Shown here: positions 1 to 64,000 of the stretch, in pieces
Position numbering within the stretch: the first letter of the stretch is position 1
Layout: the number at the start of each line of letters is the position of its first letter
NCBI GenBank assembly: GCA_024654025.1
Contig: JANLIR010000002.1
Coordinates: 21,885 to 85,884, forward strand
From: Candidatus Wolfebacteria bacterium
Lineage (GTDB): Bacteria > Patescibacteriota > Minisyncoccia > UBA6257 > UBA9933
Reading direction: 5' to 3'
Length of the DNA: 64,000 nucleotides
Translations under genes and position numbers: made by a program
The notes under the pieces: model-generated
Database searches by the model: none
The model's input: only the letters and a program-made list of their open reading frames with translations
What the model was told of the DNA's origin: nothing

Positions 1-429
1 CACCATGTCCACTTTATTAAGAAAGACAACCATTGCCGGAACGCCAACTTGGCGCGCCAAAAGAATGTGCTCTCTTGTTTGAGGCATTGGGCCGTCCGCA
101 GCGCTAACCACCAAAACCGCGCCGTCCATTTGCGCAGCGCCGGTAATCATGTTTTTGATGTAGTCGGCGTGGCCTGGCGCGTCGATGTGCGCATAGTGCC
201 TTTTTTCAGATTCATATTCCGAGTGGTGCAAAGCGATGGTAATGCCTCTGGCTTTTTCTTCGGGAGCATTGTCAATCTGATCAACGCTCTCTTCTTTTTT
301 CGCCAAGCCTTTCATAAAAAGGACGTGGGTAATAGCCGCGGTCAATGTGGTCTTGCCATGATCAACATGGCCGATTGTTCCGACATTGACGTGAGGCTTG
401 CCTCGCTCAAATTTTTCTTTTTCTGCCAT
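1..429 (-). CDS. tuf: Elongation factor Tu, N-terminal ~143 aa (the gene runs off the window edge)
   Basis: Reverse-complement translation from the ATG at 427-429 gives [34 protein letters not shown]...[26 protein letters not shown], which contains the G1 P-loop GHVDHGKT and the G3 DAPGH motif of EF-Tu. The + strand ORF 49..453 is antisense to it. Confidence 0.9.
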
Positions 430-627
430 ACTTTTATAACTAATAACTTATAACCAATAATTTATGCTGAAAAATTCAGAGGTTATTAATTATGAATTAT
501 TAGTTAACAATTAATTGTTATTTGTATTGTTATGAATTTTTGTTTTTACGACCTTTCCAGTTTACGATAAAAAAATAAAAAGTCAAACCCCAAACATAAA
601 TACGGTATAAATATGAGGTTTGACCCC

Positions 628-984
628 TTAATCTTTCACAAATTCGATTATCGCCATTTTCGCGGCGTCGTTTTTCCGACGCGTCATGCTTTTTACCACT
701 CTTACATAACCGCCTTTGCCGTCTTTATACTTTGGAGCGATTTCGTAAAAAAGTTTCTGCGCCGATTTTTTATTTAATCGGGAAATCAAAAGACGCAAGC
801 TGGCCAAGTTTTGTTTTTTCGCCAAAGTGATTAATTTCTCGACAAAGGATTTCATTTCCTTCGCTCGCGCTTCGGTTGTCGAAATTTTCCCTTTCAAAAT
901 AAGGTTACCAGCCAGGCTTTTTAAAAAAGCCTTTCGTTGGCCTTTTTTTCGATGAAATTTTCTGCCCTTTTTTAAATGCCTCAT
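628..984 (-). CDS. rplQ: 50S ribosomal protein L17
   Basis: MRHLKKGRKFHRKKGQRKAF... is a typical L17 N-terminus, and the gene sits immediately downstream of rpoA as in the conserved alpha operon. Confidence 0.85.
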   Translation of the reverse strand: MRHLKKGRKFHRKKGQRKAFLKSLAGNLILKGKISTTEARAKEMKSFVEKLITLAKKQNLASLRLLISRLNKKSAQKLFYEIAPKYKDGKGGYVRVVKSMTRRKNDAAKMAIIEFVKD

Positions 985-989
985 CGCTA

Positions 990-1793
990 TTATTTCTTGG
1001 CCTTAGTTGTTTTTTTGACTTTTGCCGATTTTTTAGGTTTTTCTTCAGGTTCTTCCTCGGAAAGTTTTTTAGATTCTTTTACTTCCAGTTCGGAAATTTT
1101 TACAAAATGGTCGCTTAAAATATTAGCTGCTTTTCTAATCGCCTCTGAAGGAGTAATGCTTCCGTCAGTTTCAACGGCCAATTTCAACCGGTTATAATCC
1201 GTGTGCTCGCCAACGCGCATATTTTCAATATCAAAATTAACCTTCATAACCGGCGTAAAGACCGCGTCAATGGCAACAACGCCAATAGGCGTCTTTTCCG
1301 TTTTTCTTTCCTCAACCGGCACATAACCCAGGCCCTTTTCTACGGTTATTTCCATTTTAAATTCCGCTTTTTTATCAGTAAGCGTGGCGATATGAGCATC
1401 AGGATTTATAACCTCAACCAAAGAATTGGCTTTGATGTCTTTGGCTGTAATTGTTTTTTCGCCCTTAGCCTCAACAGTCAAAATCTGGGGCTCATCAGCG
1501 TGAAAACCAAACCTTACCTTTTTCAAGTTAAAAATTATTTCAATAATATCCTCTAGGACTCCCGGAAGCGTCGTAAATTCATGCTTAACGTTTGCAATTT
1601 TTATTTGCGTTACCGCCGCTCCAGGAATTGACGATAAAAGGATCCGGCGAAGAGAGTTTCCAATAGTCAATCCATAACCGGTATAAAGGCCTTCTATTTC
1701 AAAAATGCCTTTCTTTTCGTCTTCGGAAATTGTTTTGATTTTAACGGTTTCGCTAAGTCGTGCGTATTTCATATTTTTATACTTCAATTTCAC
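990..1793 (-). CDS. rpoA: DNA-directed RNA polymerase alpha subunit, N-terminal domain only, with a Lys/Glu-rich C-terminal tail
   Basis: Position is between rpsD and rplQ. Length is 267 aa against ~330 for canonical alpha. The C-terminus is KESKKLSEEEPEEKPKKSAKVKKTTKAKK rather than an alphaCTD. Confidence 0.75.
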   Translation of the reverse strand: MKLKYKNMKYARLSETVKIKTISEDEKKGIFEIEGLYTGYGLTIGNSLRRILLSSIPGAAVTQIKIANVKHEFTTLPGVLEDIIEIIFNLKKVRFGFHADEPQILTVEAKGEKTITAKDIKANSLVEVINPDAHIATLTDKKAEFKMEITVEKGLGYVPVEERKTEKTPIGVVAIDAVFTPVMKVNFDIENMRVGEHTDYNRLKLAVETDGSITPSEAIRKAANILSDHFVKISELEVKESKKLSEEEPEEKPKKSAKVKKTTKAKK

Positions 1794-1821
1794 TCAGTAT
1801 AATCCTGAGCCTGTCGAAGGA

Positions 1822-2439
1822 TTATTTTGAATAAAAATCTACCACCAAATTAATGTCAAACGGCATCTCAATGGCTAAAGGCAACGACTTCACTTTGCCT
1901 TCGATTTTTTCCGCGTTAATTGTCAACCATTCGGGCGCTTGATATTTTTTTATAGTATTAGAAAGCTCTTTAAAAATCAAGGAGTTTAACGATTTCGGCT
2001 TTACGGTAATAGCGTCTCCCGCTTTAACCAAAAACGACGCTACCGTAACTTTACGGCCGTTTACCAAAATATGCCCGTGGGAAACAAATTGCCTTGCCAT
2101 TATTCTTGAAGGCGCGAATCCCAATCTGAAAACCGTATTATCAAGTCGTCTTTCTAAAAGGCTGACAATCGCTTCGGACAAAGAACCTTTTTTCTTTGAA
2201 GCGTGTTTAAAAACATTCGCCATCTGCGATTCTTTAAGTCCGTAAGTTATTCTTATTTTTTGTTTTTCCATCAGTTGCTGTCCGTATTCGGAAATAGCCC
2301 GGCGTCTTGATTTGCCATGCATGCCCGGCCTATACGGCCTTCTAACCATGGCGCATTTAGGCGAATTACAACGATCCGCTTTCAAAAAAAGCTTTACACC
2401 CAACGCTCTTTCTTTTTTTTCTTTAGCTTGTATATGCAT
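1822..2439 (-). CDS. rpsD: 30S ribosomal protein S4
   Basis: 205 aa, S4-like N-terminus with a Cys cluster (CNSPKC), in operon position between rpsK and rpoA. Confidence 0.85.
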   Translation of the reverse strand: MHIQAKEKKERALGVKLFLKADRCNSPKCAMVRRPYRPGMHGKSRRRAISEYGQQLMEKQKIRITYGLKESQMANVFKHASKKKGSLSEAIVSLLERRLDNTVFRLGFAPSRIMARQFVSHGHILVNGRKVTVASFLVKAGDAITVKPKSLNSLIFKELSNTIKKYQAPEWLTINAEKIEGKVKSLPLAIEMPFDINLVVDFYSK

Positions 2440-2442
2440 GAT

Positions 2443-2898
2443 TTATACTCTCCTGACTTTACGCGCTCTTGGTCCGTTATGCGGAATCGGCGTAGCGTCT
2501 TTTATTGATAAAATATTAAACCCTTGATTGGACAGTGACCGGACTGCGCTGTCTCTGCCAGCGCCAACTCCTTTTACTATAACGTCAATATCGCTAAGGC
2601 CGACTTTCTTTAATTTCTCAGCCAGCGCCGCCACAACTTTTGAAGCCGCAAACGGAGTCGCTTTTTTAGGCCCAGAAAACCCCAAAGATCCGGCAGTAGA
2701 CCAGCCCAAAACATCGCCCTTGGCGTCTGTCGCGGTTATAACCGTGTTATTATAGCTGGCATTTATAAAAACCATTCCTTTATTTATTTTCTTGGCGGTC
2801 GCGCTTTTACCCGAGGCTTTCTCGATATTTTTTTCCAGCTCTTCGCCTTCCTTTAAAACTTCCGCTTCGCTTTTTTTGATTACTTTTTTCTTTCCCAT
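2443..2898 (-). CDS. rpsK: 30S ribosomal protein S11 (with Lys-rich N-terminal extension)
   Basis: GMVFINASYNNTVITATDAKGDVLGWSTAG matches the S11 core; operon position. Confidence 0.85.
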   Translation of the reverse strand: MGKKKVIKKSEAEVLKEGEELEKNIEKASGKSATAKKINKGMVFINASYNNTVITATDAKGDVLGWSTAGSLGFSGPKKATPFAASKVVAALAEKLKKVGLSDIDVIVKGVGAGRDSAVRSLSNQGFNILSIKDATPIPHNGPRARKVRRV

Positions 2899-2899
2899 T

Positions 2900-3283
2900 T
2901 TATTTCAAATCAACCTTCCTCCTTCCACTGCCGACTGTTTTTCTTACATTGCCTCTGACTGTCCGTGAATTCGTTTTTGTCCTTTGTCCTCTTACCGGAA
3001 GCTTTCTTAAATGGCGGCTCCCGCGATAACTTCCGATTTCTTTCAGTCGAGAAATGTTTGTTTTTATAACCTGCCTTAATTCATCGCCGATTTTATGATT
3101 TTTTTCAATATAATCCTGGATTTTTTTAACCTCCTCAGAAGTAAGGCTTTTAACTTTTTTCCCGGCCTCGATTTTTATCGAGTCCAAAATTTTGGCAGCT
3201 GTTGTTCTGCCTATTCCGTAAAGATGAGTTAACCCGATATCCACTCTTTTATTGTCCGGTATATTTATTCCTATTAAACGCAT
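2900..3283 (-). CDS. rpsM: 30S ribosomal protein S13
   Basis: MRLIGINIPDNKRVDIGLTHLYGIGRTTAAKIL is the canonical S13 N-terminus. Confidence 0.9.
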   Translation of the reverse strand: MRLIGINIPDNKRVDIGLTHLYGIGRTTAAKILDSIKIEAGKKVKSLTSEEVKKIQDYIEKNHKIGDELRQVIKTNISRLKEIGSYRGSRHLRKLPVRGQRTKTNSRTVRGNVRKTVGSGRRKVDLK

Positions 3284-3292
3284 GGTAAAAAA

Positions 3293-3409
3293 TTATCCTT
3301 GTCTTTGTTTATGCTTCGGATTTTTACTGCAAATAACATAGACTCTGCCGCCACGCCTGACAGTTCTGCAATTTTTGCAAATTTTTTTTACCGAAGATCT
3401 TACTTTCAT
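3293..3409 (-). CDS. rpmJ: 50S ribosomal protein L36 (38 aa; below the ORF-track size cutoff)
   Basis: Hand translation of the minus strand gives [38 protein letters not shown], with the L36 zinc-ribbon C..C..C..H pattern. It lies between infA and rpsM as expected. Confidence 0.75.
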
Positions 3410-3418
3410 TTTTATAAA

Positions 3419-3634
3419 TTAAAGCCGTCTAATAATTCTGCCTCTTTCTCCGTCAGGAGAAAGCTCTAACAAAACCGTGTCGCCAGGCATTATTTTAATG
3501 TAATGCATCCTCATCTTGCCCGAAAGATAAGCAATTATTATATTTCCGCTCTCCAGTTCAACCTTAAAATTCGTTGCGGGCAAATTTTCTATAATCCTTC
3601 CCTTCATTACCGCTTTCTTCTCGGAATTCGACAT
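3419..3634 (-). CDS. infA: Translation initiation factor IF-1
   Basis: 71 aa with an S1-like OB fold (MKGRIIENLPATNFKVELESGNIIIAYLSGKMR...), positioned upstream of rpmJ. Confidence 0.85.
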   Translation of the reverse strand: MSNSEKKAVMKGRIIENLPATNFKVELESGNIIIAYLSGKMRMHYIKIMPGDTVLLELSPDGERGRIIRRL

Positions 3635-3675
3635 GTAGAGATAAATACTAAATGAAATCGCAATAAAGTCAACCC

Positions 3676-5217
3676 CTAATTAATAATCACATTAACTCGG
3701 CCCTGATTAAGAGGAATTTTTGAAACCCAAAACGGCCAAAACGAAAAATCAGCTTTTTCAATATTGGGATATGAATAAATAAGGGATTTCAGCTCCGCCT
3801 CGGACTTACCGGAGATTTTTTGCCTGAAAGAATTCACGTCCAGAGGCTCCCAAAAAGTTCCTTTGAATTTAACCGGCAAAGTCATTATTTTGGTTTTCGG
3901 ATCAATTTGGACATTTCCATAACTTATCGAATACTCGTCCTCTTTTAAAATAAGCCGCAAAGAGGTGCCCACTACTTGTTTGGCCATTTGAGTTAAAAGA
4001 TTTATTATATGAACTTTTTTAAACGCCGTCATCGACATTTCTCCGTCGACAAAAACATAAAAATTGCTGTTTTCGTCTGTGTCGGTATTTACCGTTTCCT
4101 TTAACACATTAAATTGCCGGCTGCTGTCTATTAGTTTAAATTCGTCACTGGGAATTTGAGAAACTATAAAAACTTCGATTCCGTTTTTTAAATTTTTCTC
4201 CGCTTCCCCTTTCGCGTTTTTTATGTCTGCGTCAGTCGGATACGCCGCTTGCCCGACAAATCCGCTCGCAATCGGAGATTTCGATTCAGCGTAAAATTTA
4301 TCGAATTTGAGAGTTCCTTCAAATCCCGGAATAGTAAATTTACTGACCGAACCGATATTATAAGCCTCCCCTGGTTTTTCAGCCGCCACCTGCGCTTCAA
4401 TGCTTGCGGCAACCACTTGTCCGTTTCCCACTCTTGCGCCGGGAACTGTGATTCGATCTAAAAGCTTGAAAATTTTTCCGTCCGGCGCCTTAAATCTTGT
4501 TCCGCTTACTAATATCTGCTGCTCTGTTGAAAAATTATTATAAATGGTAATACTCCCGCTGGCTTTGCGCTCTACGTATTTTTTTCCTGTTGCCGGAAAA
4601 GGAAAATTTATATTTTTCCTCTGGGAAAAAATCGCAACGGGAATTTGCCGGCTGTTAAGATCGATATCCGTCAGCTTAGAACTCAAAGTCATAGGATTAT
4701 CATATTCCCAAGGAAATTTTTTAATTGAAATTTTAATATCCGCTTTGGGCAAATAGGCGTATGCTCCGTAAACCCCAAACCCCAAAACAACAGCGCCTAA
4801 AATCCAAGCTATCGAAGCCCATTTTTTTCTGGGATTTAATTTCATCTCCGGAAGCCGCGGCGGCAAAGAAATATTAATCGAATCCTGGCGAAGATGAGGA
4901 ATTTCTTTTTCGATCATCTGAGGCGAAGCTTTTCTGCCCAAAACTTCTTGTTCTTTCCTGTCAATCTTCTCAAACAACTTTTCCAACTCGTTGTTTTTAT
5001 TTTTCGGCTCTTCGCTTCCCTCTCCGCGGCTCTCTGCCCAGCTAAGCGGAGAAATAATTTTACCGCTTTTAACTGTGGTTTTTTCTTCCGGTTTTTTTAC
5101 CGGTTTTTTCTCCGCCTGCTTTATGCTAACCGGCTCGGAAACCAGTCCTTTGACATCCAGCTTTTTTATAATATCAACTACTTTTACTTTTGCTTTTTTC
5201 ACGTCTGAATCATCCAT
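3676..5217 (-). CDS. Hypothetical single-pass membrane protein (Lys-rich cytoplasmic N-terminus, one TM helix, ~360-aa extracytoplasmic domain)
   Basis: 513-aa ORF with a single hydrophobic helix WASIAWILGAVVLGFGVYGAYAYL; no recognisable catalytic motif. It occupies the slot between infA and the divergent gpmI. Confidence 0.45.
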   Translation of the reverse strand: MDDSDVKKAKVKVVDIIKKLDVKGLVSEPVSIKQAEKKPVKKPEEKTTVKSGKIISPLSWAESRGEGSEEPKNKNNELEKLFEKIDRKEQEVLGRKASPQMIEKEIPHLRQDSINISLPPRLPEMKLNPRKKWASIAWILGAVVLGFGVYGAYAYLPKADIKISIKKFPWEYDNPMTLSSKLTDIDLNSRQIPVAIFSQRKNINFPFPATGKKYVERKASGSITIYNNFSTEQQILVSGTRFKAPDGKIFKLLDRITVPGARVGNGQVVAASIEAQVAAEKPGEAYNIGSVSKFTIPGFEGTLKFDKFYAESKSPIASGFVGQAAYPTDADIKNAKGEAEKNLKNGIEVFIVSQIPSDEFKLIDSSRQFNVLKETVNTDTDENSNFYVFVDGEMSMTAFKKVHIINLLTQMAKQVVGTSLRLILKEDEYSISYGNVQIDPKTKIMTLPVKFKGTFWEPLDVNSFRQKISGKSEAELKSLIYSYPNIEKADFSFWPFWVSKIPLNQGRVNVIIN

Positions 5218-5281
5218 ACCAATTTATTATCGCAAATTTTTTCATTGCCGACAAGAAGCAATTAAAGTAAAATATAATTAT

Positions 5282-6838
5282 ATGAACACTCTCCGCAGCG
5301 TAATTTTAATAATATTAGACGGCTGGGGCATAGGCGCGGATGATTTTTCCAATCCGATTCGTCTTGTTAATCCGCCGATAATGAACTCCCTAAAAAAACG
5401 ATACCCTTACGGAACGCTTCAGGCGTCGGGAATCACCGTAGGCCTGCCTTGGGGAGAAGAAGGAAACAGCGAAGTCGGCCATTTAAATATCGGCGCCGGA
5501 CGCATTCTCTACCAAAATTTTCCCAGAATTACTTTATCAATAAAAGACGGCAGTTTTTATGAAAATGAAATTCTGAAAAAAACTCTGGAGTACGCCAAAA
5601 GCAATAATTCCAGTCTTAATTTAATCGGGCTTTTATCCGATGCCTGCGTTCATTCTTCTTTCGAACATTTATTGGCACTTCTCGAAGCCGCCAAAAAAAA
5701 TGATTTTCCTCTTGAAAAAATAAATCTCCATCTTATTACCGACGGCAGAGACAGCTCTCCTGAATCAGCCGTTGAATTTATAAATAAAATTCCTGAGCCT
5801 TTTTTAAAACAAATTGCTTCGCTTGGCGGAAGATATTACGCGATGGACAGAGACAGCCACTGGGACAGAACCCAAAAATATTACAACGCCATTACCGGAC
5901 AAGGAGGCACAATCGACGATTATCAAATGCACATCAAAAGCACTTACGCTAGGAAACTTAACGACGAATATATTCCCCCAACTTTAATCGGACCCCAAGA
6001 CCGTTCGATAAAAGAAAACGACGCCGTGATATTTTTCAATTTCCGCGAAGACAGAATGCGCCAACTTGTCCGCTGTTTCATCGAAAAAAATTTTAACCAT
6101 TTTCCCATAAAACAATTTTCCAATTTATTTGTCACAACTATGGTTTCTTACAAAGACGAATTTACCGCTCCCGTGCTTTTTCCAGCGGAAAAAGTTTTAA
6201 CGCCTCTGGGAAAAGTTTTGGAAGAGAACAACAAAATCCAGTGGCGCATCGCTGAAACTGAAAAATACGCCCACGTCACTTATTTTTTTAACGGCCAGCA
6301 AGAATCACCCTTTAAGGGCGAATACCGCGTTTTGGTACCCTCAAAAATAAGCTTCCGCTACGACCAGCATCCGGAAATGATGGCCGGAGAAATTACAAGC
6401 CGTCTTTTAGAAGCCATTAAAGAAAAAGTTTACGATTTTATTCTTGTTAATTTCGCCAATCCGGACATCATCGCCCACACCGGAAATTTCGAAGCCACAG
6501 CAGAAGCCATAAGAGTTATTGACGCCCAAATAGAAAAAATTTACGCCTCCGCAATGGAAAATGACTCTTTTTTGATAATCACTTCCGACCACGGAAACGC
6601 CGAAAGATTAATAGATCCCAAAACCGGCACTCCGGAAACAAAACACGACCCCAATCCGGTGCCGTTTTATTTAATCGCCAAGGAATTCGAAAGACAAAAT
6701 ACCGACCAATATGTGCATCAAGCCGAACATTCTCAAGTTGGCGTTTTAGCTGACGTTGCTCCGACGATTTTAGAACTGATGAAAATTCCCAAGCCCCCAG
6801 AAATGACCGGCCATAGTTTGATAAAATTAATTCTTTAA
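5282..6838 (+). CDS. gpmI: 2,3-bisphosphoglycerate-independent phosphoglycerate mutase
   Basis: The iPGM-type core begins at MNTLRSVILIILDGWGIGADDF (ATG at 5282) and includes ...SGITVGLPWGEEGNSEVGHLNIGAGR. The long ORF-track start at 4991 is an upstream read-through artefact. Confidence 0.8.
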   Translation: MNTLRSVILIILDGWGIGADDFSNPIRLVNPPIMNSLKKRYPYGTLQASGITVGLPWGEEGNSEVGHLNIGAGRILYQNFPRITLSIKDGSFYENEILKKTLEYAKSNNSSLNLIGLLSDACVHSSFEHLLALLEAAKKNDFPLEKINLHLITDGRDSSPESAVEFINKIPEPFLKQIASLGGRYYAMDRDSHWDRTQKYYNAITGQGGTIDDYQMHIKSTYARKLNDEYIPPTLIGPQDRSIKENDAVIFFNFREDRMRQLVRCFIEKNFNHFPIKQFSNLFVTTMVSYKDEFTAPVLFPAEKVLTPLGKVLEENNKIQWRIAETEKYAHVTYFFNGQQESPFKGEYRVLVPSKISFRYDQHPEMMAGEITSRLLEAIKEKVYDFILVNFANPDIIAHTGNFEATAEAIRVIDAQIEKIYASAMENDSFLIITSDHGNAERLIDPKTGTPETKHDPNPVPFYLIAKEFERQNTDQYVHQAEHSQVGVLADVAPTILELMKIPKPPEMTGHSLIKLIL

Positions 6839-8094
6839 CCAAAGATCTTCAGCACTCTTTCGTACTTTACTAATCTCTCCGGTTTTCCCGGAGCGCCGGA
6901 TTTCAATCCCCAAGCGCCAACGCCCACAGCCAAATCCGCGATAAAATCATCCATAGTCTCCCCGCTTCTGTGGCTCACCACTACCTGCCAATTGTTATCA
7001 TAAGCCATTTTCACGACTTCCAATGTTTCGGTCAAACTGCCGATTTGGTTAAGTTTTACCAAAATCGCGTTGCCGGAATTTTTATCAACCGCCATTTTTA
7101 ATCTTTTCGAATTAGTAGTCGTTAAATCATCGGTAATTACTAAAACATCCGGCTTGCTTGAAATATTTTCCCAATTTTTACTAATATTATCCGCGTTAAT
7201 CCGCGTTTTTAATCCGCGTAAATCAGCGGTAAGCGAAGCAAACGAATCGAAATCTTCTTCATAAAACGGATCTTCAATTGAAAGTATGTCGTACGCTTCA
7301 ATAAGTTTTAAATAATATTCTTTTATTTCTTCTTTTGAGTAGCTTTTTTTGTTGATAACATACTCCTCCGCCCGGTAGTATTGGCTCGCCGCAACGTCCA
7401 GTCCTATCCGCAAAGGATATTTATTTTTCGCTATCAAATCCGCCATAATTTCCAGCGCCTCTTCGTTGGTTTTAAACAGCGCCGAGTATCCCGCTTCGTC
7501 TCCTAACGTAATGTTCTCTTCTCCAAACTTATCGTCTAAAACTTTTTTGAGTTTTCTATAATATTCCCTGCCGACGCTGTAAGCAATGTTAAAATCTTCA
7601 GTTGTCGGAATCACCTGGAACTCCTGAAAATCAAGTTTGTTTTTAGCGTGCGCTCCGCCGTTGATAACGTTAAAAATCGGCTTGGGCGCTTTTATGATTG
7701 CGCTTCCAAAAAAAATTTCAGAAAAAATCTTATTAATATATTCGAAAAGTTCCTGATTATTTTCTTTGGCTCTAAGCCTTGCCCACGCCAAACTCAAAGA
7801 CAATATCAAATTTCCTCCCAAATTTTCTTTATTTTCAGTTCCGTCTAAAGCAATTAAAAATTTGTCAAAATCCTCTTGCGTCCGGCATTCTTTTTTCAAA
7901 ATTTCGCTTTTAATTTCCTCAAATTTTTCAATTGCTTTTTGAGGCTCCAAAACAAACGCCTCGTGCGTACCCGTGCTTTTCCCGGCCGGTATCGAAGCCG
8001 ACGCAAAAAAATTGTCGCTTCTTAACCCCGCTTCAAGCGTTTCGTTTCCTCTTGAGTCCGAAATAATTTTTACGTTCGCTCCAATAATCCGCAT
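6835..8094 (-). CDS. eno: Enolase (phosphopyruvate hydratase)
   Basis: 419 aa; enolase N-terminal domain MRIIGANVKIISDSRGNETLEAGLRSDNFFASASIPAGKSTGTHEA... and the C-terminal TIM-barrel SHRSGET motif. Confidence 0.9.
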   Translation of the reverse strand: MRIIGANVKIISDSRGNETLEAGLRSDNFFASASIPAGKSTGTHEAFVLEPQKAIEKFEEIKSEILKKECRTQEDFDKFLIALDGTENKENLGGNLILSLSLAWARLRAKENNQELFEYINKIFSEIFFGSAIIKAPKPIFNVINGGAHAKNKLDFQEFQVIPTTEDFNIAYSVGREYYRKLKKVLDDKFGEENITLGDEAGYSALFKTNEEALEIMADLIAKNKYPLRIGLDVAASQYYRAEEYVINKKSYSKEEIKEYYLKLIEAYDILSIEDPFYEEDFDSFASLTADLRGLKTRINADNISKNWENISSKPDVLVITDDLTTTNSKRLKMAVDKNSGNAILVKLNQIGSLTETLEVVKMAYDNNWQVVVSHRSGETMDDFIADLAVGVGAWGLKSGAPGKPERLVKYERVLKIFG

Positions 8095-8117
8095 TTGTTT
8101 AATTATAATCCGTAAAC

Positions 8118-8675
8118 TTATTTACGGAAAGCGCTTATCAAATAAAACGCCACTATCCCAAAAGCCACTACTACATTTAATGACTCCTTCCGGCCATACA
8201 TCGGAATTTCCAAAATTTTATCCGCTTTTTTCAAAATCGGTTTCGGCAAACCCTTAATTTCATTTCCAACGATTAACGCAATTTTGTTTTTCAGTTTTTT
8301 AGTTTTTGAGTATTTTAGTTTATTATACGGAATTGAATTCTTACTTTGCTCAATCGCGAAAATTTTATATTTTTCCTTTTTGAGCTTATCAATCAATTTT
8401 GAAATTGCTTGTGCTGAGCCCTTCGGTCCTGAGCTCAGGGTCGAAGGACGCGCCGAACCAATTTTCTCCCAAGCTACATATTTTTCCGCTCCCAAAGAAA
8501 CTTTTGTCAGTTGCTGTCTCGGCCGTCCAAAAACATCCGCCGGAGCCGGAGTTATCCCGCATAAATAAAGTTTTTTAATTCCCACCGCATCCGCAGTCCG
8601 GAAAATAGACCCCACATTATGCAAACTCCGAATGTTGTAAAGTAAACCAACCATAATGACTCTATTATAACCCAA
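8118..8675 (-). CDS. SpoU/TrmH-family RNA 2'-O-methyltransferase
   Basis: 185 aa, SPOUT-like (IMVGLLYNIRSLHNVGSIFRTADAVGIKKLYL...LIVGNEIKGL). It overlaps the start of the downstream giant gene by 11 nt. Confidence 0.6.
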   Translation of the reverse strand: MGYNRVIMVGLLYNIRSLHNVGSIFRTADAVGIKKLYLCGITPAPADVFGRPRQQLTKVSLGAEKYVAWEKIGSARPSTLSSGPKGSAQAISKLIDKLKKEKYKIFAIEQSKNSIPYNKLKYSKTKKLKNKIALIVGNEIKGLPKPILKKADKILEIPMYGRKESLNVVVAFGIVAFYLISAFRK

Positions 8676-11600
8676 TTTTCATATACCAATCCTCTCTTCC
8701 ACTTTCATACGAATAAGAACAACTATTACTATAAAATAAATGCTCTCCGCCCGCGTAAAGATCCTCTCTGCTAACAGCGTTTTGCCACTGATTCCTTGAC
8801 CATTGGTCATCATTATTTCCGCCAACATAACTATCAACCTCCAATAACATCCAATATTTTTTGTTGACCGCAAACGCTACGGGAAAAGAAAAATTAAAAA
8901 CTAAATCAGAAGAAGGGCTATAAATATCAGCCAATACCGAACTGGCTAATTGCGAATTCAAATCAGGTCTATCTTTGCCGTCGTCGTTGAATACCGACAA
9001 TTTTAAATTAGCGCCGTCTGTTCCTGTGTTATGCATAACCTTCACAACGGCTTTATCAAACTGAAAATCTTTTTCCGGAACAATACTCTGCGCGCTTTTG
9101 GCAACGCATCCCGAAAAATATTTGTTCCCAAAAGGATAGCTCCAGTTATTGGCTTGAGTTTGAGTTATTTCAAAATTAATATCAGGGTATTTCCAATTCG
9201 CCGTCAAAGCGCTTGAAGTTACTCCGAATTCATCTTTAGCGCGCGCGCTTATTGAAAAATCATCGCCCGACGTAACGGACTTTACTGTACCGGTCGCATA
9301 GACAGCTTGCCACTCGCCAGAATCATTGTATCGAATCTCATAACTTAACAAAGATTCAACAGTATCTGAGTCACTGGCTTTGGACCAATCAATAGCGAGT
9401 TTGGAATTTTGCTTATCAAAAACCAAATTAATAGAGCCTGTCAATTGTGGCGCCTCATGAATAGGTTCCTTGCCAAAATAATATTTCTTTTTATCAACAG
9501 CTACTAATCGAAAAATTTCCGGGCCGCCGTTTGGTATGCTTGAATGCTCAAAAGAATAATAGCCGGCAGTTATGTAATCGCTCGCTGAAAAAGATGTTTG
9601 ATCAGCGGTTTTTTCAAGCGGAACAAAAAATTTATTAATCCCCAAACTGGAAATAGCAAATCTTTCGGTGCCTATTCCCAAACCATTGCATCTTTGGGGA
9701 GTGTCCGCTAAAATCAAGGCCTTAAATCGCGATTCTCCTCCCGTTGACGCACACGGAATATACCGGACGCCGATTACCTTAAAAAAATCTTCCGCCGGCC
9801 ACTTCCAATTATAGCCGTCGCCAAAAGGATTCTCTATGTACGTTTGTTTCGATGGCTCGCTATTTAAATAAAAAACAACGACTTTCCAGCCATCAGGCGC
9901 GTATAAACTCGGCGCGATCGGATATTGGCTATATTTTCCTTCAACCAAATAATCGCTTTGATTTCTAGGGTCTTTATAAAAATAAAGTCCGGAAAGAAAG
10001 CTCGGCGCCGAAACTGTTGTTGTGGCGCTCGCCAAAATCGAGCTACTCGCGTCAACCGCTTCGACTAATAAATCATAATTTCTGCCAACCTCATCAATTA
10101 CAATACTTGCCGACGTGGATGAAGATTGATTTAAAATAGCGCTTGAAGAAGCATCTAATATTCTGTAACCAATCTCTGTGCTTGAAGAATCAATACTAGT
10201 TACAGCTTGCCAACTCAAATCTATCCTCATTGAATCTTTAACAAAAACAGCCGAAAGGCCGTTTAAAATCGAAGAAGAAGTTGCGTCAGAAGTTGATGTT
10301 GATAAAGTTGATGTTGACGCGGTTTGCTCTTGCGAATAAGAATACGAATCGATTATTTGAGTACCCGAAGCGCTGGAAATTAAGTTTTGATTAGAAACCA
10401 AAAACAAAGCTCCTTTAGTATTATTTAAAGCCTGGCTCCACGATAAATCCGCACCCTGACATGGAGTAGCGGCGTGGCAATTCGCGCCGATTTTAAAATA
10501 ACCTTGGCTTAAAATTTTATTTCCATTTTCGAAATTTCTTTTTTTAATGTTTGAGAAATCCTCGTCAGCAGCCAAATACTGAATGGAAAAATTACTTAAA
10601 TCAACATCGCTTTCTTCAGAATTAAAAATTCTCGCGTATTCATTACCTTCATCCGCGCCTTCAGGGTTATAAACAACTTCCGTGATTTTTAACCTTAAAC
10701 TGCTTACATTAGTTGAACTTGCGGTAGAAGTGGAATTTGTAGAAGTTGAATTAGAACTAGACGCCTGATTAGACGCTTGATTAGATACTTGAGAATTTTG
10801 AGTTGTGTTATTAGCAATAACTACTCCGCCTCCGCCATAAACAACCGAATTTTCCGCTTTCGGCGTTCCGCCGACATACGCCGACGTGTGCCAACCAAAA
10901 TCACCGCCATTTCGCTCCATTGTCTTTTTCAAATAATTGTCGCCAGCTAACCAACTAGAACCAGCCAGAACTTCGTCCATTAAATTACATTGTCCATCAA
11001 ACAATCTTAAACCCTCGTCGCTGTTAGAAAGCGCGCCGGTATAAATTAAATCCGCCTTAACGTTGAGCGTGGAATTATCATCCGTTCTTTCCAAAAGGAT
11101 AAATCCGCCGCTAGATAAATTTCTGTTTTTCAATTGAGATAAATTAACTTCTATTTGCCTGCCTTTGTTAATTATTTGCCAATTAGAAAGATCAATATTT
11201 TGATTTGAAATATTTTTCAATTCTACCCATTCGTCGTTAGCGCTGACAGCTGAACCCATCCACGCTACTTCATTTATTAAAACTTTATTCCGTAAAGGAG
11301 TTTGAGAATTATTAAAAAGACATTTAGCAGCTACCTGGTTTGTTAAATTAATTTCCGTTTGAGAACCGCTGGATTTTTTATCGCTATTTTTTTCAACAAG
11401 CGAAGAAGTTGAATTTTTATCCGAATTTTTATCAATGGTTGTTTTTTGGCTGTCGCTTTTCTTTACGTTTAGACTCTTTGAACTACTACTATCATTAGGG
11501 CCAGAATTGCCAACTATTGATAAGTCCTTTTTTAAAGAAGCAATATCCTTTTTCAACGAGCTAATTTCACTTTTTAAAGATTTTATTTGGCTATTTTCAT

Positions 11601-12894
11601 CTCCGGCTGATTTAGATTTAACAGAATTCTTCGTATTTCTACTGCCTGAACTAATTTCATTCTGAACACTCAAATCATTAGTTAAAGAAACTTGGTCCGC
11701 TTGAGTAAAATCGTTTTGATTGCCAAAAAGCCCAGAAAAAAACTCTCCCACCGAAGAAAGAGTATTCTTTACCGTGCCAACAGCGCTGTCCCAAAAAGAA
11801 CCAATCACACCCTTGGCTTTTTCCGTTTCTCCATATAAGGAAACAATTGGCACCGTAGGAATATCTATTTTTGTCGCACTCGGCTGATAATCAACAACCT
11901 GGGCGTTTTCTTGCGCGTCTTTAAAAAAATTATTTATCACCTGAACGCCGGTTAAAACAACTTGTTTTGAGAGAAGATTCCAATAAGCCTGGTGAATGAT
12001 AGGATCGCTTATTAAAAAATTTTCATCTCCATCTGAAGCTTCAAATGGATAAAAATTTCCAAAATTATCGTGCCTGAAATAAATTTTCTTATCCGTGGTA
12101 ATTTCCGATGATTCACTGGTTAATTTTTTATATTTAGGATCATCAATTGTGTCTTTGCTGTAAAAATTTTCATTGGAGTATTTTGCTAATTTAATAAAAC
12201 AATCTTTTGTGTCAAAACAAGAAATACTTCCTTTAATATTCGAATTTGTTAAATTAGAAAAATTAATATTTTGGCTTTCTGCGGCCCATTTTTCATAAGG
12301 ATCAGCATCGTTTACTGCTTGATTTATTTCCGCGTGAGTATCGTTTCTGGTATGAGCCGGAACGCCTAAGTCTTCAATTAGATGCAAAACATAGCCCAAT
12401 GCCTTAAAAGAATTTTCATAAGTGGCGTAATCCGGCTTTACTGCCGCGCTGGTATTTCCCAGTCCGGCAAAAACATACGCCTGAACTGCTTTTGAATAAG
12501 TTTGATCGCCTTGGTAGAGTGAATATCTTCCTTGAAGTTTTTGATCAAACGCCCAATTTACAGAAGAAGTCGCGTCTTTTATTGAAAGGAAGATTTTTGA
12601 AAGAAGGTAAATTGTTTCTTTTGAAATATCTCCTTGTTTTTCTCCAGTCCAGCCCTGATTTAAAACCGGATCATAAAAATGATTAATCCATCTTGGCGGG
12701 GTGTCTTCTTTTATAGATCCGTTAATTATCCAATCCGCTTGCTCTTGAGATATTTTTACTCCGGAATTTTGGTTATAAACTTTTATAATTTCTCTTGTTA
12801 ATTCCTGATGGGTTGGGCTTGGCCAAAAAGCAAGAGACGAATTAAAAGAAAAAATAAATAAAAATAATATAGCCGCAAAGATTTTTTTGATCAT
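8665..12894 (-). CDS. Giant secreted protein with four elements. (1) An N-terminal zinc-dependent phospholipase C / nuclease-S1-P1-like domain. (2) A coiled coil. (3) Two lamin-tail (LTD) domains. (4) Ser/Thr-rich linkers and a C-terminal beta-rich region.
   Basis: Signal peptide MIKKIFAAILFLFIFSFNSSLA. The N-terminal domain carries HFYDPV...GW and YVLHLIEDLGVPAHTRND, resembling the PLC motifs SHFYDP and LHYLGDVNQPMH. The coiled coil is heptad-like (SLKSEISSLKKDIASLKKDLS). There are two LTD signatures, LINEVAWMGSAVSANDEWVELKN and LKITEVVYNPEGADEGNEYARIFN. 1409 aa. Confidence 0.6.
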   Translation of the reverse strand: MIKKIFAAILFLFIFSFNSSLAFWPSPTHQELTREIIKVYNQNSGVKISQEQADWIINGSIKEDTPPRWINHFYDPVLNQGWTGEKQGDISKETIYLLSKIFLSIKDATSSVNWAFDQKLQGRYSLYQGDQTYSKAVQAYVFAGLGNTSAAVKPDYATYENSFKALGYVLHLIEDLGVPAHTRNDTHAEINQAVNDADPYEKWAAESQNINFSNLTNSNIKGSISCFDTKDCFIKLAKYSNENFYSKDTIDDPKYKKLTSESSEITTDKKIYFRHDNFGNFYPFEASDGDENFLISDPIIHQAYWNLLSKQVVLTGVQVINNFFKDAQENAQVVDYQPSATKIDIPTVPIVSLYGETEKAKGVIGSFWDSAVGTVKNTLSSVGEFFSGLFGNQNDFTQADQVSLTNDLSVQNEISSGSRNTKNSVKSKSAGDENSQIKSLKSEISSLKKDIASLKKDLSIVGNSGPNDSSSSKSLNVKKSDSQKTTIDKNSDKNSTSSLVEKNSDKKSSGSQTEINLTNQVAAKCLFNNSQTPLRNKVLINEVAWMGSAVSANDEWVELKNISNQNIDLSNWQIINKGRQIEVNLSQLKNRNLSSGGFILLERTDDNSTLNVKADLIYTGALSNSDEGLRLFDGQCNLMDEVLAGSSWLAGDNYLKKTMERNGGDFGWHTSAYVGGTPKAENSVVYGGGGVVIANNTTQNSQVSNQASNQASSSNSTSTNSTSTASSTNVSSLRLKITEVVYNPEGADEGNEYARIFNSEESDVDLSNFSIQYLAADEDFSNIKKRNFENGNKILSQGYFKIGANCHAATPCQGADLSWSQALNNTKGALFLVSNQNLISSASGTQIIDSYSYSQEQTASTSTLSTSTSDATSSSILNGLSAVFVKDSMRIDLSWQAVTSIDSSSTEIGYRILDASSSAILNQSSSTSASIVIDEVGRNYDLLVEAVDASSSILASATTTVSAPSFLSGLYFYKDPRNQSDYLVEGKYSQYPIAPSLYAPDGWKVVVFYLNSEPSKQTYIENPFGDGYNWKWPAEDFFKVIGVRYIPCASTGGESRFKALILADTPQRCNGLGIGTERFAISSLGINKFFVPLEKTADQTSFSASDYITAGYYSFEHSSIPNGGPEIFRLVAVDKKKYYFGKEPIHEAPQLTGSINLVFDKQNSKLAIDWSKASDSDTVESLLSYEIRYNDSGEWQAVYATGTVKSVTSGDDFSISARAKDEFGVTSSALTANWKYPDINFEITQTQANNWSYPFGNKYFSGCVAKSAQSIVPEKDFQFDKAVVKVMHNTGTDGANLKLSVFNDDGKDRPDLNSQLASSVLADIYSPSSDLVFNFSFPVAFAVNKKYWMLLEVDSYVGGNNDDQWSRNQWQNAVSREDLYAGGEHLFYSNSCSYSYESGREDWYMKIGL

Positions 12895-12897
12895 AAA

Positions 12898-13530
12898 TTA
12901 ATTCTGGTAAAGCTTCCAAATCTGCGCTGGCTTACTGAATTGAAAAATTATTGAGCCTTGATATTTGCCCGCGGGGATTGTGCTAGTTTCCTCTGCGGCT
13001 GTATCATAAAAAGTATGATTTTTTTTCTGAATATATTCATACGCAAACTTTTTTGAATCTCTGTCCCAAAAATCAACTTCTTTCAAATTAGACCATTCAA
13101 TCGGTAATTTATTTACATACTCCCCCAACCATCCTTCACTTTGTAAACGCACTAACCATTTATACGCTCTTCCCGGGCCTTCAATGCCGATGTAATACTT
13201 TGAAGCAAGCAAAATATCGCCTTTCTTTAAAGCATCCAAATACATAAAATAAGTTTCTTCCGGAGTTTTCCCTCCGTACTTATCGTTTTTTAGAGCGTTT
13301 AAATAATCCTGCTCAGCCGAAAAATAAGCGTCGAATCCCCTTTGAGCAAAATAATCATTGTACAAAGTTTTTAAGATCGGATACCCAACAAAAAGTGCGA
13401 TGATAATCGCCAAAAAACTCAAAACAAATTTTCGATACGATTTCTTTTGGACCGGAGACAGCGAAGAATCGGGTGAAGAATTGAAAGAATCATTTGAACC
13501 GCTTTCCGAATCTTGATTTTGGAGTTCCAT
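12898..13530 (-). CDS. Hypothetical membrane-anchored protein (Ser-rich N-terminus, one TM helix), co-operonic partner of the giant PLC/LTD protein
   Basis: 210 aa; TM helix FVLSFLAIIIALFVGYPIL; its stop is 3 nt upstream of the downstream giant ORF's start codon. Confidence 0.45.
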   Translation of the reverse strand: MELQNQDSESGSNDSFNSSPDSSLSPVQKKSYRKFVLSFLAIIIALFVGYPILKTLYNDYFAQRGFDAYFSAEQDYLNALKNDKYGGKTPEETYFMYLDALKKGDILLASKYYIGIEGPGRAYKWLVRLQSEGWLGEYVNKLPIEWSNLKEVDFWDRDSKKFAYEYIQKKNHTFYDTAAEETSTIPAGKYQGSIIFQFSKPAQIWKLYQN

Positions 13531-13749
13531 AAATTTTTTGTGTTAATTATTTATAATTTTAATTTCTAAGACTATATTTTACAATAGGCCAAAAACAAAA
13601 ATTTTGTCTTCTGAAACCCATAAGTAATTTAGATCTAAAATTTCAAAACACAAATTAAATAATATTTTTAACCTCCGGTTTTAAAAACAAAAAAAGAGCT
13701 TAGAGCGCTGGTCTAAAAAAAATAATTCGGCAGTCCGTCATCTGGTGAG

Positions 13750-14029
13750 TTGCCGAATTATTGTTTGCCGAACTATTTGTGATTGGCTTTGCCGAACCAA
13801 CTATCCTAAACTTATCAATAAAGGATTGCCGAACTAGTTGTGGCGAGCCTGCCGAATTATTTATAATATATTTATCTAACTGCTTACAATAAATTTTACA
13901 GAGTCATTGCCGAACTCATCAATAGTAATCTTGCCGAACTAAACCGTACTACTATACCAAACTTTGCCGAACTTTTTGCCGAATTACTTGTGGTAATCCG
14001 TCAGCTGACGGACGGACTCTTGCCGAACT
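13750..14029. repeat. Noncoding array of ~10 direct copies of TTGCCGAA(C/T) with irregular 7-55 bp spacing, plus one inverted copy at 13724-13732 and a 16-bp palindrome TCCGTCAGCTGACGGA
   Basis: Counted directly in the sequence; no ORF of 60 aa or more in 13531-14240. Confidence 0.7.
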
Positions 14030-14200
14030 ACTGCCTATTTTAACAAAAACCAGCCTGATTCAATCCCATCACTAACTCAATACACCTATTATTTAAAGCA
14101 GCAAAATAACTAAAATCGCCTCCATTAAAACTCAAAATTTTAAACGCTCCTCAACACATCATTTATCCCCCGCTTAAACCCCACTCAAAAGTTATCCACA

Positions 14201-14240
14201 TTTACTACAATAACCTGCGATCGCAGGTTATTGTAGTAAA
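14201..14240. repeat. Perfect 40-bp palindrome TTTACTACAATAACCTGCGATCGCAGGTTATTGTAGTAAA
   Basis: Exact reverse-complement symmetry; it abuts the stop codon of the wHTH/Cas2-like gene and a perfect DnaA-box 9-mer (14192-14200). Confidence 0.9.
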
Positions 14241-14846
14241 TTAAAAATTCCCTTCAAGCGTTCCTTTTTTATCTATGGAAAAAATCTCTACATAATGCAA
14301 AATGTCTAAATTTTTAAGATCGTCGATAAAATCTTTGGGCAATTTATTCTTGCTAATCCAAACGCTTTTTTGTAGCATAGAAAACCCGAGGGCAATTAAA
14401 TTTTCCCGCAGCCAATTTCTTTTTCGCTTTTCCTCTTCGGGAATATCAAAAATAACTATCTTTAATTTTCCATCTCTGTCACTTTCTTTCGTATAAATTT
14501 TATAAGGTAATTTATTTTCTTTTTTTAACTTTAACTCATTAAGCTTCTTTTCTCCTTTTTTGGTTATCTTCCATTTAGAACGGTTGTTCTCTTTAGTTCT
14601 TTTAACTAAACCTTGTTTTTGAAGATAACCTAAAAGATTATAAAAACGCTGTTGTTCTTTCTTTTTATATTGTTCGTAACTTAATTTTGAAGAATTTTCA
14701 AAAAGTTCTTTATAGAAAGGGCCGTATTTAATCTTTCGCTTCGCTTTCTTATAAGAGTCGTGATAATTCTTTAAAATAATATCAATTAGGTCTATGCTAA
14801 GCTCCCCAAATTTCTTCGCAGCTTCCAAAATAAATTCTGTTTTCAT
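14241..14846 (-). CDS. Small protein with an N-terminal winged-helix domain and a C-terminal Cas2-fold (Cas2/VapD-like) domain
   Basis: ...FYNLLGYLQKQGLVKRTKENNRSKWKITKKGEKKL is wHTH-like. KIVIFDIPEEEKRKRNWLRENLIALGFSMLQKSVWIS matches the Cas2 beta1-alpha1-beta2 pattern (VxxYDI..RRR..L.K.L...G.R.Q.SV). The likely ATG is at 14846; the track ORF starts with TTG at 14855. Confidence 0.5.
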   Translation of the reverse strand: MKTEFILEAAKKFGELSIDLIDIILKNYHDSYKKAKRKIKYGPFYKELFENSSKLSYEQYKKKEQQRFYNLLGYLQKQGLVKRTKENNRSKWKITKKGEKKLNELKLKKENKLPYKIYTKESDRDGKLKIVIFDIPEEEKRKRNWLRENLIALGFSMLQKSVWISKNKLPKDFIDDLKNLDILHYVEIFSIDKKGTLEGNF

Positions 14847-14860
14847 GATGAGCAATTAAT

Positions 14861-14900
14861 TTTACTACAATGACCTGCGATCGCTGGCTATTGTAGTGAA
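14861..14900. repeat. Imperfect 40-bp palindrome TTTACTACAATGACCTGCGATCGCTGGCTATTGTAGTGAA, a near-copy of 14201-14240
   Basis: Same arms and GCGATCGC core with about 3 mismatches; it lies between the trxB stop and the wHTH/Cas2-like start. Confidence 0.85.
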
Positions 14901-15818
14901 TTATTTTATTTTAAGGTAATCGTAGATATTTAAGACCGCTTTGATGGCGTCGCCGGCGGCGATGTTATTTTGATTGTATAAAACGTCAGTAACGTCCCCT
15001 GCCGCCCAAATACCCTCCGAAGAAGTTTTCTGAGTTTTTTGGTCAATAATAATTCTTCCGTACTTATCCAAATCAATCAAATCTTTCACGCTTTCGCTGT
15101 TTGGCTGGAATCCGATTTCCACAAAAACGCCTTCAACCGAAAGCTCTTTCATTTCTCCGGTCTTCCTGTTCTGGTATCTGATTCCTTTTACGAATTCGTC
15201 TCCAAAAATTTCTTTTACTTCAGCCATTGTTATCTCTTGAGATTTTCCCGAGGCTCTTACCTTATCGCAAGTCACGGAATCAGCCTTGCACTCTTCCGTA
15301 TATTCCAAAATGTAAATTTTATTAGCGTAAGGCAATAAATCCATGGCTGCTTCAAAACCGGAATTTCCCCCTCCAACAACAGCCGTGGTTTTGTTTTTCA
15401 TAAGAGGCGCATCGCAGGTAGAACAATAAAAAACGCCTTTTCCATCGTATTTATCTTCTCCCGGAACATTAAGCCGCTTGTGCCGGCTGCCGGCTGTAAG
15501 TAAAATCGTTTTTGTTTCAAATTTATCCCCTTTGTCGGTAAAAACCGAGATAACTTCCCCTTGTTTTTCAATCTTAGAAACAAAAACATTGTCTTTTATT
15601 TCAATATCTTCCTGGTCGCGAAGATGACCCTCCAAATTTTTGGCAAGCTCGAAACCGGAAATATCTTTAACTCCTATCCAATTTTTAATACCCGCAGAAA
15701 CAAGAGATTGTCCCCCAAAATCCTTGGTTAAAAAAAGCGTATTTATTTTTTTCCTGGCCGCGTAAACTCCAGCCGCTACTCCGGCCGGACCGCCGCCGAT
15801 AATTATCAATTCGTACAT
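14901..15818 (-). CDS. trxB: Thioredoxin-disulfide reductase
   Basis: MYELIIIGGGPAGVAAGVYAARKK FAD-binding GxGxxG motif; the active-site region includes CSTCDAP (CxxC); NADPH site GGGNSGFEAAMDL. Likely start is M17 of the track ORF. Confidence 0.85.
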   Translation of the reverse strand: MYELIIIGGGPAGVAAGVYAARKKINTLFLTKDFGGQSLVSAGIKNWIGVKDISGFELAKNLEGHLRDQEDIEIKDNVFVSKIEKQGEVISVFTDKGDKFETKTILLTAGSRHKRLNVPGEDKYDGKGVFYCSTCDAPLMKNKTTAVVGGGNSGFEAAMDLLPYANKIYILEYTEECKADSVTCDKVRASGKSQEITMAEVKEIFGDEFVKGIRYQNRKTGEMKELSVEGVFVEIGFQPNSESVKDLIDLDKYGRIIIDQKTQKTSSEGIWAAGDVTDVLYNQNNIAAGDAIKAVLNIYDYLKIK

Positions 15819-15828
15819 AAAAATATAT

Positions 15829-16056
15829 TTAAAGCCCCAATGCCTTATCAATCCCCGCCTTGTCAAACCCGACGATAATCGTATTGTTGATATCCAAAAC
15901 AGGTACGCCCATCTGATGCGATTTCTGAATCATTTCTCTTGCAGCCGCCTCGTCTTCCTCGACATTCACTTCTTTAAATTTTATATCATTTTTCTCTAAA
16001 TATTCCTTCGCCATATGACAATAGGGGCAAACCGAAGTGGTATAAATCGTAATCAT
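15829..16056 (-). CDS. Glutaredoxin-like protein (NrdH/GrxC-like)
   Basis: 75 aa with a CPYC active site (MITIYTTSVCPYCHMAKEYL). Confidence 0.75.
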   Translation of the reverse strand: MITIYTTSVCPYCHMAKEYLEKNDIKFKEVNVEEDEAAAREMIQKSHQMGVPVLDINNTIIVGFDKAGIDKALGL

Positions 16057-16117
16057 GATTTAGTTATTAATTATAACTGGTTAATTTGGCGACCTTGGTA
16101 AATTAAATATTTGCAGC

Positions 16118-16867
16118 TTATTTTTTTAAAAAAGCATCGATTGCTTGCGCGATATTTTCATAAGAACCCTGTATCATCTGTCCGTTTATAAACAGCGTTG
16201 GAGTAGAAATTTTTCCATTCATTAATTTATTGGCTTCATTATAATTATCCGTGATTTCATTTTTGTACTTTTTTGAATCAAAACATTGCAAAAAACTTGC
16301 AGTATCCATTTTTAAATCAACTGCTGTTTTTTCAAAAAAGTTTCGGTTTAAATTCCCGTTGTTTTCATTACTTTGCAATGCGCCAGACATTACCTTTTCT
16401 ACTTCGCCCCACTCAGCCTTAAATATCTCGTCGTGGAATTGCCAAAATTTCCCTTGCTCCCTAGCGCAACCCGCCGCTAAAGCTGCTGCCTCAGATTCCA
16501 AACCCAAAAACGCAAGCTCCTTATAAATCATTTTTGCTTTGCCGGTTTTTATATAATTATCCGTTATCTTGCCTTGTATTTCTTTAAAAAATTTAGCGCA
16601 AAACGGGCATTGATAATCACCAAACTCAATAATCGTTACCGGCGCGTCGGAATTTCCCAAAACCACATCAGAAGCAGAAACAGAAACTTTTTGAGCTTCC
16701 CGATTACCTTCGCTATTTTTAGCCGATCCCGATAAATTGGCTTTTTGCCCTTCGTAATTTTTAAGACCTGTTGAATAAATAACAGATACCGCTATTATTA
16801 CCGCAGCCGTCAAAATGCTTGCCGGAAGCAACCAATCTTTTTGATTATTTTGCGTGTCGTTTTCCAT
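16118..16867 (-). CDS. DsbA-like thiol:disulfide oxidoreductase, membrane-anchored
   Basis: N-terminal TM helix, then a thioredoxin fold with a CPFC active site (FGDYQCPFCAKFFKE). Confidence 0.7.
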   Translation of the reverse strand: MENDTQNNQKDWLLPASILTAAVIIAVSVIYSTGLKNYEGQKANLSGSAKNSEGNREAQKVSVSASDVVLGNSDAPVTIIEFGDYQCPFCAKFFKEIQGKITDNYIKTGKAKMIYKELAFLGLESEAAALAAGCAREQGKFWQFHDEIFKAEWGEVEKVMSGALQSNENNGNLNRNFFEKTAVDLKMDTASFLQCFDSKKYKNEITDNYNEANKLMNGKISTPTLFINGQMIQGSYENIAQAIDAFLKK

Positions 16868-16907
16868 ATGATAAGATTATTTATTATAACATAGCTGTCA
16901 ACCCCTT

Positions 16908-18245
16908 ATGAATCTAAAGATTAAAACATTCATAATTTTTATAGGTGATACCGTAATTCTTTACGGTTCTTTAGTTTTAGCGCTTTTAATCCGCTACGGC
17001 GCAGAGAATAATTTTTATGTTTTTTCATCGAATCTAACCAGTCATCTTGCGCCTTTCTCTTTAATTTTCGCGGTTTGGGTAATAGTATTTTATTTAACAG
17101 ATCTTTACGACCCAAGAAATTTCAAAAACAATATAAATTTCTTTAAAAATTTCGGGCTAACTTTATTAATCAACGGCTTCCTCGCCGTGCTTTTCTTTTA
17201 TTTAATTCCCATCTACGGCATCACCCCAAAAACAAATCTTCTTATATTTTTAATAATCTTCGGAGTTTTAAGTTCGCTGTGGCGTTATCTTTTTAATTAT
17301 TTTAGCGGAACTATCGGTTCTCCGGAAAAAATTTTAATTATAAAACCAGAACTCCAAAACATTGAGGTTGAAAATTTAATTAACTTTATAAACCACAATC
17401 CTCAGCTTGGTTATAAAATCGAGTATCAACTAAAAGAATCCAGCCTTGTAGAACTTGAAACAATTTTAACCAAAAAATTTGATATTGCCATAATCCCTAC
17501 TCATCTCCAAGAAAAATCAAAAATAACAAAGCTGATGTATAAAAACTTTTCCGGCGACTACAGGGTAATTAATTTTTCAGAATTTTACGAATTAATTTTC
17601 AAAAAAGTTCCGCTTTCAGAGCTTGAGGAATCTTGGTTTTTCGAAAATTTAATAAAGCGAAAAATATTTTATGATCCTCTAAAAATACTTTCCGATTTAA
17701 TTATGTCTCTTATTTTATTTTTCGTTATCATTCCGATCTCTCTGATAATTTTTTTAATTATTAAATTAACCTCAAAAGGACCTGCCGTCTACAAACAGAT
17801 ACGAACCGGCAAAAAGGAAAAAGGATTTCTTTTATACAAATTCCGAACCATGTATCAAGACGCGGAAAAACAAGGCCCTCAGTGGGCTGGTGAAAACGAC
17901 CCGCGAACAACGCCAATCGGAAAAATATTACGCCACAGCCATCTTGATGAAATACCTCAATTAATAAACATTATCAAAGGCAATATTTCTTTTGTCGGTC
18001 CGCGACCAGAGCGTCCGGAATTTATATCTCTTCTAAAAGAAAAAATTCCTTATTACGAAATTCGCCACCTTATAAAACCCGGCCTTACCGGTTGGGCCCA
18101 AATTAACTATCGCTACGGCTCCTCGATTGAAGATGCGTACGAAAAACTTCAATATGATATCTATTATCTTAAAAATAGGTCTTTTATTCTGGATTTTCTT
18201 ATTATTTTAAAAACCATAAAATCGGTGTTCTCAAATCCAAAATAA
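16908..18245 (+). CDS. Polyprenyl-phosphate sugar-1-phosphate transferase (WbaP/PssY-like bacterial sugar transferase), the priming enzyme
   Basis: Multiple N-terminal TM helices; the C-terminal catalytic domain includes KGPAVYKQIRTGKKEKGFLLYKFRTM...DEIPQLINIIKGNISFVGPRPERPEF. Confidence 0.8.
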   Translation: MNLKIKTFIIFIGDTVILYGSLVLALLIRYGAENNFYVFSSNLTSHLAPFSLIFAVWVIVFYLTDLYDPRNFKNNINFFKNFGLTLLINGFLAVLFFYLIPIYGITPKTNLLIFLIIFGVLSSLWRYLFNYFSGTIGSPEKILIIKPELQNIEVENLINFINHNPQLGYKIEYQLKESSLVELETILTKKFDIAIIPTHLQEKSKITKLMYKNFSGDYRVINFSEFYELIFKKVPLSELEESWFFENLIKRKIFYDPLKILSDLIMSLILFFVIIPISLIIFLIIKLTSKGPAVYKQIRTGKKEKGFLLYKFRTMYQDAEKQGPQWAGENDPRTTPIGKILRHSHLDEIPQLINIIKGNISFVGPRPERPEFISLLKEKIPYYEIRHLIKPGLTGWAQINYRYGSSIEDAYEKLQYDIYYLKNRSFILDFLIILKTIKSVFSNPK

Positions 18246-18246
18246 A

Positions 18247-19716
18247 ATGTTTCAAAAAATAAAGTCTTTTCTTTTTGAAAACAAAAACGCCCGTCAAACA
18301 ATCGCCAAAAACACCTTTTGGCTGTTTTTTGGAGAAATTTCCAGCCGCCTACTGAGAATGATCATAATAATCTACGCCGCCCGTGTTTTGGGGGCTGGCG
18401 GTTGGGGGGTATTTTCTTACGCAATAACACTCGCGGCTTTTTTCACAACTTTCTCCGATATAGGCATAAGCGCTATGCTTATACGAGAATCATCAAAAAA
18501 TCCGTCGATGCGCTCCCAATATCTTTCAACTTCGCTTTTTATTAAATTATTTCTTATCATTATAAGCGCTTGTCTTATAATATTCATTTCACCGTCTCTT
18601 ACGAAAATAGAACAGGTTAAACCGCTACTTCCTATTATCGCTTTAATTTTATTTTTCGACGGCATGAGAGAATTCGGTTTTTCTTTAAACCGTTCTTTGG
18701 AGAAAATGGAAAGTGAAGCTTTAATAAAAACAGTTACAAATTTTTTAATAGTGGGCCTCGGATTGATATTTCTGATGTATTCGAAAACCGTAAAATCACT
18801 CGCATTCTCATATACAATAGGGAGCGGAATCGGATTCTTGTTAACAATTTGGATTTTGAGGTCTCATTTTAAAAATTTATTTTCTAATTTCGCGAAAAAA
18901 TTAATATGGCCTATTTTTTCCACGGCTTGGCCGTTTGCCTTAATGGGAGTCTTGGGCGGGATTATGATAAATACCGACACTATTATGCTTGGATGGTGGC
19001 GGACCGCCGAAGAAATCGGTTTTTATTCCGTAGTCCAGAGAATCATTCAAGCGTTGTATCTTGTTCCGGTTTTATTTTCATCGTCCGTTTTCCCGTCTTT
19101 TTCCCGTCTTGCGAACAAAGACAACGAAAAATTTCGAACAATCTTAGAAAAATCAATCGCGCTTGTTCTTTTGATCGGAATACCTCTAATTTTCGGCGGG
19201 GTATTTTTAGCCAATGAAATAATAACAGCCCTGTTCGGAAACGAATATTTACCTGCCGCAACGACTTTTCAAATACTTCTTTTAACAATTTTGTTGGAAT
19301 TCCCCGTGATTTTTATCGGCAATGCGATATTTGCGTATAACGAACAAAAAAAATTCATCGGTTTTCTAACGATCGGGGCAATAAGCAACGTTGTTTTTAA
19401 TTGGTTGCTTATCCCCCGCTACGGCATTGCCGGTTCAGCAGTTGCCACCGTAATAGCTCAAGTGTTCTCCATGGGTTTTATATGGATCAAGATGAAAAAA
19501 ATAAACGACTTTAAAATTTTCTCCAATCTCGTAAAAATTGTTATTGCAACAATAATAATGTCTTTGTTTGTATGGATTTTAAAAAATTCCGGCATAAATA
19601 TTTTTATCAATATCGCTCTGTCATCACTAATCTATTTCGGACTGCTTTACATTCTAAAAGAGCCGTTACTTAATGAATTAAAGTTAATATTTCCAAGCCC
19701 AAAAAATAACGATTAA
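18247..19716 (+). CDS. Wzx-type polysaccharide flippase (MOP superfamily)
   Basis: 489 aa with about 12-14 TM helices; polysaccharide biosynthesis protein-like; directly follows the priming transferase. Confidence 0.7.
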   Translation: MFQKIKSFLFENKNARQTIAKNTFWLFFGEISSRLLRMIIIIYAARVLGAGGWGVFSYAITLAAFFTTFSDIGISAMLIRESSKNPSMRSQYLSTSLFIKLFLIIISACLIIFISPSLTKIEQVKPLLPIIALILFFDGMREFGFSLNRSLEKMESEALIKTVTNFLIVGLGLIFLMYSKTVKSLAFSYTIGSGIGFLLTIWILRSHFKNLFSNFAKKLIWPIFSTAWPFALMGVLGGIMINTDTIMLGWWRTAEEIGFYSVVQRIIQALYLVPVLFSSSVFPSFSRLANKDNEKFRTILEKSIALVLLIGIPLIFGGVFLANEIITALFGNEYLPAATTFQILLLTILLEFPVIFIGNAIFAYNEQKKFIGFLTIGAISNVVFNWLLIPRYGIAGSAVATVIAQVFSMGFIWIKMKKINDFKIFSNLVKIVIATIIMSLFVWILKNSGINIFINIALSSLIYFGLLYILKEPLLNELKLIFPSPKNND

Positions 19717-19752
19717 TTTTACTCTTTTTTTTAATTCGAGTACTATAAGGAT

Positions 19753-20703
19753 ATGAAAATAATAGTAACCGGAGGCGCAGGTTTTATAGGAAGCCATCTT
19801 GTTGATGCCTATATAAAAGCCGGGCATAAAGTTTCTGTTATAGATAATCTTGATACTGGCAAAAAAATCTTTGTTAATCCGAAAGCTAAATTTTACAAAA
19901 TAAGCGTAACGGATCTTAAAAAAATGGACGTTATTTTTAAAAAGGAGCGTCCCGATCTAGTGGTTCATCTTGCCGCCTTTGATTATATCACTCGCTCGGT
20001 TAAAGAACCTGAAAATGCCGTCAAAGTAAACGTTCTGGGCACTCTGAATGTTCTAAAATTAATGGTAAAATACGGTTCCAAAAAAATAATTTTTGCTTCA
20101 ACAGGCGGTCCGCTTTATGGATTTTCTCCGAAACCGTTGCCGCTAAAAGAAGATAGACCTATTGAATCCGTTTCTCCTTATGGCGCCAGTAAGGCATTTG
20201 CCGAAGAAACAATAAGATTGTACTACCGACTTTATGGCATTAAATATACGGTTTTCCGATACCCCAATGTCTACGGCCCAAGACAATACCCGAAAGGCGT
20301 TGGAAAAGCGGTTGCTATATTTTCAAAATTAATTTTGAGAAACAAACGCCCAACTATCTTTGGGGACGGATCAAAATTTCGCGACTACGCCTATATAGAC
20401 GACGTTGTAAGAGCTCATCTTTTGGCGATCAAAAAAGGAGACAATGAAACAATTAATATCGGCTGGGGTAAACCAACAAGCGATTTGGAACTTTTAAACG
20501 CGGTCAAAAAAGCGCTGGGCAGCAATATCGTTCCCATTTTTGGCAAAAGGCAGCCGGGAGAAGTTGACGGGTTTTATCTTGATGTGACGAAAGCTAAAAA
20601 ACTGCTGGGATGGAAAGCAAAAATAACCATGAAGCAAGGCATGAAAAAAACGGCGGAATATTACAAACTTTGCAAGAAACTTAAGAAAAAATTTATAAGA
20701 TAA
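19753..20703 (+). CDS. NAD-dependent sugar epimerase/dehydratase (extended SDR, GalE-like)
   Basis: MKIIVTGGAGFIGSHLV Rossmann motif, with a YxxxK in SPYGASKAFAE. Confidence 0.75.
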   Translation: MKIIVTGGAGFIGSHLVDAYIKAGHKVSVIDNLDTGKKIFVNPKAKFYKISVTDLKKMDVIFKKERPDLVVHLAAFDYITRSVKEPENAVKVNVLGTLNVLKLMVKYGSKKIIFASTGGPLYGFSPKPLPLKEDRPIESVSPYGASKAFAEETIRLYYRLYGIKYTVFRYPNVYGPRQYPKGVGKAVAIFSKLILRNKRPTIFGDGSKFRDYAYIDDVVRAHLLAIKKGDNETINIGWGKPTSDLELLNAVKKALGSNIVPIFGKRQPGEVDGFYLDVTKAKKLLGWKAKITMKQGMKKTAEYYKLCKKLKKKFIR

Positions 20704-20708
20704 ATTTT

Positions 20709-21530
20709 TTAAATAGATCTTTTAAAGCGGGATAGGATCGGATGCAATAAAGCTCGCAAAAACAACGGCAAAAAAGAATAAAAATACTGAGCCATATTAA
20801 GACAATAGGCCCGCCAAAAATTAGGATAATTTTTTCTGTGCTTTGTAATAATTTGTGAGATCATTTTTGATTGAGCCTTTTGATAAACAAAAGACTTGTT
20901 TTGTCCAGCCATTAAATAACGAGTAAAATATTCGGGGAAATTATAAAATTTTCCAATCTCCCCAAGCTTTAGCCATAAATCCCAATCCTCAGCATAGTGC
21001 CAATTTCCATACCCGCCAACTTTTTTAGCTTTCTCTTTTAAAAACATAGTTGTTGTATGCGAAAAAGGATTTGAAAAAAGAGCCCGCCGGCGTATATCCT
21101 CGTCTTTTTCGTTCTTTAAATAACGGAATAACTCTTTATCTTCGCCGTCAACGACAATTACTCCGCCCCCGCATAAAACATAGTCAGGATGTTTTTCTAA
21201 AAATTCCGTTTGTTTTTTTAATTTGTTTGGATCGCACCAGTAATCATCGTCATCAAGGCGAGCAACATACTTTCCCCTAGATTCCTCTAGGCCGCGATTA
21301 AGAGTTTTGGAAATATCGGGGTAATTATTTTTTTTATTTATCAAAGCCTTTATTCTGGGATCTTTTTTTGCCCAGCTTGATAAAACTTGCGGTGTTTCAT
21401 CCGTTGAACAATCGTCAATAATAATTAGCTCCCATTCTTTAAAACTTTGGCTTAAAATACTCTGGATAGCGCGCTCTATCAGTTTTGCCCTGTTATAAGT
21501 GGGCATAATTATACTAACCAATGGATCCAT
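20709..21530 (-). CDS. Glycosyltransferase family 2
   Basis: VSIIMPTYNRAKLIERAIQSILSQSFKEWELIIIDDCSTDET is a GT-A DxD-type N-terminus. Confidence 0.75.
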   Translation of the reverse strand: MDPLVSIIMPTYNRAKLIERAIQSILSQSFKEWELIIIDDCSTDETPQVLSSWAKKDPRIKALINKKNNYPDISKTLNRGLEESRGKYVARLDDDDYWCDPNKLKKQTEFLEKHPDYVLCGGGVIVVDGEDKELFRYLKNEKDEDIRRRALFSNPFSHTTTMFLKEKAKKVGGYGNWHYAEDWDLWLKLGEIGKFYNFPEYFTRYLMAGQNKSFVYQKAQSKMISQIITKHRKNYPNFWRAYCLNMAQYFYSFLPLFLRALLHPILSRFKRSI

Positions 21531-21536
21531 ATTTTT

Positions 21537-22244
21537 TTATAATTTTTTAAAATCTTCTTGGCATTTTTTATACCTTTCCGGAGTGCCTATGTCTTTAAGA
21601 TAATCCTTAGTCTCATAACCATAAAACTGCAATCCCTTACTTAAAATGTCAGGTAAAAGTTGATGATCTATTTGGTAATGTTCTTTTTCTGGAATAAATT
21701 GAAGTATGTTTTTATCAAAAACATAAACCGCTCTCATTGCTTTATATTTTTTAGGCAAAGCTTCATGAGGTTTTTTATGAATTTTTAAAAATTGGAGGTT
21801 TTTATCTATTTCTGATAAATCAGAGTCTAAAGGGTGATCAGTATCGCCAATAACCATCATGCCTATAGCGTCTGGCTTTTCTAAAAAGCTTTGATATAGC
21901 TTACCATAATCCAAAAGGCTAAAAATGTCTCCGTAAATTAAAAAGAATTTGCCCTCTATTTCTTGTTCAAAATTTTTAATCGCTCCGGCTGTTCCTAAAA
22001 GCTCCGGCTCATATTTATAAGTTATTTTTACCCCCCAGTTGGAACCGTCCCCGAAATAATCGGTTATTTTATCCGGCAAATAATGAAGATTGATCAAAAA
22101 CTCTTTTACGCCGTGTTTTTTAAATTGTTCTATATGATGTTCCAACAATGGCTTTCCGTTAATCGGAACCATCGGCTTGGGAATCATATCCGTCAAGGGT
22201 CTCAAACGAGTGCCTCGGCCGGCACAAAGAATTAATGCTTGCAT
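21537..22244 (-). CDS. Sugar-1-phosphate nucleotidyltransferase (HddC-like heptose-1-P guanylyltransferase)
   Basis: MQALILCAGRGTRLRPLTDMIPKPMVPI nucleotidyltransferase signature; adjacent to gmhA, hddA and gmhB. Confidence 0.7.
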   Translation of the reverse strand: MQALILCAGRGTRLRPLTDMIPKPMVPINGKPLLEHHIEQFKKHGVKEFLINLHYLPDKITDYFGDGSNWGVKITYKYEPELLGTAGAIKNFEQEIEGKFFLIYGDIFSLLDYGKLYQSFLEKPDAIGMMVIGDTDHPLDSDLSEIDKNLQFLKIHKKPHEALPKKYKAMRAVYVFDKNILQFIPEKEHYQIDHQLLPDILSKGLQFYGYETKDYLKDIGTPERYKKCQEDFKKL

Positions 22245-22245
22245 T

Positions 22246-22833
22246 TTAAACTCTATAACTTATTGCTTCCTTAAAATACTTTATAATAAAATGGCAGACG
22301 CTCGCGTGAATGCTCTCAACAATTTCATATTTGCCCTTCTCTGTTGATACCAAAACTTTCGCGTCCGCCAATTCGTTCAACTTCCCGCCATCGAATCCGC
22401 TTAAACCGATGATTGGAATACCGCGTTCTTTGGCAACTTCAACGGCTTTGATGATATTTATGGAATTCCCGGAACTGCTTATCGCAACTAAAACATCGGA
22501 TTCCTGCAGATAATTTTTCAGCGGTCCGGCGAAAACCATATCATAACCCAAATCGTTCGCCCAAGCGGTTAACTCCGCATCGGTAGTGGGCAAGGCGATT
22601 GCCTGAAATCTTTTTATATCCTTATCGATATGCGCTCCAAAAACGGTTTTATTCAAATCTCCGACAAAATGTCTGGCAATAGCCAAAGACCCGCCGTTGC
22701 CGATAACGTAAATTCTGCCGTCACGCTCATAAGCGGCTTCTAAAATCTTGAGAGCCTTCGCTAATTCTTCTTTGGAAATCAATTTAAAATGCCGGCTTAT
22801 TTCGTCAAAAAATGATGAAATGTGATTATCCAT
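22246..22833 (-). CDS. gmhA: Sedoheptulose-7-phosphate isomerase (SIS domain)
   Basis: 195 aa SIS-domain protein (RIYVIGNGGSLAIARHFVGDL...AISSSGNS) in heptose-pathway context. Confidence 0.75.
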   Translation of the reverse strand: MDNHISSFFDEISRHFKLISKEELAKALKILEAAYERDGRIYVIGNGGSLAIARHFVGDLNKTVFGAHIDKDIKRFQAIALPTTDAELTAWANDLGYDMVFAGPLKNYLQESDVLVAISSSGNSINIIKAVEVAKERGIPIIGLSGFDGGKLNELADAKVLVSTEKGKYEIVESIHASVCHFIIKYFKEAISYRV

Positions 22834-22837
22834 AATC

Positions 22838-23887
22838 TTATTTACGGTCGTCTCTATAAACTATATCAACGCCGCATTCGGTAAAATTAAACGGTATTTC
22901 TTCAAAATTAGAAAGATTTTGAGATCTTGCGGTTTCAAGAATAGACGCTTTGGCTTCTTCGCGCTTTTCTGATGGAACCAGAAAAAGCATGCATCCGCCT
23001 CCGCCGGCTCCCAAAATTTTTCCTCCCCACGCTCCGGCGGCTTTTCCGGAATCATAAATAACATCAAAAGTGTTGTTAGAAATTTTAGAACTTAATTCCC
23101 TTTTCCTTTTCCAACCCTCATCAAGCATCTGGCCAAGCTTTTCAAAGTTTCCTGAAAGCAAATATTTTTCGAAATCAGCCACCGAATCAGCCATTTGTTT
23201 CAATGTCTCTAGTTTGGAATTAATATTAGTTTTTTGATCACTCAAAACACTGCTGGCATCACGAGTCACTCCGGTAAAAAATAATAAAAGATGATCTTCT
23301 AGATTTTTTTTAATCTTATAAGACAACAAAACCGGTTTAACCGTGACTGAATGGTCAGTATTAAATTGAAAAATATTAACGCCCCCAAAAGCAGCCGCAT
23401 ATTGGTCTTGTTTGCCAACGGGCTCCTTTAAAAGATCTATTTCCAAACGGGAGGCCGCTTCGGCAATTTCTTGCTTGTTTAAATTTTTCCCCAAAAAAGC
23501 GTTTAGTCCTTTTAAAAGCGCAACGGTAAAAACACTGGAAGATCCCAAACCGGCTCTTGAAGAAATATCCGCAAAAGACGCTATCTCAATATCTTTTAAT
23601 ATGCCTAGATCCAAAAGAGCTTCTTTGACTCTGGTATGATTGAGCTGGTGAGGAGAATCAACTGTTTCCGTGGTGACGTATTTAACAATCACTTTTTTAG
23701 TATGAGGAATATGATTTATGGTGATATAAATAAATTTGTTTATGGCGGCCGAAATAACCCGCCCCGGGTATTGAGTATAAAAATCAGGCATATCAGTGCC
23801 GCCTCCGACAAAACTTATTCGAAGTGGAGCCCTTACTATTATCATAATATGTAGTATAGTAATACCACTTATAACATGATTAATCAA
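22838..23887 (-). CDS. GHMP-family sugar kinase (D-glycero-alpha-D-manno-heptose-7-phosphate kinase HddA-like)
   Basis: RAPLRISFVGGGTDMPDFY is the GHMP N-terminus; ATP motif LGSSSVFTVALL. The true start is probably the ATG at 23845 (MIIVRAPL). Confidence 0.7.
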   Translation of the reverse strand: MINHVISGITILHIMIIVRAPLRISFVGGGTDMPDFYTQYPGRVISAAINKFIYITINHIPHTKKVIVKYVTTETVDSPHQLNHTRVKEALLDLGILKDIEIASFADISSRAGLGSSSVFTVALLKGLNAFLGKNLNKQEIAEAASRLEIDLLKEPVGKQDQYAAAFGGVNIFQFNTDHSVTVKPVLLSYKIKKNLEDHLLLFFTGVTRDASSVLSDQKTNINSKLETLKQMADSVADFEKYLLSGNFEKLGQMLDEGWKRKRELSSKISNNTFDVIYDSGKAAGAWGGKILGAGGGGCMLFLVPSEKREEAKASILETARSQNLSNFEEIPFNFTECGVDIVYRDDRK

Positions 23888-24490
23888 GTCGTTTTTTTAA
23901 AATTACTCGTGAATAAAACAATAAAAACTGAAAAAAATCCTGCAATATTTCTTGATCGCGACGGAACATTAACCCAACGCGCGGATTTAACTTGGAAAAA
24001 GAGTCAAATAAAAATTTCTCCCAAAATAACGCCGTTTTTGCGGCAATTTAACAAAAAAAACATTCCAATAATTATCATAACCAATCAGCCGGTTGTGGCG
24101 AGAGGATGGATTTCCGAAAAAGGAGTTGAAAAGCTTCATCAAATAATTCAGAAGCGGATTAAAAAACAAAAAGCGTTAATAAATAAATTTTATTTTTGCC
24201 CCCACCATCCCGAAGCAACCATAAAAAAATACAGAAAAAATTGCGATTGCCGGAAACCAAAAATCGGGTTATTTAAAAAAGCCGCTAAAGAATTTAATAT
24301 AAACCTTTCGCGTAGCGTAACAATCGGAGATATGACTCAGGATATTTTAGCAGGCAAAAAGGCGGGCACAAAAACGATATTAATCAATTCGGGTCACGGC
24401 GGCAGAGACAAAAAATACAATATTTCTCCCGAATACATAGCAAAAACAACGGCCGATGCTTTAAAACTAGCTCAAAAAATACTCAAATAA
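23876..24490 (+). CDS. gmhB: D,D-heptose 1,7-bisphosphate phosphatase (HAD superfamily)
   Basis: IFLDRDGTLTQ (HAD motif I), plus a Cys cluster FCPHHPEATIKKYRKNCDCRKP and a GD motif. Confidence 0.75.
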   Translation: MINQVVFLKLLVNKTIKTEKNPAIFLDRDGTLTQRADLTWKKSQIKISPKITPFLRQFNKKNIPIIIITNQPVVARGWISEKGVEKLHQIIQKRIKKQKALINKFYFCPHHPEATIKKYRKNCDCRKPKIGLFKKAAKEFNINLSRSVTIGDMTQDILAGKKAGTKTILINSGHGGRDKKYNISPEYIAKTTADALKLAQKILK

Positions 24491-24507
24491 AAACTTCAGT
24501 TTTTATT

Positions 24508-25548
24508 TTATTTAAATATAATTTTAAATATTTCTTCAAATCTCTTTTCGTAAGTGTGCTCATTAGTAGTCCTTAAATAACCGGCCTCGGCGATTTTTTT
24601 GCGCTCTTTATCATTTTTTAAATAATAATTTATTTTATCAATTAAATCTTTAATGTCTTTATAAATCACAATTTCCTCTCCGATTTTGTAATAATCGCCT
24701 AAATTATCCGCCATAGAGGTCATCAAAAAACCTCCACAAGCCGATATTTCAAAATGACGGGCTTTTATTTGCGGAATTCCCCGATGAATCCAAGATTTGA
24801 AATTACTCCAAAAATTAAAGTCGGGCACAATCTTATCCATCGATCTTCTAAACAATAATCGCCCCAAAGAATTTTTATTTAAAAATCCCGGAGCCGGATT
24901 TAATGCCAAATTAATTTTGCTGGAAGAAAAAATTTCAACCATTTTATCCGAACTTATTCTGCCGTTTAGCCATCCGCTTCCATAACACTCCACATTAATT
25001 CCCTTATTTTTTAAAGCTGAAATTATTTTTTGCCGCGGCCGGCTCCAAGCTCCAACAAAACTGACATCCGGTCCGCTGTTCTGTTTATCATAATTAGACT
25101 TGAAAATGTCGCAATCGGCGGCCCATTGAGAATGAATAAAGTTTTTAACTCCATTTTTTATATACCTATCAACTGCTTTGGAATAGGTGGTGATTATCCA
25201 AGAAAAATGCGGAGCGTAGTGTTTGGAATAATTATCAAAACGCCAATGGTCATCGGAAAACCACGCCAAAGAAACGGTTTGTTCTTTTATTTTTTCAAGA
25301 ACCGAAATTAGTAGTTCATCCGTAAACATAAACGCTAAAAACAAATCCGGTTTTTCTTTATTGATTAAATCAAGAAGTTCGGCATTGCCCCGCTCGCGCC
25401 CCAACTCTAAAATCCTTTCATACGGAAAATCAATAATTTCAAGTCCTTTAGTCTTATTTAAAGCGCCCAGTACGCTATTATGTTCAAAACTAAGCCCCAG
25501 TCCCGGATCATAATTTGTATATTTTAATCCAGTGTATACTATTTTCAT
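24508..25548 (-). CDS. CgeB-family glycosyltransferase-like protein
   Basis: The C-terminal region ARHFEISACGGFLMTS matches the R.FE..ACG motif of Glyco_trans_1_2/CgeB proteins. Confidence 0.5.
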   Translation of the reverse strand: MKIVYTGLKYTNYDPGLGLSFEHNSVLGALNKTKGLEIIDFPYERILELGRERGNAELLDLINKEKPDLFLAFMFTDELLISVLEKIKEQTVSLAWFSDDHWRFDNYSKHYAPHFSWIITTYSKAVDRYIKNGVKNFIHSQWAADCDIFKSNYDKQNSGPDVSFVGAWSRPRQKIISALKNKGINVECYGSGWLNGRISSDKMVEIFSSSKINLALNPAPGFLNKNSLGRLLFRRSMDKIVPDFNFWSNFKSWIHRGIPQIKARHFEISACGGFLMTSMADNLGDYYKIGEEIVIYKDIKDLIDKINYYLKNDKERKKIAEAGYLRTTNEHTYEKRFEEIFKIIFK

Positions 25549-26252
25549 CGCTTAAAATTTTTTTTCTTTTTTGCCTCCCAAATCAAACAGTATTGGGAAT
25601 TTGAAAAAATGGAAACATCGTTAAAAAAATCTTTCAATATATTTCCCAAATCTTTCTTATTATACTCCCTAACATGGAATTTTGAGCCTGAAAAAACTTT
25701 ATAATTAGTGGGGTTCATGGGAGTAGAACCGATAAAAATTCCTTCGGGTTTTAAAATTTGAGTTATTTTAATTAATAATTTTTTAAAATTTTCTTCGCTA
25801 ATATGCTCTATGAACTCACTTGAAATAACGACGTCAAAATCGTTTGGAAGAACTGACAAATCCCCTGCTAAATCCATAGTTAAATATTTAATTTTCGGAT
25901 TAAAGCGGCGGAAACTTTCTATTTTATCGACACCAATGACATTTTTAACATTTTCGTTTTTGGAAATGCGTTCCGTTAGATACCCGTGCCCGCAGCCCAA
26001 ATCGAGAACTTTTCCGTACGCATTACCCGCTAAAACACCGGCGTAACTTTCAAAATATTCGTCGTCACTTTTCAACCCATTAAAATCAGGCCGTTCTTCA
26101 CTTGCAAAATCAAAATATTTACTATCAAAAAAAATAGAAAAATCGCGGAGTAATGGAACTCGCTTTATGTTCCACCTCGCTTTTCTTATAAAACTCCTCG
26201 TACTAGGATGATTTCTTAAAAAATTTTTAATTGCGGAAAAAATTTCTTTCAT
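25545..26252 (-). CDS. Class I SAM-dependent methyltransferase
   Basis: VLDLGCGHGYLTERI (motif I). Confidence 0.7.
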   Translation of the reverse strand: MKEIFSAIKNFLRNHPSTRSFIRKARWNIKRVPLLRDFSIFFDSKYFDFASEERPDFNGLKSDDEYFESYAGVLAGNAYGKVLDLGCGHGYLTERISKNENVKNVIGVDKIESFRRFNPKIKYLTMDLAGDLSVLPNDFDVVISSEFIEHISEENFKKLLIKITQILKPEGIFIGSTPMNPTNYKVFSGSKFHVREYNKKDLGNILKDFFNDVSIFSNSQYCLIWEAKKKKNFKR

Positions 26253-26266
26253 AATTAAGCGTAATT

Positions 26267-27214
26267 TTAATTAAGAAAACTCCCTTCTTTATCTATAAAA
26301 ATAAAATTCTTTTTGTCTGATAATACCTCTTTCCTTAATTCTTTCACCTTCTCCAAATAAATACTTCTCATTCGTTCAACTTCTGCTCTGCGTTTCTGAC
26401 CCAACTGGCCCTCGTGGATTCTCGCGAAATTGGCAGAAATTGGCAAACAATAAGACAAATATCCTTTTGCGTTAAAATTGAAGTAAAAATCCATATACGC
26501 ATCCACTATTTTACTTCCTAATACGTATTCCGGAATGCAATTTAAAAAAACCTTTTTATAAACGCACATATTACAATCCGGGAAAATAAGCGCTGTTTTT
26601 AACCAATAAAAAAACCAGTCCTGTTTTTGAGGAGGTTTTTTTCTCTTAAATATGCTCATTAGAAATAAAAAATTAGTAAAATTTATTTTTTTAATAAGAC
26701 CCACCCATGACGATGGATTTAAAAAACGATACCTCTTGATTATTTGGCGGGCTGAATTTGTTTTTCCAAAAAAATTATTTTTATCCAGAAATTGAGCATA
26801 AGCAAAATGGGGACCAACTACTTTTCCGTTTTCGGTCATATTAAAAGGTATTCCCCAAACAAGAGAAATTTCTTTGTCATTTTTAAATACTTCCATGCAT
26901 TTTAAAAGCCAGTTCGGATTTAAATACCCGTCGGACGCATAAGTAAAGCAAACAAATTCGCCCCGCGATAAAACAAGCCCTTTCATAATTCCGTGCCAGG
27001 CACCTTCGTCTGGCTCAGAAAACACCCGAATATTTTCATATTTTTTTGAATACTCACCCAAAATATCGAGCGTTCCATCGGTTGACCCCGCATCCATTAT
27101 AATCAGTTCCCAATCTTTATATGACTGTTTAAGCACACTTTCAACCGTATCTTTTATGAATTCTTTAGAATTGAATACCGGACACAAAATTGAAATTTTA
27201 GGCGATTGATTCAT
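26267..27214 (-). CDS. Glycosyltransferase family 2
   Basis: ISILCPVFNSKEFIKDTVESVLKQSYKDWELIIMDAGSTDGT. Confidence 0.75.
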   Translation of the reverse strand: MNQSPKISILCPVFNSKEFIKDTVESVLKQSYKDWELIIMDAGSTDGTLDILGEYSKKYENIRVFSEPDEGAWHGIMKGLVLSRGEFVCFTYASDGYLNPNWLLKCMEVFKNDKEISLVWGIPFNMTENGKVVGPHFAYAQFLDKNNFFGKTNSARQIIKRYRFLNPSSWVGLIKKINFTNFLFLMSIFKRKKPPQKQDWFFYWLKTALIFPDCNMCVYKKVFLNCIPEYVLGSKIVDAYMDFYFNFNAKGYLSYCLPISANFARIHEGQLGQKRRAEVERMRSIYLEKVKELRKEVLSDKKNFIFIDKEGSFLN

Positions 27215-27223
27215 TATAAAATT

Positions 27224-28705
27224 CTATAACTTTTTTAGTTTATTATACGCTTTAACGAAAGCCGATTTAAAAATGCTCCATCGGTGTTTTCTCCAATAAT
27301 ACGGGGCTTTCTCAAAAATCATCGTTTGAAGTTTTAGGGGAATTATCGATTTTAACCAAAAAACAACATTAAAAAATAATAACAAAATTTTATTGGATTT
27401 ATAAGGCGGGGATAGTTCCAGAATTGCTTTGAAAATACTTTTTCTAAAACAGGTATCTTTTTCCGGCAAAACATTTTTTTTCTTCAGTAAATAGTAGGTG
27501 AATATTTTTCCCCGTGGCGGCGCCAATCTTATCTGTCCCCTGTCTTTCCAGACCAAAGAAATATCGGACCGGTTTTCCAAAACCTCCGCGCATTTGTTAA
27601 ACCAATCCTCGTCTAAATATTCGCCGCCCGGTCGAGCATTAAATATATAACCCTCTCTTGATTCCGAAACTCCTTTTAGAAATAACTTAAAATAATCTTC
27701 ATCTTGAGAAAAAACCAGTTTAAGCTTCGGAAACTTTTTGCTTATTTCTTTTATTCCTTCACTCTTTTTGCCACAGACCACTATGTGTTCGAAATTCGTA
27801 TAACCCTGTTCGGACACGCTCTCTATGGTTTTTACCAATTTATCAAGGCTTTCGTCTCCCATAAACGGCGAAATAACGGATATTTTCGGCGTGCGCAGAT
27901 CAAATTTCCCATCGAACTTTTTTCCTGAACGCAAAAACTTAAAAGCGGAGTCATAAGACACTTTAGGAAAGGGATTATAAAAGCTGATTTCCGAACAAAT
28001 TAAAATATCGATCGGTTTAAGATTGTAAATTTTATAAATATTTTTAACCGAAATAGGAGCTACCGGATTAAAATATTTATTCGTATCGTTAATAAGATCT
28101 TGACGCGGCGACGGAGTAAGTTCGCCCTGACGATAATAATAAATATTTTTGTCGCTATAGCCGTCTCCTCCAAAAATAACAACTTTTGAAGCTCCTCCCA
28201 CTAAAGCGATATGAACCGCCGCCAACAAAGAATTACTAACCATAAAATGGAGAGGTTTTTGCTCATTAGGAACATCTTTGGCTTCGCTTAATCCGAAGAA
28301 AAAAAGTTTTTTGTCGTATTTTTTTAAAAAATCTTTGAGCTTGAAATCCTTACCCATCAAATCAAAAGTCCCCCGGTAAAACGAGGATGCCAAAACATTA
28401 TTGTCGCCTCTTTCAAGAAAATCTATGCTTCCTTTAATATACTCCGGCATTCCCTCGCGACTGCTGTTTAAAATCAGAGAAAAACGCTTTCCTATCTTCC
28501 CTAAAATATGATTTTCGGCGACCGAATAATTATTCATCCCGAAATAACAGATATCGACATTTTTTAATTCTTCAATCCTTTTTTCCAATTCGGCAATAGA
28601 GGGCCCTGCGGCAAGAATAGCCACCGGCCTTTTGTTGATAATCTTTCGCAAGCGATCTAACCGCTCTTTTGAGTTGGGCAAATAATCTTTCGATGAAAAG
28701 TCCAT
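27224..28705 (-). CDS. Two-domain transferase: N-terminal Maf/DUF115-like domain plus C-terminal GT2-like domain
   Basis: The N-terminus has a VAILAAGPS glycine-rich loop resembling motility-accessory-factor/DUF115 proteins. The C-terminal half ISVISPFMGDESLDKLVKTIESVSEQGYTNFEHIVVCG is GT-A-like. Confidence 0.4.
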   Translation of the reverse strand: MDFSSKDYLPNSKERLDRLRKIINKRPVAILAAGPSIAELEKRIEELKNVDICYFGMNNYSVAENHILGKIGKRFSLILNSSREGMPEYIKGSIDFLERGDNNVLASSFYRGTFDLMGKDFKLKDFLKKYDKKLFFFGLSEAKDVPNEQKPLHFMVSNSLLAAVHIALVGGASKVVIFGGDGYSDKNIYYYRQGELTPSPRQDLINDTNKYFNPVAPISVKNIYKIYNLKPIDILICSEISFYNPFPKVSYDSAFKFLRSGKKFDGKFDLRTPKISVISPFMGDESLDKLVKTIESVSEQGYTNFEHIVVCGKKSEGIKEISKKFPKLKLVFSQDEDYFKLFLKGVSESREGYIFNARPGGEYLDEDWFNKCAEVLENRSDISLVWKDRGQIRLAPPRGKIFTYYLLKKKNVLPEKDTCFRKSIFKAILELSPPYKSNKILLLFFNVVFWLKSIIPLKLQTMIFEKAPYYWRKHRWSIFKSAFVKAYNKLKKL

Positions 28706-28714
28706 TTTTTAAAA

Positions 28715-29659
28715 TTAAAGTTTTTTAGAAGCAACAACAAAAATATTGGAGGTTATTTCATTATCGCTTAATATTTTTCTGTATTCAGCGTCAAAATCTT
28801 TGAAAAGCGCGTTTAATTTATCGCCGATTTCCGAATGCTCCTTAGAAAATTCGATATTTGGCTTATCCAAACCGAAACGGCAATCTTCTTGAGGGCCGTT
28901 CATAAAATACCAATAAAAATGATTCAATAAATTATAGTCCTGGATAAAATGAATTTCGTCTATTTTATATCCGGTTTTTTCGAAAAGTTTTTCCAAACTT
29001 TTTTTGGAAAAATAGTGAGTATGCGCTTCGTGATAATAAAACCTTTGATAAGCCGGTATTTGCCACACTTTTAAAAGAGCGTCATACAAATTAGGGACCT
29101 CGATAAAAATTTTTCCTCCGTCTTTCAAATGCTTTTTAACATCAAATAAGAACTCCGCGGGATTTAATGTATGCTCTAATACTTGAAATGCGGCTATAAA
29201 ATCAAAGCTCTCTTTTTCGAAACCGCATTGGCTAAGCTCATTTTTACAAACCTTTATATTGAACTTATTTTCAACAAAATCAGCGCATTTGGAATCCAGC
29301 TCAACACCCTCGCATTTTTCGAAAGAATCTTTAATGTGCCGTAAAAATTGGCCGGCCGAACATCCAATTTCAAGAAATGATTTATTTTTATCAAAATATT
29401 TTTTAACGATATCGATACGGTCATCCTGATAATTTTTTCTCGAGTTAAAAATATCTTCGGGGTCGGATTCCGGTTTCTTTAAATGATCGGTAAATTTTTT
29501 TCTGTATTCGCTGTCGTAATATTCTTTTACGTTTAAATCACGCGGTTCCAAAACCCCCAAATCGCAATTCGGACAATAATAAACCCTGCCCTCCGTTCCC
29601 CCCCTTAGTGTTTGGGTTATTAAACTTAAATTGCCGTTGCCGCAAATTTTACATTCCAT
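28715..29659 (-). CDS. SAM-dependent methyltransferase with an N-terminal zinc ribbon
   Basis: CKICGN...YYCPNCD Cys4, then EIGCSAGQFLRHI (motif I). Confidence 0.65.
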   Translation of the reverse strand: MECKICGNGNLSLITQTLRGGTEGRVYYCPNCDLGVLEPRDLNVKEYYDSEYRKKFTDHLKKPESDPEDIFNSRKNYQDDRIDIVKKYFDKNKSFLEIGCSAGQFLRHIKDSFEKCEGVELDSKCADFVENKFNIKVCKNELSQCGFEKESFDFIAAFQVLEHTLNPAEFLFDVKKHLKDGGKIFIEVPNLYDALLKVWQIPAYQRFYYHEAHTHYFSKKSLEKLFEKTGYKIDEIHFIQDYNLLNHFYWYFMNGPQEDCRFGLDKPNIEFSKEHSEIGDKLNALFKDFDAEYRKILSDNEITSNIFVVASKKL

Positions 29660-29667
29660 TTTAAAAA

Positions 29668-30411
29668 TTACGCTTCTTTGGAAAAATTCGCTTTAAGATA
29701 ATCGTAAAGATTATTGCTTTTTTTAATGTCATATTCCAAATACTCAAAATCTTCCGGCCGATCAATCTCCACAATAATTGGAGTAATGAAACTCAAAATC
29801 CTCGGCCCAAAAACCATTTTACCTTCTTTAATAAAACCGCTTCTCACTATATCAACATAACCATTTGGGTGATACGCCTTGGGAAACATTTGACGCGGTA
29901 AATCATGATAATCAGACCGAGGATCATTCGGAAAAAACCCTTTAAAATATCCGTCTTCGCCAATTTGAAACATTTTTTGGGGCGGCTCTGCCAATTCATG
30001 AGCCGAGCGAAGAGATGTCGCCTGATCATCCGCTATAAAAATATCTATGGCTGAATCAATTAATTTTAAATCGCGAAAAGGCGTCGTCGGCCTTAAATAA
30101 ACCAATAAATCCGGAACTGCGCCTTCATTTTTTTCAAACCAATCAACAGCATGGCTTAACACGTCAAAATCCGTTGATTTATCTTGGGCAAATTCCGAAG
30201 GGCGCATGAACGGTACTTCAGCGCCATATTTTTTCGCAATTTCGGCGATTTCTTCGGAATCAGTCGAAACGATAGTCCTTTGGATATTTTTTGAAAGTTT
30301 GGAGGCAGCAATTGAATAAGCAATTAGCGGAAATCCGCCTAAAAGACGAACATTCTTTTTGGGGACGCCTTTTGATCCTCCTCTAGCCGGTATAATTGAG
30401 TAAATTTTCAT
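29668..30411 (-). CDS. CMP-sugar (acylneuraminate/Kdo-type) cytidylyltransferase
   Basis: MKIYSIIPARGGSKGVPKKNVRLLGGFPLIAYSI is the CMP-NeuAc/CMP-Kdo synthetase N-terminal signature. Confidence 0.75.
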   Translation of the reverse strand: MKIYSIIPARGGSKGVPKKNVRLLGGFPLIAYSIAASKLSKNIQRTIVSTDSEEIAEIAKKYGAEVPFMRPSEFAQDKSTDFDVLSHAVDWFEKNEGAVPDLLVYLRPTTPFRDLKLIDSAIDIFIADDQATSLRSAHELAEPPQKMFQIGEDGYFKGFFPNDPRSDYHDLPRQMFPKAYHPNGYVDIVRSGFIKEGKMVFGPRILSFITPIIVEIDRPEDFEYLEYDIKKSNNLYDYLKANFSKEA

Positions 30412-30475
30412 AAGAATAAAATATTAGGATAGTAAAAACATAGCGAAAAATTCGTTCTTGGTCAAATACAATAAT

Positions 30476-30506
30476 AAAAACCGCGGTCACATCACTGTGG
30501 CCGCGG
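30476..30506 (-). terminator. Rho-independent terminator downstream of the NeuB-like gene
   Basis: GC-rich hairpin CCGCGGTCACA-TCAC-TGTGGCCGCGG preceded on the + strand by AAAAA (a U-run on the minus-strand transcript). Confidence 0.6.
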
Positions 30507-30547
30507 CACTTTTCAAAACCCGAACAAGGTCCAGATAACCGCTTAAA

Positions 30548-31453
30548 TCACCTACCTCCGACATAATACGGCAGCAGGGTTTCCTTTCGTCTCAGTTTTT
30601 TCGCGATGGGAATTTCGGTCTCGAGAATTTCTTTCGTGTGGTTCCCGAGATAAGTCGGAAGCGATCGTAGCTCTTTTGTCAGCTTTACAAGCCCGCCGAC
30701 TTCCAAGCTGGCAGCTTGATCGCTGCCCCACATCGCCCGGTCCAAAGTGATGTGCCTTTCGACAACTCGGGCGCCAAGCGTCGCGGCAACAAGAGACGCG
30801 TACGCACCCACTTCGTGCCCCGAATAACCGATAATCGCTCTGGGGAATTCATTGATCAGCCGCGGTATGTTGTTAAGATGAAGCTCCGAGTCCTTCGACG
30901 GATAAGTGGAAGTGCAGTGAAGAATCACGAGCCCGTCTTCACCCAGAGTGTCAACGATCTTTTCGATCATCTTGTCATCGCTCATGCCAGTAGAAACGAT
31001 TACCTGCCGACCCTTAGACTTTACGTACTCCAAAAGTTCCCGGTCGGTGTTGGTGGCAGAAGCGATTTTGTAGCACGGCGGGTTATATTGCTCCAGAAAA
31101 TCCACGCTTTGTTCATCCCACGGCGAGGCAAACCACATTATGCCTTTTTCCTCACAGTAACAGTGGATTTCATCGTATTCATCCTTACCGAACTCCAGAC
31201 CCCTTTTTAAATCACCGTTGGTCACGCCAAACGGATTTTCCCGAGGCCGCGCCAACTCTTCGGAAGTATATACCACTTCAATCGTCCGCTTCTGGAATTT
31301 CACTGCGTCACAACCCGCTTCAACAGCAGCATCGATAAGTTGTTTGGTAATATCAATGTCTCCGTTGTGGTTGATGCCGATTTCCGCGATAACGAATACG
31401 GGCTGGCCTTCGCCCACCAGTTTCGGCCCGATCTTGACTATTCTCATCCTCAT
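30548..31453 (-). CDS. NeuB-family PEP-condensing sugar synthase (sialic acid / Kdn-9-P synthase-like); short form without a C-terminal SAF domain
   Basis: MRMRIVKIGPKLVGEGQPVFVIAEIGINHNGDIDITKQLIDAAVEAGCDAVKFQKRT is the NeuB/SpsE N-terminus. Only 301 aa. GC of sampled 60-mers is 48-65% against ~38% in neighbouring genes. Confidence 0.7.
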   Translation of the reverse strand: MRMRIVKIGPKLVGEGQPVFVIAEIGINHNGDIDITKQLIDAAVEAGCDAVKFQKRTIEVVYTSEELARPRENPFGVTNGDLKRGLEFGKDEYDEIHCYCEEKGIMWFASPWDEQSVDFLEQYNPPCYKIASATNTDRELLEYVKSKGRQVIVSTGMSDDKMIEKIVDTLGEDGLVILHCTSTYPSKDSELHLNNIPRLINEFPRAIIGYSGHEVGAYASLVAATLGARVVERHITLDRAMWGSDQAASLEVGGLVKLTKELRSLPTYLGNHTKEILETEIPIAKKLRRKETLLPYYVGGR

Positions 31454-31650
31454 CCCCTTTCCTTATGTTTTTTTTAAAATCTTGGTAGATTTGCTGGCAT
31501 CACTATAAAGATAAAAAGACAGTTAGTCAATAACGCCTAGAATTACCAAGCACTACGGCTCCACCCTTAATAATAGGTCTTAAAAAAAACCCCGTTGCAG
31601 TACCACACAAGCAACGGGGGCTTAACCCAAACCGTACGCAGGAGATTTTT

Positions 31651-33045
31651 TTAGACATCTCTAAATCCCCTGAAATTCACGTTTTTCTCCAGATACAACC
31701 GCGCAGCTGCCTCAATATGCCGCTCGGACTGATCGATATGAAATTTCTCGATCAGCTTTTTATTTACCTCAAACAATAATCTGTGCACCTTATCATCACT
31801 CATATCGGTAAAATTGACGGCCAGCAGATCGGAGTTTAAGTGTTTTCTTTCGTAAAAATCTTCCGGACCATCAAGAAGACCTTTTTCTATGGCGTAGTAA
31901 TACAACGGCGAACCAGGATACGGAGTAACCGGCCGGATAGTCCGAAGTTGAGAATGATCGTCATATTTCAACAAAAACTCCAATCCCATTCTCAACGACT
32001 GAGCCGTCTCGCCAATATTACCGAAAATAATATTGAATCCCGGGCTAATTCCCACCATAAGCGTATTTCTGATTCCGCTTTCAATCTGCTTTACCGTCAA
32101 CGCCTTATTCATTCTTTTCAGAGCCGCTTCGTCCATTGATTCAATGCCATAATTGATGAAAACACAGCCGGACTTTTTCATCAGCCGTAAAACATCCGGC
32201 TTAGCGTAATTGAGCCTGCCATTGCATTCCCAGTTTATTTTCAAATTCGCATCCAAAAAAACCTGGCACAACTCTTTTACACGCTGCTCTGAATTCATCA
32301 ACAATTCATCATAAAAGGCGAAATAATCTATCTGGTAGCAATCTTGAAGGGTTTTTATCTCCTCAACGATACTTCGCGAACTTCGAATCCTGAGCCCTTG
32401 GTCCATTCGATAACAAAAGTTGCATTTGAATTTACAGCCCCTTCCAGAAAGCATTATCATGCACCGCTGAGAATTCAAAATATTGGGCATTCTTGCCAGT
32501 GCGTAATGCTCCATAGGAAAAAGATCCCAGGCTGGAAACGGAATCCGATTAATATCCGCAATCAGTTCCCGCCTCTTGTTTTGGACGAACTGCCCGTTGT
32601 CGCAATCAAAAAAAGCAATGCCGCTAATATCCTTGAAGCTTCTGGAAGTTTCCAAAACGCTCAATAATTCCACAAAGGTTTCCTCGCCTTCGCCGATAAC
32701 CACCGCGTCAGCTCCGGTTTTTTTCAAAAAATATTCCGGTTCAGGAGAAGGGCCATGACCACCGATAACAAAAAACGGCCTGTTTTTGGAGTTATTTATC
32801 GCAACCGAAATCTTTAACAATTTCCGGTATTGATAATATCCCCCGATTACGCCGACGCCGATTACATCCCAGGCTTCGTTGTTCAAAAAATTAGTCAGGT
32901 GCTCTTCGGGCCAGTGATAAACGTCCTGATTGTAAATCCTTACCTCGTGTCCGGCCAAGCGGCAAGCTGACGCAAGATACGCCAACCCAAGCGGAAAAAA
33001 AGAAATGTGCGAATCATTGTCGTAAGCGACCAAAAGAACCTTCAT
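31651..33045 (-). CDS. B12-binding radical SAM enzyme (class B radical SAM, probable methyltransferase)
   Basis: N-terminal B12-binding domain (MKVLLVAYDNDSHISFFPLGLAYLASA), then a GRGCKFKCNFC CxxxCxxC cluster. The start was chosen at 33045 because of a strong AGGGGGA RBS 5 nt upstream; the track start at 33135 is probably too long. Confidence 0.7.
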   Translation of the reverse strand: MKVLLVAYDNDSHISFFPLGLAYLASACRLAGHEVRIYNQDVYHWPEEHLTNFLNNEAWDVIGVGVIGGYYQYRKLLKISVAINNSKNRPFFVIGGHGPSPEPEYFLKKTGADAVVIGEGEETFVELLSVLETSRSFKDISGIAFFDCDNGQFVQNKRRELIADINRIPFPAWDLFPMEHYALARMPNILNSQRCMIMLSGRGCKFKCNFCYRMDQGLRIRSSRSIVEEIKTLQDCYQIDYFAFYDELLMNSEQRVKELCQVFLDANLKINWECNGRLNYAKPDVLRLMKKSGCVFINYGIESMDEAALKRMNKALTVKQIESGIRNTLMVGISPGFNIIFGNIGETAQSLRMGLEFLLKYDDHSQLRTIRPVTPYPGSPLYYYAIEKGLLDGPEDFYERKHLNSDLLAVNFTDMSDDKVHRLLFEVNKKLIEKFHIDQSERHIEAAARLYLEKNVNFRGFRDV

Positions 33046-33138
33046 CGTATCCCCCTTTAATCCATTTTTTATTTTTAAGCTTCCGCTATGAGTTTTATCC
33101 AAAAACCGCAAAGTGTCAATAAACCAAAAATTCAAAAA

Positions 33139-33978
33139 TTACCAAGCGCTCCGGCCGCCTTCAATAACAAGCGTTGCTCCGGTCATATATGAAGAGGCAT
33201 CTGAAACAAGAAACAAAACAGCGGCGTTATATTCGTTTTGATCAGCCATTCTTCCCATAGGAATAAGATTAGAAAGTTTCTGCAAAAACTCTTCGTTATG
33301 ATCTCTATACACTCCGCCCGGGGCAATAGCGTTTACCCTGACTCCATTTTTCGCCCAATAGGTCGCTAGATACTTCGTAAGCCCAATAAAAGCATGCTTC
33401 TCAACGGAATAAGTCACCGGCTTTACCGGCTGTTCAAATTCAGGCACTCCCTCTTTCTTGTAAATCCGCTGATCCGGAGCGATAATTCCCAAATCGGAAG
33501 CGATATTTAAAATAACTCCTTTGTTTTGAGACGCCATATAACTACCAAACACCTGACTGCATAAAAAAGCTCCTTTAAGCCCGACATTAAGCGCTTCATC
33601 CCATTCTGTTTCGCTAAAATTTTCAAAACGAGAGGAAATGTCTTTTTCTTTTCCTTGTATTGTGGGGTTCGGATTATGCGAAGCGCAATTTATCAGTACG
33701 TCAATTCGGTTGTATTGTTTTAAAATCAATTCTTTAGCTTTCTCCAGTTCATCTTTATTCGCTATATCAACTTTTAATCCCATCACTTCAACTTTGTATT
33801 TTTCTTTAAAACTGGTCACTAAAGATTTTAATTTTTCTTCATCAACGTCAAAAAGGACAGGAATGCCTTTCGCGTCTAATATCGCTTGCGCAAACCGGCT
33901 TCCCAAAAATCCCGCGCCGCCGGTAATAATACATATTCTGCCGTCAATTAAAAATTTTTGAAGCGTATTTTCATCCAT
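33139..33978 (-). CDS. Short-chain dehydrogenase/reductase (SDR)
   Basis: ICIITGGAGFLGSRFAQAIL Rossmann motif; YSVEKHA is close to YxxxK. Confidence 0.7.
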   Translation of the reverse strand: MDENTLQKFLIDGRICIITGGAGFLGSRFAQAILDAKGIPVLFDVDEEKLKSLVTSFKEKYKVEVMGLKVDIANKDELEKAKELILKQYNRIDVLINCASHNPNPTIQGKEKDISSRFENFSETEWDEALNVGLKGAFLCSQVFGSYMASQNKGVILNIASDLGIIAPDQRIYKKEGVPEFEQPVKPVTYSVEKHAFIGLTKYLATYWAKNGVRVNAIAPGGVYRDHNEEFLQKLSNLIPMGRMADQNEYNAAVLFLVSDASSYMTGATLVIEGGRSAW

Positions 33979-33988
33979 AATTTATATT

Positions 33989-34933
33989 TTATAATTTAGG
34001 CCAAAGCGCCGGATCAACTTGCTTCGGATCATCAATGGCTAATTTTTGTAAAGCGCTTATAGTATCTTCGCTAAGCGGCCCCGCCGAAATCGCGCTAATC
34101 ATGGATTTTAAATGTTCCTTTCGATTAGTACCGACTAAAACACTAGTAACTGATTCGTTTGAAATAGCAAAACGAATAGCGAGCGTAGGCAAATCCATGC
34201 CCGCTTCCTTCGCGATATTATCAGCTTTATCCGCATTTAGTTTTAAAGACGCTAACTCGTCCGGAAGCTTCGCCCTAAGAGGCGTTAAAGATCCCTTAAG
34301 AAGAACAGAACGGTTAACAACCCCTACATTACTTTTTTTTGCGTATGGCAAAACTTCTTTTGCCATACGCTGGTCTAAAATACTATATGCCACTTGAATT
34401 ACATCAAAAAATCCGCTTTCAATGGCCGCAAGAGCATTATCTTCGCCACGCAAAGAAATCCCGAAATTTTTTACCTTTCCTTCACTTCTAATCTTACTTA
34501 AAATATCCGTTACCTCGCCTTTTTCAATATCAACACGCGTTCCCCCATGAAGATAAAGCAATGGCAAGACATCAAGTTGAAGTTTTTTCAAACTTGTTTC
34601 AACTTCATCACGGACGCGAAGTTCCATCTCATCGTACGGAAGTTTTTCTCCTTTTTCCAAAAATTGAGCGCATTTCGTTCCCACAAGAATATCCGGGTTT
34701 TTCAAAATTCCCGACCTGCCAATTCGCTCCTCTGAAAGAGCGTAAACATGAGCGGTATCAAAATAAGTGACGCCCATATCAGCCGCGGCTTTAAGCAAAT
34801 AATCCGCTTCGTCGTCAGAAGGCAAATGACGTTCTCCTATGCCGTATGCAAAACCGATTTCGGCAGTGCCCAAACCAATAAGAGACACTTCCTTTTCGGT
34901 ACGACCTAGTAACCGTGATAAAATCTTATCCAT
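33989..34933 (-). CDS. Aldo/keto reductase
   Basis: 314 aa AKR-like (VTYFDTAHVYA...), with a predicted TIM-barrel oxidoreductase architecture. Confidence 0.65.
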   Translation of the reverse strand: MDKILSRLLGRTEKEVSLIGLGTAEIGFAYGIGERHLPSDDEADYLLKAAADMGVTYFDTAHVYALSEERIGRSGILKNPDILVGTKCAQFLEKGEKLPYDEMELRVRDEVETSLKKLQLDVLPLLYLHGGTRVDIEKGEVTDILSKIRSEGKVKNFGISLRGEDNALAAIESGFFDVIQVAYSILDQRMAKEVLPYAKKSNVGVVNRSVLLKGSLTPLRAKLPDELASLKLNADKADNIAKEAGMDLPTLAIRFAISNESVTSVLVGTNRKEHLKSMISAISAGPLSEDTISALQKLAIDDPKQVDPALWPKL

Positions 34934-35423
34934 TATTTAAAATATTATCAGCCCTGTCTTTTAATATCAAATCACAAATTTCTCTAACAGCGTGGTCGCC
35001 TCCTTTTCTTGTAGTTACATAATGCGCTATTTTTTTACACTCCTCGTCTCCGTCTGCAACTGTAAAGGCGGTGCCAACAAATTTTAAACATTCAAGGTCA
35101 TTTATATCGTCTCCCATAAACGCCGTTTCTTCGACTAAAATATTTTCTCGCTCGATAAGTTGCTTTAAAATATCTATTTTTTTATCAGCGCTCTGAAAAC
35201 ATTCTATTTCCATCTTTTCGCATCTTTTTTTAACAATCAAATTCTTTTCTTTAGAAATGACGGCTAGTTTTATCCCGGCATTCTTTAACTCCGAGAAGCG
35301 CAAAGTATCCTTCCGGCTGCAAATAACGCTTTCAGTTCCGTTTTGATCTGTTAATACTTTGCCGTCGGTAAAAACGCCGTCGAAATCGAAAACTATCAAT
35401 TTGATTTTAGAAAAATCTTTCAT
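34926..35423 (-). CDS. KdsC-family HAD phosphatase (Kdo-8-P / Kdn-9-P phosphatase-like)
   Basis: IKLIVFDFDGVFTDGKV (motif I DxDGV) and AFMGDDINDLE (motif IV); 165 aa, typical of the C0 subfamily. Confidence 0.75.
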   Translation of the reverse strand: MKDFSKIKLIVFDFDGVFTDGKVLTDQNGTESVICSRKDTLRFSELKNAGIKLAVISKEKNLIVKKRCEKMEIECFQSADKKIDILKQLIERENILVEETAFMGDDINDLECLKFVGTAFTVADGDEECKKIAHYVTTRKGGDHAVREICDLILKDRADNILNNG

Positions 35424-35437
35424 TTTTAAATCTTTAA

Positions 35438-36700
35438 TTAATTTCCCGCGGACGAAAGTATCGCCTCCGTGATAACCATAACCGCCTCACGAATGGCTTC
35501 AGCGGTTATAGTTAAAGGAGGGGCTATTTTTATAGATTTTTTAAAAGTACAAACCGGCAGAACTCCGTTATAAATGCATTTTTTAACAATCTCCGTAGCA
35601 ATGTCGGCATTTTCAAAAATTATACCCGCAATCAGCCCCTTCACGTTTACAAGCTTAACCAAACTTAAATCTGCAAGATTGCCGATTTCCTTCTCAAAAA
35701 TTTGAATCGTTTCTTGACGTTTTACGCTTTGCTCTTCGGAACTTAAAAACTCTAAATTTGCCAATCCCGCCGCGCAACAAATTGGATTCCCGGAATGAGT
35801 TCCGTGCAAATCAGTATTTTCGTCAACATCAGCCAATTCTTTTCTCATTAAAACCGCTGAAATAGGCAGGGACGAAGATATGCCCTTACCTACACAAATC
35901 AAATCCGGCTCTAAATCGCCGTAAGTCATATATCCGTATACAGGCCCCATCCGATAAAATCCGGATTGCATTTCGTCAAAACAAACCAAAGCTCCGGCTT
36001 CTTTAGCAAATTTATACAAGTCGCCTATAAATTTTTCTGGATAAAACCAAGCTCCCCATCCTTGGAATGTCTCAAGAAAAAAAGCGGCAATCTGATCCTT
36101 TGGGGGCAACTTACTTTCGTCAAACTGAACAAAATCTTCATAAGGAAAGTCCAAAAAATAAACATCGTCGTCAGACACATTAGCCCATTGAGCGTTACTT
36201 TTATTTACTCCTATTAAATCATTACTCAAACCTCTTCCATGATAACTACCCGTAAAAGTGATTATATATTTTTTATTATTTTTTTTAGCCCATAGTTTTA
36301 TCAGTTTATACGCGCCATCAACAGCTTCGGACCCGGAATTTAATAGAACAACCTTGCTGAAATATTTTGGAGATATTTCCAATAGCTTAGAAATAAATTT
36401 ATATTTTATAGCTGTCGGATAATTGTAAGAGAACATCAAATCCGAATCTAACTGCTTTTTTATGGCTTCTTTTATAAAAGGGTTGGAGTGGCCGGCGTTG
36501 GCGACAAAAATACCGGAAGTTAAATCTATCCATTTGTTTCCCTGCTCGTCATAAACTGAAAAATCAATCGCTTTATCCCAAGTTAAAGAAATAGGATTGA
36601 CCGCCGGAATCGGCTCCAGTTCGGATATTTTTTCATATAATTCATTATTTTCCAGTGAAAAATCTTTTCGTATCTGCCTATATTTTGTATTAATTTTCAT
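35438..36700 (-). CDS. Class III PLP-dependent aminotransferase
   Basis: 420 aa; ...LLNSGSEAVDGAYKLIKLWA...FTGSYHGR...DEMQSGFYRMGPVYG..., with a conserved Lys in ICVGKGISS. Confidence 0.7.
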   Translation of the reverse strand: MKINTKYRQIRKDFSLENNELYEKISELEPIPAVNPISLTWDKAIDFSVYDEQGNKWIDLTSGIFVANAGHSNPFIKEAIKKQLDSDLMFSYNYPTAIKYKFISKLLEISPKYFSKVVLLNSGSEAVDGAYKLIKLWAKKNNKKYIITFTGSYHGRGLSNDLIGVNKSNAQWANVSDDDVYFLDFPYEDFVQFDESKLPPKDQIAAFFLETFQGWGAWFYPEKFIGDLYKFAKEAGALVCFDEMQSGFYRMGPVYGYMTYGDLEPDLICVGKGISSSLPISAVLMRKELADVDENTDLHGTHSGNPICCAAGLANLEFLSSEEQSVKRQETIQIFEKEIGNLADLSLVKLVNVKGLIAGIIFENADIATEIVKKCIYNGVLPVCTFKKSIKIAPPLTITAEAIREAVMVITEAILSSAGN

Positions 36701-37547
36701 ATAAATTTATGCCGAATTCATTAAATTTATTTTTAATCCATTCCAATTGCCTTTTAAAAATTTCTATCCCTTCGTCATCGCGATAAGCCTGTATGGTAAA
36801 AAACCCACTATAACCAATTTTAGAAAGTCCGGTAAAAATTTTATCAAATTGCGTGTCTCCTGTTCCTAATTCTACAGAACCAGAACCAATTTTCCTATCT
36901 TTTATGTGAATATTACTGATTTTATTGCCATAAGCCACAAATTCTTTTTGCGGGTCATACCCCAAAAAAGCGCTGTTTCCAGTATCATAATTTACCGTGA
37001 CCCGTCTGGAATTAAAATTATTGAGCAATTGAGTAAAAGGCTCGGGAGCGAGATCCGTTTCCAAAGAAAGATTGACTTCACTTTTTTCCAGAAAATCTAT
37101 TATCAGCTTAACATTTTCTGAAAACTGTTTAATATCTTCCGAGCCTAAAATCGCTGTTTTTTCAAGGCAAGGAAAAACAATGTTAGATACGCCCATTTTA
37201 GAAGCGTTGGCTATCAGCTTTTTTAAAACTTCAAGATTTTGCTTAATGTCGCCGTCCGTAACATTGTGGATTGGCGCTTCCATAAAATAATCGGCGCAGA
37301 TATTTTTTACCAAAACCCCCGTTTTATCGCTCAATTCAATGATTTCTTTAAGGCCTTCGTCAGTCATAAGAGGATTATTTTGAAAATTTTCATAATCAAA
37401 TAAAAATTCTATTGAGCCCAAGCCCAATTCTTTCGCTATTAGGAATTCATCCTGCCAATACTCGGCTGGATGGGCTTGATAACGCCCTTTGTGTTTTGGG
37501 AGCAATCTGCCTTGCATAACCCCTATTCTATTAACCGATTTATTCAT
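36690..37547 (-). CDS. Sugar-phosphate isomerase/epimerase (xylose-isomerase-like TIM barrel)
   Basis: 285 aa, AP-endonuclease-2/xylose-isomerase-like fold predicted from IGVMQGRLLP...LGSIEFLFD. Confidence 0.5.
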   Translation of the reverse strand: MNKSVNRIGVMQGRLLPKHKGRYQAHPAEYWQDEFLIAKELGLGSIEFLFDYENFQNNPLMTDEGLKEIIELSDKTGVLVKNICADYFMEAPIHNVTDGDIKQNLEVLKKLIANASKMGVSNIVFPCLEKTAILGSEDIKQFSENVKLIIDFLEKSEVNLSLETDLAPEPFTQLLNNFNSRRVTVNYDTGNSAFLGYDPQKEFVAYGNKISNIHIKDRKIGSGSVELGTGDTQFDKIFTGLSKIGYSGFFTIQAYRDDEGIEIFKRQLEWIKNKFNEFGINLYEN

Positions 37548-38281
37548 AAATCATTTTTAAACATGATAACAGCTTTTTCGTATCTTTCGGGTGTCCCTAT
37601 GTCTATAAACCTTCCGCTGCCTTTAAATCCATAACAATTAAGCTCCAAAACTTTCGGAATTAAATCATGCTCAAGGGAAAAAGAATCAGCCTTAGGCATA
37701 TTTTTAAAAATATCTTTTTTAACAAGATAAATTCCCGCATTCACCAAGCCCTTCTCCTTTTTTTGATTTTTTCCTTTAAAACGGCTGATTTTATTATTAT
37801 TGTCCAACTCGACACTTCCGTAATCAGAAACATCGTCAACTTCTGTCAACGCAATCGAAAGCAAAGAATCATTTTTTAAATGCATGTCGAAAAAATCGAA
37901 AAAATCGATATCAAAAAAAGAGTCCCCATTCATCACCATAAAATGATCGCCAGATATTAAAAATTCGGTGTTTTTAATCGCACCCCCAGTGCCCAAAGGA
38001 GCGCTTTCCTCAGAGAATAAAATTTCGGCGTTTTCGTAATTTTCATAACGATTAATTATCTGATCTTTTAAATATCCAACGCTTAAAATTATTCGCTTAA
38101 ATCCCTTTGATAAAAGATTATCAATTATAATATCCAAAAACGCCTTATTATCCCCCATAGGAGCCAGCACTTTCGGACGGTCGTTTATAACGCTTTTCAA
38201 TCTCTCCCCTTTCCCGCCGCAAAGAATAACAACATCAATATCCTTTAAATTCTTATGGGTGAAAGGTTTCTGTTGGCGCAT
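37544..38281 (-). CDS. Sugar-phosphate nucleotidyltransferase (second copy)
   Basis: IDVVILCGGKGERLKSVINDRPKVLAPM. Confidence 0.7.
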   Translation of the reverse strand: MRQQKPFTHKNLKDIDVVILCGGKGERLKSVINDRPKVLAPMGDNKAFLDIIIDNLLSKGFKRIILSVGYLKDQIINRYENYENAEILFSEESAPLGTGGAIKNTEFLISGDHFMVMNGDSFFDIDFFDFFDMHLKNDSLLSIALTEVDDVSDYGSVELDNNNKISRFKGKNQKKEKGLVNAGIYLVKKDIFKNMPKADSFSLEHDLIPKVLELNCYGFKGSGRFIDIGTPERYEKAVIMFKNDL

Positions 38282-39257
38282 AATAAATTATTTGACTCCC
38301 AACGTTTTCAAATTTGAAAGGAACGTGGAGTAAATTTTTTAGTTTTTCTTTCACTTTTAGCTGCAGTTCCGGCTCGACAAAAAGCAGCATAAAACCGCCG
38401 CCTCCAGCTCCCAAAAGCTTTCCTCCGATAGCGCCCGCCTCTTGTCCAGCTGTATAAATCTCATCTATTACGGGATTAGTAATTTGAGAAGATAAAGATT
38501 TTTTAATTTTCCACCCTTCATGTAAAAGCTTGCCAAAATCTTCTAAATTATCGTTTCCGCTTAATATATTTATTCCTTCATCAACCATCTGCATCATAGC
38601 TCTAATTTCTGAAGTTTTATTATGAGTGTTTTTTATCTGTTCAGCCGCGATATCAGAAGCATTTCTTGATAAGCCGGTGAAAAAAAGCATTAAATGATCT
38701 TGAAATAAGCGCCACTTATTAAAATCCAAGGATATTGGTTTAACTGTTATTTTTTGAAGGCCGCCGAATTCAATTTTATTAAAACCGCCAAATGCCGCTA
38801 TTGTTTGATCCTGACAACCGACATTTTCTTTAATTCTCTCTTGTTCTATATGAATCGCGTCCAACGCCAATTGTCTTTTTGTTATCATTCTTCCCTTTAA
38901 TGCATTTAAAGCATGTAGTAGTCCAACCGTAAAAGTAGAGCTGGAACCAAGGCCGGAACGGGCGGGCAAATCCGCATCATGATGAATTTCAATTCCATCG
39001 TTTATGTCAAGGAACTTTAAAGTTTCCCTTACCGAGGGATGTTGAATTTCATCAACGCCTTTTACATTTTCCAATTTTGACCATATTATTCGGCTTTTAT
39101 GTTCAAAAAAGGGAGGTAAATATCTACAAGTAATGTAACAATATTTATTTATTGTTGTGGCGAGTACAGCGCCTCCGTTGTTATTTTCATACCAAACAGG
39201 ATAATCGCTTCCTCCCCCAAAAAAAGAGATTCTAAAAGGCGTTCTTGTGATAACCAT
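38253..39257 (-). CDS. GHMP-family sugar kinase (second copy, paralogous to 22838..23887)
   Basis: RTPFRISFFGGGSDYPVWY; LGSSSTFTVGLLHALN. Confidence 0.7.
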   Translation of the reverse strand: MVITRTPFRISFFGGGSDYPVWYENNNGGAVLATTINKYCYITCRYLPPFFEHKSRIIWSKLENVKGVDEIQHPSVRETLKFLDINDGIEIHHDADLPARSGLGSSSTFTVGLLHALNALKGRMITKRQLALDAIHIEQERIKENVGCQDQTIAAFGGFNKIEFGGLQKITVKPISLDFNKWRLFQDHLMLFFTGLSRNASDIAAEQIKNTHNKTSEIRAMMQMVDEGINILSGNDNLEDFGKLLHEGWKIKKSLSSQITNPVIDEIYTAGQEAGAIGGKLLGAGGGGFMLLFVEPELQLKVKEKLKNLLHVPFKFENVGSQIIYYAPTETFHP

Positions 39258-39360
39258 AAATTTTATTTACATAAGCAATATAACGCAATAGGAATAAAAA
39301 TCAAATAAAAATGGCGGTCGGGTTTCCCCGTCCGCCAAGCGATAAATTCTGATACGCTAT

Positions 39361-40851
39361 TTACTCCAAAAGCTTCCTTTTGAGAATAATTTGGCTCATT
39401 TTCCGGATATGCTCCGCCGTTGTTTTCCCGAATTTCGCGTGAATCATATTAAGATAAGACGCGCTTGAAAAATACTTCTGAAACGCCTTGTCCCGAAATC
39501 GCAGAACTTCCGCAGCTGAAAGCTTGTCTGTCGGAAGAGGCAAACATTCGTAAGCATGCTGTGAATACCCAATCCACCCAGGACCACCCTCATCATCCGG
39601 CAAAGGTAATTTACCTTTAGCGGCACGGTACAAAGCCGAACCCGGATAAGCCATGGCGCAATAGAAATTCGCCCATTCGGCGTTTATTTCTAAAGCTAGA
39701 TCAAGGGTTTCTTGCATTGAATCTAAAGTATCGTCCGGTAAGCCGAAGATATAGTTCGCCCCCACATAAATATCAGCTTTCTGTATTTTTCTGGCAACTT
39801 TAATCACATCTTCATTGCTAAATTTCTTTCGGGCGCTATTTCTTACGTGTTTACTTCCTGATTCAATTCCTAAAGCCAACCATCTGAAACCAGCCTTCCT
39901 TAACCGCTCAAGAAATTTATCCTTGATTGTATCCACGCGAGCGTAAGCCCAAATATTCAAATCGTAACCGCGTTCAATAATCCTGTCGCAAATGCCCAAT
40001 ACGTGCGCCTCGTTTAAAACGAACATCTCATCAACGATTTTTATATTTCGCACACCGTACCTGTTGACGAGAATATCAATTTCCTTAATCACGCGGTCTG
40101 GAGAAAACATCCGATAAGACGACTTGCCGAATGGCGCGTTGATGCAGCAGAAAATGCACGAAAACGGGCACCCGAAGGAAGTGTAAATCGCCGCGTAGGG
40201 TTTTCTCTTACCGACATTCTCAAAACAATGCCAGTTGTGCGCCCGATAATTACCCATCGGCAAAAGATCCCACGCCGTGATATCAAATTCCTCATCAAGA
40301 TCATTAATGAGAGGCGCAGTTTTTTTTGAACGCGCGATATGCCCTGCTGAGTCGCGATACCATAAATTACTAACCTTACTAAAATCGCTTGAGACAGACC
40401 TGAACGCAAGCAACGTCTCATAGATAGTAACTGGGCCTTCTCCCTCGCACACGAAATCAACACATTCCTCATTCAAAGTCCTTTCAGGAAGCGCGGAAGG
40501 ATGGGTCCCCACCATCATGATTTTGCACTCCGGCATCTCTACCTTAATCGCTCTGCACACCTCGCTGGCTGCAGGCATATTTTGAGTTGACGCCGACGGC
40601 TGATGGCCTTGAACCACCACAACAATCAAAACCGGCTTACACTTTTCAATAGCTTTTAATACGTCTTTTACTTCCATGCCCATTCCAGGCATATCGGCTA
40701 TCAGCGCGCTGCAATTTTTCAGTCGAAGATAATTCGCAAATAGGCCCGCCAGCGCGGGCGGCTCTATCGCGGAAAAATCCTCACCCAATTTCTGAAAAAC
40801 AGCTTTGGGATTACCAGGCACAATAAACAACACATCCACCAATGATTTCAT
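39361..40851 (-). CDS. B12-binding radical SAM enzyme (second copy)
   Basis: N-terminal B12-binding domain (VLFIVPGNPKAV...), then FGCPFSCIFC. GC of sampled 60-mers is 53-55%. Confidence 0.7.
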   Translation of the reverse strand: MKSLVDVLFIVPGNPKAVFQKLGEDFSAIEPPALAGLFANYLRLKNCSALIADMPGMGMEVKDVLKAIEKCKPVLIVVVVQGHQPSASTQNMPAASEVCRAIKVEMPECKIMMVGTHPSALPERTLNEECVDFVCEGEGPVTIYETLLAFRSVSSDFSKVSNLWYRDSAGHIARSKKTAPLINDLDEEFDITAWDLLPMGNYRAHNWHCFENVGKRKPYAAIYTSFGCPFSCIFCCINAPFGKSSYRMFSPDRVIKEIDILVNRYGVRNIKIVDEMFVLNEAHVLGICDRIIERGYDLNIWAYARVDTIKDKFLERLRKAGFRWLALGIESGSKHVRNSARKKFSNEDVIKVARKIQKADIYVGANYIFGLPDDTLDSMQETLDLALEINAEWANFYCAMAYPGSALYRAAKGKLPLPDDEGGPGWIGYSQHAYECLPLPTDKLSAAEVLRFRDKAFQKYFSSASYLNMIHAKFGKTTAEHIRKMSQIILKRKLLE

Positions 40852-40945
40852 AACTCCCCCTATCTTTCTGTATTATTTTTTTGGGAAATCTACTAACGAA
40901 ACTATATAGCTCTAAAGTATTTGAAGTCAAGTAAAAAATAAGCGT

Positions 40946-41380
40946 TTATAAGCGCTTATTTTTTATAACTGTTTTTATTTTCCCAATAATTTTGCCAATC
41001 TCTTGTTTCGATAAAATCTTTCTTTCCTTTCTGTAATTATCTATATCTCCCAACAAAACTTTCGGAATAATATGGAAATGAAAATGCTTTATGCTTTTAC
41101 CGGCGTTATTGCCGTCTCTCCCTAAAATTGAACAATCTTTATAACCAAAAGATTGGAGTATTTTTACGGCTAAGCTCACTAAATCCAACATTTCATCTCG
41201 TTCTTTTTTTCTTAAATCTAAAAAGGACTCAGTATGACGCTTAGGGACAACCAGCAAATGATCCTTATGATAAGGGGCTAACGCGTAAGTTAAAAAAGAA
41301 AACTTCTTTTCAATAATCCTTTCTTGCGGCAAACAAAAAGGGCATTGTTTTGATTTTTTCAGAAAATCGCCGTATAACAC
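40946..41380 (-). CDS. HIT-family nucleotide hydrolase/transferase
   Basis: HFHFHIIP histidine-triad motif; CPFC zinc-binding motif at the N-terminus. Confidence 0.7.
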   Translation of the reverse strand: MLYGDFLKKSKQCPFCLPQERIIEKKFSFLTYALAPYHKDHLLVVPKRHTESFLDLRKKERDEMLDLVSLAVKILQSFGYKDCSILGRDGNNAGKSIKHFHFHIIPKVLLGDIDNYRKERKILSKQEIGKIIGKIKTVIKNKRL

Positions 41381-41385
41381 GTTGT

Positions 41386-42321
41386 TTATAAATTCGAAAA
41401 ATGATTCCTTTTGATAATTTGGTATCCTTTTATTAATTCTTCTATTCCTTCCTGTAAAGAAATTTTGGACTTAAAACCGGTTTTTTCTATTTTTTCATTA
41501 CTAACAATATAATCTCTTTTATCCGGATCCTCTCCAATTTTTGCTTCGGCAAAATAAAAATCGGGGAGTTGTTTTTTTATCTCATTGCATAGTTCCATTT
41601 TGCTCAAGTTAGCGTCGCTCAAGCCCACGTTATACGGTTCATTTTTCATCTTATCGAAATTCTCCATCGCGTGAATGAAAGCGGCCGCCACATCGCGAAC
41701 ATGAATATAATTCCTCTTAAAATGGGCCTCAAAAAGAACCACAAAACGGTCGGTTACTGCCCTATAAACAAAATCATTTACGAGTAAGTCCAAACGCATA
41801 CGCGGGCTAACGCCAAATACAGTCGCTAATCTAAGAGTAATGCTGTTCCCCGCTTCAAGAAGCGCTTTCTCGGCTTCTACTTTTAGTTTCCCATATAAAG
41901 AAATCGGGTTAAGAGGCGTAGTTTCATCGCAATATGCGTCTTTCTGGCCTATGCCATAACCGCTGTTAGTATTGGGATAAATAATTTTCTGGCCTTTTTC
42001 CCGAAGCTCTAAAATCATCTTTATGGCGTCTAAATTAATGCTTTTTGCGGCCAGCGGGTCTCTATCGCAAGCCAGAGCGCCAACAATACAGGCTAAAGGA
42101 ATGATAAATTCCGCTCCTTTTATATGTTCAGAAATCAATTCGCGGCTTCTTGCGTCTCCACGGATTATTTTCAAATTCTTGTCATTACAAACATCCAACA
42201 ATGACATTTGGTCATAAAAAAAATTATCAATCGCCGTAACTTCATGTCCGCGCTTAAGAAGCTCCGGAGTTAAAATCGAACCTATGTATCCGGCAGCGCC
42301 GGTTATTAATACTTTTGACAT
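41386..42321 (-). CDS. NAD-dependent nucleotide-sugar epimerase/dehydratase (extended SDR)
   Basis: MSKVLITGAAGYIGSIL; YGKLKVEAE (YxxxK). Confidence 0.7.
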   Translation of the reverse strand: MSKVLITGAAGYIGSILTPELLKRGHEVTAIDNFFYDQMSLLDVCNDKNLKIIRGDARSRELISEHIKGAEFIIPLACIVGALACDRDPLAAKSINLDAIKMILELREKGQKIIYPNTNSGYGIGQKDAYCDETTPLNPISLYGKLKVEAEKALLEAGNSITLRLATVFGVSPRMRLDLLVNDFVYRAVTDRFVVLFEAHFKRNYIHVRDVAAAFIHAMENFDKMKNEPYNVGLSDANLSKMELCNEIKKQLPDFYFAEAKIGEDPDKRDYIVSNEKIEKTGFKSKISLQEGIEELIKGYQIIKRNHFSNL

Positions 42322-42322
42322 A

Positions 42323-43495
42323 TTATTTTATGCTTTCCAAAACAACGTTTGAAATAAATCTTACATCATTTTCATTAAGGGATGGATTTTGGGGAAGAAA
42401 AAACCCAGTATAATGTATCCTGTCAGCCATAGGAGCGGAAAATTTTCCATAACGCTCAAACCAAAACGGATGAAGCCCTAAATTTCCAGCAGAAAAAATT
42501 CTCGTTTCAATTCCATTATCTTCAAGCGCTTTAACTATCTTTCTCCGTTCTTCTCCGTCTTTCGCCAGCGCTCCAAAATGAATACTGCAAATAATTGATT
42601 CTTTATCGTATTTTTGAGAATAAAAATAATCTCCTAATAATTCTTTATAAAGCGCGTGGTTTTCTCTCCTTCTTTTTATAAGCCATTCTATCTTATCAAC
42701 CTGTCTTATGCCCAAAAATGCGTTTAGATCGGTAGAACGGAGATTAAAACCCGGCTCATAAAACACAAATGGCGAGTGGAAATCATCAATATCGTATTTT
42801 TTAATCAATTCATTGTGAGTTTCTTTATCCAAATCCTTACCCCAACCATGGCTTCTTATTCGCAAAAGAATATCATTAAAAATTTTATTATCAGTTGAAA
42901 CCAGCCCTCCTTCTATAGTTGAAAGCTGATGTCCGAAATAAAGGGAAAAACTGGCCATATCGCCAAAAGTGCCGACTTTTTTGCCCTTGTAAGAAGAGCC
43001 CATTGAAGCACACGCGTCTTCAAGTAAAATAAATCCATATTTTTCCTTAAGCGCCGTAAGCTCATCCATCTTATGTGGCACTCCCAAAACCTGCACCATA
43101 ACAACCGTGCTAGGATTATGTTCTATCAATAATTTTTCTAAATGTTCAAGATCTAAGCCAAAGGTGTCTTTATCCGCTTCACACATTATCGGCTCAAATC
43201 CGAGTTGAATCGCCGGAGCAATTGTTGTCACCCAACCCACGCTCGGGACTATAACTTTTTTATTTTTTAAAACGCCTGAAATAAGAAGCGTATAATACAT
43301 CAACAAATTAGCCGAAGAACCGGAATTGCAAAAAACAGAATACTTTCTGCCAACCCAATCGCTCCATTTTTTTTCAAAAGCGGGAGTGAGCTCTCCTTTT
43401 GTCAGCCGCGGATTAGTTTTCAACCATTCAATCAGCTGATTAATATCTTCTTTATCAATCGTATCTTCGGCAAGATGATATTTTATTTCTTTCAT
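42323..43495 (-). CDS. DegT/DnrJ/EryC1/StrS-family PLP-dependent sugar aminotransferase/dehydratase
   Basis: 390 aa; ...VFCNSGSSANLL...; RfbH/DdhC-like N-terminus. Confidence 0.65.
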   Translation of the reverse strand: MKEIKYHLAEDTIDKEDINQLIEWLKTNPRLTKGELTPAFEKKWSDWVGRKYSVFCNSGSSANLLMYYTLLISGVLKNKKVIVPSVGWVTTIAPAIQLGFEPIMCEADKDTFGLDLEHLEKLLIEHNPSTVVMVQVLGVPHKMDELTALKEKYGFILLEDACASMGSSYKGKKVGTFGDMASFSLYFGHQLSTIEGGLVSTDNKIFNDILLRIRSHGWGKDLDKETHNELIKKYDIDDFHSPFVFYEPGFNLRSTDLNAFLGIRQVDKIEWLIKRRRENHALYKELLGDYFYSQKYDKESIICSIHFGALAKDGEERRKIVKALEDNGIETRIFSAGNLGLHPFWFERYGKFSAPMADRIHYTGFFLPQNPSLNENDVRFISNVVLESIK

Positions 43496-43506
43496 TTCTT
43501 AAATTC

Positions 43507-44454
43507 CTAAATATTAAATCCTTTAACCGCTTTTATAATCGCTTCTTCGTCCAAATTGAGCAGTTTGTGTAAATAATTTCTGCCTCCCAATTCAAAAGCA
43601 TATTTATCGTCAACGCCCATTCTTTTTAATTTAATATCGGCGTCGTTATCAAGAATTATTTTTGACACTAATCCATCCAATCCGCCGTTATTTATAAATC
43701 CCTCCTCCAAAGTAATGGCATATTTATATTTTTTTAAAGCTTCAAACAAGGATTGTTCATTAGCGGGTTTCAATAAAAATACGTCTATTACGCCCACTCC
43801 GGGCAATTCCTTTGCCGCATTTAAAGCCCGATGCGTCATATAGCCGGTAGAAACCAAACAAACGTTATCCCCTTTTAAAAACTCATAAAATCCTTTTTCA
43901 ATATTCAAATCTTCCGCGCCTTCATAAATTGTCGGCAGCGGTTTACTATCAAATCGCAAATATTTTGGATTTTTATATTTAATCGAATAATCAACGAATT
44001 TTTTTGCCAATACCCAATCGCTCGGAGAAAAAACCGAAAAATTAGGCATCAATCTCATAATACTTAAATCTTCTAACGAGTGGTGGGTTGGTCCGGAAAC
44101 GTCATAGCTTAGTCCAGCCCCTATTCCGATAAGATTAACGTTGTTAGGCCTTATCTGGGAGGAAATAGACAAACTCTGCCTTATCTGCTCAAAAGGCCTC
44201 ATTGTTATAAAAGGCGCAATGGCATAAGCATAAACAATATAACCTTCCAGACCCAAACCGACCGCAACATTTATTAAGTTCTGCTCGGCGATTCCAACAT
44301 TTATAAACCGGTCTTTAAAATCTGTTTTTAATTTATCCAGCGCCGGGGCTCCTAAATCCGCCGTAACAAAAAAAATCCGGTCATTTTCTTTCATTTTCTC
44401 GTAAACCGTTTCTATAAATGCGTCCCGCATTGTTTTTGGCTTGTTGTCGCTCAT
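43507..44454 (-). CDS. Transketolase, C-terminal (pyrimidine-binding) subunit
   Basis: 315 aa; ...FINVGIAEQNLINVAVGLGLEG... Confidence 0.75.
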   Translation of the reverse strand: MSDNKPKTMRDAFIETVYEKMKENDRIFFVTADLGAPALDKLKTDFKDRFINVGIAEQNLINVAVGLGLEGYIVYAYAIAPFITMRPFEQIRQSLSISSQIRPNNVNLIGIGAGLSYDVSGPTHHSLEDLSIMRLMPNFSVFSPSDWVLAKKFVDYSIKYKNPKYLRFDSKPLPTIYEGAEDLNIEKGFYEFLKGDNVCLVSTGYMTHRALNAAKELPGVGVIDVFLLKPANEQSLFEALKKYKYAITLEEGFINNGGLDGLVSKIILDNDADIKLKRMGVDDKYAFELGGRNYLHKLLNLDEEAIIKAVKGFNI

Positions 44455-45272
44455 TGTAATTGATTAATAGCGGCGATGACTTCTTCCTCATTCAAAGACT
44501 TTACGTGGCACAAAGCGTCGTTTTCCAGTTGAGGAACTCCTTTGCCTTTTATTGTATTGGCAATTAAAACTTTCGGCCGGCTGTTTTTGGCTTCTTTTAA
44601 TTTTTTCAAAGATTCCAGTACCACCGATACATCGTGGCCGTCTATTGTTTCAACGTCCCATTTAAAGGCCCTAAACTTTTCTTCAAGCGGCAATAAATCA
44701 ATAATATTTTTACAATAATCAAGCATGGCTATTTTATTGCTGTCGATAATCAGCACCAAGTTTTCTAATTTATGCTCAGACGCAAACATAACAGCCTCCC
44801 AAACCGCGCCTTCATATAATTCCCCATCTCCCATCAAAACAAAAACCGTTGAATCGGAATTCTTATTTCTTAAAGCGATCGCTGATCCAGAGGCCACTCC
44901 TAATCCATGCCCCAACGCGCCGTTAATAGTTTCATAGCCTGGGATTGTTGTATCGGGAATGCCTCCCAAAAAAGATCCTTCGTGGCAAACTTTTTCTAAT
45001 TCGCTCTTATCAAAAAAACCCAGGTCCGCCAGTATCGGATACAAAGATATAGAGCCGTGGCCTTTGCTGATTATAAATCTGTCCCTTTCCTCCCATCGGG
45101 GATTTTTAGCGTCAAATTTTAAAACTCCTCCATAATACAAGGCCACAAAAATTTCAACGTCTGACAAAGACGAAGCGAGGCGGGTTTCCGGAGCAATTTT
45201 ATGGATATTTAACGTCTCTTTTCTGACCCACAAGGCTTTTTCTTTTAAAGATTCCGGTGAAAAATTAGTCAT
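44451..45272 (-). CDS. Transketolase, N-terminal (ThDP-binding) subunit
   Basis: ...GHGSISLYPILADLG...GALGHGLGVASGSAIA...VLMGDGELYEGAVWEA; overlaps the C-terminal subunit by 4 nt. Confidence 0.75.
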   Translation of the reverse strand: MTNFSPESLKEKALWVRKETLNIHKIAPETRLASSLSDVEIFVALYYGGVLKFDAKNPRWEERDRFIISKGHGSISLYPILADLGFFDKSELEKVCHEGSFLGGIPDTTIPGYETINGALGHGLGVASGSAIALRNKNSDSTVFVLMGDGELYEGAVWEAVMFASEHKLENLVLIIDSNKIAMLDYCKNIIDLLPLEEKFRAFKWDVETIDGHDVSVVLESLKKLKEAKNSRPKVLIANTIKGKGVPQLENDALCHVKSLNEEEVIAAINQLQ

Positions 45273-45314
45273 AAATATTACTATAAATTATCATGATTAC
45301 TCAAATAATCAAAA

Positions 45315-46250
45315 TTAAAGATTACCGTAATTGTCCACAAACCACTTATAGGCCTCTTTCAACCCATCCTCAAAACTAATTTGGTGTTTCCATCCAAGGG
45401 ATTGTAAACGGCTATTGTCTAACATTCTTACCGGCGTTCCGTCGGGCTTACTCGAATCCCATTCGATATATCCTTCAAAACCGACTATTTTTTTAATCAT
45501 TTCGGCTAATTCTTTTATGGAAATATCAGTGCCAATTCCAATGTTAATTATCTCTGACTCGTTATAATTATTCATCAAAAACACGCAAGCATCGGCCAAA
45601 TCATCAACATAAAGAAACTCTCTTCTAGGAGCGCCGGTTCCCCATAATAGAACCTTTTCCGAATTACTAACCTTCGCCTCGTAAAATTTTCTTATTAATG
45701 CCGGCAGAACATGGGAATTATTTAAATCAAAATTATCATTAGGACCGTATAAATTAGTCGGCATTACAGAAATAAAATTAGTGCCGTATTGCTTATTATA
45801 ACTTTGGCACATTTTAATGCCAGCGATTTTAGCAATTGCGTAAGCATCATTAGTCGGCTCCAAATATCCAGAAAGCAGATATTCCTCCTTTATCGGCTGA
45901 GGACAATTTTTTGGATAAACACAGGCAGATCCTAAAAATAAAAGTTTTTTCACTCCGCTCAAATAACAATTATGTATAATATTGTTTTGAATGGTTAAAT
46001 TCTCATATATAAAATCAGCGGAATAAGTATTATTAGCCAAAATTCCACCTACTTTGGCCGCTGCGTCAAAAACATATTCCGGTTTTTCTTCTTTAAAAAA
46101 ATCAGCCACTTTACTAACGTCAAGTAAATTAAGCTCTTCACGGGTTTTAAACACTAAATTAGTATAACCCTGGCTTTCCAGCTTTCTTAAAATCGCGGAT
46201 CCAACTAATCCTTTATGGCCGGCAATATAAATTTTAGAGTTCTTTTCCAT
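45315..46250 (-). CDS. fcl: GDP-L-fucose synthase-like 3,5-epimerase/4-reductase
   Basis: [20 protein letters not shown]...SACVYP...[12 protein letters not shown] matches the Fcl/WcaG family. Confidence 0.7.
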
Positions 46251-46274
46251 TTTGTATATAAAAATAGGTAAAAT

Positions 46275-46874
46275 CTACTCCAAAATACCGTCCAGATTGA
46301 CGTCATAGAGGATTTCGTCTTGGACTAAACGGTAAGAAATGATTTCGTTTGGCAAAAACCAATGATTAACTTCCATTTCCGCTTCTTCAACCGAACCGGA
46401 AGCGTGAACCAAATTCCTTATTGACCTGTTGTCGCTATCAGCCATTTCATAAGAATCCAAGACATAATCTCCTCTGATAGTTCCCACATCCGAAGACAAC
46501 GGCTCGGTTCCGCCAACTAATTTTCTGACTATTTTTACCGCGTGCGCGCCTTCCCAAACTATTGCAATCAAAGGCCCAGAAGACATAAATTTCACTAGTC
46601 CGTCTAAAACCGGCTGAGAAATTTCAATTGGATCTTCTGATGGCGGGCTTTGGCCTTTTTCCTTATAGCTTTTTATTGTTTTTTCTCCCACATTTTTTCG
46701 CCACTGGGAATCAAGTGTGTAGTGTTTTTCAATATGATCGCCGCTTGCCACCATCATCTTCATTGCCACTAATTTCAATCCGATCCGCTCAAATCGCTGT
46801 ATTATTTCTCCAATTAGTGTTCTCTGAACAGCGTCGGGCTTAATTAGAACTAATGTACGCTCCTTCTTGTTCAT
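46275..46874 (-). CDS. ndk: Nucleoside diphosphate kinase (with a ~40-aa insertion)
   Basis: TLVLIKPDAVQRTLIGEIIQRFE...NLVHASGS, with the catalytic His in NLVHASG. Confidence 0.8.
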   Translation of the reverse strand: MNKKERTLVLIKPDAVQRTLIGEIIQRFERIGLKLVAMKMMVASGDHIEKHYTLDSQWRKNVGEKTIKSYKEKGQSPPSEDPIEISQPVLDGLVKFMSSGPLIAIVWEGAHAVKIVRKLVGGTEPLSSDVGTIRGDYVLDSYEMADSDNRSIRNLVHASGSVEEAEMEVNHWFLPNEIISYRLVQDEILYDVNLDGILE

Positions 46875-46993
46875 AGTTTTATAAATTTTAAATTAAAAAT
46901 TATTTTTTATGTTTTTCTATTTTAAGACCCAATTCTTTAAGTTGTTTCTCCTCAACTTCCGAAGGCGCTTCCCCCGTCAGTATAAGCTAACGC

Positions 46994-48466
46994 TTAACTA
47001 CGAGACTGCTCTTTATTAATAAGCTGTTCTTTGTTTTTTATTTTTATACCTAATTCATCTAACTGTTGTTTGTCTACTACTGATGGCGCTTGCATCATTA
47101 AATCCCTGCCGTCGCCGGTTTTTGGAAACGCCATTACTTCTCTGATATTTGGTTCGTTGAATAAAATAGCAAATATTCTGTCTAGGCCTAAAGCAATTCC
47201 GCCGTGGGGCGGAGCGCCGTATTTAAACGCTTCCAGCATATGGCCGAAATTAGCTTGAATTTTTTCTATCGGATAACCCAAAATTTCAAAAACTTTTTCC
47301 AATGCCTCGGACTTATGATTTCTAATGCTTCCGCCGCCAATTTCAAATCCATTTAAAACCACGTCATATTGCGTAGTTAAAATGTCGCCAATATTTTTTT
47401 TATTCATCAAATCATCCATATGCTCAGGAATTGGAGCGGAAAAAGGATTATGAGTAAAAGTCCAGCCAGTCGGACCACTATGCGACCCTTCGACAAGCTC
47501 AGGGCGAGCTTCATTGTTATCAACAACTCGCTCGAAAAACGGGAAATCAACTACCCAGCAAAATGCCAGTTCGTTTGGGTCATTTTTATCCTTTCTCAAA
47601 TCAGGGCGGTCGGTTCCGTAATTATCAACGGCTTCTTTATAAGAAAACCGCGGGAATGGAATTTGCTGGACTTTTTTATCCGGATAAAGATTTTTTACCG
47701 TCTCAATAAGCATTGATTCAATAACCTCCATCACGTCTTCTCTTTTAACAAAACTCATTTCCAAATCAAGCTGAGTAAACTCCGGCTGGCGGTCTCCGCG
47801 CGAATCTTCGTCTCTAAAACATTTGGCAACTTGAAAATACCTTTCAAAAGCTGAGACCATTAACAGCTGTTTATATTGCTGGGGCGACTGTGGCAAAGCG
47901 TAAAACTTGCCCGGCTGAAGCCGTGACGGTACCAGATAATCCCTTGCTCCTTCCGGAGTTGATTTGCTGATAACCGGAGTTTCAATTTCCACAAAATCTT
48001 TTTTAACCAAAAAATCCCTGAAAAAATTGATTATTTTCGCCCGATTTTTTAAATTTGAATTTAGCCGCGGCCTTCTTAAATCAAGGTAACGGTATTTCAT
48101 TCTCACATCTTCGCCGATATCGCGTCCGTCGGAATAAACATCTATGGGCAAATTTTCCGCTTCGTTTAAAATTTCTAAAGACTCAACTTGCACCTCCAAA
48201 AGACCGGTTTCCATTTCCGGATTTTCCATTCCTTTTGGCCTTTTTGCAATTTTACCTGAAACTTTTATAACCCACTCGGAGCGAAGCTTGTTCGCTAATT
48301 CATAAACCTCTTTATTGCTGGGCACAAAAACAAGTTGGGCCAATCCGCTTCTATCTCTTAAATCTATAAAAATTATTTTGCCGTGGTCTCGGCGAACCGC
48401 GACCCAACCCATTAATTCAATTATTTCGCCTTCTTTATTTAAAATTTCTTTAACTAATGTACGCAT
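46994..48466 (-). CDS. aspS: Aspartyl-tRNA synthetase, short (archaeal/eukaryotic-type, no GAD insertion)
   Basis: 490 aa; N-terminal OB anticodon-binding domain; class II motif 3 GAPPHGGIALGLDRIFAIL. Confidence 0.85.
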   Translation of the reverse strand: MRTLVKEILNKEGEIIELMGWVAVRRDHGKIIFIDLRDRSGLAQLVFVPSNKEVYELANKLRSEWVIKVSGKIAKRPKGMENPEMETGLLEVQVESLEILNEAENLPIDVYSDGRDIGEDVRMKYRYLDLRRPRLNSNLKNRAKIINFFRDFLVKKDFVEIETPVISKSTPEGARDYLVPSRLQPGKFYALPQSPQQYKQLLMVSAFERYFQVAKCFRDEDSRGDRQPEFTQLDLEMSFVKREDVMEVIESMLIETVKNLYPDKKVQQIPFPRFSYKEAVDNYGTDRPDLRKDKNDPNELAFCWVVDFPFFERVVDNNEARPELVEGSHSGPTGWTFTHNPFSAPIPEHMDDLMNKKNIGDILTTQYDVVLNGFEIGGGSIRNHKSEALEKVFEILGYPIEKIQANFGHMLEAFKYGAPPHGGIALGLDRIFAILFNEPNIREVMAFPKTGDGRDLMMQAPSVVDKQQLDELGIKIKNKEQLINKEQSRS

Positions 48467-48485
48467 ACCCCGTAGTAGTAGAAAA

Positions 48486-50606
48486 TTATTTATTGTTTTT
48501 CATCGCTTCAATATTTTGTTTTACCTTAGTATCGTTAGGCCAATAAGTCAAAATTTCTTCCCCTATTTTTTCAGCCGCCTGAAAGTCTCCTTTGTCTTGA
48601 TACGTCTGCATTAAACCATACAAAAATTGCGGCCTTCGTGGAGAATAAACCAGACCCTCTTTGTAATATTCAATTGCTTTATTTAAATAATTTTGATCGT
48701 TAAAACGCTCGCCGATTGTTAAATAAAACTGTCCCACGGTCATAAAATTTTGCGAGAAATTTCCGCCGTGACCAGACTTAACGATGGGATCAAAATATTT
48801 CATATTAAATTTAAGAAGTTCTTCGGCAATTTCACGCGGCAAATTCTGCTGTCCGCTTAAAATCCCCAGAGTCGCACTCCCCAACTGTTTCACGCTTTCG
48901 TCTTGCCCAACAGGAGAATAAAAATCCAAAACCGATGAAAAAATTTTTTCAAAACCATCAACGGTTACGCCATTTTGAATATTTCCCATCGTGCCAATCA
49001 ATAACTGTGATTTTTTGAAAGGTAAATACGCTCCATAATAGACAAAAACAATTACCAGCACAGAAACAAACCCTGCCAAAGCCTTTTTAATCAACGGGTC
49101 AAGCACCGTCTTTTTAACATCTTTTTCGTTTTGTAATTTTTGTTCCCTAAAAATAAAATTAGCCAGCGCTAAAAATAGAAAAAGATTTATGTAAATAGGA
49201 GTTACATCAAAAATAAAAGCTCCCTGCGCAAGATAAGCGAGCGGCAAAGAAAAAAATATTGCATTCGTAGCCGTTATGTTAAAATCCGAATTTAAAAACT
49301 TATTTTTACTTGTTTCTTTTGCCGCTTGGTGTCCTTCCTTAGAAGAAACTAAATGTTTTTTATATTTAAAAAATCCCAAATAAAAAACTATAAATACCGA
49401 CAGATAACTCAAAAAGCCTAGGATTCCCGTTTCGGCAAGATAATCAAAGAAAACGCTATGCGCCCTATCAAACCATGTCTCCGACCTGGAAGCGTCTGGA
49501 TTAAAATGCCGGGTATCAAAATATTTATCAAAAACCGCCGGGAAATTTTCCGCCCCCCAACCAAATACAGGTCTGTCACGCCAGCCTTTTATTGCCGCCC
49601 CCCAAGTCCACAACCTGGTTTGAGCGGTATCTTCTTTTAAAGAAATACTAAACAAACGGCTGCCTGGAATTTTCTTGACAAAATTCGAATCATTGAAATA
49701 AAAGAGTAGTCCCCCTATTAGCGCCAAAAAAATTAAAGCTCCGGAACTCCATGTTCGCCATTTTCCTTTTAAAGATAGGATCAAATAAACCACAAAGAAA
49801 AACACCCCGGCTATCAACCCAAGAAAAGCGCCTCTGGTCTGCGACCACCAGAAAAAGAAAAGATAAAAAACAACCAGCGGCAAAATAAAATATTTAGTCT
49901 TTCGTGAATTAGAAGTGAATAACAGATAAAAAGCGTAAAAAATTATAAAAAGCAAAAGCGGCGCTAAATAAGCCGGGTTGCCTAAACTGCCCGCAAACCG
50001 GTTTAAATTGAAACTTAATGGTCCGCCCATATAACCGTCAAAGGTGGTTAGCCAACCGCTTTCAATAAGCTTACCTGAAGCGTCTTTTGGCCCGATTATG
50101 CTACCTCTTTCGTCAAATTGCATACCGACATATTTTAATCCTGCGGCAACGCCGTATAAGATAACTAAAACAGCCACCACCATAAAAATCTTTAAAAGAA
50201 GCCTCCAATCTTTTTCATTTGTAAAAAGAAACGTTAAAAGCAAGAAAAATATATAAAAGAAAAAGAGCTGGACACCTCCTTCTCCTCTTTCAAAATTAGA
50301 CCAAAAAGAAAAAGACGGATTAATCCCCAAAAATCCCGCCAGCAAAAAAATAAAAACAAAAATCGAGACCGCTATAACTAGCGGTGATTTTAATTTTTCC
50401 AAAAGTTTTTTTCCTCCGCTATAGCCCGAATAAGACCCGAACCCCACCCCCAGAGCAAAGAAAATCAGAGACAAACCGATCGTTATCCTAAAAAATACAT
50501 ACTTGCCGACTATAAAAGGAAACAGCGTTGATGAAGAAACGATTATCAAGCAAAACGGCGCCACGTAAAGCAATATTTTTGATATACTAAAAAAATAATT
50601 TTTCAT
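48486..50606 (-). CDS. Wzy_C / O-antigen-ligase-family polytopic membrane protein with a C-terminal TPR domain
   Basis: 706 aa with about 12 TM helices and a periplasmic-loop region; the C-terminal ~150 aa have TPR-like repeats (...AIEYYKEGLVYSPRRPQFLYGLMQTYQDKGDFQAAEKIGEEIL). Confidence 0.6.
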   Translation of the reverse strand: MKNYFFSISKILLYVAPFCLIIVSSSTLFPFIVGKYVFFRITIGLSLIFFALGVGFGSYSGYSGGKKLLEKLKSPLVIAVSIFVFIFLLAGFLGINPSFSFWSNFERGEGGVQLFFFYIFFLLLTFLFTNEKDWRLLLKIFMVVAVLVILYGVAAGLKYVGMQFDERGSIIGPKDASGKLIESGWLTTFDGYMGGPLSFNLNRFAGSLGNPAYLAPLLLFIIFYAFYLLFTSNSRKTKYFILPLVVFYLFFFWWSQTRGAFLGLIAGVFFFVVYLILSLKGKWRTWSSGALIFLALIGGLLFYFNDSNFVKKIPGSRLFSISLKEDTAQTRLWTWGAAIKGWRDRPVFGWGAENFPAVFDKYFDTRHFNPDASRSETWFDRAHSVFFDYLAETGILGFLSYLSVFIVFYLGFFKYKKHLVSSKEGHQAAKETSKNKFLNSDFNITATNAIFFSLPLAYLAQGAFIFDVTPIYINLFLFLALANFIFREQKLQNEKDVKKTVLDPLIKKALAGFVSVLVIVFVYYGAYLPFKKSQLLIGTMGNIQNGVTVDGFEKIFSSVLDFYSPVGQDESVKQLGSATLGILSGQQNLPREIAEELLKFNMKYFDPIVKSGHGGNFSQNFMTVGQFYLTIGERFNDQNYLNKAIEYYKEGLVYSPRRPQFLYGLMQTYQDKGDFQAAEKIGEEILTYWPNDTKVKQNIEAMKNNK

Positions 50607-50691
50607 TTTATTCGATGCAAATTAATACGGATTTTATACAATTTTAATAATATGAATAAATCGTTTAATAGTCAACGCGCGCATACAATTA

Positions 50692-50725
50692 TCCGCATAA
50701 ATCCGTTTAATCCGTATTAATCCGT
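50692..50725. promoter_or_regulatory. Three tandem AATCCGT(A/T)TTA-like repeats plus an inverted copy at 50620-50630, in the promoter region of the Wzy_C-TPR gene
   Basis: CCGCATAAATCCGTTTAATCCGTATTAATCCGTG. The inverted copy is TAATACGGATT (50620-50630). Confidence 0.35.
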
Positions 50726-50730
50726 GAACT

Positions 50731-50754
50731 AAAATCCCCCTTTCGGGGGATTTT
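50731..50754 (-). terminator. Terminator hairpin downstream of the 1651-aa surface-protein gene
   Basis: AAAATCCCCC-TTTC-GGGGGATTTT perfect stem. Confidence 0.55.
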
Positions 50755-50768
50755 AGTTTCCGCAATTT

Positions 50769-53700
50769 TTATTGCGTTGCCTTCTTTAACTCCTGAAGTT
50801 GCGCCAAAAGTTTTGTTATCTTGGCTTCAATCTCTTGAATCAAAGTTCTTAATTGCTGAATTAATTGCGCTTTAGAAGATGCCTGCTCTGGCAATTGCGG
50901 AACATTCGCGCTTGAACCGGCTAAAAGTTGGTTAATTTTCGCCCGAGTCGCCGGCCCGACATCGCCATATCCAAGATTGCCGGATTTTGCGATTCCATAT
51001 TTTTCCTGAAATCTTTGAACAGCTCTTCTTGTGGCAGTGCCGAAGTATCCGCTTATTATTCCTTCAGGATAAACATCGCTGTCTTTTGCTAAAAATTCCT
51101 GCAGAGATTTTACCTCATTGTCGGTTATTCCCTGCATCAATCTCAATGTAAGTTTTTTAATTAACCCTGTTGGCAATGAAGTTTGCGCTACGCCGGTTAG
51201 CTGCGAAATTGTACTGGTAACAGACGTTGCCGATGAAGTGGCAGTAATAGAAGGAGTAAAACCTCCTCCGCCGCCGGAAGACAGAATTGATATCGGAAGG
51301 CCGCTGCCAGCAACAGCCGCTGGAGCAGCAGGCGTAGCGGAAACCGCGTCCGTCGTTGCCGCTGATTCGTTGTCATTGCTATCCAAAGCTGAAACTTTAT
51401 AGGAATAAGCCGTGCCGTTTGTTAATCCGGTATCCGTGTAGCTCGTTACCGTTGTCTGGCCTAAATACGGATAATCCGAACCGCTTAGACGATACACATC
51501 ATACTTGGTTGCGCCGGTTGAAGCGGTCCATGAAAGAGCAACTTGGCCATTACCAGCCGTAGCCGATAAACTTGTAGGCGTTGCGGGCGCAGTTGAAGTA
51601 GTGGAAATTATTGGCGCAAAAGTTGAAAAGTGGCTTGTTGTCCCTTTTAAGGTTAGGGATGTGAGCGTATCCCAAGTTGCGCCGGTTGGAGCAACTACTG
51701 GTGTTGTTGAAATTTCAGTCCAGTTGTCCGCTGTTGTATCCCAATAACCGATTACGATTTTATTCGCGTCAACCAAACTAGTAATACCCGCGCTAACTAA
51801 TTCCGCCTTAGTCAGCACAATTTCCATATCAACATTCTGGGACAAATTAGTAATTTGTTGTCCTTGGTTAGCGCCGCTTGAATAAGACGCTTCGATTTTT
51901 TTGCCTTTAGTTCCGAAAACTTTAACGTTGTTTTTATCGGGCACATCCATTGTATTTTGCACTGTTACCTGCGTCTGAGTTGTGTCCGATCCTAAAGCGC
52001 CCTGAGGAATATTTAATTTTACGTCATCAGTTTGAACAACTCCTCCTTGAGTCGGAGTAAACGACTGCGATGTCTGTTTAGCATCAAAACTTACGGCCTG
52101 CAGATTAACTGTTAAGCCCGCAGACGGAGCGGTTACGCTGATTGGATTAGCTGTGTTATACCCGTCGGCAATGGCTTGGACTTTCCACAAACCGCTTCCC
52201 ACATTTAGAGTAAAGCTGCCGTCTCCTTCTGACATTGCTCCTGCCCAACCCGTACTTCCAGTTTGTTCAGCCCAAACTCTGGCGCCTTCTATTGCCGTGC
52301 CATTATATTTAACATACCCGGTAATGCTTTGAGAATTTTGAGTTAGAGACAAAGACAAACCAGCGGTGGTTGTGCTTATTGATTGATTAGCCAATCTTGT
52401 CCCTAAAAACCCGGGCTTTCCAACTCCTATATCGTAATTCCCTCCCCTTAATTTCATTGAAAAAGTTCCGTCATTGGCAACTCTCGAGCCCCCGCCTCCA
52501 GCCGGACTAGCTGCCCAGACAAAGGCGTCTGTTGAACTGCCGGAAACCGTTCCTGAAACAACGTAAAAGTCAGTTGCGCTCAAATCTATAATTATAGAAG
52601 TGCTGGCGGTGATTGCCGTTGTAGTTGGAGTGATTGGTCCGAAACCGGGAATTCCTCCTTCAATGGTGTAGGTAGTTGAACCCGAAAAAGGAATTTGAAT
52701 GCTGTAAGCGTCGTAATCGGAGCCGACACTGGAAGTGGTATTAGTGAATCCTCCTCCTAAAGTACTGTGCGCGCCGATAAATACATTGCTGAACGTATTT
52801 TTTGGCTTCAGGCGAATTTCCAAAGTTGCGGTATTAACCGCGACGGTTACTGTTGTGCTGGCAGTCACCGCATTACCGCTATTTAACTGCCCTTTATAAA
52901 TTTCTCCCTGACCCATAACAGCGGCGTGAAGATAAAGATTAGTAAGGCCTGTTGTTGTTTTGAACGTAAAAGCGCCAGCGCTATCGGTTTTAGCCCAACC
53001 CATTCCTGGGCCGAATTCTCCTTGTGTAACCCAAGTATCAACCTGAGAAACACCGGAACCGTTTTTTGAAACCGTGCCGGAAATCGTAATAAAATTAGCG
53101 CTGCTTAAAGTAAAGTTAACCGTCGGGCTAGTGGAATTAGTTACCACAACATTTGTTTGTTCCGACAGCTGTCCGTATTCCTTACTGAATCCGCCGACAC
53201 GATAATTAGAACAAGGTGAAACATACATCTTGTAATAGCCTTGAGAATCGGTAAACGCGCTCCCTCCGCCAGGGCCTCCTGAACACCAGGCATTCAAATC
53301 CACGTTGGCAATCGCGTTCCCGGAACCGTCTTTAACGTAGCCGGAAATACTGCTCGTTGGCGGTTCTAATTTAATCGTTATCACCGGCGTGCTCGCGTCA
53401 AGCGCAAAAGCGCTACTGCTAACAACCACTATTTCTTTTTCAACTGACCCAGGCATACCAGGCCCGCCAACGCCTATTTTATAAGTCCCTTGGCTTGCGT
53501 AAAGCGAAAAGTATCCGGTGCTGTTAGGCATAGTCGCGCTGCCTTTTCCGTTTGCGATTGGCTGGTAAGCTGTTACCCACATCTCGTTATATTTACTTGC
53601 TGAAAGCGCGCTGCCGGCTCCATCAACAATTCTGCCGTAAATTTTTCTGTCAGCCGCGGTAAAAGTAAGGTTAGAGGTAATCGTTGTGGTGGAATCGGTT

Positions 53701-55724
53701 ATTTCAAACATCTGCCCGCTCGGTTCAATCAACGGCGAAGTGCTTGTCGTTGATTGAGAAGGCGGCAAATGCGCCTCAACTCTATAAAATCCATTGCTCG
53801 GCAAAGCAACGGCATAAGCCACCTGACAAGTGCTGGTTGTGCTGAAAAATGACGGCATCACGCCTCCTGGTCCCATTTGCGTATTTGTTCCTTGAGGCAT
53901 TGCAAACACCGCGATAGTTTTATTTCGTCCGTCAGCGTCGCAACTTGCTTTTGTTGTTATTGTGCCGGAAACTTTTCTGGTCGTCGCGCCTTGCAAAGTC
54001 AAAACTAGCGGACTGGAAGATGAAGTTCCTGATTGAATATTTGCGCCGGGAGCCGGCAAGCGAGCGCCAGTGGGGTCGTATGCCCAAACCATTCCCATAC
54101 CCGCAATATTATCTATTGTGTAAACTCCGGTGCTTGTGCTGAAAGTTATTCCCGAGCTCGCGGCTGTATAAACTTGAGGCCCGCTCATCCCGGCGATAAC
54201 CAAACTCACATTGCCGCTGGAAGTAACCGTAGAAGTACTCACTCCGGCTAAAAGATCAACCCGAACATTAAGAGGTCCGGAAATATCAAAAAAAGTATTT
54301 TGGTTCATATCCGACATCATTCCATCAGAAGTAACTATAGTGATCGGTCCGCCTTGGGCGCCAACAGGAACCGTAGCCGTGATTGAAGTAGCGCCCCAAG
54401 CAGTTGTGGAGGCGGGAATCGGCTGAAGCGGCCCAGTACTTGGGTCAAAACCTCCGGAAAACATCACCGTTCCAGTGTCAGTCCCAAAATTAGTTCCGGC
54501 AATTGTTACGGTATCCCCTACGGCCCCTGAAGTCGGAGAAACCGAACTGATTGTCGGAAGCAGTGCCGTAGAAACAGTGATACTGCTATTGGAATAAGAG
54601 AGAGGAAGATTGTTTGTATCAGTAACTCCCGAAATTGCCAAGCTTATAATCGCCCCTCCGGTTAAACTTAAGTTTTTAATAGTTACGCTATTGCCCATAA
54701 ATTCTATAAACGAACTCCCATAACCGCCGCAACTCAAAGCAGAACCGTTCAAAGTATAATTTGCGCAATTCGTGGCTAAATCTCCACGCAAATTTTTACT
54801 GGCGTTAATTACTATTTTATTAGTAAACGCGTTAACAGACGTAACTGTCGGCGGAGTCGAAGTAGAATTCGGAATAAATTGGACAAAACTACTCGTGGCA
54901 TTGCCGGCCGCGTCGCTCATCGCCAGCCACAAAGAAGAATAAAACGTGCTCCCGATGCTAAAATTAGCAGTCCCGCTAGCGCTAACTCCGCCCGTAGCTA
55001 TTGGCGCGGAACTCGTTGAAGTTGTGTAAACAGAAAGAAGTCCTTGTTCGCCAAGACCACCCGAACCGGTATCGGCCAAATAATAATTTCCACTGGAATA
55101 CGTAAGCGTTGCCTTAGTTGAATCAGGAATTTGCGAATGCGTATCAGCTACTACTTGAGCCGTAGTGGTGGCGCCAATTGTGGGAGAGTTAGCAGATGTA
55201 ACAACACTGCTTGTGCCTGCCGCGATATTTACCGTAACGCCCTGGCGGACAGAAGTAGTGGCTTCAGGATAACCATTGTCAGTCCATGCGTTTGAAGTTC
55301 TTAAAACCACAAAAAATGTTCCGGTTGCCGGCGTGGTTGTGGCGGCCGCGATGTTTATCCTTGTTGTGGTGGCTATATTAACGCTTGAAGTCGCTAACAA
55401 AACATCGGCTGGGTCAAATTGGAAATCAGAATTCGCGTCTTTATATACGCCTACCCAGTCAAAACTGGACGAAGCAACCGCGGTGCTTGTCGCGCTCGTT
55501 GACGTAGAAATCAAAACCGTCGTGCTTGATAAGGTCTCGCCAGCGGTAATGGATAATTCAAGTCGTAAAACAGGAATCATTGATCCTGCTTTTACCGTGC
55601 TTGTCGCGCTGACCAGCGCCGTTGAAGTGCCGGTTACCGCGGCCTGCGCGTTATTTAATAAACCGACCGTAAAAAAACTGGCGACTAAAAAAATCGCCCC
55701 GACAAAAAAGAATTTTCTAAACAT
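50769..55724 (-). CDS. Giant (1651 aa) Thr/Ser/Gly-rich cell-surface protein with Cna-B-like domains, an Fn3 domain, a PG_binding_1 domain and a C-terminal coiled coil
   Basis: Signal peptide; repeated GYVKDGSGNAI...-type beta-sandwich modules. Fn3 is at ...LSWTASTGATKYDVYRLSG.... The peptidoglycan-binding domain is ...LMQGITDNEVKSLQEFLAKD...GYFGTATRRAVQRFQEKYGI. The terminal heptad coiled coil is QLIQQLRTLIQEIEAKITKLLAQLQELKK. Confidence 0.6.
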   Translation of the reverse strand: MFRKFFFVGAIFLVASFFTVGLLNNAQAAVTGTSTALVSATSTVKAGSMIPVLRLELSITAGETLSSTTVLISTSTSATSTAVASSSFDWVGVYKDANSDFQFDPADVLLATSSVNIATTTRINIAAATTTPATGTFFVVLRTSNAWTDNGYPEATTSVRQGVTVNIAAGTSSVVTSANSPTIGATTTAQVVADTHSQIPDSTKATLTYSSGNYYLADTGSGGLGEQGLLSVYTTSTSSAPIATGGVSASGTANFSIGSTFYSSLWLAMSDAAGNATSSFVQFIPNSTSTPPTVTSVNAFTNKIVINASKNLRGDLATNCANYTLNGSALSCGGYGSSFIEFMGNSVTIKNLSLTGGAIISLAISGVTDTNNLPLSYSNSSITVSTALLPTISSVSPTSGAVGDTVTIAGTNFGTDTGTVMFSGGFDPSTGPLQPIPASTTAWGATSITATVPVGAQGGPITIVTSDGMMSDMNQNTFFDISGPLNVRVDLLAGVSTSTVTSSGNVSLVIAGMSGPQVYTAASSGITFSTSTGVYTIDNIAGMGMVWAYDPTGARLPAPGANIQSGTSSSSPLVLTLQGATTRKVSGTITTKASCDADGRNKTIAVFAMPQGTNTQMGPGGVMPSFFSTTSTCQVAYAVALPSNGFYRVEAHLPPSQSTTSTSPLIEPSGQMFEITDSTTTITSNLTFTAADRKIYGRIVDGAGSALSASKYNEMWVTAYQPIANGKGSATMPNSTGYFSLYASQGTYKIGVGGPGMPGSVEKEIVVVSSSAFALDASTPVITIKLEPPTSSISGYVKDGSGNAIANVDLNAWCSGGPGGGSAFTDSQGYYKMYVSPCSNYRVGGFSKEYGQLSEQTNVVVTNSTSPTVNFTLSSANFITISGTVSKNGSGVSQVDTWVTQGEFGPGMGWAKTDSAGAFTFKTTTGLTNLYLHAAVMGQGEIYKGQLNSGNAVTASTTVTVAVNTATLEIRLKPKNTFSNVFIGAHSTLGGGFTNTTSSVGSDYDAYSIQIPFSGSTTYTIEGGIPGFGPITPTTTAITASTSIIIDLSATDFYVVSGTVSGSSTDAFVWAASPAGGGGSRVANDGTFSMKLRGGNYDIGVGKPGFLGTRLANQSISTTTAGLSLSLTQNSQSITGYVKYNGTAIEGARVWAEQTGSTGWAGAMSEGDGSFTLNVGSGLWKVQAIADGYNTANPISVTAPSAGLTVNLQAVSFDAKQTSQSFTPTQGGVVQTDDVKLNIPQGALGSDTTQTQVTVQNTMDVPDKNNVKVFGTKGKKIEASYSSGANQGQQITNLSQNVDMEIVLTKAELVSAGITSLVDANKIVIGYWDTTADNWTEISTTPVVAPTGATWDTLTSLTLKGTTSHFSTFAPIISTTSTAPATPTSLSATAGNGQVALSWTASTGATKYDVYRLSGSDYPYLGQTTVTSYTDTGLTNGTAYSYKVSALDSNDNESAATTDAVSATPAAPAAVAGSGLPISILSSGGGGGFTPSITATSSATSVTSTISQLTGVAQTSLPTGLIKKLTLRLMQGITDNEVKSLQEFLAKDSDVYPEGIISGYFGTATRRAVQRFQEKYGIAKSGNLGYGDVGPATRAKINQLLAGSSANVPQLPEQASSKAQLIQQLRTLIQEIEAKITKLLAQLQELKKATQ

Positions 55725-55928
55725 TTTTTTAAAAACCGCGAACTGAAAATTATTTGCTTATAATTTTACAGATCTACGACTCTTTATTATAAAAAACAAG
55801 ACCTTTTTTATTTTAAAAAAACAAAAATTGGGAGATAGTTTCTCTTAGTTTAATTATACAATATTTAAGGAAATGGAAATTGTGGATAACTATTTAGATA
55901 CGGACAATCTGCATTGGTCCGTGAATTC

Positions 55929-55952
55929 AAAAACCCCCTCTCGGGGGTTTTT
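55929..55952 (-). terminator. Bidirectional-looking rho-independent terminator after the 1084-aa gene
   Basis: AAAAACCCCCTCTCGGGGGTTTTT. Confidence 0.7.
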
Positions 55953-56000
55953 GAATTGGTCGGTTATGCGCTACCGACAAACTCCAATCAGTTATTCAGG

Positions 56001-59000
56001 TTAGTTCAAGAAACTACTGGCTTGTCCGTTGATTGGCGTCGCAATTGACGGATCTATCGATGAAATATCGTTAACTCCATCATTCCAAGTAGCGGTCGAT
56101 ACCACAATCTGGTAAGACCTCGTAATTGGAGTAGTGGCATTTGATGCCAAGCTAGTTGCAGACCCTAAGTCGGCTTTCACGATCAAGTACAAGCTCTGTC
56201 CGGCAGGAACTGTCCAACCGGTTGTGCTATTCAACACAACTGACGTAGCAGTAGTAGATGACAATGTCGTAGAAGCGAGCAATGTCGACTGCCTATCGCT
56301 GCCATAAAGGCTGATAGTGACGATAGTCGAAGATTGCTGTAATGATCCTACCTGTTTCATTGTCACCGTCTTAATGATTGTGTCGTATCCAGCGCCAGCA
56401 GCAAAAGTAAACTGTCCAACAACTGAACCGTCCGCAAGACCGGCGGCTGCCGTAAATGTCGGGCCAGAAGCCACGCCCAAGGTAGTCCTATAAAGCGTTA
56501 CTGCCTGGCTGTCATAAGCAGCTGACGAAGTTGTGGAAGTAGAAAGAGCGATGCTGGTTGTGGTAGCTCCAGAAGCGTTGTTGTAAGTAAACTGCGCCAA
56601 TCTAAAGTTATGAGCAGCGCCTGAAGAAGCGGCTGCCGCAAAACCTACAGTATCGGCAACCACGCTCAATGACTTGTAAGAGCTGGCCGGTACAACAAAT
56701 CCTGTCAACGGGAAGCTGATTGCGCTACCAGCGCTTTCAGTACCATTAGACAATAAAGTTGCGCCGTCGTACAACTTGAAATTAGTCCAAGACCTATCCG
56801 TTGAAGTAGTGGTTGTTGCCGCGCTCTTCATATCGTTTATAGCGACATTAGTCAAAGCGCCGTCTCCACTGCTATTGGCGGTAAATCTGAACTTAGCCAC
56901 TGTAATACCATTTACTCCCATTCCGACAAACGCGGCATTCGGAGTAGCGGAATCAATAGCTCCGGTCACAGTACCACCCGTTGTTATGCTGACCGTTTGG
57001 CCAGCCACACCGGTAATACTAACTGCGTTTCCAACATTATTGGTCGCGTTAACGCTAGCCAAAGTAACCAACGAACCGCTGTTCGTGGTTGCGCTGTTAG
57101 AAATGTTTGAGTAAACATCAACAATCGCAATCGCGCCCGGCGCGATTGAAACAGCCGAGCCAGTATTGAAGGTGTAAGACGTATTGCTGGCAACAGTCGG
57201 TTGAGTATTGCCTGCTTGAACGCCGTTAACCTTAACCGTCAAAGCTGTCATCCAGTCGGAAAGCGTTCCGCTGGCAGTAGATGTTACGGTAACTCCTGTT
57301 AAACTAACACTGTTAACTTGACCCGCGGTCAAATTAAACGACGCGATTCTTGCCTGGCTTGCTCCAGCTGTAACTATCGGCGTACCCAAAGCATAGTTCA
57401 AAGACGATGCTAATTGAGTAGTGGAAAGCAACACCGACAAAGGATACCCGCTAACCGCTGAAACCGTAACTGTCGCGTAGCTGGTGTAGCTTTGCGCGGT
57501 ACCGCTGGCAATAGCTACTGTCATTGTTCCAGTCGCGCTAGAACCGACATCAGCGTAAACATTCAATGTTCTGGTTTGATTAGCAGAAATAATGTAATTC
57601 AAGCTGCCTGAGCCAATCGCAAATGTAGTGGCTCCGGTAGTTTGGGTTGTCCCAAGCTGAACGCCCTGATCATCAACAACTCTTACGTTGCTGTAGTTAT
57701 TGGCGCCGGCGCTCATTGTCATGTTCAACTGGTTTATCTTTACGCTGTCTCCGGAAGCCAATAAATCTAACTTGGCCAACACTTGGTTGGTGTTTCCAGC
57801 AACAACATTGGAAGCCGGCGAAGCAGCATTTCTGCTCATAACCAACCCTCCATTGTTAATGGTTGCGGTGTAGAAACTTATCGGCCAAGTGGCATACGTA
57901 GCTCCTATTCCTACGCTGTAAGTCGCGTCAGTAGCAGTAATATCAGCTGATTGCTGAAGTGAAAACGCGAAAGTTCTGTTAACTCCGCCAGTTATATCAA
58001 CATAAACCTGCAAAACAACAGTTTGCCCTGACGACAAAGACAACGGAGCGCTTGACAAATCAAATGTCAAAACATTGTCAGAGCCAAGCTGGGCAATAGC
58101 ATTGCCAACTTGAGTTCCTGCTTGCATCAATTTGATGTTTTGCAAGTAGCTCGGAGTAACGCTTCCGACATTAAGTAATCGCAAACTATTAACTTTAACC
58201 GGTTGATTGCCGACCTGTACCGTAAACTGGGCAGCCAAATAATTGGTCTGTCCGGCATTTACAGTAACAGCGCCTGTGCTGACCGCGGAAATCGTTAAAG
58301 TAGCGAGGTTGGTAACGCTTACCAAAGCAAACTGACTGCCGCTTACCGGGAGATTACCCGAAACAGCGCCTGTTCCGCTAAGAGTTACGTCAGCCGCAGC
58401 CGCGACGCCAAACGACATCACGTGGCTGGCGCTTGAAGTAGCGGTGGTCGCGTCCAAAGAAACAGTAATGGTCTTGGTTGTACCGGCAGGAACAATAAAG
58501 AGGCCATTAGCATTGTTAAAGTTAACTTTGCCAAGAGAAGTTCCCAAATTGGAAGCCAATCTGGTAACGCCGTCGTAAAGATACATATTGTTTATGTCCG
58601 CATCTTGCGACAAGCCGCTTCTTGTTATTTTTAAACCGGTAACCGTAACCGCAGCTGATCCGGCAGAGAAGTTAAGTTTCAAAACCGGAGTATTTACAGC
58701 GCCGATAGCCAAATTGGCTGACGCTGGATTATCAGAAGCTAAACTAACAGCAACCGCTCCAGTGACTGGAGTGGTGCCTGTGCCCGTTCCAGTGCCTGTG
58801 CCTGTTCCAGTTCCAGTGCCGGTTCCGGTTGAAGCCAAAGAGTTAATATAACTCCTTGTTATCGGACCGAAGTAACCGACAGCCGGAGAAATTGCGTTCG
58901 CTGCCTGATATTTCGCCACAGCGGCTTTGGTCCTGGATCCGAAATAAGTAGTTTCGTTTCCAACTGAACCAGCTCCGCTGGCGGAAACTGTAAATCCTTG

Positions 59001-59255
59001 AGCATTCAAGAATTGCTGAAGGGACTTAACATCTTCTCCAGTTGACCCCACAGTGAGGCTGCGGGTAAAGGAATAAGATGTCGTGCCCTGTACTTGCCCC
59101 AATTGCGCTTTTGCCGCGTTAAGCTGAGCCATAAGCGCTGCGATTTGGGCTTCCAAATCCGTAGTGCTAGTCTGAGCAAAAGCAACCGGCGCCATCATAT
59201 AGACAACGGTTGTTACGGAAACTGCAATGGACGCAAGTTTTCGTCCTATATTCAT
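56001..59255 (-). CDS. Giant (1084 aa) surface protein with four parts. (1) Signal peptide. (2) Coiled coil and a PG_binding_1 domain. (3) A (Gly-Thr)n linker. (4) Multiple Ig-like beta-sandwich repeats.
   Basis: N-terminal signal peptide; coiled coil DLEAQIAALMAQLNAAKAQL; PG-binding ...GEDVKSLQQFLNAQGF...TKAAVAKYQAANAI...; the linker is GTGTGTGTGTGTGTGTGT; the remainder is Thr/Ser/Ala/Val-rich. Confidence 0.6.
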   Translation of the reverse strand: MNIGRKLASIAVSVTTVVYMMAPVAFAQTSTTDLEAQIAALMAQLNAAKAQLGQVQGTTSYSFTRSLTVGSTGEDVKSLQQFLNAQGFTVSASGAGSVGNETTYFGSRTKAAVAKYQAANAISPAVGYFGPITRSYINSLASTGTGTGTGTGTGTGTGTGTTPVTGAVAVSLASDNPASANLAIGAVNTPVLKLNFSAGSAAVTVTGLKITRSGLSQDADINNMYLYDGVTRLASNLGTSLGKVNFNNANGLFIVPAGTTKTITVSLDATTATSSASHVMSFGVAAAADVTLSGTGAVSGNLPVSGSQFALVSVTNLATLTISAVSTGAVTVNAGQTNYLAAQFTVQVGNQPVKVNSLRLLNVGSVTPSYLQNIKLMQAGTQVGNAIAQLGSDNVLTFDLSSAPLSLSSGQTVVLQVYVDITGGVNRTFAFSLQQSADITATDATYSVGIGATYATWPISFYTATINNGGLVMSRNAASPASNVVAGNTNQVLAKLDLLASGDSVKINQLNMTMSAGANNYSNVRVVDDQGVQLGTTQTTGATTFAIGSGSLNYIISANQTRTLNVYADVGSSATGTMTVAIASGTAQSYTSYATVTVSAVSGYPLSVLLSTTQLASSLNYALGTPIVTAGASQARIASFNLTAGQVNSVSLTGVTVTSTASGTLSDWMTALTVKVNGVQAGNTQPTVASNTSYTFNTGSAVSIAPGAIAIVDVYSNISNSATTNSGSLVTLASVNATNNVGNAVSITGVAGQTVSITTGGTVTGAIDSATPNAAFVGMGVNGITVAKFRFTANSSGDGALTNVAINDMKSAATTTTSTDRSWTNFKLYDGATLLSNGTESAGSAISFPLTGFVVPASSYKSLSVVADTVGFAAAASSGAAHNFRLAQFTYNNASGATTTSIALSTSTTSSAAYDSQAVTLYRTTLGVASGPTFTAAAGLADGSVVGQFTFAAGAGYDTIIKTVTMKQVGSLQQSSTIVTISLYGSDRQSTLLASTTLSSTTATSVVLNSTTGWTVPAGQSLYLIVKADLGSATSLASNATTPITRSYQIVVSTATWNDGVNDISSIDPSIATPINGQASSFLN

Positions 59256-59788
59256 TTTTATGTTTTCGTTTTATGCCCGTTTTAAAAATAAAAGCTAAAA
59301 ATAAAAATTTTATTTTAAAAAGGGTTTTTTGTTTTTAATCTAAATTAATTTTCAGAAAAGCTATTGCCTTTCAATCGACCCACTGTCTGACCGTGTGAGG
59401 TTAGGCGGCAGTCTGACAAAACAATAACTCTGGTAGCTTGTTAATGAGGATTTATTAAAATAATTATAAAAAATCCTCGCGTGAGCGAGGCATCCATGCC
59501 GACTATGTCGGCAACCAAAATAACTTAAAAACTAAAATACTTAACGCTTCTTAATTTTACGTTTTTTAGTATTTTAGTATTTTCGTATTTTCGTAGCGCT
59601 TATAAAGCGCTGTGGTCTAGCCTCACTCTAAACCCCCTTTTCTTAATTCAATTATAAATCACTCCCAAATCTTGTCAATCTTACTTAACGGTCTTGACGG
59701 CTTTGATAGAGATAACGACATAAAATCATTGTTGTTTCAGCTCCCAAAGAAATATACTTGTCGTTGGTTGTGGGTTGTAAATTGTTAG

Positions 59789-60499
59789 TTATTTAGCCAC
59801 ATAATAACTGCCCGGACCAGTACTTCCGATTCTAGAAACCAAGCCCTGATCGCAAAGTCGCAAAAGATAAAATCTAACAGTTCTTTCGCTTATATCAGGA
59901 AAAGAGGCTAATAATTCTTTAGTGGTTGTTTTACCTAATTCTTGTACTTTTTTAAATAAACGATTTTGCCGATCTTCGTCGTCCTGAGGTTGCCGAAAGA
60001 TTGCCGAACTCTTTTCGCTCTTGTCCTGAGCTTGCCGAAGGATTGCCGAACTCCTCTCATCTTGCCGAACTATTGCCGAACTACTTGTGGTGAGCTTTGC
60101 CGAACTAACTTGTCCTGAGTTTATCGAAGGATTATTTATATCAAATAAAGGCGCTGGAACTTTTGCAAAAATTCTGTCTATTGCCGAACTTTTTTCTTTC
60201 TCTTGCCGAATTGCCGAATTCCATTGCCGAACTGCTTCTTTTAAATTATCTATTTCCCTAAAAAGTATAAAAGCGTTAATTTTGCCGATCTCTTCCACTA
60301 CTTCTGCCAAACGAATAAGTTGTTCCAATTTTTCCAAGTTATCCACAACTCCAAGATTGGCAATAATATCCACAGAGGCGTTTTCCAGCTCAATTTTAAG
60401 CTTTGGCTGTTTTATAATATTGGCGCACCTAAAAACCGCCCAAGCAATCTCGAAAGACCTATTTTTAATAAATTCCACATCCCCTGTGATCATAGCCAT
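59789..60499 (-). CDS. Putative DNA-binding protein: N-terminal helical domain, low-complexity 'SSAI' repeat linker, C-terminal winged helix
   Basis: The C-terminus TTKELLASFPDISERTVRFYLLRLCDQGLVSRIGSTGPGSYYV is DeoR/MarR-like wHTH. The central region is encoded by the TTGCCGAAC repeat array, so the ORF could alternatively be a read-through of a DNA-level repeat. Confidence 0.4.
   Translation of the reverse strand: MAMITGDVEFIKNRSFEIAWAVFRCANIIKQPKLKIELENASVDIIANLGVVDNLEKLEQLIRLAEVVEEIGKINAFILFREIDNLKEAVRQWNSAIRQEKEKSSAIDRIFAKVPAPLFDINNPSINSGQVSSAKLTTSSSAIVRQDERSSAILRQAQDKSEKSSAIFRQPQDDEDRQNRLFKKVQELGKTTTKELLASFPDISERTVRFYLLRLCDQGLVSRIGSTGPGSYYVAK
59990..60235. repeat. Second array of ~11 copies of TTGCCGAA(C/T), embedded within ORF 59789..60499
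   Basis: Counted directly; copies occur in all three reading frames relative to the ORF; TTGCCGATC variants lie at 59966 and 60273. Confidence 0.7.
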
Positions 60500-60585
60500 T
60501 ATTTAACAGGCAAATAATACTATGTCAATCCCTTTGTCGAACTTTTGACAAATTAAACAAAAACAATAGAATTAGATATTAAAAT

Positions 60586-60669
60586 GCCCGGGTGGCGGAA
60601 TTGGCAGACGCGCAGGACTCAAAATCCTGTAATCGCAAGGTTGTGTGGGTTCAACTCCCACCCCGGGCA
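60586..60669 (+). tRNA. tRNA-Leu (anticodon CAA)
   Basis: Acceptor stem GCCCGGG/CCCGGGC with discriminator A; anticodon stem CAGGA/TCCTG around loop CTCAAAA; long variable arm (class II); T-arm GTGGGTTCAACTCCCAC. Confidence 0.85.
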
Positions 60670-60732
60670 CAAAAAAAGGGAAGGCTTTCGCCTCCCCATT
60701 GACCGAATAGTTACCTCCGCCGCGCCGCATCC

Positions 60733-60957
60733 TTACGCTATCGCTTCCGCGCGAATAACTCGAAAATCCTTCGTTACAATCCCTTGAGGAGCGCACGCGA
60801 AGCAACCGTTAATCTCAAGAATCTCCATATTGCTTTTCATCTCTTCGGTTTTTTTCCATTCCGGAGTGCCTGGCTCACACAAAACGCTAAGCGTTTCGCC
60901 ATCACGGATTTTTCGGCTGCGACACTTCTTGCATTCAATCAGCCACGGCTTTGCCAT
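60733..60957 (-). CDS. Small zinc-ribbon-like protein (75 aa)
   Basis: MAKPWLIECKKCRSRK...GCFACAP has two CxxC pairs. Local GC is higher than average. Weak call. Confidence 0.3.
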   Translation of the reverse strand: MAKPWLIECKKCRSRKIRDGETLSVLCEPGTPEWKKTEEMKSNMEILEINGCFACAPQGIVTKDFRVIRAEAIA

Positions 60958-61151
60958 AGCCCACCTCCCCTTTGCGCCAAAGCGCAAAGAAATAAAGTGA
61001 TATTTTACCTCACGTCTTAATCCATATGAAATTTTATAAGAACAAAAAAACGGGCTCAAAACCCGCCTTCTTTTGACTTAGGGTGCGTTTTCTTGCTGAA
61101 AACAACCGTTCTTCCTAATCCATTCTTAAATTCTCTCAAATTATCTTCCAT

Positions 61152-61607
61152 TTAATCGAATTTAACTTTTATTTTTTTGGTTTTTGCCTTATTCAGTTTT
61201 GGCAAAACCACTTTTAATATTCCATTTTTTATAGAAGCGTTGGCCTTATCCGAATCAACTTCCTGAGGCAAAATAACGATTCTGGCGAATCTGCCCCAAT
61301 AGCATTCTTGATAAAGATAGTCGTCTTTTTTTATTTTTTCGTTCTTTTCCCTTGTTCCTTTTATTGTAACCGATTCCGGCGAAATTTCAATGTCTAATTC
61401 GTCGGCTTCAACGCCGGCAATAGCCGATTCCACAACTATAGAAGTGGGGGTTTGATAAACATCTATAGCCAATTGTCCTTCGGGTTCTTCAAAAATATCC
61501 GCCGGCGAACTTTCTTCGTCGTCGGCAACAACCAATTTTATTTCTTCTTCCTCATCGGTAGCGCCTTGAGCTAATTTTTCAAAAAATTTTTTGGTGTTTT
61601 CATTCAT
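61152..61607 (-). CDS. Hsp20/alpha-crystallin-family small heat-shock protein
   Basis: ...YQECYWGRFARIVILPQEVDSDKANASIKNGILKVVLPK is an alpha-crystallin-domain C-terminus. Confidence 0.8.
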   Translation of the reverse strand: MNENTKKFFEKLAQGATDEEEEIKLVVADDEESSPADIFEEPEGQLAIDVYQTPTSIVVESAIAGVEADELDIEISPESVTIKGTREKNEKIKKDDYLYQECYWGRFARIVILPQEVDSDKANASIKNGILKVVLPKLNKAKTKKIKVKFD

Positions 61608-61646
61608 ACGCTTACGCTAATTGGTATTGCATTGTTATTTATATTA

Positions 61647-62309
61647 TCACACTTTTTTCAATTTTTCAAAGTCGTAAAATACAAAAAAAGACACAAATAC
61701 TAAAATAATAATTGAGTACACAAGCCCGTCGGCTTTTAAAAAGATTATTAAATAATTAAATACAAAGTGCAGTAAAACAGCCGCCGCTAAACCTATTAAA
61801 ATATAAAAAAAAGCGTGTTTTTTAATAATTCCTCTTGCCCAATAATAACCGACTATCGCCGAACTAAAAGCGTGAAGCAGGGTTGCCCCCAAAAACCTAA
61901 AAATCATCAGATCAAAGCTCGCCAAGCCCCCCGCTCTTAAAGCCAAGGCGACATTTTCTACCGTAGCCAAACCCAGGGCGCCGGTTACCATATAAACCAT
62001 TGCGTCAACCGGCTCGTCAAAATATTTGCTCCTAAAAATAGTGAGGTAAACAAAAATAAATTTAAAAACCTCTTCAATGGCGACAAAAGTTACGACGTAG
62101 ATTGGGCTTTGCCCAAAAATTCCATTTCCTAAAAAATAACCCTTCAAATAATTTTGCAAAATAACCGCCAACAAAGCCGCTAAAAATCCGGTGAAAAAAA
62201 CAAAAAAAATAGTTTTTTTCGGCTCCGGATGCTCGTCTTCTTTAAGAAAGAAAATTAGCCAGGCTAACCCCGGAACCAATCCCAAAAAAACAGGAAGTAA
62301 AATTGTCAT
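61647..62309 (-). CDS. PrsW-like intramembrane protease-family membrane protein
   Basis: 220 aa with about 6 TM helices; motifs ...FLKEDEHPE..., AIEEVFKF and LLHAFSSA resemble the EExxK/FxxxE/HxxxN pattern. Confidence 0.4.
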   Translation of the reverse strand: MTILLPVFLGLVPGLAWLIFFLKEDEHPEPKKTIFFVFFTGFLAALLAVILQNYLKGYFLGNGIFGQSPIYVVTFVAIEEVFKFIFVYLTIFRSKYFDEPVDAMVYMVTGALGLATVENVALALRAGGLASFDLMIFRFLGATLLHAFSSAIVGYYWARGIIKKHAFFYILIGLAAAVLLHFVFNYLIIFLKADGLVYSIIILVFVSFFVFYDFEKLKKV

Positions 62310-63631
62310 ACTTCAAACCAGCCCTTAATAATATTTTCCTTCATTATTTCTTCCATTTTTTCCAGTCCGAAATATTCGGAAAATATCTTATTCCACATTG
62401 ATTCCTGATGATGATAAAGATATTTGGTTAGTGCTCTTTGCTGGACCAAAGACATTGAAGAATCTATCAAGTTAAAGCTGACCAGCACATCTATCCCCGC
62501 GTCGCTTTTGAAATAATCACCGACCCAGTTCAAGTCCTGCCAAAAATAAAGGTCTGATTCCAAATGATCGATATTTCTTCCGGCGCGTATAAGCAGTCGC
62601 TCCGCTTTGTCCCAATGAAGCGCTTCCGGATTAATATGCGGCGCAAACAAACGCCAATCATTTTCATCGTCTTTAGCCAGATACCTTTGTATAACCAGCC
62701 ACAGGGATTTTTCCGATTCCGTTATTTGCTTATCAACAACATCGCCTCTTAAAAGCGAAATGATATTTTTGGGAAAATCAGCATTAACGCTAAATCGTTT
62801 GAAAAGATCGCTGTAAAAAGAAATCTCATTAAAATAGTGGAGTAAAAGCCCGAAATTTCTTAAAACCTCTCCGGATATTTCCAGCGCTATCGGAATCACG
62901 TAAATTACGCCCAATTCTTTCAAATGGCTTACATTATGATATTTTTTCTTTATAAAACTCTCTGCCAAACGCGCCCATTTTTCCGGCAGAGCTTTGGTCA
63001 TAATTTCCCGCTCCTCGAAATCCTCCGCTTTCAAGCCTTCGTATTGTTTAAAAAATACTTCATTAAGCCAGTCCCCGCCTTCCACAAACCTTAAACTTGG
63101 AAATATTTCAAAAACATCTTCCTTGCTTATAAGTTCATTAACATCTCTATAGCCCAATAAATTAATCAATTTTTTAGGCGGCTCTTTAAGTAAAAATTCG
63201 ATGGCTTTTTCTTTTTTTAAAAAAAACCCTTTTGGCCTGCCAGCTGACTCTTTGGCCACCTCCAGCACTCTTTCCCAATCTTTGGAAACAGTAGCTTTGG
63301 GATCCCCAAGCGCTTTAGACAAGCTATCGTTGTCACGCTCTATTTTTTTTATGAGCGCGTTATAAATATCTTTGGCAAATTTAACATCCTTTAACCCCAA
63401 CGTTTCCAAACGATTCCTGATGGCGGTGCCGTTTTCCTCGACAATTTTTTCCATAATATTTTTCTTTCCGGTCGAAACGGAAAGTTTTTCTTCAAGAGCT
63501 TTAATAACGTCTTTGTCGGTCCTTAAAATTTTTGCTATTTTTTCGTAAGGGTACATGCCAATTGATAGTATCGCGAAGTCTTTAGACGAAGCATATATCG
63601 CGCCGAAGGCGCAAGTATCTATAAATATCAA
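62306..63631 (-). CDS. Hypothetical soluble protein, 441 aa, no recognisable domain
   Basis: Long uninterrupted ORF with typical codon composition; 4-nt overlap with the downstream PrsW-like gene. Confidence 0.4.
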   Translation of the reverse strand: MIFIDTCAFGAIYASSKDFAILSIGMYPYEKIAKILRTDKDVIKALEEKLSVSTGKKNIMEKIVEENGTAIRNRLETLGLKDVKFAKDIYNALIKKIERDNDSLSKALGDPKATVSKDWERVLEVAKESAGRPKGFFLKKEKAIEFLLKEPPKKLINLLGYRDVNELISKEDVFEIFPSLRFVEGGDWLNEVFFKQYEGLKAEDFEEREIMTKALPEKWARLAESFIKKKYHNVSHLKELGVIYVIPIALEISGEVLRNFGLLLHYFNEISFYSDLFKRFSVNADFPKNIISLLRGDVVDKQITESEKSLWLVIQRYLAKDDENDWRLFAPHINPEALHWDKAERLLIRAGRNIDHLESDLYFWQDLNWVGDYFKSDAGIDVLVSFNLIDSSMSLVQQRALTKYLYHHQESMWNKIFSEYFGLEKMEEIMKENIIKGWFEV

Positions 63632-63695
63632 CGAGGATACTTGTAGATAAAAATGGATATTTGCTCGCTAACGCTCGCGATATTAATTGTATTAT

Positions 63696-64000
63696 TTACT
63701 CGTGTTCGCTTTTAATTCTTCCTTCCAACGTTCTTAATTCCGAAAGTGCCTCGCGCGCTTGGTCTTTGTTCGGCGAAGCGCCATGCCACAAATAATTTTT
63801 TTCCATAAAGCTGACTCCCTTGCCGGCGATTGTATGCGCGATAACCACCGTCGGCTTTTCATAAATTGCCTTAGCTTCATAAAGCGCGGCCACCGACTCG
63901 GAAATATTATGGCCGTCAATTTCCAAAACATGCCAATTAAACGCCTCGTATTTGTCCCTAAGCGAATCAAGCGGCATAACTTCTTCCGTAAATCCGTCTA
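63696..64000 (-). CDS. Transketolase N-terminal subunit, C-terminal end only (the gene continues past the window edge); second paralog
   Basis: ...YEAFNWHVLEIDGHNISESVAALYEAKAIYEKPTVVIAHTIAGKGVSFMEKNYLWHGASP is the end of the ThDP-binding subunit. The frame stays open to position 64000. Confidence 0.65.
   Translation of the reverse strand, partial: DGFTEEVMPLDSLRDKYEAFNWHVLEIDGHNISESVAALYEAKAIYEKPTVVIAHTIAGKGVSFMEKNYLWHGASPNKDQAREALSELRTLEGRIKSEHE

Follow-up and report, generated by a model that had tools for sequence, protein, structure and literature searches.

A two-gene module on the minus strand of a Candidatus Wolfebacteria genome very probably encodes an active exported zinc phosphodiesterase of the phospholipase C (PLC) lineage that acts with a membrane partner. 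Within the 64,000-nucleotide stretch of DNA analyzed (the window), the partner gene (13530-12898) is separated by a 3-nt gap from the gene for a 1409-aa large protein (12894-8665). The family size and the pairing with a membrane-bound NTF2-like partner are new here. An earlier note had described, at 8665-13530, a secreted zinc-PLC-like protein with a heptad coiled coil and two lamin tail domains (LTDs), adjoining a gene for a small transmembrane (TM) protein; the observation is real, and its open reading frames and domains are borne out by the features below.

12898..13530, minus strand: gene of the conserved partner, 210 aa, which spans the membrane once and has an NTF2-like ectodomain
13372-13428, minus strand: partner TM helix, residues 35-53
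12901-13284, minus strand: partner NTF2-like ectodomain, about residues 83-210
12829..12894, minus strand: predicted signal peptide of the large protein, residues 1-22 (MIKKIFAAILFLFIFSFNSSLA), the sole segment with a Kyte-Doolittle value >1.6
11899..12828, minus strand: putative trinuclear-zinc phosphodiesterase domain (head) of PLC/nuclease P1 fold, residues 23-332, from the predicted model and ligand conservation
11293..11898, minus strand: low-complexity Ser/Asn/Lys-rich stalk, residues 333-534, S+T+N fraction 0.35
10945..11292, minus strand: lamin tail domain 1, residues 535-650 (PF00932 best stretch 535-642)
10693..10944, minus strand: Ser/Thr/Asn/Gly-rich linker, residues 651-734, S+T+N fraction 0.44
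10330..10692, minus strand: lamin tail domain 2, residues 735-855 (PF00932 scanned alone, E 1.5e-9, 38.7 bits against a cut-off of 34.3)
8668..10329, minus strand: C-terminal tail, residues 856-1409, four domains (FN3-like, X, FN3-like, Y)
tail residues 881-975, minus strand: FN3/Ig-like domain, fn3 sub-threshold
tail residues 976-1148, minus strand: domain X
tail residues 1149-1236, minus strand: FN3-like domain, fn3 sub-threshold
tail residues 1237-1409, minus strand: domain Y

NCBIfam returned zero matches for the large protein or the partner, and a promoter and terminator scan gave a signal at or below shuffled expectation. The sole Rfam match in the window is one tRNA.

Predicted zinc site and fold of the head domain

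The signal-peptide-like segment of the large protein carries small residues at -3 and -1 of the predicted cleavage site (S-L-A before F23), and cleavage at this position would leave Phe23 as the mature N-terminus. An aromatic residue lies 6 positions before the invariant His in 67 of 69 relatives, and the PLC-type domain is found at the extreme N-terminus in all of the best 150 relatives. Zinc in the head would be bound by the backbone N and O of F23 and by H29, D64, H72, H171, D175, H181 and E201, the putative ligands. In the mechanism proposed here, Sec would export the large protein and removal of the signal peptide would expose Phe23. In B. cereus PLC and nuclease P1 the first mature residue contributes its free amino group and its carbonyl to a three-zinc cluster; Phe23 would do likewise here, together with these side chains and probably H187/D185, and the head would then act as a phosphodiesterase using a metal-activated water.

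Conservation of the ligands had been set beforehand as the test of the zinc-PLC assignment. The nine ligands of the reference PLC (W1 backbone, H14, D55, H69, H118, D122, H128, H142 and E146) were mapped by local alignment of the N-terminal segment against 1AH7, and eight of the nine positions, including seven side-chain ligands, are aligned and invariant among the 72 relatives compared. The exception is PLC His142, which has no aligned His counterpart in the head, and the third zinc site thus appears to be remodelled; D185 and H187, invariant among relatives and counted with the putative ligands, are the likely replacement. About 20 further residues around the eight positions are also invariant across relatives that share only 23-38% identity, and this invariance of ligands and surroundings is the signature of a functional active site. 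It argues against a catalytically dead head in a protein that serves only as an adhesin or S-layer-like surface structure, a role that we consider very unlikely even though the very large size, the repetitive Ig-like architecture, the variable tail and the loss of His142 from register would all be compatible with it.

The N-terminal domain is modelled as an all-alpha PLC fold and not as an unrelated one, and the secreted zinc-PLC-type head claimed earlier is upheld by this model together with the signal-peptide-like segment and the ligand conservation. The model also agrees with the S1/P1 fold, with a putative trinuclear zinc cluster. By sequence the head scores 16.5 bits (E 0.0086) against PF00882 (Zinc-dependent phospholipase C), below the Pfam cut-off of 26.8; 28 of 38 relatives match the same family at E<=0.01 (best 1.2e-7), and the head-family profile finds 1AH7 in the PDB at E 1e-5. 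For the S1/P1 nuclease family (PF02265) the head gave no match at E<=10, nor was the family found in the 38+33+39 relatives scanned, and the PDB profile search of the head family gave no S1/P1 chain at E<=10. The net charge of the head (-11) does not discriminate a lipase from a nuclease. A single-sequence phmmer search of the head against the PDB yielded chance matches only, the PLC kinship being visible only with the family profile, and a global hhalign alignment to 1AH7 was discarded as it forced the PLC N-terminus onto a family-specific insert.

The head is only 16-17% identical to the B. cereus PC-preferring PLC (1AH7) and L. monocytogenes PlcB (8CQM), from which it differs by an extra sheet of three strands and a long helix at the C-terminus, by the family-specific insert of ~55 residues that separates HFYDP from the core helix and contains an invariant Trp and Gln, by an invariant Arg68 at Asp+4, following a Thr-Pro-Pro turn, and by the Asp185/His187 pair in place of the out-of-register His142. 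Whereas the known PLCs are single-domain proteins of ~245 residues that lack a partner, the domain here is the head of a multidomain protein with an obligate membrane partner.

Stalk, lamin tail domains and C-terminal tail

The head would be carried on a flexible stalk of ~200 residues, followed by the two Ig-fold LTDs and then an adhesin-like tail. The stalk has no Pfam match and contains the predicted heptad coiled coil, which proves to be short (three heptads, I437-L458, with Ile/Leu at 437, 440, 444, 447, 451, 454 and 458). Both LTDs are genuine and exceed the PF00932 threshold (whole protein E 8.2e-15, 55.6 bits against a cut-off of 34.3, 2 stretches). LTD1 is 84% identical in the L008 orthologue and, with the enzyme domain, is the most conserved part of the protein. 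Membrane attachment through the LTDs is no more than a hypothesis: Xds does not need its LTD to localize to the membrane, and neither ExeM nor Xds needs the domain for most of its nuclease activity (PMC6746945, PMC6085458). ExeM (Shewanella) and Xds (Vibrio cholerae) resemble the large protein as exported, cell-associated phosphoesterases that combine a lamin tail domain with long unstructured linkers, cell association being presumed for the large protein. In both, however, the catalytic domain has the endonuclease/exonuclease/phosphatase fold and a single LTD lies at the N-terminus, whereas here a PLC-like catalytic domain is N-terminal and two LTDs follow.

The earlier description lacked the C-terminal tail of about 540 aa. 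Its FN3-like domains score 19.9-22.8 bits against fn3 (PF00041), below the gathering score of 25, but the orthologous regions of two relatives (P0038 and P0039) match fn3 at E 5e-7 and 7e-5, which makes an FN3-like fold likely. Pfam gives no match for domain X or domain Y, and the tail profile retrieves only weak FN3 and lamin-Ig matches from the PDB. A word-indexed search with the tail found only 6 homologues, four of them with an LTD match. The tail is the fastest-evolving part of the protein (47-54% identity to L008, against 82% for the enzyme domain), and in another relative (L006) an S/T-rich tail takes the place of domain Y; probably this adhesin-like region selects the target to which the protein sticks. 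The alpha-toxins of C. perfringens and C. absonum carry a C-terminal Ca-dependent PLAT/C2-like membrane-binding domain, which the large protein lacks, having instead the LTDs, the FN3-like domains and the beta domains X and Y.

The membrane partner

The small TM protein noted previously is a constant companion of the enzyme. Its gene lies directly upstream of the large-protein gene in 77/77 testable loci (those whose upstream DNA could be examined), which makes the two an obligate gene pair. A disordered N-tail leads into one TM helix, a long helix and an ectodomain with the alpha+beta cone fold of the NTF2-like superfamily, which bears the invariant motif D-x-Y-G-G-K-T-P-x-E-T. This topology, in which a short tail in the cytoplasm is followed by a single TM helix and an extracytoplasmic NTF2-like cone, is that of VirB8/CagV and the PBP2a/PBP5 N-terminal domain; the partner nonetheless shows no sequence-family membership, carries an invariant motif of its own (GGKTPxET) and accompanies a phosphodiesterase, where VirB8/PBP-type proteins are linked to secretion or cell-wall machinery.

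Because the large protein itself lacks an anchor, the most likely role of the partner is to dock the enzyme on the surface of the symbiont or to regulate it there. The partner may instead be an immunity protein or inhibitor that blocks the zinc site of the newly exported enzyme until its release onto the target, a reading that we regard as rather unlikely, as we do the corollary that such blocking shields the producer's own scavenged membrane. The strict pairing and translational coupling (with the 3-nt gap here) are consistent with inhibition, as are the location of the ectodomain on the enzyme's side of the membrane and the invariant acidic/basic loop, which resembles an interaction surface more than a generic NTF2 feature. 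NTF2-like bitopic proteins are, however, usually scaffolds (VirB8 and the PBP2a N-domain, both among the matches), and we know of no immunity proteins for the characterized Zn-PLCs (B. cereus, Clostridium, Listeria).

Candidate substrates and distribution of the family

For an enzyme docked in this way, PLC-type cleavage would convert membrane phospholipid of a neighbour or host to diacylglycerol and a phosphorylated head group, and would serve to breach the envelope and/or to scavenge lipid. Phospholipid is the most likely of the candidate substrates but is put forward tentatively, with a likelihood somewhat short of even, and the explanation as a whole, this substrate included, is held just as tentatively. 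The label of host-membrane-attacking effector given earlier describes a candidate function, the predicted fold and metal site being common to the S1/P1 nucleases.

Nucleic acid or nucleotides are a serious rival substrate, because a few relatives carry SNase or ComEA-like domains and because LTDs are typical of extracellular nucleases. The head would then be an S1/P1-like extracellular nuclease and/or 3'-nucleotidase that degrades DNA/RNA from the environment or the host at the cell surface, a possibility that is appreciable if on the unlikely side, and the same doubt applies to the nucleotides feeding a nucleotide-auxotrophic symbiont. Purine-auxotrophic trypanosomatids offer an analogue in their surface 3'-nucleotidase/nucleases. 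The S1/P1 nucleases (Aspergillus S1 5FB9, SmNuc1 8QJL, AtBFN2 3W52) share with the head the superfamily fold, a trinuclear zinc site with the N-terminal residue as ligand (both putative in the head), a first His only a short distance from residue 1 and a basic residue soon after the catalytic Asp. The invariant Arg at Asp+4 recalls their phosphate-binding Lys/Arg at +3; the H-F-x-D element is common to PLCs as well as S1/P1 nucleases (PMC5201275). Among 72 relatives an SNase domain is present in three and a PLAT/C2 lipid-binding accessory domain in none, and a ComEA-type HhH domain occurs in L009 and L010. The best-known carriers of LTDs are extracellular nucleases (PMC6085458, PMC6746945).

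Most accessory domains of the relatives are carbohydrate- or surface-binding (Beta_helix 11, PKD 11, Big/Ig, Glucodextran_B). With a metal-site chemistry generic for phosphodiesters, they would also suit an enzyme that cleaves teichoic acids, glycerophosphodiesters or phosphorylated glycans in the walls of the host or of the producer, aimed at cell-surface glycopolymers by its variable Ig-like, PKD and beta-helix tails. We consider both the substrate and the targeting distinctly improbable, and know of no PLC/P1 superfamily member with such a substrate.

Whatever its substrate, the enzyme belongs to a large, uncharacterized family, named publicly only "lamin tail domain-containing protein" and for which no description was found in the literature. 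It comprises >1000 sequence clusters at 50% identity (1027 at E<=1e-30, almost all from Patescibacteria); the species-representative genome collection holds 448 stretches that match, and the enzyme-partner module is present across most Parcubacteria-type lineages. The word-indexed homologue search overlooked orthologues of 65-69% identity, which were recovered via partner loci.

The Patescibacteria (CPR) lack lipid and nucleotide pathways. The cone pockets of many NTF2-like proteins bind hydrophobic ligands, and the pair might form a Patescibacteria-wide lipid-harvesting device in which the head clips host phospholipid head groups, the tail aims and the partner cone captures diacylglycerol or lipid and passes it to the symbiont membrane. 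This proposal is speculative and improbable, yet if true it would provide the route of lipid acquisition that is missing for these lipid auxotrophs: a 2024 perspective notes that no mechanism of lipid uptake or breakdown has been identified in Patescibacteria and that the nucleotide source is also unsettled (PMC11665869). The remodelled third zinc site would be of interest for the enzymology of the PLC/P1 superfamily. Being widespread, exported, predicted to cleave phosphodiesters and always paired with a membrane protein, the module is therefore a concrete candidate for taking phosphate-ester-linked building blocks from neighbours, and may represent a widespread route by which lipids or nucleotides are obtained from neighbouring cells.

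The large gene and its product

The head-domain protein and its partner are encoded by adjacent genes, the stop codon of the partner ORF being separated from the ATG of the large gene by a 3-nt gap.

12898-13530, minus strand: small partner ORF, 210 codons
8665-12894, minus strand: large ORF, 1409 codons, uninterrupted

The large protein matches MCR4275169.1 (NCBI) exactly and the partner shows 100% identity to NUV83_00225 from the taxon of that record. Public annotation of such proteins goes no further than "lamin tail domain-containing protein" or "hypothetical protein". Each motif that the earlier note quoted for the product is found in its place in the translation of the window ORF. Hydrophobicity of the membrane-spanning kind is confined to the first 22-25 residues, and neither an LPXTG motif nor a C-terminal anchor is found in the full 1409-aa sequence. 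A predicted signal peptidase site (S-L-A/F-W-P-S-P-T-H, cleavage at the slash) would make Phe23 the first mature residue. At the other end of the gene, a SpoU-type methyltransferase ORF (PF00588, E 1.6e-28; 8118-8675, minus strand) shares 11 nt with the 3' end of the large gene when its first TTG is taken as the start, although a downstream Met may be the true start; a SpoU-type gene directly follows the large gene in the orthologous loci too.

The N-terminal head domain

The head (residues 23-332, precursor numbering) is a divergent member of the phospholipase C (PLC)/nuclease P1 superfamily, on the PLC side, that lies under the Pfam threshold and whose third zinc site is apparently remodelled. 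A Pfam scan of the whole protein returns the lamin tail domains (LTDs) and a weak fn3 match only, with no match in the head, and residues 23-332 scanned alone reach 16.5 bits against PF00882 (Zn_dep_PLPC; E 0.0086), short of the 26.8 bits that Pfam requires; a single-sequence PDB search with the head gives no meaningful match. A homologue search recovers 37 relatives, mostly Patescibacteria MAGs where the source is named (one is labelled Omnitrophota), and 28 of the 38 members of the resulting alignment match PF00882 at E<=0.01. Invariant or nearly so among them are the His of an N-terminal T-H, E-D, R-W-x-N-H-F-Y-D-P, L-H-L-x-x-D-x-x-V-P-x-H-T-R-x-D-x-H and P-Y-E. The alignment profile finds B. 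cereus PLC chains (E 1e-5) and Listeria PlcB (4e-5) in the PDB, and no S1/P1 nuclease is among its PDB matches. Comparison with 1AH7, whose sequence was first checked residue by residue, aligns the core by hhalign at 95% probability and the N-terminal segment by local alignment at E 1.2e-4.

Putative zinc ligands of the head (PLC residue; equivalent in the head; evidence)
Trp1 (backbone N and O); Phe23; predicted cleavage site, residue aromatic in 67/69 relatives
His14; H29; local alignment of the N-terminal segment
Asp55; D64; local alignment of the N-terminal segment
His69; H72; profile match to PDB and local N-terminal alignment
His118; H171; profile match to PDB and hhalign core
Asp122; D175; profile match to PDB and hhalign core
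His128; H181; profile match to PDB and hhalign core
His142; no aligned His, candidates are invariant D185/H187; profile match to PDB and hhalign core
Glu146; E201; profile match to PDB and hhalign core

The aligned ligand positions are also invariant in two further sets of long relatives (n=33 and n=39) whose overall mutual identity is only 23-38%. Asp185 and His187, the latter six residues past H181, are invariant in the family, and we propose from the alignments that they complete the third zinc site. An AlphaFold2 model of the head built on the 38-sequence alignment (pLDDT 89, pTM 0.90) retrieves Zn-PLCs as all of its top 15 Foldseek matches in the PDB (B. cereus, clostridial alpha-toxins and PlcB; probability 0.95-1.0). 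The earlier note had claimed a zinc-PLC-like domain, to be given up if the zinc-ligand positions were not conserved or the fold proved unrelated; on both counts the claim stands, the aligned ligand positions being conserved and the modelled fold being that of PLC. The head differs from PLCs in an insert peculiar to the family, in which a Trp and a Gln are invariant, in an Arg that is invariant four residues past the catalytic Asp, in the shifted His142-equivalent ligand (D185/H187 candidates) and, in the model, in an additional three-stranded sheet and long terminal helix. The analysis establishes a protein with a predicted export signal whose head has the PLC fold, carries a conserved metal-ligand set and stands at the extreme N-terminus.

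Partner gene, variable tail and family distribution

A partner homologue lies directly upstream of the head-domain gene in all loci first examined. When the partner HMM was searched against 80 loci of the genome scan, a same-strand upstream match was found in 77, the remaining three having <120 nt of upstream DNA and so being untestable; 73 loci have no more than 200 nt between the end of the partner ORF and the first mature residue matched (median 109 nt, mostly signal-peptide coding region). The presence of the partner in 77/77 testable loci indicates that the two genes form an obligate pair, a stronger statement than the earlier description of a co-transcribed small TM protein. A bitopic membrane protein, the partner has its ectodomain on the enzyme's side of the membrane. 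As the large protein itself lacks an anchor, we think that the partner's role is to dock the enzyme at the cell surface or to regulate it there; the partner may instead be an inhibitor or immunity protein, or a binder of the product. Two partner-like ORFs within 4 kb in a Liptonbacteria locus (L027: 1631-2062 and 5386-5895) point to paralogous copies of the partner, perhaps of the module, in some genomes. Upstream of the pair, at a distance of about 700 nt, a gene (14241-14855, minus strand) encodes a 204-aa protein that matches the PaaX central Cas2-like domain (E 8.8e-18) and, weakly, winged-helix families; as its position is kept in the syntenic orthologous loci L006/L007 and L008, this protein may regulate the module.

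Beyond the head, a Ser/Asn/Lys-rich stalk of ~200 residues includes the coiled coil reported previously, of three heptads (I437-L458), and both of the LTDs reported with it score above the Pfam threshold. The 540-residue tail comprises two FN3-like domains, sub-threshold in Pfam, and domains X and Y, which a Pfam scan leaves without a match and for which a tail profile search of the PDB gives nothing meaningful. Orthologous loci share the gene order PaaX-like gene, partner, large gene, SpoU methylase and enolase. Their large proteins (L008, 1389 aa; L006/L007, 1248 aa) are 80-84% identical to ours in the head and LTD1 and only 47-54% in domains X and Y, so that the head is conserved and the tail variable. 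In the L006 orthologue (8622-12368; 65% identical) domain Y (window 8668-9186) is absent and an S/T-rich tail stands in its place; the distal end is therefore exchangeable even between close relatives.

When 1.84 billion representatives are searched exhaustively with the profile, 6802 proteins match at E<=1e-3, of which 3775 remain at E<=1e-10 and 1027 at E<=1e-30, and the best 150 relatives are mostly 1000-1850 aa long with the head beginning at residue 1-29. Pfam scans of 72 long members drawn from the best-scoring relatives find Ig-like domains and propellers in addition to those listed, and no PLAT/C2 or other lipid-binding domain.

Pfam domains among the 72 long members
LTD: 64/72
PF00882 (Zn_dep_PLPC): 16/72
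Beta_helix: 11/72
PKD: 11/72
fn3: 9/72
SNase (staphylococcal nuclease): 3/72

A Yanofskybacteria-type homologue (L009 and L010, 8512-12534) joins the head and LTD to a beta-propeller and to a DNA-binding HHH_3 domain of the ComEA type (E 7.5e-20); together with the SNase fusions, this homologue gives the family a link to nucleic acids. In some genomes the single-protein form appears split or broken: L002 (2078-6016) has a 515-aa head protein and then a separate 795-aa LTD and beta-helix protein, and L005 (2987-6457) has a head region (2987-3727) that has no gene call upstream of an 863-aa LTD and tail protein. Such cases may be true splits, frameshifts or errors of assembly.

In a collection with one genome for each species, 448 stretches match and, taking the labels of MAG records as written, their titles are nearly all Patescibacteria (Wolfe-, Nomura-, Lipton-, Yonath-, Niyogi-, Azam-, Yanofsky-, Staskawicz-, Magasanik- and Sungii-bacteria). 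A few other labels occur (Saccharibacteria, Gammaproteobacteria, Nanoarchaeota, Dehalococcoidales), in many cases on third-party (TPA) assemblies. Some loci with the pair (L081, L015, L068, L021 and others) belong to MAGs that bear one of these labels or that of Omnitrophota, which mis-binning or automatic labelling may explain rather than a true spread beyond Parcubacteria-type lineages. Elsewhere in the window, ORFs of 1651 aa (50769-55724, minus strand; CarboxypepD_reg, PG_binding_1 and weak fn3 matches) and 1084 aa (56001-59255, minus strand; PG_binding_1) lie in a stretch of G+C 0.45-0.48 against 0.34-0.40 nearby, and probably encode further cell-surface or peptidoglycan-binding proteins.

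Candidate substrates and significance

Functional statements on the module are computational. By analogy with known superfamily chemistry, a water activated between the zinc ions would cleave a phosphodiester, and the free amino group of residue 1 could act as a ligand, as in PLC and nuclease P1. The head has an equivalent of S1 Asp65, which is critical for the water activation/cleavage step (PMC5201275). We tentatively favour a phospholipid as substrate: sequence and structure both place the head clearly closer to PLCs than to nucleases, the HFYDP signature is present, Patescibacteria require lipids for which no acquisition route is reported (PMC11665869), and secreted phospholipases have already been proposed for CPR predators (PMC8080830). 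A nucleic acid or nucleotide substrate is somewhat less probable. In its favour are the SNase or HhH fusions in a minority of relatives, the presence of LTDs on ExeM and Xds, which are extracellular nucleases (PMC6085458, PMC6746945), an N-terminal spacing like that of nuclease P1 and the invariant Arg close to the catalytic Asp. Another phosphodiester is improbable, and a non-catalytic head most improbable of all. Tethering to the membrane by LTDs is a hypothesis; Xds lacking its LTD localises normally (PMC6746945).

For the source organism, a member of the Patescibacteria (CPR), we infer an episymbiotic lifestyle from the group as a whole, not from the window. No described counterpart of the overall architecture (head, stalk, LTDs and variable adhesin-like tail with an obligate NTF2-like membrane partner) was found in the literature searched. 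As the mechanisms by which Patescibacteria acquire nutrients or attack hosts are largely unknown, the interest of the module is that it offers a widespread, directly assayable candidate for either role.

What the first reader, a model, noticed from the sequence alone, without database searches (positions are those of the whole stretch)
13720..14040. Dense array of the 9-mer TTGCCGAA(C/T) in a 700-bp gene-free stretch
Ten direct copies and one inverted copy of a 9-10 bp motif lie within ~300 bp, with irregular 7-55 bp spacing. The region has no ORF of 60 aa or more and sits between a surface-protein operon and a palindrome-flanked regulator gene. A 9-mer is expected less than once per 100 kb by chance. 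The architecture looks like iterated protein-binding sites (iterons, parS-like centromere or operator arrays), or a structured or repetitive RNA locus. It is not explained by any annotated feature. The array also contains a perfect 16-bp palindrome, TCCGTCAGCTGACGGA.
Basis: seen in the sequence. Interest (0 to 1): 0.6.

Follow-up and report, generated by a model that had tools for sequence, protein, structure and literature searches.

The report
Conserved regulator-site array, derived from gene
The gene-free cluster of TTGCCGAAY motifs is real and conserved; it most likely serves as docking sites for a DNA-binding regulator encoded 46 kb away, whose own gene carries the same motif array inside its coding sequence in all three reading frames.

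Summary
There are 10 direct copies of TTGCCGAAY and 1 inverted copy at 13724-14028, with no ORF and no regular tandem period. The source is a Candidatus Wolfebacteria (Patescibacteria) MAG. It lies inside a 236-aa gene (59789..60499, minus strand) that encodes an Avd-like four-helix bundle, a disordered linker and a DeoR-like winged helix. The array occupies the linker.

In 14 orthologues, down to 35% identity, the core TTCGGCA sits in all three reading frames with extreme codon bias. An exact copy lies near -27, between the -35 and -10 boxes of the gene's own promoter, in 8 of 15 loci. 10 of 15 have at least one copy within -100..+20 of the start.

The ORF-free array is conserved at the same syntenic place in four other genomes. 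The heptamers are better conserved than the spacers, and the terminal inverted pair is invariant. One copy keeps a frameshifted relic of the linker peptide.

Best reading: a pseudogene-derived operator or landing-pad array for this regulator, upstream of a surface-protein operon. Binding is inferred, not shown. Iteron, parS, origin, CRISPR and structured-RNA readings are not supported.

The parts
13750..14028 (+). Ten direct copies of TTGCCGAAY; the extended site is TTGCCGAAYTA. Starts: 13750, 13765, 13789, 13826, 13849 (CTGCCGAAT), 13907, 13931, 13964, 13976, 14020. Read on the minus strand, in the direction of the downstream operon, the site is TARTTCGGCAA.
13717..13766 (.). Inverted pair AAAAAATAATTCGGCA - 18 nt - TGCCGAATTATTGTTT at the end of the array nearest the operon. 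It looks like an operator. The pair aataaTTCGGCA-N(5-18)-TGCCGAAttatttt is invariant in all five syntenic loci.
13997..14012 (.). 16-bp palindrome TCCGTCAGCTGACGGA. It is conserved in L143 and L145, and is homologous to the coding segment SSADGSPQIVRQ of intact family genes.
13556..13584 (-). Promoter-like TTGTAA-17-TAAAAT inside a sequence block conserved in relatives, 26 nt before the ATG of the 210-aa gene. This is the likely operon promoter. It rests on a consensus match only.
8665..13530 (-). Downstream operon and putative regulated target: a 210-aa gene of unknown function with no family match (12898..13530) and a 1409-aa LTD/fn3 surface protein gene (8665..12894).
14200..14903 (-). PaaX/Cas2-like winged-helix gene (14241..14846), bracketed by two ~43-bp palindromes with a GCGATCGC core (14200-14243, 14861-14903). 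TGTGGATAA follows on the gene strand (14192-14200). This protein is the alternative candidate binder of the motif.
59789..60499 (-). Gene for the candidate binding protein (236 aa): an Avd-like four-helix bundle (residues 3-112), a disordered linker (117-170) and a DeoR-like winged helix (171-235).
59990..60232 (+). Second array, inside the linker-coding part of that gene: 11 copies of TTGCCGAA(N). On the coding strand they are read in two frames, as SSAI and as VRQ.
60500..60542 (-). The regulator gene's own promoter: -35 TTGACA (60523-60528), a 17-nt spacer, and -10 TAAATA (60500-60505) abutting the ATG. It holds only a one-mismatch site (TTGTCGAAC, 60534-60542), just upstream of the -35 box.

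Best explanation
The array at 13717-14028 is a cluster of about eleven binding sites (TARTTCGGCAA) for a sequence-specific DNA-binding protein. The most likely binder is the Avd-like four-helix-bundle / winged-helix regulator encoded at 59789..60499.

That regulator's own gene carries the same sites in two places. One is its promoter, where most orthologues have a copy between the -35 and -10 boxes, which points to autorepression. The other is an array of 5-11 copies embedded in the DNA that codes for its disordered linker.

The ORF-free array arose from a duplicated copy of that linker-coding DNA. It lost its reading frame and was kept as a cis-element about 190-500 bp upstream of a conserved surface-protein operon (210-aa gene plus LTD protein).

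Proposed mechanism (inferred). Avd-fold proteins form pentameric barrels. An oligomer holding several winged helices on 50-150-residue flexible linkers could occupy many direct-repeat sites at irregular spacing. The terminal inverted pair would act as the core operator. The direct repeats would act as a high-avidity landing pad or decoy that sets expression of the operon, or buffers the pool of free regulator.

Shown: the motif is real and enriched; it is under nucleic-acid-level constraint; it sits in the promoter; the array is conserved in synteny; it derives from coding sequence.
Inferred: which protein binds, its oligomeric state, and the regulatory outcome.
For: 1. Codon choice. In 14 orthologues TTCGGCA occurs in all three reading frames of the linker. 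Codon choice is extreme:
- Ser-Ala is TCG-GCA in 42 of 63 cases, against a 3.6% background.
- Arg-Gln is CGG-CAA in 31 of 45, against 5.7%.
- Phe-Gly is TTC-GGC in 8 of 9, against 14%.

2. Promoter copies. 10 of 15 orthologous loci have an exact heptamer within -100..+20 of the start. In 8 of them a copy lies at -21 to -28, as TTGACA-N3/4-TTGCCGAAY-...-TATAnAAT. The binomial P is about 2e-13. These copies are in inverted orientation and are not transcribed, which favours recognition of double-stranded DNA.

3. Synteny. The ORF-free array is present at the same place (DsbA - Grx - TrxR - PaaX-like - array - ~205-aa gene - LTD gene) in L141/142, L143/144, L145 and L146/147, where the flanking ~205-aa protein is 70-75% identical to the window's. 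Heptamer positions are 52-92% identical, against 36-55% for the rest. The terminal inverted pair is invariant.

4. Origin. The L145 array retains SAIEKIFAKPSMV / LFSENPDGSAIV, a frameshifted relic of the family's linker (tblastn E 1.7e-8; DNA compared).

5. Same site in both contexts. The extended site TARTTCGGCAA is identical in 92 coding and 38 non-coding copies.

7. Link between protein and motif. A subclade with a different winged-helix sequence (L006, L007) has AAACGGCAA repeats instead. An unrelated protein family with a related DeoR-like winged helix carries 4-5 tandem TGCCGAAGT(TT) units at its stop codon in five metagenomic loci.

8. No recent gene conversion in this genome. The non-coding arrays resemble each other (82-128 bits) more than the window's own coding array (52 bits).
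Against: - No binding data exist, so the identity of the binder is circumstantial.
- The window's own regulator promoter has only a one-mismatch site.
- The array lies 130-450 bp upstream of the best promoter-like match for the operon, not over it. Promoter-like matches in the region are no more frequent than in shuffles.
- The array is absent from the equivalent intergenic region of a more distant relative, L009.
- A PaaX-like winged-helix gene is adjacent to every non-coding array found here, and to the intact regulator gene in L001. It could be the binder instead.
- The multiple alignment used for the conservation contrast tends to align repeats to repeats.
- The orthologous loci are not statistically independent.
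- The Avd similarity is at fold level only. There is no Pfam or NCBIfam hit, and pentamer formation is assumed.
- The AlbA_2-type proteins share the RNDL-type helix with L006/L007 yet have TTCGGCA repeats, which weakens the covariation argument.
Confidence: 0.55

Rival explanations
1. It is a functionless pseudogene relic. The array is just the decaying linker region of a duplicated regulator gene. Its heptamers are kept similar by occasional gene conversion from the intact gene, not by selection.
For: L145 keeps a frameshifted coding relic, and that segment is very close at the DNA level to an intact gene (L149). The 16-bp palindrome and the 33-bp unit TTCGGCA-AGCTCACCACAAGTAG-TTCGGCA also occur in coding arrays.
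Against: The array persists at one syntenic site in five genomes whose flanking ~205-aa protein is only 70-75% identical. Heptamers are conserved while spacers are not, and all reading frames are destroyed. The invariant terminal inverted pair is not part of the coding linker. The window's non-coding array is closer to other genomes' non-coding arrays than to its own coding array. tblastn finds no relic of the N- or C-terminal domains.
Confidence: 0.13
2. It is an RNA-level element. The repeats act as GUUCGGCAA motifs in a transcript, either the regulator's mRNA or a long 5' leader or sRNA upstream of the surface-protein operon. They would bind or titrate an RNA-binding protein; winged helices and Avd can both bind RNA.
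Against: The copies in the promoter spacer are inverted and lie upstream of the transcription start. Inverted pairs are typical of double-stranded DNA operators. There is no Rfam match, folding is not significantly stable (z -1.6 and -1.75), and no promoter that would drive transcription through the array is established.
Confidence: 0.12
3. The sites are bound by the adjacent PaaX/Cas2-like winged-helix protein (14241..14846), not by the Avd-like regulator.
For: A PaaX-like gene lies immediately upstream of the non-coding array in all five genomes, and immediately upstream of the intact regulator gene in L001.
Against: In the six orthologous loci examined (L002-L004, L006, L007, L011), motif arrays and promoter copies occur with a tRNA gene or another gene, not a PaaX-like gene, directly upstream. 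L009 has the PaaX-like gene and the same operon but no array between them. The PaaX cassette has its own conserved palindromes, which are the more obvious sites for it.
Confidence: 0.1
4. It is a replication or partition element: iterons, an oriC-type site cluster, or a parS-like centromere.
For: About ten short direct repeats in about 300 bp resemble plasmid iterons or parC-type centromeres. A perfect DnaA box lies at 14192.
Against: GC skew is negative and monotonic across the whole window. There are only three scattered perfect DnaA boxes. The neighbouring genes that were scanned include no rep or par genes. The repeat is a 9-11-mer at irregular spacing with no regular period. The same motif is embedded in, and co-evolves with, a regulator gene.
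Confidence: 0.03

Closest known systems
Operator arrays of winged-helix regulators that bind short direct repeats (PhoB/OmpR boxes; DeoR-family regulators with several direct-repeat operators). From general knowledge.
   Same: A short 7-11-bp site is repeated head to tail, with frequent 11-12-bp and 23-24-bp spacings. It is combined with an inverted pair and a copy over the regulator's own promoter. The C-terminal domain has a weak DeoR-like HTH match.
   Different: There are ten or more sites spread over 300 bp at irregular spacing, far upstream of the target promoter. The regulator has an Avd-like bundle rather than a receiver or sugar-binding domain. The sites are also embedded in its own coding sequence.
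Intragenic or auxiliary operators and autoregulation (for example lac O2 in lacZ, and the PurR operators downstream of the purR transcription start). From general knowledge.
   Same: Binding sites for a regulator lie inside a coding region and contribute to autoregulation.
   Different: Here 5-17 copies fill the linker-coding DNA in all three reading frames and dictate the peptide sequence. This is conserved across a whole family, down to 35% identity.
Decoy or titration site clusters and centromere-like repeat arrays (the datA locus for DnaA; parC of plasmid R1; pNOB8 AspA). From general knowledge; AspA also appears among the fold hits.
   Same: A dense cluster of sites for one small DNA-binding protein, and no ORF.
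   Different: No link to replication or partition genes. The array is chromosomal, sits upstream of a surface-protein operon, and derives from coding sequence.
Avd / 'S23 ribosomal' (23S rRNA intervening-sequence) four-helix-bundle proteins (PDB 8ub7, 4dwl, 2gsc, 2rld)
   Different: There is no sequence-level match. There is no reverse transcriptase and no TR/VR repeat in the window. The domain is fused to a winged helix through a long disordered linker.

Membership tests
Plasmid/chromosomal iterons or oriC | Adjacent replication initiator gene, an AT-rich unwinding element with clustered DnaA boxes, and a GC-skew switch | tested here: not met
   Neighbouring genes are PaaX-like, TrxR, DsbA and an LTD protein. 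Cumulative GC skew is monotonic. Three isolated perfect DnaA boxes in 64 kb.
Plasmid/chromosomal iterons or oriC | Repeats of about 17-22 bp at regular spacing | tested here: not met
   The site is 9-11 bp, spacing is 12-58 bp, and Tandem Repeats Finder finds nothing.
parS / partition centromere | Linked parA/parB (or parR/parM) genes, and a palindromic parS consensus or regular centromere repeats | tested here: not met
   No such genes flank either array. The motif is unrelated to the 16-bp parS palindrome (sequence).
CRISPR array | Repeats of 23-47 bp at a constant period, separated by unique spacers of similar length | tested here: not met
   Repeats are 9-11 bp at irregular spacing, with no tandem period. 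The neighbouring Cas2-like domain belongs to a PaaX-type regulator.
Structured non-coding RNA (Rfam families) | A covariance-model match, or significantly stable, conserved secondary structure | tested here: not met
   No relevant Rfam match at E of 1 or less. Folding z-scores are -1.59 and -1.75.
Operator or binding-site array of a transcription factor | The motif is conserved at the DNA level independently of coding frame, and is present in regulated promoters | tested here: met
   Codon-pair bias of 67-89% against a 4-14% background, in three frames. A copy near -27 in the gene's own promoter in 8 of 15 loci; 10 of 15 have a copy within -100..+20 of the start. The syntenic non-coding arrays have conserved heptamers.
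Operator or binding-site array of a transcription factor | Demonstrated binding by a named protein, and an effect on transcription | not testable with these tools
   Needs EMSA, footprinting, DAP-seq or a reporter assay.
DeoR-type HTH (PF08220) | Pfam match above the gathering score | tested here: inconclusive
   The window protein scores 18.4 bits against a cut-off of 21 (E 0.0018). Several family members have a precomputed PF08220 hit. The model has a winged-helix fold.
Avd / 23S-rRNA-IVS four-helix-bundle family (PF05635-like) | Sequence-profile match | tested here: not met
   No Pfam or NCBIfam hit for residues 1-115.
Avd / 23S-rRNA-IVS four-helix-bundle family (PF05635-like) | Four-helix-bundle fold that superposes on Avd, Xcc0516 and BT_0352 | tested here: met
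Avd / 23S-rRNA-IVS four-helix-bundle family (PF05635-like) | Pentameric barrel assembly; association with a DGR reverse transcriptase | not tested
   Oligomeric state was not predicted. No RT and no TR/VR repeat in the window, so DGR association is not met locally.
Pseudogene (processed relic of the regulator gene) | Residual, frame-disrupted similarity to the parent coding sequence | tested here: met
   For the linker only: the L145 relic has E 1.7e-8. The window's copy matches only at repeat units, with no relic of the N- or C-terminal domains.

The most novel reading that the evidence does not exclude
A multivalent regulator, built from an Avd-like barrel that carries several winged helices on long flexible linkers, uses the DNA encoding its own disordered linker as a dense array of its own binding sites. 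The sites are written in all three reading frames, so the protein sequence of the linker is largely a by-product of the cis-element. Newly made protein would be captured in cis for tight feedback. A frame-dead copy of that linker DNA has been exapted as a stand-alone landing pad or decoy upstream of a cell-surface operon in a clade of Wolfebacteria. An unrelated AlbA_2-type family with a similar winged helix has independently placed the same heptamer in tandem at its stop codon.
Probability: 0.35. Interest if true: 0.8.

Novelty: new variant of a known kind. Interest (0 to 1): 0.62.

Why it matters
Almost nothing is known about transcriptional regulation in Patescibacteria (CPR). This finding gives a concrete regulator, motif and target that can be tested with a few EMSA or DAP-seq experiments.

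It is also an unusually clear case of dual-use sequence. A cis-regulatory motif array imposes the amino-acid sequence of a disordered protein linker, in three reading frames, across a whole family. A pseudogenised piece of coding DNA is then retained as a regulatory element.

If the Avd-like domain oligomerises, the system would show how flexible multivalency lets a regulator read irregularly spaced site arrays. The likely target, a giant LTD/fn3 surface protein, is the kind of protein thought to mediate the attachment of these episymbionts to their hosts.

Tried and rejected
- Whole-gene pseudogene. tblastn of the regulator against locus 1 finds only repeat units and no relic of either domain. 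The pseudogene-origin idea was later revived for the linker alone by L145.
- Origin of replication or terminus. GC skew is monotonic and DnaA boxes are not clustered.
- Known RNA family or stable RNA fold. Rejected.
- Regular tandem repeat or CRISPR-like array. Rejected.
- DGR involvement, prompted by the Avd-like fold. There is no TR/VR-type repeat and no RT-sized candidate in the window.
- Defence-system membership. PADLOC gives only a weak match of the winged helix to the SoFic C-terminus, plus Cas2-like hits for the PaaX protein. PHROGs gives nothing useful.
- Metagenome scan for arrays. It returned mostly unrelated regular tandem repeats from high-GC organisms. Only about 10 of 120 loci were relevant.
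- Literature searches for the motif, for CPR regulators and for Avd-HTH fusions. Nothing relevant was found.
- Look-up of the window's regulator protein by exact sequence. It found no contig.
- A promoter firing into the array (GGGATTGAAT-15-TAAAAT at about 14038-14068, minus strand). It resembles the L001 promoter, but the spacing is poor and the scan did not call it. Left open.
- Helical phasing of sites. Spacings of 11-12, 23-24, 33-34 and 44-47 bp are over-represented, but the arrays are not independent. No claim is made.

Full report
**1. The observation**

The region reads as described. Nine exact TTGCCGAAY copies lie on the + strand between 13750 and 14028. There is a tenth direct copy with one mismatch (CTGCCGAAT, 13849) and one inverted copy (AATTCGGCA, 13724-13732). 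The window holds 20 matches to the motif against 2.3 +/- 1.5 in dinucleotide-preserving shuffles. Outside two clusters, the 7-mer core TGCCGAA occurs 13 times against 12.4 expected, so this is not a genome-wide oligonucleotide skew.

Spacing is irregular and Tandem Repeats Finder finds no period. The longest ORF across the array is 43 aa. The palindrome TCCGTCAGCTGACGGA is at 13997-14012. The extended consensus is TTGCCGAAYTA, which on the other strand reads TARTTCGGCAA. The inverted copy and the first direct copy form a 16-nt-arm inverted repeat with an 18-nt gap (13717-13766).

**2. A second array inside a gene**

The same motif, in the same orientation, occurs 11 times at 59990-60232. This array lies inside the ORF 59789..60499 on the minus strand (236 aa). 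On the coding strand the motif GTTCGGCAA is read in two different frames, as "SSAI" and as "VRQ".

The AlphaFold model has three parts:
- a confident four-helix bundle (residues 3-112);
- a disordered linker (117-170, pLDDT below 50);
- a C-terminal winged helix (171-235).

**3. The motif is constrained as nucleic acid, not as peptide**

The protein belongs to a family found in Candidatus Wolfebacteria and related Patescibacteria. The window's protein is identical to NUV83_00425 of a Wolfebacteria MAG. Homologues down to about 35% identity keep the two folded domains, but their linkers vary in length and are peppered with SSA/NSA, VRQ/IRQ and FGN/FGK.

In 14 orthologous genes fetched as DNA, TTCGGCA occupies all three reading frames. 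Codon choice is extreme:

| Dipeptide | Codon pair | In these genes | Background in neighbouring ORFs |
|---|---|---|---|
| Ser-Ala | TCG-GCA | 42 of 63 | 3.6% |
| Arg-Gln | CGG-CAA | 31 of 45 | 5.7% |
| Phe-Gly | TTC-GGC | 8 of 9 | 14% |

A distant member (L037, 435 aa) has 17 copies.

**4. The motif sits in the gene's own promoter**

In 10 of 15 orthologous loci an exact heptamer lies within -100..+20 of the start codon. In eight of them a copy sits at -21 to -28, in the arrangement TTGACA-N3/4-TTGCCGAAY-...-TATAnAAT-about 6 nt-ATG. That places it between the -35 and -10 boxes. The background expectation is 0.024 per promoter window, giving a binomial P of about 2e-13, ignoring relatedness among loci.

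These copies are inverted relative to the in-gene copies and lie upstream of the transcription start. That favours recognition of double-stranded DNA and an autorepressor logic. L001 and L148 have inverted pairs flanking or following the promoter instead. The window's own promoter (60500-60528) retains only a one-mismatch site at 60534-60542.

**5. The ORF-free array is conserved and derives from coding sequence**

Homologues of the 210-aa protein led to four further genomes with the same gene order: DsbA - glutaredoxin - thioredoxin reductase - PaaX-like - gap - ~205-aa gene - LTD protein. Each gap holds 3-10 direct TTCGGCA copies. Each ends, on the operon side, in the same inverted pair aataaTTCGGCA-N(5-18)-TGCCGAAttatttt, about 190 bp before the ATG.

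In a multiple alignment the window's heptamer positions are 52-92% identical to the relatives, against 36-55% for the other positions. The caveat is that aligners favour repeat-on-repeat alignment.

The array in L145 still contains SAIEKIFAKPSMV followed, one frame over, by LFSENPDGSAIV. This matches the linker of intact family members (E 1.7e-8). At the DNA level it differs from an intact gene (L149) mainly by a one-base insertion.

The non-coding array is therefore a frame-dead derivative of the linker-coding DNA of this gene family. In the window no trace of the two folded domains remains. The non-coding arrays resemble each other (82-128 bits) more than the window's own coding array (52 bits), so there is no sign of recent gene conversion in this genome. 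A more distant relative (L009) has the PaaX-like gene and the operon but no array between them. The element is therefore specific to a clade.

**6. Further links between the winged helix and the motif**

A subclade with a different helix sequence (RTVRNDIQ, in L006 and L007) carries 7-9 AAACGGCAA repeats instead of TTCGGCAA.

Five metagenomic loci encode an unrelated architecture: SLFN_AlbA_2 + HATPase_c_4 + DeoR-like winged helix. Each has 4-5 tandem TGCCGAAGT(TT) units at, or within about 20 nt after, the stop codon. These observations are suggestive rather than conclusive. The AlbA_2 proteins share the RNDL-type helix with L006 and L007 but not their motif variant.

**7. What it is not**

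- GC skew is monotonic across the window, perfect DnaA boxes are few and scattered, and no rep or par genes are nearby. Origin, iteron and centromere readings are therefore unsupported.
- There is no Rfam match. Folding of either strand is not significantly more stable than shuffles (z -1.59 and -1.75).
- It is not a CRISPR-like or tandem array.
- It is not a misassembly, because independent assemblies carry it.

**8. Mechanism**

The best-supported reading is that 13717-14028 is a multi-site operator, landing pad or decoy for the Avd-like / winged-helix regulator. It sits upstream of the operon for the 210-aa protein and the 1409-aa LTD/fn3 surface protein.

The best promoter-like match for that operon (TTGTAA-17-TAAAAT, 13584-13556) lies in a conserved block 26 nt before the ATG. 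It is about 130 bp downstream of the inverted pair. The array would therefore act at a distance, or by titration, rather than by simply blocking the promoter.

If the N-terminal domain oligomerises as Avd does, several winged helices on long flexible linkers could bind many irregularly spaced direct repeats with high avidity. That would explain both the irregular spacing and the number of sites.

What is shown: the motif, the constraint on it, its promoter placement, its syntenic conservation and its origin from coding sequence. What is inferred: the binder, its stoichiometry and the regulatory output. The adjacent PaaX-like winged-helix protein remains an alternative binder. An RNA-level role and a functionless relic are lesser rivals.

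**9. Novelty**

I found no description of this motif, family or arrangement in the searchable literature. Operator arrays and intragenic operators are known kinds. Three things appear new as a variant:
- a site array that fills the disordered-linker coding DNA of the regulator's own gene, in all three frames, across a whole family;
- a pseudogenised copy of that DNA retained as a cis-element;
- the fusion of an Avd-like bundle to a winged helix.

Interest is moderate to high. The main weakness is that no binding evidence exists.

Noticed in passing
window 14192-14243 and 14861-14903; also L009 14820-14870 and 15565-15610; L141, L143, L145, L146 just after the PaaX-like gene: The PaaX/Cas2-like winged-helix gene is bracketed by two near-identical ~43-bp perfect palindromes with a (G)CGATCG(C) core. 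In the five syntenic loci the downstream palindrome is followed by the DnaA-box-like 9-mer TGTGGATAA. In L009, TTATCCACA and ATGTCCACA follow the two palindromes. In L001 a paralogous PaaX-like gene followed by a similar palindrome sits at a different place, between tRNA-Leu and the regulator gene. This suggests a mobile or shuffled cassette.
   Followed up: partly
L025 3395-3432, L097 2087-2140, L118 2334-2380, L135 7000-7037, L125 10710-10760: Genes for SLFN_AlbA_2 + HATPase_c_4 + DeoR-like winged-helix proteins carry 4-5 tandem TGCCGAAGT(TT) units (9- and 11-bp units) at or just after their stop codon. In L125 the 11-bp repeat lies inside the ORF and is read in three frames (IIRQSFGNHSAIIRQSFG). 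Units of 9 and 11 bp could also cause frame-shifting phase variation.
   Followed up: partly
L006 9980-10690 and L007 7227-7856: A subclade of the regulator family with a different winged-helix sequence (ISERTVRNDIQ) has 7-9 AAACGGCAA repeats in its linker DNA (peptides GKRQ, SKRQ) instead of TTCGGCAA. It has no motif copy in its promoter.
   Followed up: partly
L003 9712-9769, L005 9645-9701, L010 9347-9456, L012 9752-9830: In the higher-GC Wolfebacteria, a separate non-coding cluster of two back-to-back inverted pairs (TTCGGCA-N21-TGCCGAATTCGGCA-N9-TGCCGAA) lies 230-650 bp upstream of the regulator gene, just after an MFS-transporter gene. It may be a distal operator.
   Followed up: partly
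window 60497-60528 and the orthologous promoters in L002, L003, L005, L009-L012: The -10 box of the regulator gene's promoter ends only 0-7 nt before the ATG. This implies a leaderless or nearly leaderless mRNA.
   Followed up: no
window 60586-60670: tRNA-Leu(CAA) lies directly upstream of the regulator gene. A tRNA gene also lies directly upstream in L002, L011 and L148, and, with a PaaX-like gene inserted in between, in L001.
   Followed up: partly
window 13765-13797, 13826-13857, 60073-60105; L148 and L149 coding arrays: A composite 33-bp unit, TTGCCGAAC-TAnTTGTGGTGAGCT-TTGCCGAAC, recurs in both non-coding and coding arrays across genomes. In coding arrays it gives the peptide SAKLTTSSSA. 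The 15-bp spacer may itself be a recognised element.
   Followed up: no
whole window: Nearly all genes are on the minus strand, and GC skew is uniformly negative (-0.01 to -0.22). The window therefore lies within one replichore. A higher-GC block (0.44-0.47) at about 50-60 kb coincides with two giant surface-protein genes (1651 aa and 1084 aa).
   Followed up: no

What the first reader, a model, noticed from the sequence alone, without database searches (positions are those of the whole stretch)
14192..14903. wHTH + Cas2-fold gene exactly bracketed by two 40-bp GCGATCGC-centred palindromes
A 200-aa protein combines a winged-helix domain with a Cas2/VapD-like beta1-alpha1-beta2 core (KIVIFDIPEEEKRKR...LQKSVWIS, with the Asp in the position of the Cas2 catalytic Asp). 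It is flanked within 1 bp of its stop and 15 bp of its start by near-identical 40-bp palindromes. One is perfect and the other has about 3 mismatches. No cas1 or CRISPR is nearby. The palindromes could be operator sites for the wHTH, very stable terminator hairpins (both lie at the 3' ends of minus-strand genes), or the boundaries of a small cassette. A stand-alone Cas2-fold nuclease with a DNA-binding domain next to an iterated-motif array is a plausible toxin, addiction or novel regulatory module.
Basis: partly seen in the sequence, partly recalled or inferred. Interest (0 to 1): 0.6.

Follow-up and report, generated by a model that had tools for sequence, protein, structure and literature searches.

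The report
Mini-PaaX regulator gene bracketed by palindromes
A small DNA-binding protein of ultra-small (Patescibacteria) bacteria, built from a winged-helix domain plus a Cas2-like dimerisation domain, sits between two copies of its own 40-bp palindromic site; hundreds of relatives share this layout, each with private palindrome arms around a shared centre, and the gene has flipped in place several times, an architecture I found described nowhere in the papers I could search.

Summary
ORF 14241-14846(-) (201 aa) lies between a perfect 42-bp palindrome (14200-14241) and an imperfect copy (14861-14900). These are the only two copies in 64 kb.

The fold call is right. The C-terminal half is Pfam PaaX_M ('PaaX central Cas2-like domain', E 9e-18). 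The AF2 model matches E. coli PaaX first, then Cas2 proteins. There is no cas1, CRISPR array or PaaX_C ligand domain.

The layout is family-wide:
- Of 125 non-redundant Patescibacteria homolog loci, 64 carry an upstream and a downstream palindrome and 16 carry one.
- Arms are locus-specific, the two copies within a locus are near-identical, and only the centre RCGR|YCGY is shared.
- The roughly 40-bp span equals the published E. coli PaaX operator, TGATTC(N27)GAATCA.

The sites lack U-tails, show no sense-strand G:U bias, and occur whatever the neighbours' orientation. Within a conserved DsbA-Grx-TrxB-[cassette]-p210-LTD frame, the gene has inverted in place at least four times. Perfect TTATCCACA boxes cluster beside the palindromes.

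Best reading (about 0.55): an autonomous mini-PaaX repressor with cognate operators at both gene borders. The toxin, addiction and stand-alone-nuclease readings are unsupported. A self-encoded recombination or nuclease role is not excluded.

The parts
14861..14900 (.). Upstream palindrome (palB). Imperfect copy, 36/40 identical to palA. It lies between the trxB stop (14901) and the gene's ATG (14846).
   Evidence: An equivalent upstream copy is present in 71 of 125 non-redundant homolog loci.
14241..14846 (-). Mini-PaaX gene, 201 aa. N-terminal PadR/MarR-like winged helix (about residues 57-110) plus a C-terminal Cas2-like PaaX_M domain (126-199). No PaaX_C domain.
   Evidence: Pfam PF20803 E 8.8e-18. 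TIGR01573 cas2 33 bits over residues 131-169 only. AF2 pLDDT 77 overall and about 91 in the C-terminal domain. Foldseek top hit is E. coli PaaX 8a39, then Cas2 proteins. 808 clusters at 50% identity reach E<=1e-30.
14200..14241 (.). Downstream palindrome (palA). Perfect 21+21 nt, overlapping the stop codon by 1 nt. A sigma-70-like TTGAAG-16-TACAAT match places a -10 hexamer in its arm, facing the downstream operon.
   Evidence: An equivalent downstream copy is present in 73 of 125 loci.
14192..14200 (+). Perfect DnaA-box-like 9-mer TTATCCACA abutting the outer edge of palA, outside the cassette on the p210-LTD side.
   Evidence: Across homolog loci, 10 perfect boxes lie within 30 nt of a palindrome against 0.46 expected. 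The L106/L127 alignment places the box between the palindrome and the p210 promoter.
13717..14030 (-). Adjacent context, not part of the family-wide module. An array of about 12 (A)GTTCGGCAA motifs, ending on the minus strand in a hairpin (13717-13766) followed by a T-run. It is present only in relatives of 57% identity or more.
   Evidence: (I11).
14901..15866 (-). Context: thioredoxin-reductase-like gene (trxB). It forms the upstream border of the conserved frame DsbA-Grx-TrxB-[cassette]-p210-LTD.
8665..13530 (-). Context: p210 (12898-13530, no Pfam match) and a 1409-aa protein with lamin-tail domains (8665-12894). This operon forms the other border of the frame and is a candidate regulatory target.
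   Evidence: In L005 a third palindrome copy follows the LTD gene.

Best explanation
The gene encodes a 'mini-PaaX': a winged-helix DNA-binding domain fused to the Cas2-like dimerisation domain of PaaX-family repressors, without the C-terminal ligand-binding domain.

Proposed mechanism (inferred):
- The protein binds as a dimer to its own roughly 40-bp palindromic sites.
- The conserved Cas2-like dimer sits over the conserved centre RCGR|YCGY.
- The two variable winged helices read the locus-specific outer arms, about 11-20 bp from the centre. In the window these are TTACTA-N26-TAGTAA.
- One site lies 14 nt upstream of the start codon and would give autorepression by promoter occlusion, as PaaX does at its Px promoter.
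- The other site lies at the stop codon and faces the neighbouring p210-LTD surface-protein operon. It would act as an operator, roadblock or insulator for transcription entering or leaving the gene.

Because each site is its own reverse complement, the two copies act as both direct and inverted repeats of each other. This keeps them alike (concerted evolution) and lets the whole gene flip in place.

Shown here: the domain architecture and fold, the family-wide pairing of gene and palindromes, their co-variation, the geometry, the lack of terminator features, and the inversions.

Inferred, not shown: binding, repression and the regulatory targets.
For: Protein identity:
- PaaX_M E 8.8e-18. The N-terminal region gives weak PadR, MarR and HTH_45 matches.
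- The AF2 model has a beta-alpha-beta-beta-alpha-beta C-terminal domain. The best PDB match is E. coli PaaX 8a39, followed by Cas2 proteins.

Association of gene and palindromes:
- In 164 homolog loci (760 kb), 137 of 168 long palindromes lie within 200 nt of the gene ends, which is 8.6% of the sequence. 133 of those have a CGRYCG-type centre.
- Of 125 non-redundant loci, 64 have both copies, 16 have one and 45 have none.

Co-variation and specificity:
- Arms differ between loci, and between paralogs in one genome. The two copies in a locus are 75-100% identical.
- Between the two copies of a locus, the invariant blocks are the centre (positions 1-4) and positions 11-17 from the centre.
- Family-wide, only RCGR|YCGY is conserved.
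- In the protein, the Cas2-like core is the conserved part (0.73) and the N-terminal DNA-binding half is the variable part (0.43-0.54).

Geometry: the E. coli PaaX operator is TGATTC(N27)GAATCA, 39 bp, and PaaX represses its own Px promoter (PMC9493321).

Against a terminator or RNA role:
- There are 2.8 T in the 8-nt tail against about 2.3 expected from background.
- Arm mismatches compatible with a G:U pair number 70 on the sense strand and 65 on the antisense strand.

Autonomy of the unit:
- Upstream copies occur beside co-directional (30) and divergent (15) neighbours. Downstream copies occur beside co-directional (26) and convergent (20) neighbours.
- The gene is found in both orientations within the same conserved frame.
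- Extra copies sit at the borders of adjacent co-directional genes, for example L005, L073 and L161.
- A homolog that still carries PaaX_C (L174) is also bracketed by palindromes.
Against: - A simple operator model does not explain why a downstream copy is nearly always present, including beside convergent neighbours.
- It does not explain why the spacer (positions 5-10) stays self-complementary while differing between the two copies of a locus. There are 79 compensated double differences against about 10 expected. This points to a hairpin or cruciform state, or to palindrome-correcting template switching.
- It does not explain why the centre is conserved when the E. coli PaaX spacer is not known to be.
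- Downstream copies are perfect somewhat more often than upstream ones (40/81 against 26/75). That is not what pure autoregulation predicts.
- The Cas2 beta1 Asp and the FDIPE motif are invariant across the family, so catalysis cannot be excluded.
- 45 of 125 loci show no such palindrome.
- No binding, transcript or expression data exist.
Confidence: 0.55

Rival explanations
1. Self-encoded recombination or nuclease module. The palindromes would be recombination or cleavage sites. The wHTH-Cas2-fold protein, using the invariant Asp/Glu of FDIPE at the dimer axis, would nick or cut at the conserved RCGR|YCGY centre and so promote inversion, excision or re-integration of the cassette. The closest analogy is the Hin segment, where the hin gene lies inside an invertible segment bounded by palindromic hix sites.
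For: - The gene has flipped in place at least 4 times between TrxB and p210-LTD, with breakpoints at the palindromes.
- One flip separates proteins that are 84% identical (L106 and L127).
- The centre is conserved family-wide while the arms are private.
- The Cas2 beta1 Asp is invariant.
- Both gene ends always carry a site whatever the neighbours.
- The two copies of a locus evolve in concert.
- The adjacent TTATCCACA boxes could be a site for an accessory host factor.
Against: - There is no serine or tyrosine recombinase, DDE or HUH signature. All invariant residues belong to the Cas2/PaaX_M structural core.
- In PaaX, this domain is a dimerisation domain.
- 40-bp self-complementary repeats can recombine through host RecA, so rare flips over long divergence need no dedicated enzyme.
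- Five contigs carrying the identical protein from related samples are all collinear, so there is no sign of active switching.
- Synteny is stable down to 35% identity.
Confidence: 0.15
2. RNA-level elements. The palindromes would act as stem-loops in transcripts, as factor-dependent terminators, processing sites or stability elements at both ends of the mRNA, possibly bound or cut by the Cas2-like (RNase-like) domain.
For: - The predicted hairpins are very stable (-28 kcal/mol).
- Both window copies follow stop codons of co-directional genes.
- Self-complementarity is maintained by compensated changes.
- Downstream copies are slightly better preserved than upstream ones.
- Some Cas2 and VapD proteins are RNases (established knowledge).
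Against: - No U-tract follows the stems. The same window has ordinary GC-stem plus T-run terminators at 55924-55957 and 50727-50758.
- Arm mismatches show no sense-strand G:U preference, 70 against 65.
- Upstream copies also occur in divergent promoter regions, 15 cases.
- Several upstream copies end only 3-10 nt before the ATG with no Shine-Dalgarno sequence. A 20-bp stem there would hinder translation.
- The closest homolog, PaaX, binds DNA.
Confidence: 0.1
3. Selfish, mobile cassette or toxin/addiction module. The pal-gene-pal unit would be a minimal transposable or homing element, or the protein a toxin.
For: - The gene is bounded on both sides by cognate repeats, like an insertion sequence.
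- Several genomes hold 2 divergent paralogs in different contexts, for example L012 and L013, which are 72% identical with unrelated flanks.
- Homology between L106 and L127 starts exactly at the outer edge of the palindrome.
Against: - The position between TrxB and p210-LTD is conserved in at least 21 lineages down to 35% identity.
- Paralogs are old and carry different arms. No near-identical multi-copy elements were seen.
- There are 0 relatives in viral contigs.
- PADLOC returns only partial Cas2 matches. There is no antitoxin or partner gene.
- Third copies bracket ordinary neighbouring genes.
Confidence: 0.05
4. DnaA-linked chromosome site. The palindrome plus the TTATCCACA box would form a datA/DARS-like or centromere-like site, where a site-specific architectural protein and DnaA act together.
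For: - Perfect DnaA-box 9-mers are about 20-fold enriched within 30 nt of the palindromes, 10 against 0.46 expected.
- 18 of 26 perfect boxes in the loci lie within about 230 nt of the gene.
Against: - Only about 10-15% of loci have the box.
- In L106 and L127 the box lies in the p210 promoter region. That fits DnaA, or another factor, acting as a co-regulator of transcription.
- GC skew shows no origin in the 64-kb window.
- The orientation and spacing of the box vary.
Confidence: 0.05

Closest known systems
PaaX, the phenylacetyl-CoA-responsive repressor of the paa operon (E. coli W structure 8A39; TIGR02277; Pfam PaaX_M and PaaX_C)
   Same: - N-terminal winged helix followed by the Cas2-like central dimerisation domain (PF20803 E 9e-18; best Foldseek hit).
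- The target site spans about 39-40 bp, with inverted outer half-sites separated by 26-27 bp (TGATTC-N27-GAATCA against TTACTA-N26-TAGTAA).
- PaaX also represses its own promoter (PMC9493321).
   Different: - No PaaX_C ligand domain (201 aa against about 305 aa) and no paa genes nearby. The score is far below the equivalog cut-off (41 against 264.55 bits).
- The site is a perfect palindrome through the spacer, with a family-wide RCGRYCGY centre.
- Sites sit at both ends of the gene.
- The family is restricted largely to Patescibacteria.
Cas2 (CRISPR adaptation protein; TIGR01573, PF09827)
   Same: - Ferredoxin-like beta-alpha-beta-beta-alpha-beta fold.
- The motif [VI]x[FY]D[IVL]...R...L...G...Q.SV[FWY], including the beta1 Asp.
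- NCBI's pipeline names close homologs 'CRISPR-associated endonuclease Cas2'.
   Different: - Profile matches cover only beta1-alpha1-beta2.
- It is fused to a winged helix.
- There is no cas1, no CRISPR array and no other cas gene.
- PaaX_M scores far better than Cas2 models. The database name is a misannotation.
Hin/Gin-type invertible segments (hin gene inside a segment bounded by palindromic hix sites)
   Same: - A gene bracketed by two copies of a palindromic site.
- The bracketed segment is found in both orientations within an otherwise fixed frame.
   Different: - No serine or tyrosine recombinase domain.
- The sites are fully symmetric, with no polarity-defining core.
- Inversions are documented only between lineages, not within a population.
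REP/RAYT and IS200/IS605 (a gene flanked by hairpin-forming repeats that its product recognises)
   Same: - A small gene flanked on both sides by similar hairpin-forming palindromes that co-vary with the gene.
- The encoded protein has a ferredoxin-like core.
   Different: - No HUH or Y1 motifs.
- The palindromes are not dispersed (2 in 64 kb, at most 5 per locus).
- The position is syntenic over deep divergence.

Membership tests
PaaX-family regulator | [quoted passage not shown] | tested here: met
   Weak PadR, Mrr_N and HTH_45 profile matches at residues 60-110. PDB profile hits to PadR and MarR proteins. The AF2 model shows helix-helix-wing (H57-77, E81-86, E89-94).
PaaX-family regulator | Central Cas2-like dimerisation domain (Pfam PaaX_M, PF20803) | tested here: met
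   E 8.8e-18, 64.6 bits against a cut-off of 24, residues 126-199. The Foldseek top hit is 8a39, E. coli PaaX.
PaaX-family regulator | C-terminal PaaX_C domain that binds phenylacetyl-CoA | tested here: not met
   No PF08223 match, and the protein ends at residue 201. More distant relatives of 236-290 aa do carry it, and one of them (L174) is also bracketed by palindromes.
PaaX-family regulator | Equivalog-level score (TIGR02277) and paa catabolic genes in the neighbourhood | tested here: not met
   41.1 bits against a cut-off of 264.55. The neighbours are DsbA, Grx, TrxB, p210 and an LTD protein.
PaaX-family regulator | Operator made of two inverted half-sites about 27 bp apart, bound by the dimer | tested here: inconclusive
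   The geometry matches: 40-bp palindromes, with conserved blocks at the centre and at 11-17 bp from it. Binding cannot be tested with these tools.
CRISPR-associated Cas2 | Ferredoxin-like fold with the beta1 Asp; score above model cut-offs | tested here: inconclusive
   The fold and the Asp are present. TIGR01573 gives 33.0 against a cut-off of 24.5. Pfam PF09827 gives 23.5 against 23.8. The matches cover only the first half of the model.
CRISPR-associated Cas2 | Encoded next to cas1 and a CRISPR array, as a stand-alone protein of about 90-110 aa | tested here: not met
   No CRISPR-like array in the 64-kb window. The neighbours are not cas genes. The domain is fused to a wHTH. Contexts of homologs show no cas genes.
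VapD toxin | Match to the VapD family model | tested here: not met
   NF041506 gives 11.7 bits against a cut-off of 100.
Intrinsic (Rho-independent) terminator | GC-rich stem followed by a U-tract | tested here: not met
   The stems are AT-rich and 20 bp long. The scan calls neither palindrome. Tails average 2.8 T in 8 nt, and 16-17% have 5 or more T.
REP-like dispersed repeat, or IS200/IS605 and RAYT elements | Many dispersed copies genome-wide; HUH/Y1 transposase | tested here: not met
   Only 2 copies in 64 kb. There are 0 matches in species-representative genomes. Extra copies occur only next to the gene. No transposase domain is present. A whole-genome count for this organism was not possible.
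Site-specific DNA inversion system (Hin/Gin/Fim type) | Segment bounded by inverted sites and found in both orientations | tested here: met
   Both orientations occur within the conserved DsbA-Grx-TrxB-[X]-p210-LTD frame, with at least 4 flips. This holds only between lineages. One population sample was collinear.
Site-specific DNA inversion system (Hin/Gin/Fim type) | Serine or tyrosine recombinase that catalyses the inversion | tested here: not met
   The encoded protein has no resolvase or integrase domain. None is encoded next to it in the window.

The most novel reading that the evidence does not exclude
The pal-gene-pal unit is a new kind of self-acting DNA element of Patescibacteria. 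A Cas2-fold domain, targeted by a fused winged helix, would act catalytically on hairpin, cruciform or duplex DNA at the conserved RCGR|YCGY centre of its own flanking palindromes. This would drive inversion, excision or copy-correction of its cassette, and so switch the adjacent surface-protein (p210-LTD) operon. That would make it a recombinase- or nuclease-type activity for a Cas2 relative outside CRISPR.
Probability: 0.15. Interest if true: 0.85.

Novelty: new variant of a known kind. Interest (0 to 1): 0.62.

Why it matters
Patescibacteria have tiny genomes and few recognisable regulators.

- Scale: this is a large family (808 clusters at 50% identity with E<=1e-30, and at least 449 hits in species-representative genomes). 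Each member appears to come with its own readable cognate site.
- A test bed for recognition: the family offers hundreds of natural protein-DNA specificity pairs on one scaffold. It could be used to work out the recognition code of PaaX-type winged helices and to build orthogonal repressor/operator sets.
- Annotation: it corrects a systematic database error. These proteins are labelled 'CRISPR-associated endonuclease Cas2'.
- Evolution of Cas2: the family shows the Cas2 fold used as a dimerisation platform over a conserved DNA centre. This bears on how Cas2 came to bind the middle of a DNA duplex in the Cas1-Cas2 integrase.
- Host attachment: the repeated in-place inversion next to a giant surface-protein operon raises a testable possibility. 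Orientation switching might control surface or attachment proteins in these episymbionts.

Tried and rejected
- Dispersed repeat. The pattern TTTACTNCAATN5GCGATCGCN5ATTG found nothing in 185,579 species-representative genomes. Hamming scans of every locus found extra copies only beside the gene.
- Cyanobacterial HIP1 (GCGATCGC). Rejected, because the family centre is RCGRYCGY and the organisms are Patescibacteria.
- Replication origin. GC skew is monotonic across the window.
- Known RNA family. Rfam finds only tRNA-Leu in the window.
- The array region 13531-14200 as a decayed paralog of ORF 59789-60499. Only the motif copies match, and there is no protein-level homology.
- Family-wide link between the TTCGGCAA array and the gene. 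Rejected, because the array occurs only in relatives of 57% identity or more.
- Phage or defence origin. No relatives in viral contigs. PADLOC and PHROGs give only partial Cas2 matches or weak regulator matches.
- Active phase variation. Five contigs carrying the identical protein P0021 are collinear.
- Polarity from asymmetric centres (CGGTCG or CGACCG). Too few cases, and their relative orientations are mixed.
- The first profile alignment (A1) was too diverse for locus finding, so I used a narrower one (A2).
- The TTHA0973 paper turned out to concern a TetR-type PaaR, not PaaX.
- Literature searches for this architecture found nothing.
Full report
**1. What is in the window**

The minus-strand ORF 14241..14855 is 204 aa from a TTG. 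It most likely starts at the ATG at 14846 (201 aa), because all close homologs begin MKTEF.

Positions 14200-14241 form a perfect 21+21-nt palindrome, ATTTACTACAATAACCTGCGA|TCGCAGGTTATTGTAGTAAAT. It overlaps the last base of the stop codon.

Positions 14861-14900 hold a second copy that differs at 4 of 40 positions. It has four non-Watson-Crick arm pairs. It lies 14 nt upstream of the ATG and directly after the stop codon of the upstream thioredoxin-reductase-like gene at 14901.

Dinucleotide shuffles give 0.00 expected matches. No other copy exists in the 64-kb window, and the third GCGATCGC at 44875 is unrelated.

Both copies fold far better than shuffles, as RNA and as DNA.

**2. The protein**

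Pfam assigns residues 126-199 to PaaX_M, 'PaaX protein central Cas2-like domain', at E 8.8e-18 and 64.6 bits against a cut-off of 24.

Cas2 models match only the beta1-alpha1-beta2 stretch. PF09827 gives 23.5 against 23.8 bits. TIGR01573 gives 33 against 24.5 bits. PADLOC Cas2 models reach E 1e-8.

The N-terminal half gives weak PadR, MarR and HTH_45 matches.

An AlphaFold2 model built on 33 homologs has mean pLDDT 77, and about 91 in the C-terminal domain. It shows a helix-turn-helix with a beta wing, followed by a beta-alpha-beta-beta-alpha-beta domain. Its best PDB match is E. coli PaaX (8a39), followed by many Cas2 structures and by the PaaX-like entries 3l09 and 3kfw.

Pairwise alignments place IVIFDIPEE...LQKSVW against Cas2 IVFFDLP...QKSVY and VVYDVSDD...IQRSAF. 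The Asp therefore sits in the Cas2 beta1 Asp column.

The window has no PaaX_C domain, no cas1, no CRISPR array and no paa genes.

The protein is best described as a 'mini-PaaX'. The NCBI name carried by close homologs, 'CRISPR-associated endonuclease Cas2', is a misannotation.

**3. The layout is a property of the whole family**

The family is large:
- 67 clusters in the indexed search.
- 808 clusters at 50% identity with E<=1e-30, and 3383 with E<=1e-10.
- At least 449 hits in species-representative genomes, almost all Patescibacteria/Parcubacteria lineages.

I fetched 160 loci and scanned them with my own scripts.

- Of 168 long palindromes in 760 kb, 137 lie within 200 nt of the homolog's ends, which is 8.6% of the sequence. 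133 of those have a CGATCG, CGGCCG, TGATCA or CG(GT/AC)CG centre.
- Of 125 non-redundant loci with enough flank, 64 carry an upstream and a downstream copy, 16 carry one and 45 carry none.
- The two copies in a locus are 75-100% identical.
- Arms differ completely between loci, and between paralogs in one genome.
- Family-wide, only the centre RCGR|YCGY is conserved.

In the nearest species-level relative (protein 57% identical), both palindromes are perfect. They read TTTACTCCAATTGTCAGCGATCGCTGACAATTGGAGTAAA and ...TTGTTGGCGATCGCCAACAA.... The outer arm and the centre are kept, and the spacer is changed symmetrically.

A homolog that still has PaaX_C (L174) is bracketed in the same way.

**4. 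What the palindromes are not**

- They are not ordinary terminators. The stems are AT-rich and 20 bp long, and no U-tract follows them. The same window contains canonical GC-stem plus T-run terminators elsewhere (I10 and I13).
- They show no sign of selection as sense-strand RNA hairpins. Mismatched arm pairs are G:U-compatible on the sense strand 70 times and on the antisense strand 65 times.
- They do not depend on being at the 3' end of a neighbouring gene. Upstream copies occur beside co-directional (30) and divergent (15) neighbours. Downstream copies occur beside co-directional (26) and convergent (20) neighbours.
- They are not a dispersed REP-like repeat.
- The family is absent from viral contigs.

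**5. What they most likely are**

A review of the paa pathway gives the E. coli PaaX binding sequence as TGATTC(N27)GAATCA, a 39-bp site. It also states that PaaX represses its own Px promoter by hindering RNA polymerase (PMC9493321).

The palindromes here have the same span. In the window they read TTACTA-N26-TAGTAA.

Between the two copies of a locus, the blocks that do not vary are the centre (positions 1-4) and positions 11-17 from the centre. Positions 5-10 vary.

In the protein, the Cas2-like core is the conserved part (mean top-residue frequency 0.73). The N-terminal DNA-binding half is variable (0.43-0.54).

This parallel between conserved domain and conserved centre, and between variable domain and variable arms, fits one arrangement. 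The Cas2-like dimer axis would sit on the centre of the palindrome, and the winged helices would read the private arms.

The upstream site ends 3-60 nt before the start codon in most loci, with a median near 20 nt. That is where a promoter must lie. In several loci the proximal arm carries a -10-like hexamer a few bases before the ATG.

I therefore take the sites to be cognate operators of an autoregulated local repressor (confidence 0.55). Binding itself is inferred, not shown.

**6. What the simple operator model leaves unexplained**

(a) A downstream copy is nearly always present.

(b) The spacer stays self-complementary although it differs between the two copies of a locus. I counted 79 compensated double differences against about 10 expected if the arms changed independently. 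This needs one of two things. Either a hairpin or cruciform state is under selection, or arms are corrected by intrastrand template switching at quasi-palindromes. The second is a known mutational process, cited here from general knowledge.

(c) The centre is conserved across the family.

(d) The Cas2 beta1 Asp and the FDIPE motif are invariant.

**7. The unit has inverted in place**

The frame DsbA-Grx-TrxB-[gene]-p210-LTD is conserved in at least 21 non-redundant lineages, from 35% to 100% protein identity.

- The gene is co-directional with the frame in the window, L089, L005, L021, L039, L049, L067/L069, L106, L139, L014, L052, L058 and L105.
- It is reversed in L017, L018, L118, L050, L054, L032 and L127.

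A neighbour-joining tree with Fitch parsimony needs at least four flips.

L106 and L127 have proteins that are 84% identical but opposite orientations. Reading outward from L106's downstream palindrome gives the same sequence as reading outward from L127's upstream palindrome. The order is: palindrome, a TTATCCAC(A) box, a TGTTATAAT extended -10, a G-rich ribosome-binding site, and the ATG of the p210 homolog.

Homology within the cassette starts exactly at the outer edge of the palindrome.

The orientation states are coherent across independent assemblies. Mis-assembly is therefore unlikely to explain them, although 40-bp palindromes do break k=31 assemblies: contigs L003 and L004 end inside palA.

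Each palindrome is its own reverse complement. Two copies can therefore recombine as inverted or as direct repeats. This explains both the flips and the concerted evolution of the two copies.

The flips also show that the gene works in either orientation. The unit must therefore carry its own expression signals.

Whether host recombination or the encoded protein causes the flips cannot be decided here. Five contigs with an identical protein from related samples are all collinear, so there is no evidence of active switching.

**8. DnaA-box-like motif**

A perfect TTATCCACA abuts palA at 14192-14200.

In the non-redundant loci, 10 of 26 perfect boxes lie within 30 nt of a palindrome copy, against 0.46 expected. 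18 of the 26 lie within about 230 nt of the gene.

The box usually lies outside the cassette. In L106 and L127 it lies in the p210 promoter region.

Only about 10-15% of loci have it. I read it as a co-regulatory site, bound by DnaA or by another factor that recognises this word. This is unproven.

**9. Extra copies and likely targets**

- In L005 a third copy follows the LTD gene.
- In L073, L161, L060, L145 and L064, extra copies sit at the borders of adjacent co-directional genes or in the neighbouring non-coding DNA.
- In the window a sigma-70-like match (TTGAAG-16-TACAAT) places a -10 hexamer in palA, facing the p210-LTD side.
- The bracketed neighbours look like envelope or surface proteins. 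The LTD protein has lamin-tail and fn3 domains, and p210 has no Pfam match.
- Local control of these genes is a reasonable but untested target assignment.

**10. Comparison with known systems, and novelty**

The protein works like, and is homologous to, PaaX. It fails membership of the PaaX equivalog: it has no PaaX_C domain, no paa context, and scores 41 against 264.55 bits.

It is not a CRISPR Cas2, a VapD toxin, a REP/RAYT or IS200 element, or a recombinase-encoding inverton. Each of those fails a defining feature that I tested (see the membership table).

The papers I could search held nothing on PaaX-like proteins bracketed by palindromes. The library lacks many subscription-journal papers, so this is not proof of absence.

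I rate it a new variant of a known kind. The most novel reading not excluded is a catalytic role of the Cas2-fold domain at the palindrome centre, driving inversion or excision (probability about 0.15).

**11. Limits**

- There are no binding, cleavage, transcript or population-level data.
- The genome-wide copy number in this organism is unknown beyond 64 kb.
- Palindrome detection used fixed thresholds. Some of the 45 'none' loci may hold degenerate copies.
- ORF starts in the fetched loci are heuristic.
- Consensus promoter matches are not evidence of function.

Noticed in passing
window 13717-14030 and 59990-60231: There are two arrays of about 10-12 copies each of TTGCCGAA(C/T) (29 copies in the window against 5.2 expected). 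The first is non-coding and ends, on the minus strand, in a hairpin plus T-run (13717-13766). It could be a discrete RNA of about 480 nt. The second lies inside ORF 59789-60499(-), which has a DeoR-like HTH at its C-terminus. There the DNA motif is read in two different frames (SSAI and xRQ), which suggests selection on the nucleic-acid motif rather than the peptide. Each array has a TGTGGATAAC about 110-165 nt upstream. The array occurs only in relatives whose mini-PaaX is 57% identical or more.
   Followed up: partly
window 14192-14200; loci L005, L009, L014, L017, L050, L054, L058, L089, L127, L161: Perfect DnaA-box-like TTATCCACA 9-mers lie within 30 nt of the palindromes, 10 observed against 0.46 expected. 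They are mostly just outside the cassette. In L161 all three palindrome copies have one.
   Followed up: partly
L005 10466-10509 (also L006 5534-5577): In the 57%-identity relative, a third perfect copy of the palindrome follows the LTD gene, so the p210-LTD operon is bracketed as well. The window has no such copy after its LTD stop at 8665.
   Followed up: yes
L003 and L004 (contig ends); many homolog contigs of 700-1000 nt: Short-read contigs end inside the palindrome, and many homologs sit on contigs about the size of the cassette. This is expected from self-complementary k-mers. It would also arise if both orientations co-existed in a population. I could not separate the two causes.
   Followed up: partly
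P0001, P0043: NCBI records name these wHTH-PaaX_M proteins 'CRISPR-associated endonuclease Cas2', evidently because TIGR01573 passes its cut-off on a partial match. This looks like a systematic misannotation in Patescibacteria MAGs.
   Followed up: yes
L012 and L013 (JACQAJ01); L035 and L044 (JACQRW01); L042 and L047 (CAZKCN01): Single genomes carry two paralogs in unrelated contexts, with different palindrome arms. L012 and L013 proteins are 72% identical. This suggests duplication followed by divergence into separate specificities.
   Followed up: partly
L176 3464-3491 and L177 3333-3360: A more distant homolog that carries PaaX_C (P0056) lies next to a tyrosine integrase gene. A different 28-bp perfect palindrome (GTAGAGACGTTCAATTGAACGTCTCTAC) lies between the two genes.
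   Followed up: no
window 1-64000: GC skew is negative throughout and nearly all genes lie on the minus strand, so the window sits within one replichore with co-oriented genes. Ordinary terminators (GC stem plus T-run) occur at 55924-55957 and 50727-50758.
   Followed up: no
window 40932-40965: There is another near-perfect 34-bp palindrome, TAAAAAATAAGCGTTTA/TAAGCGCTTATTTTTTA, with a different centre. It is unrelated in sequence to palA and palB.
   Followed up: no
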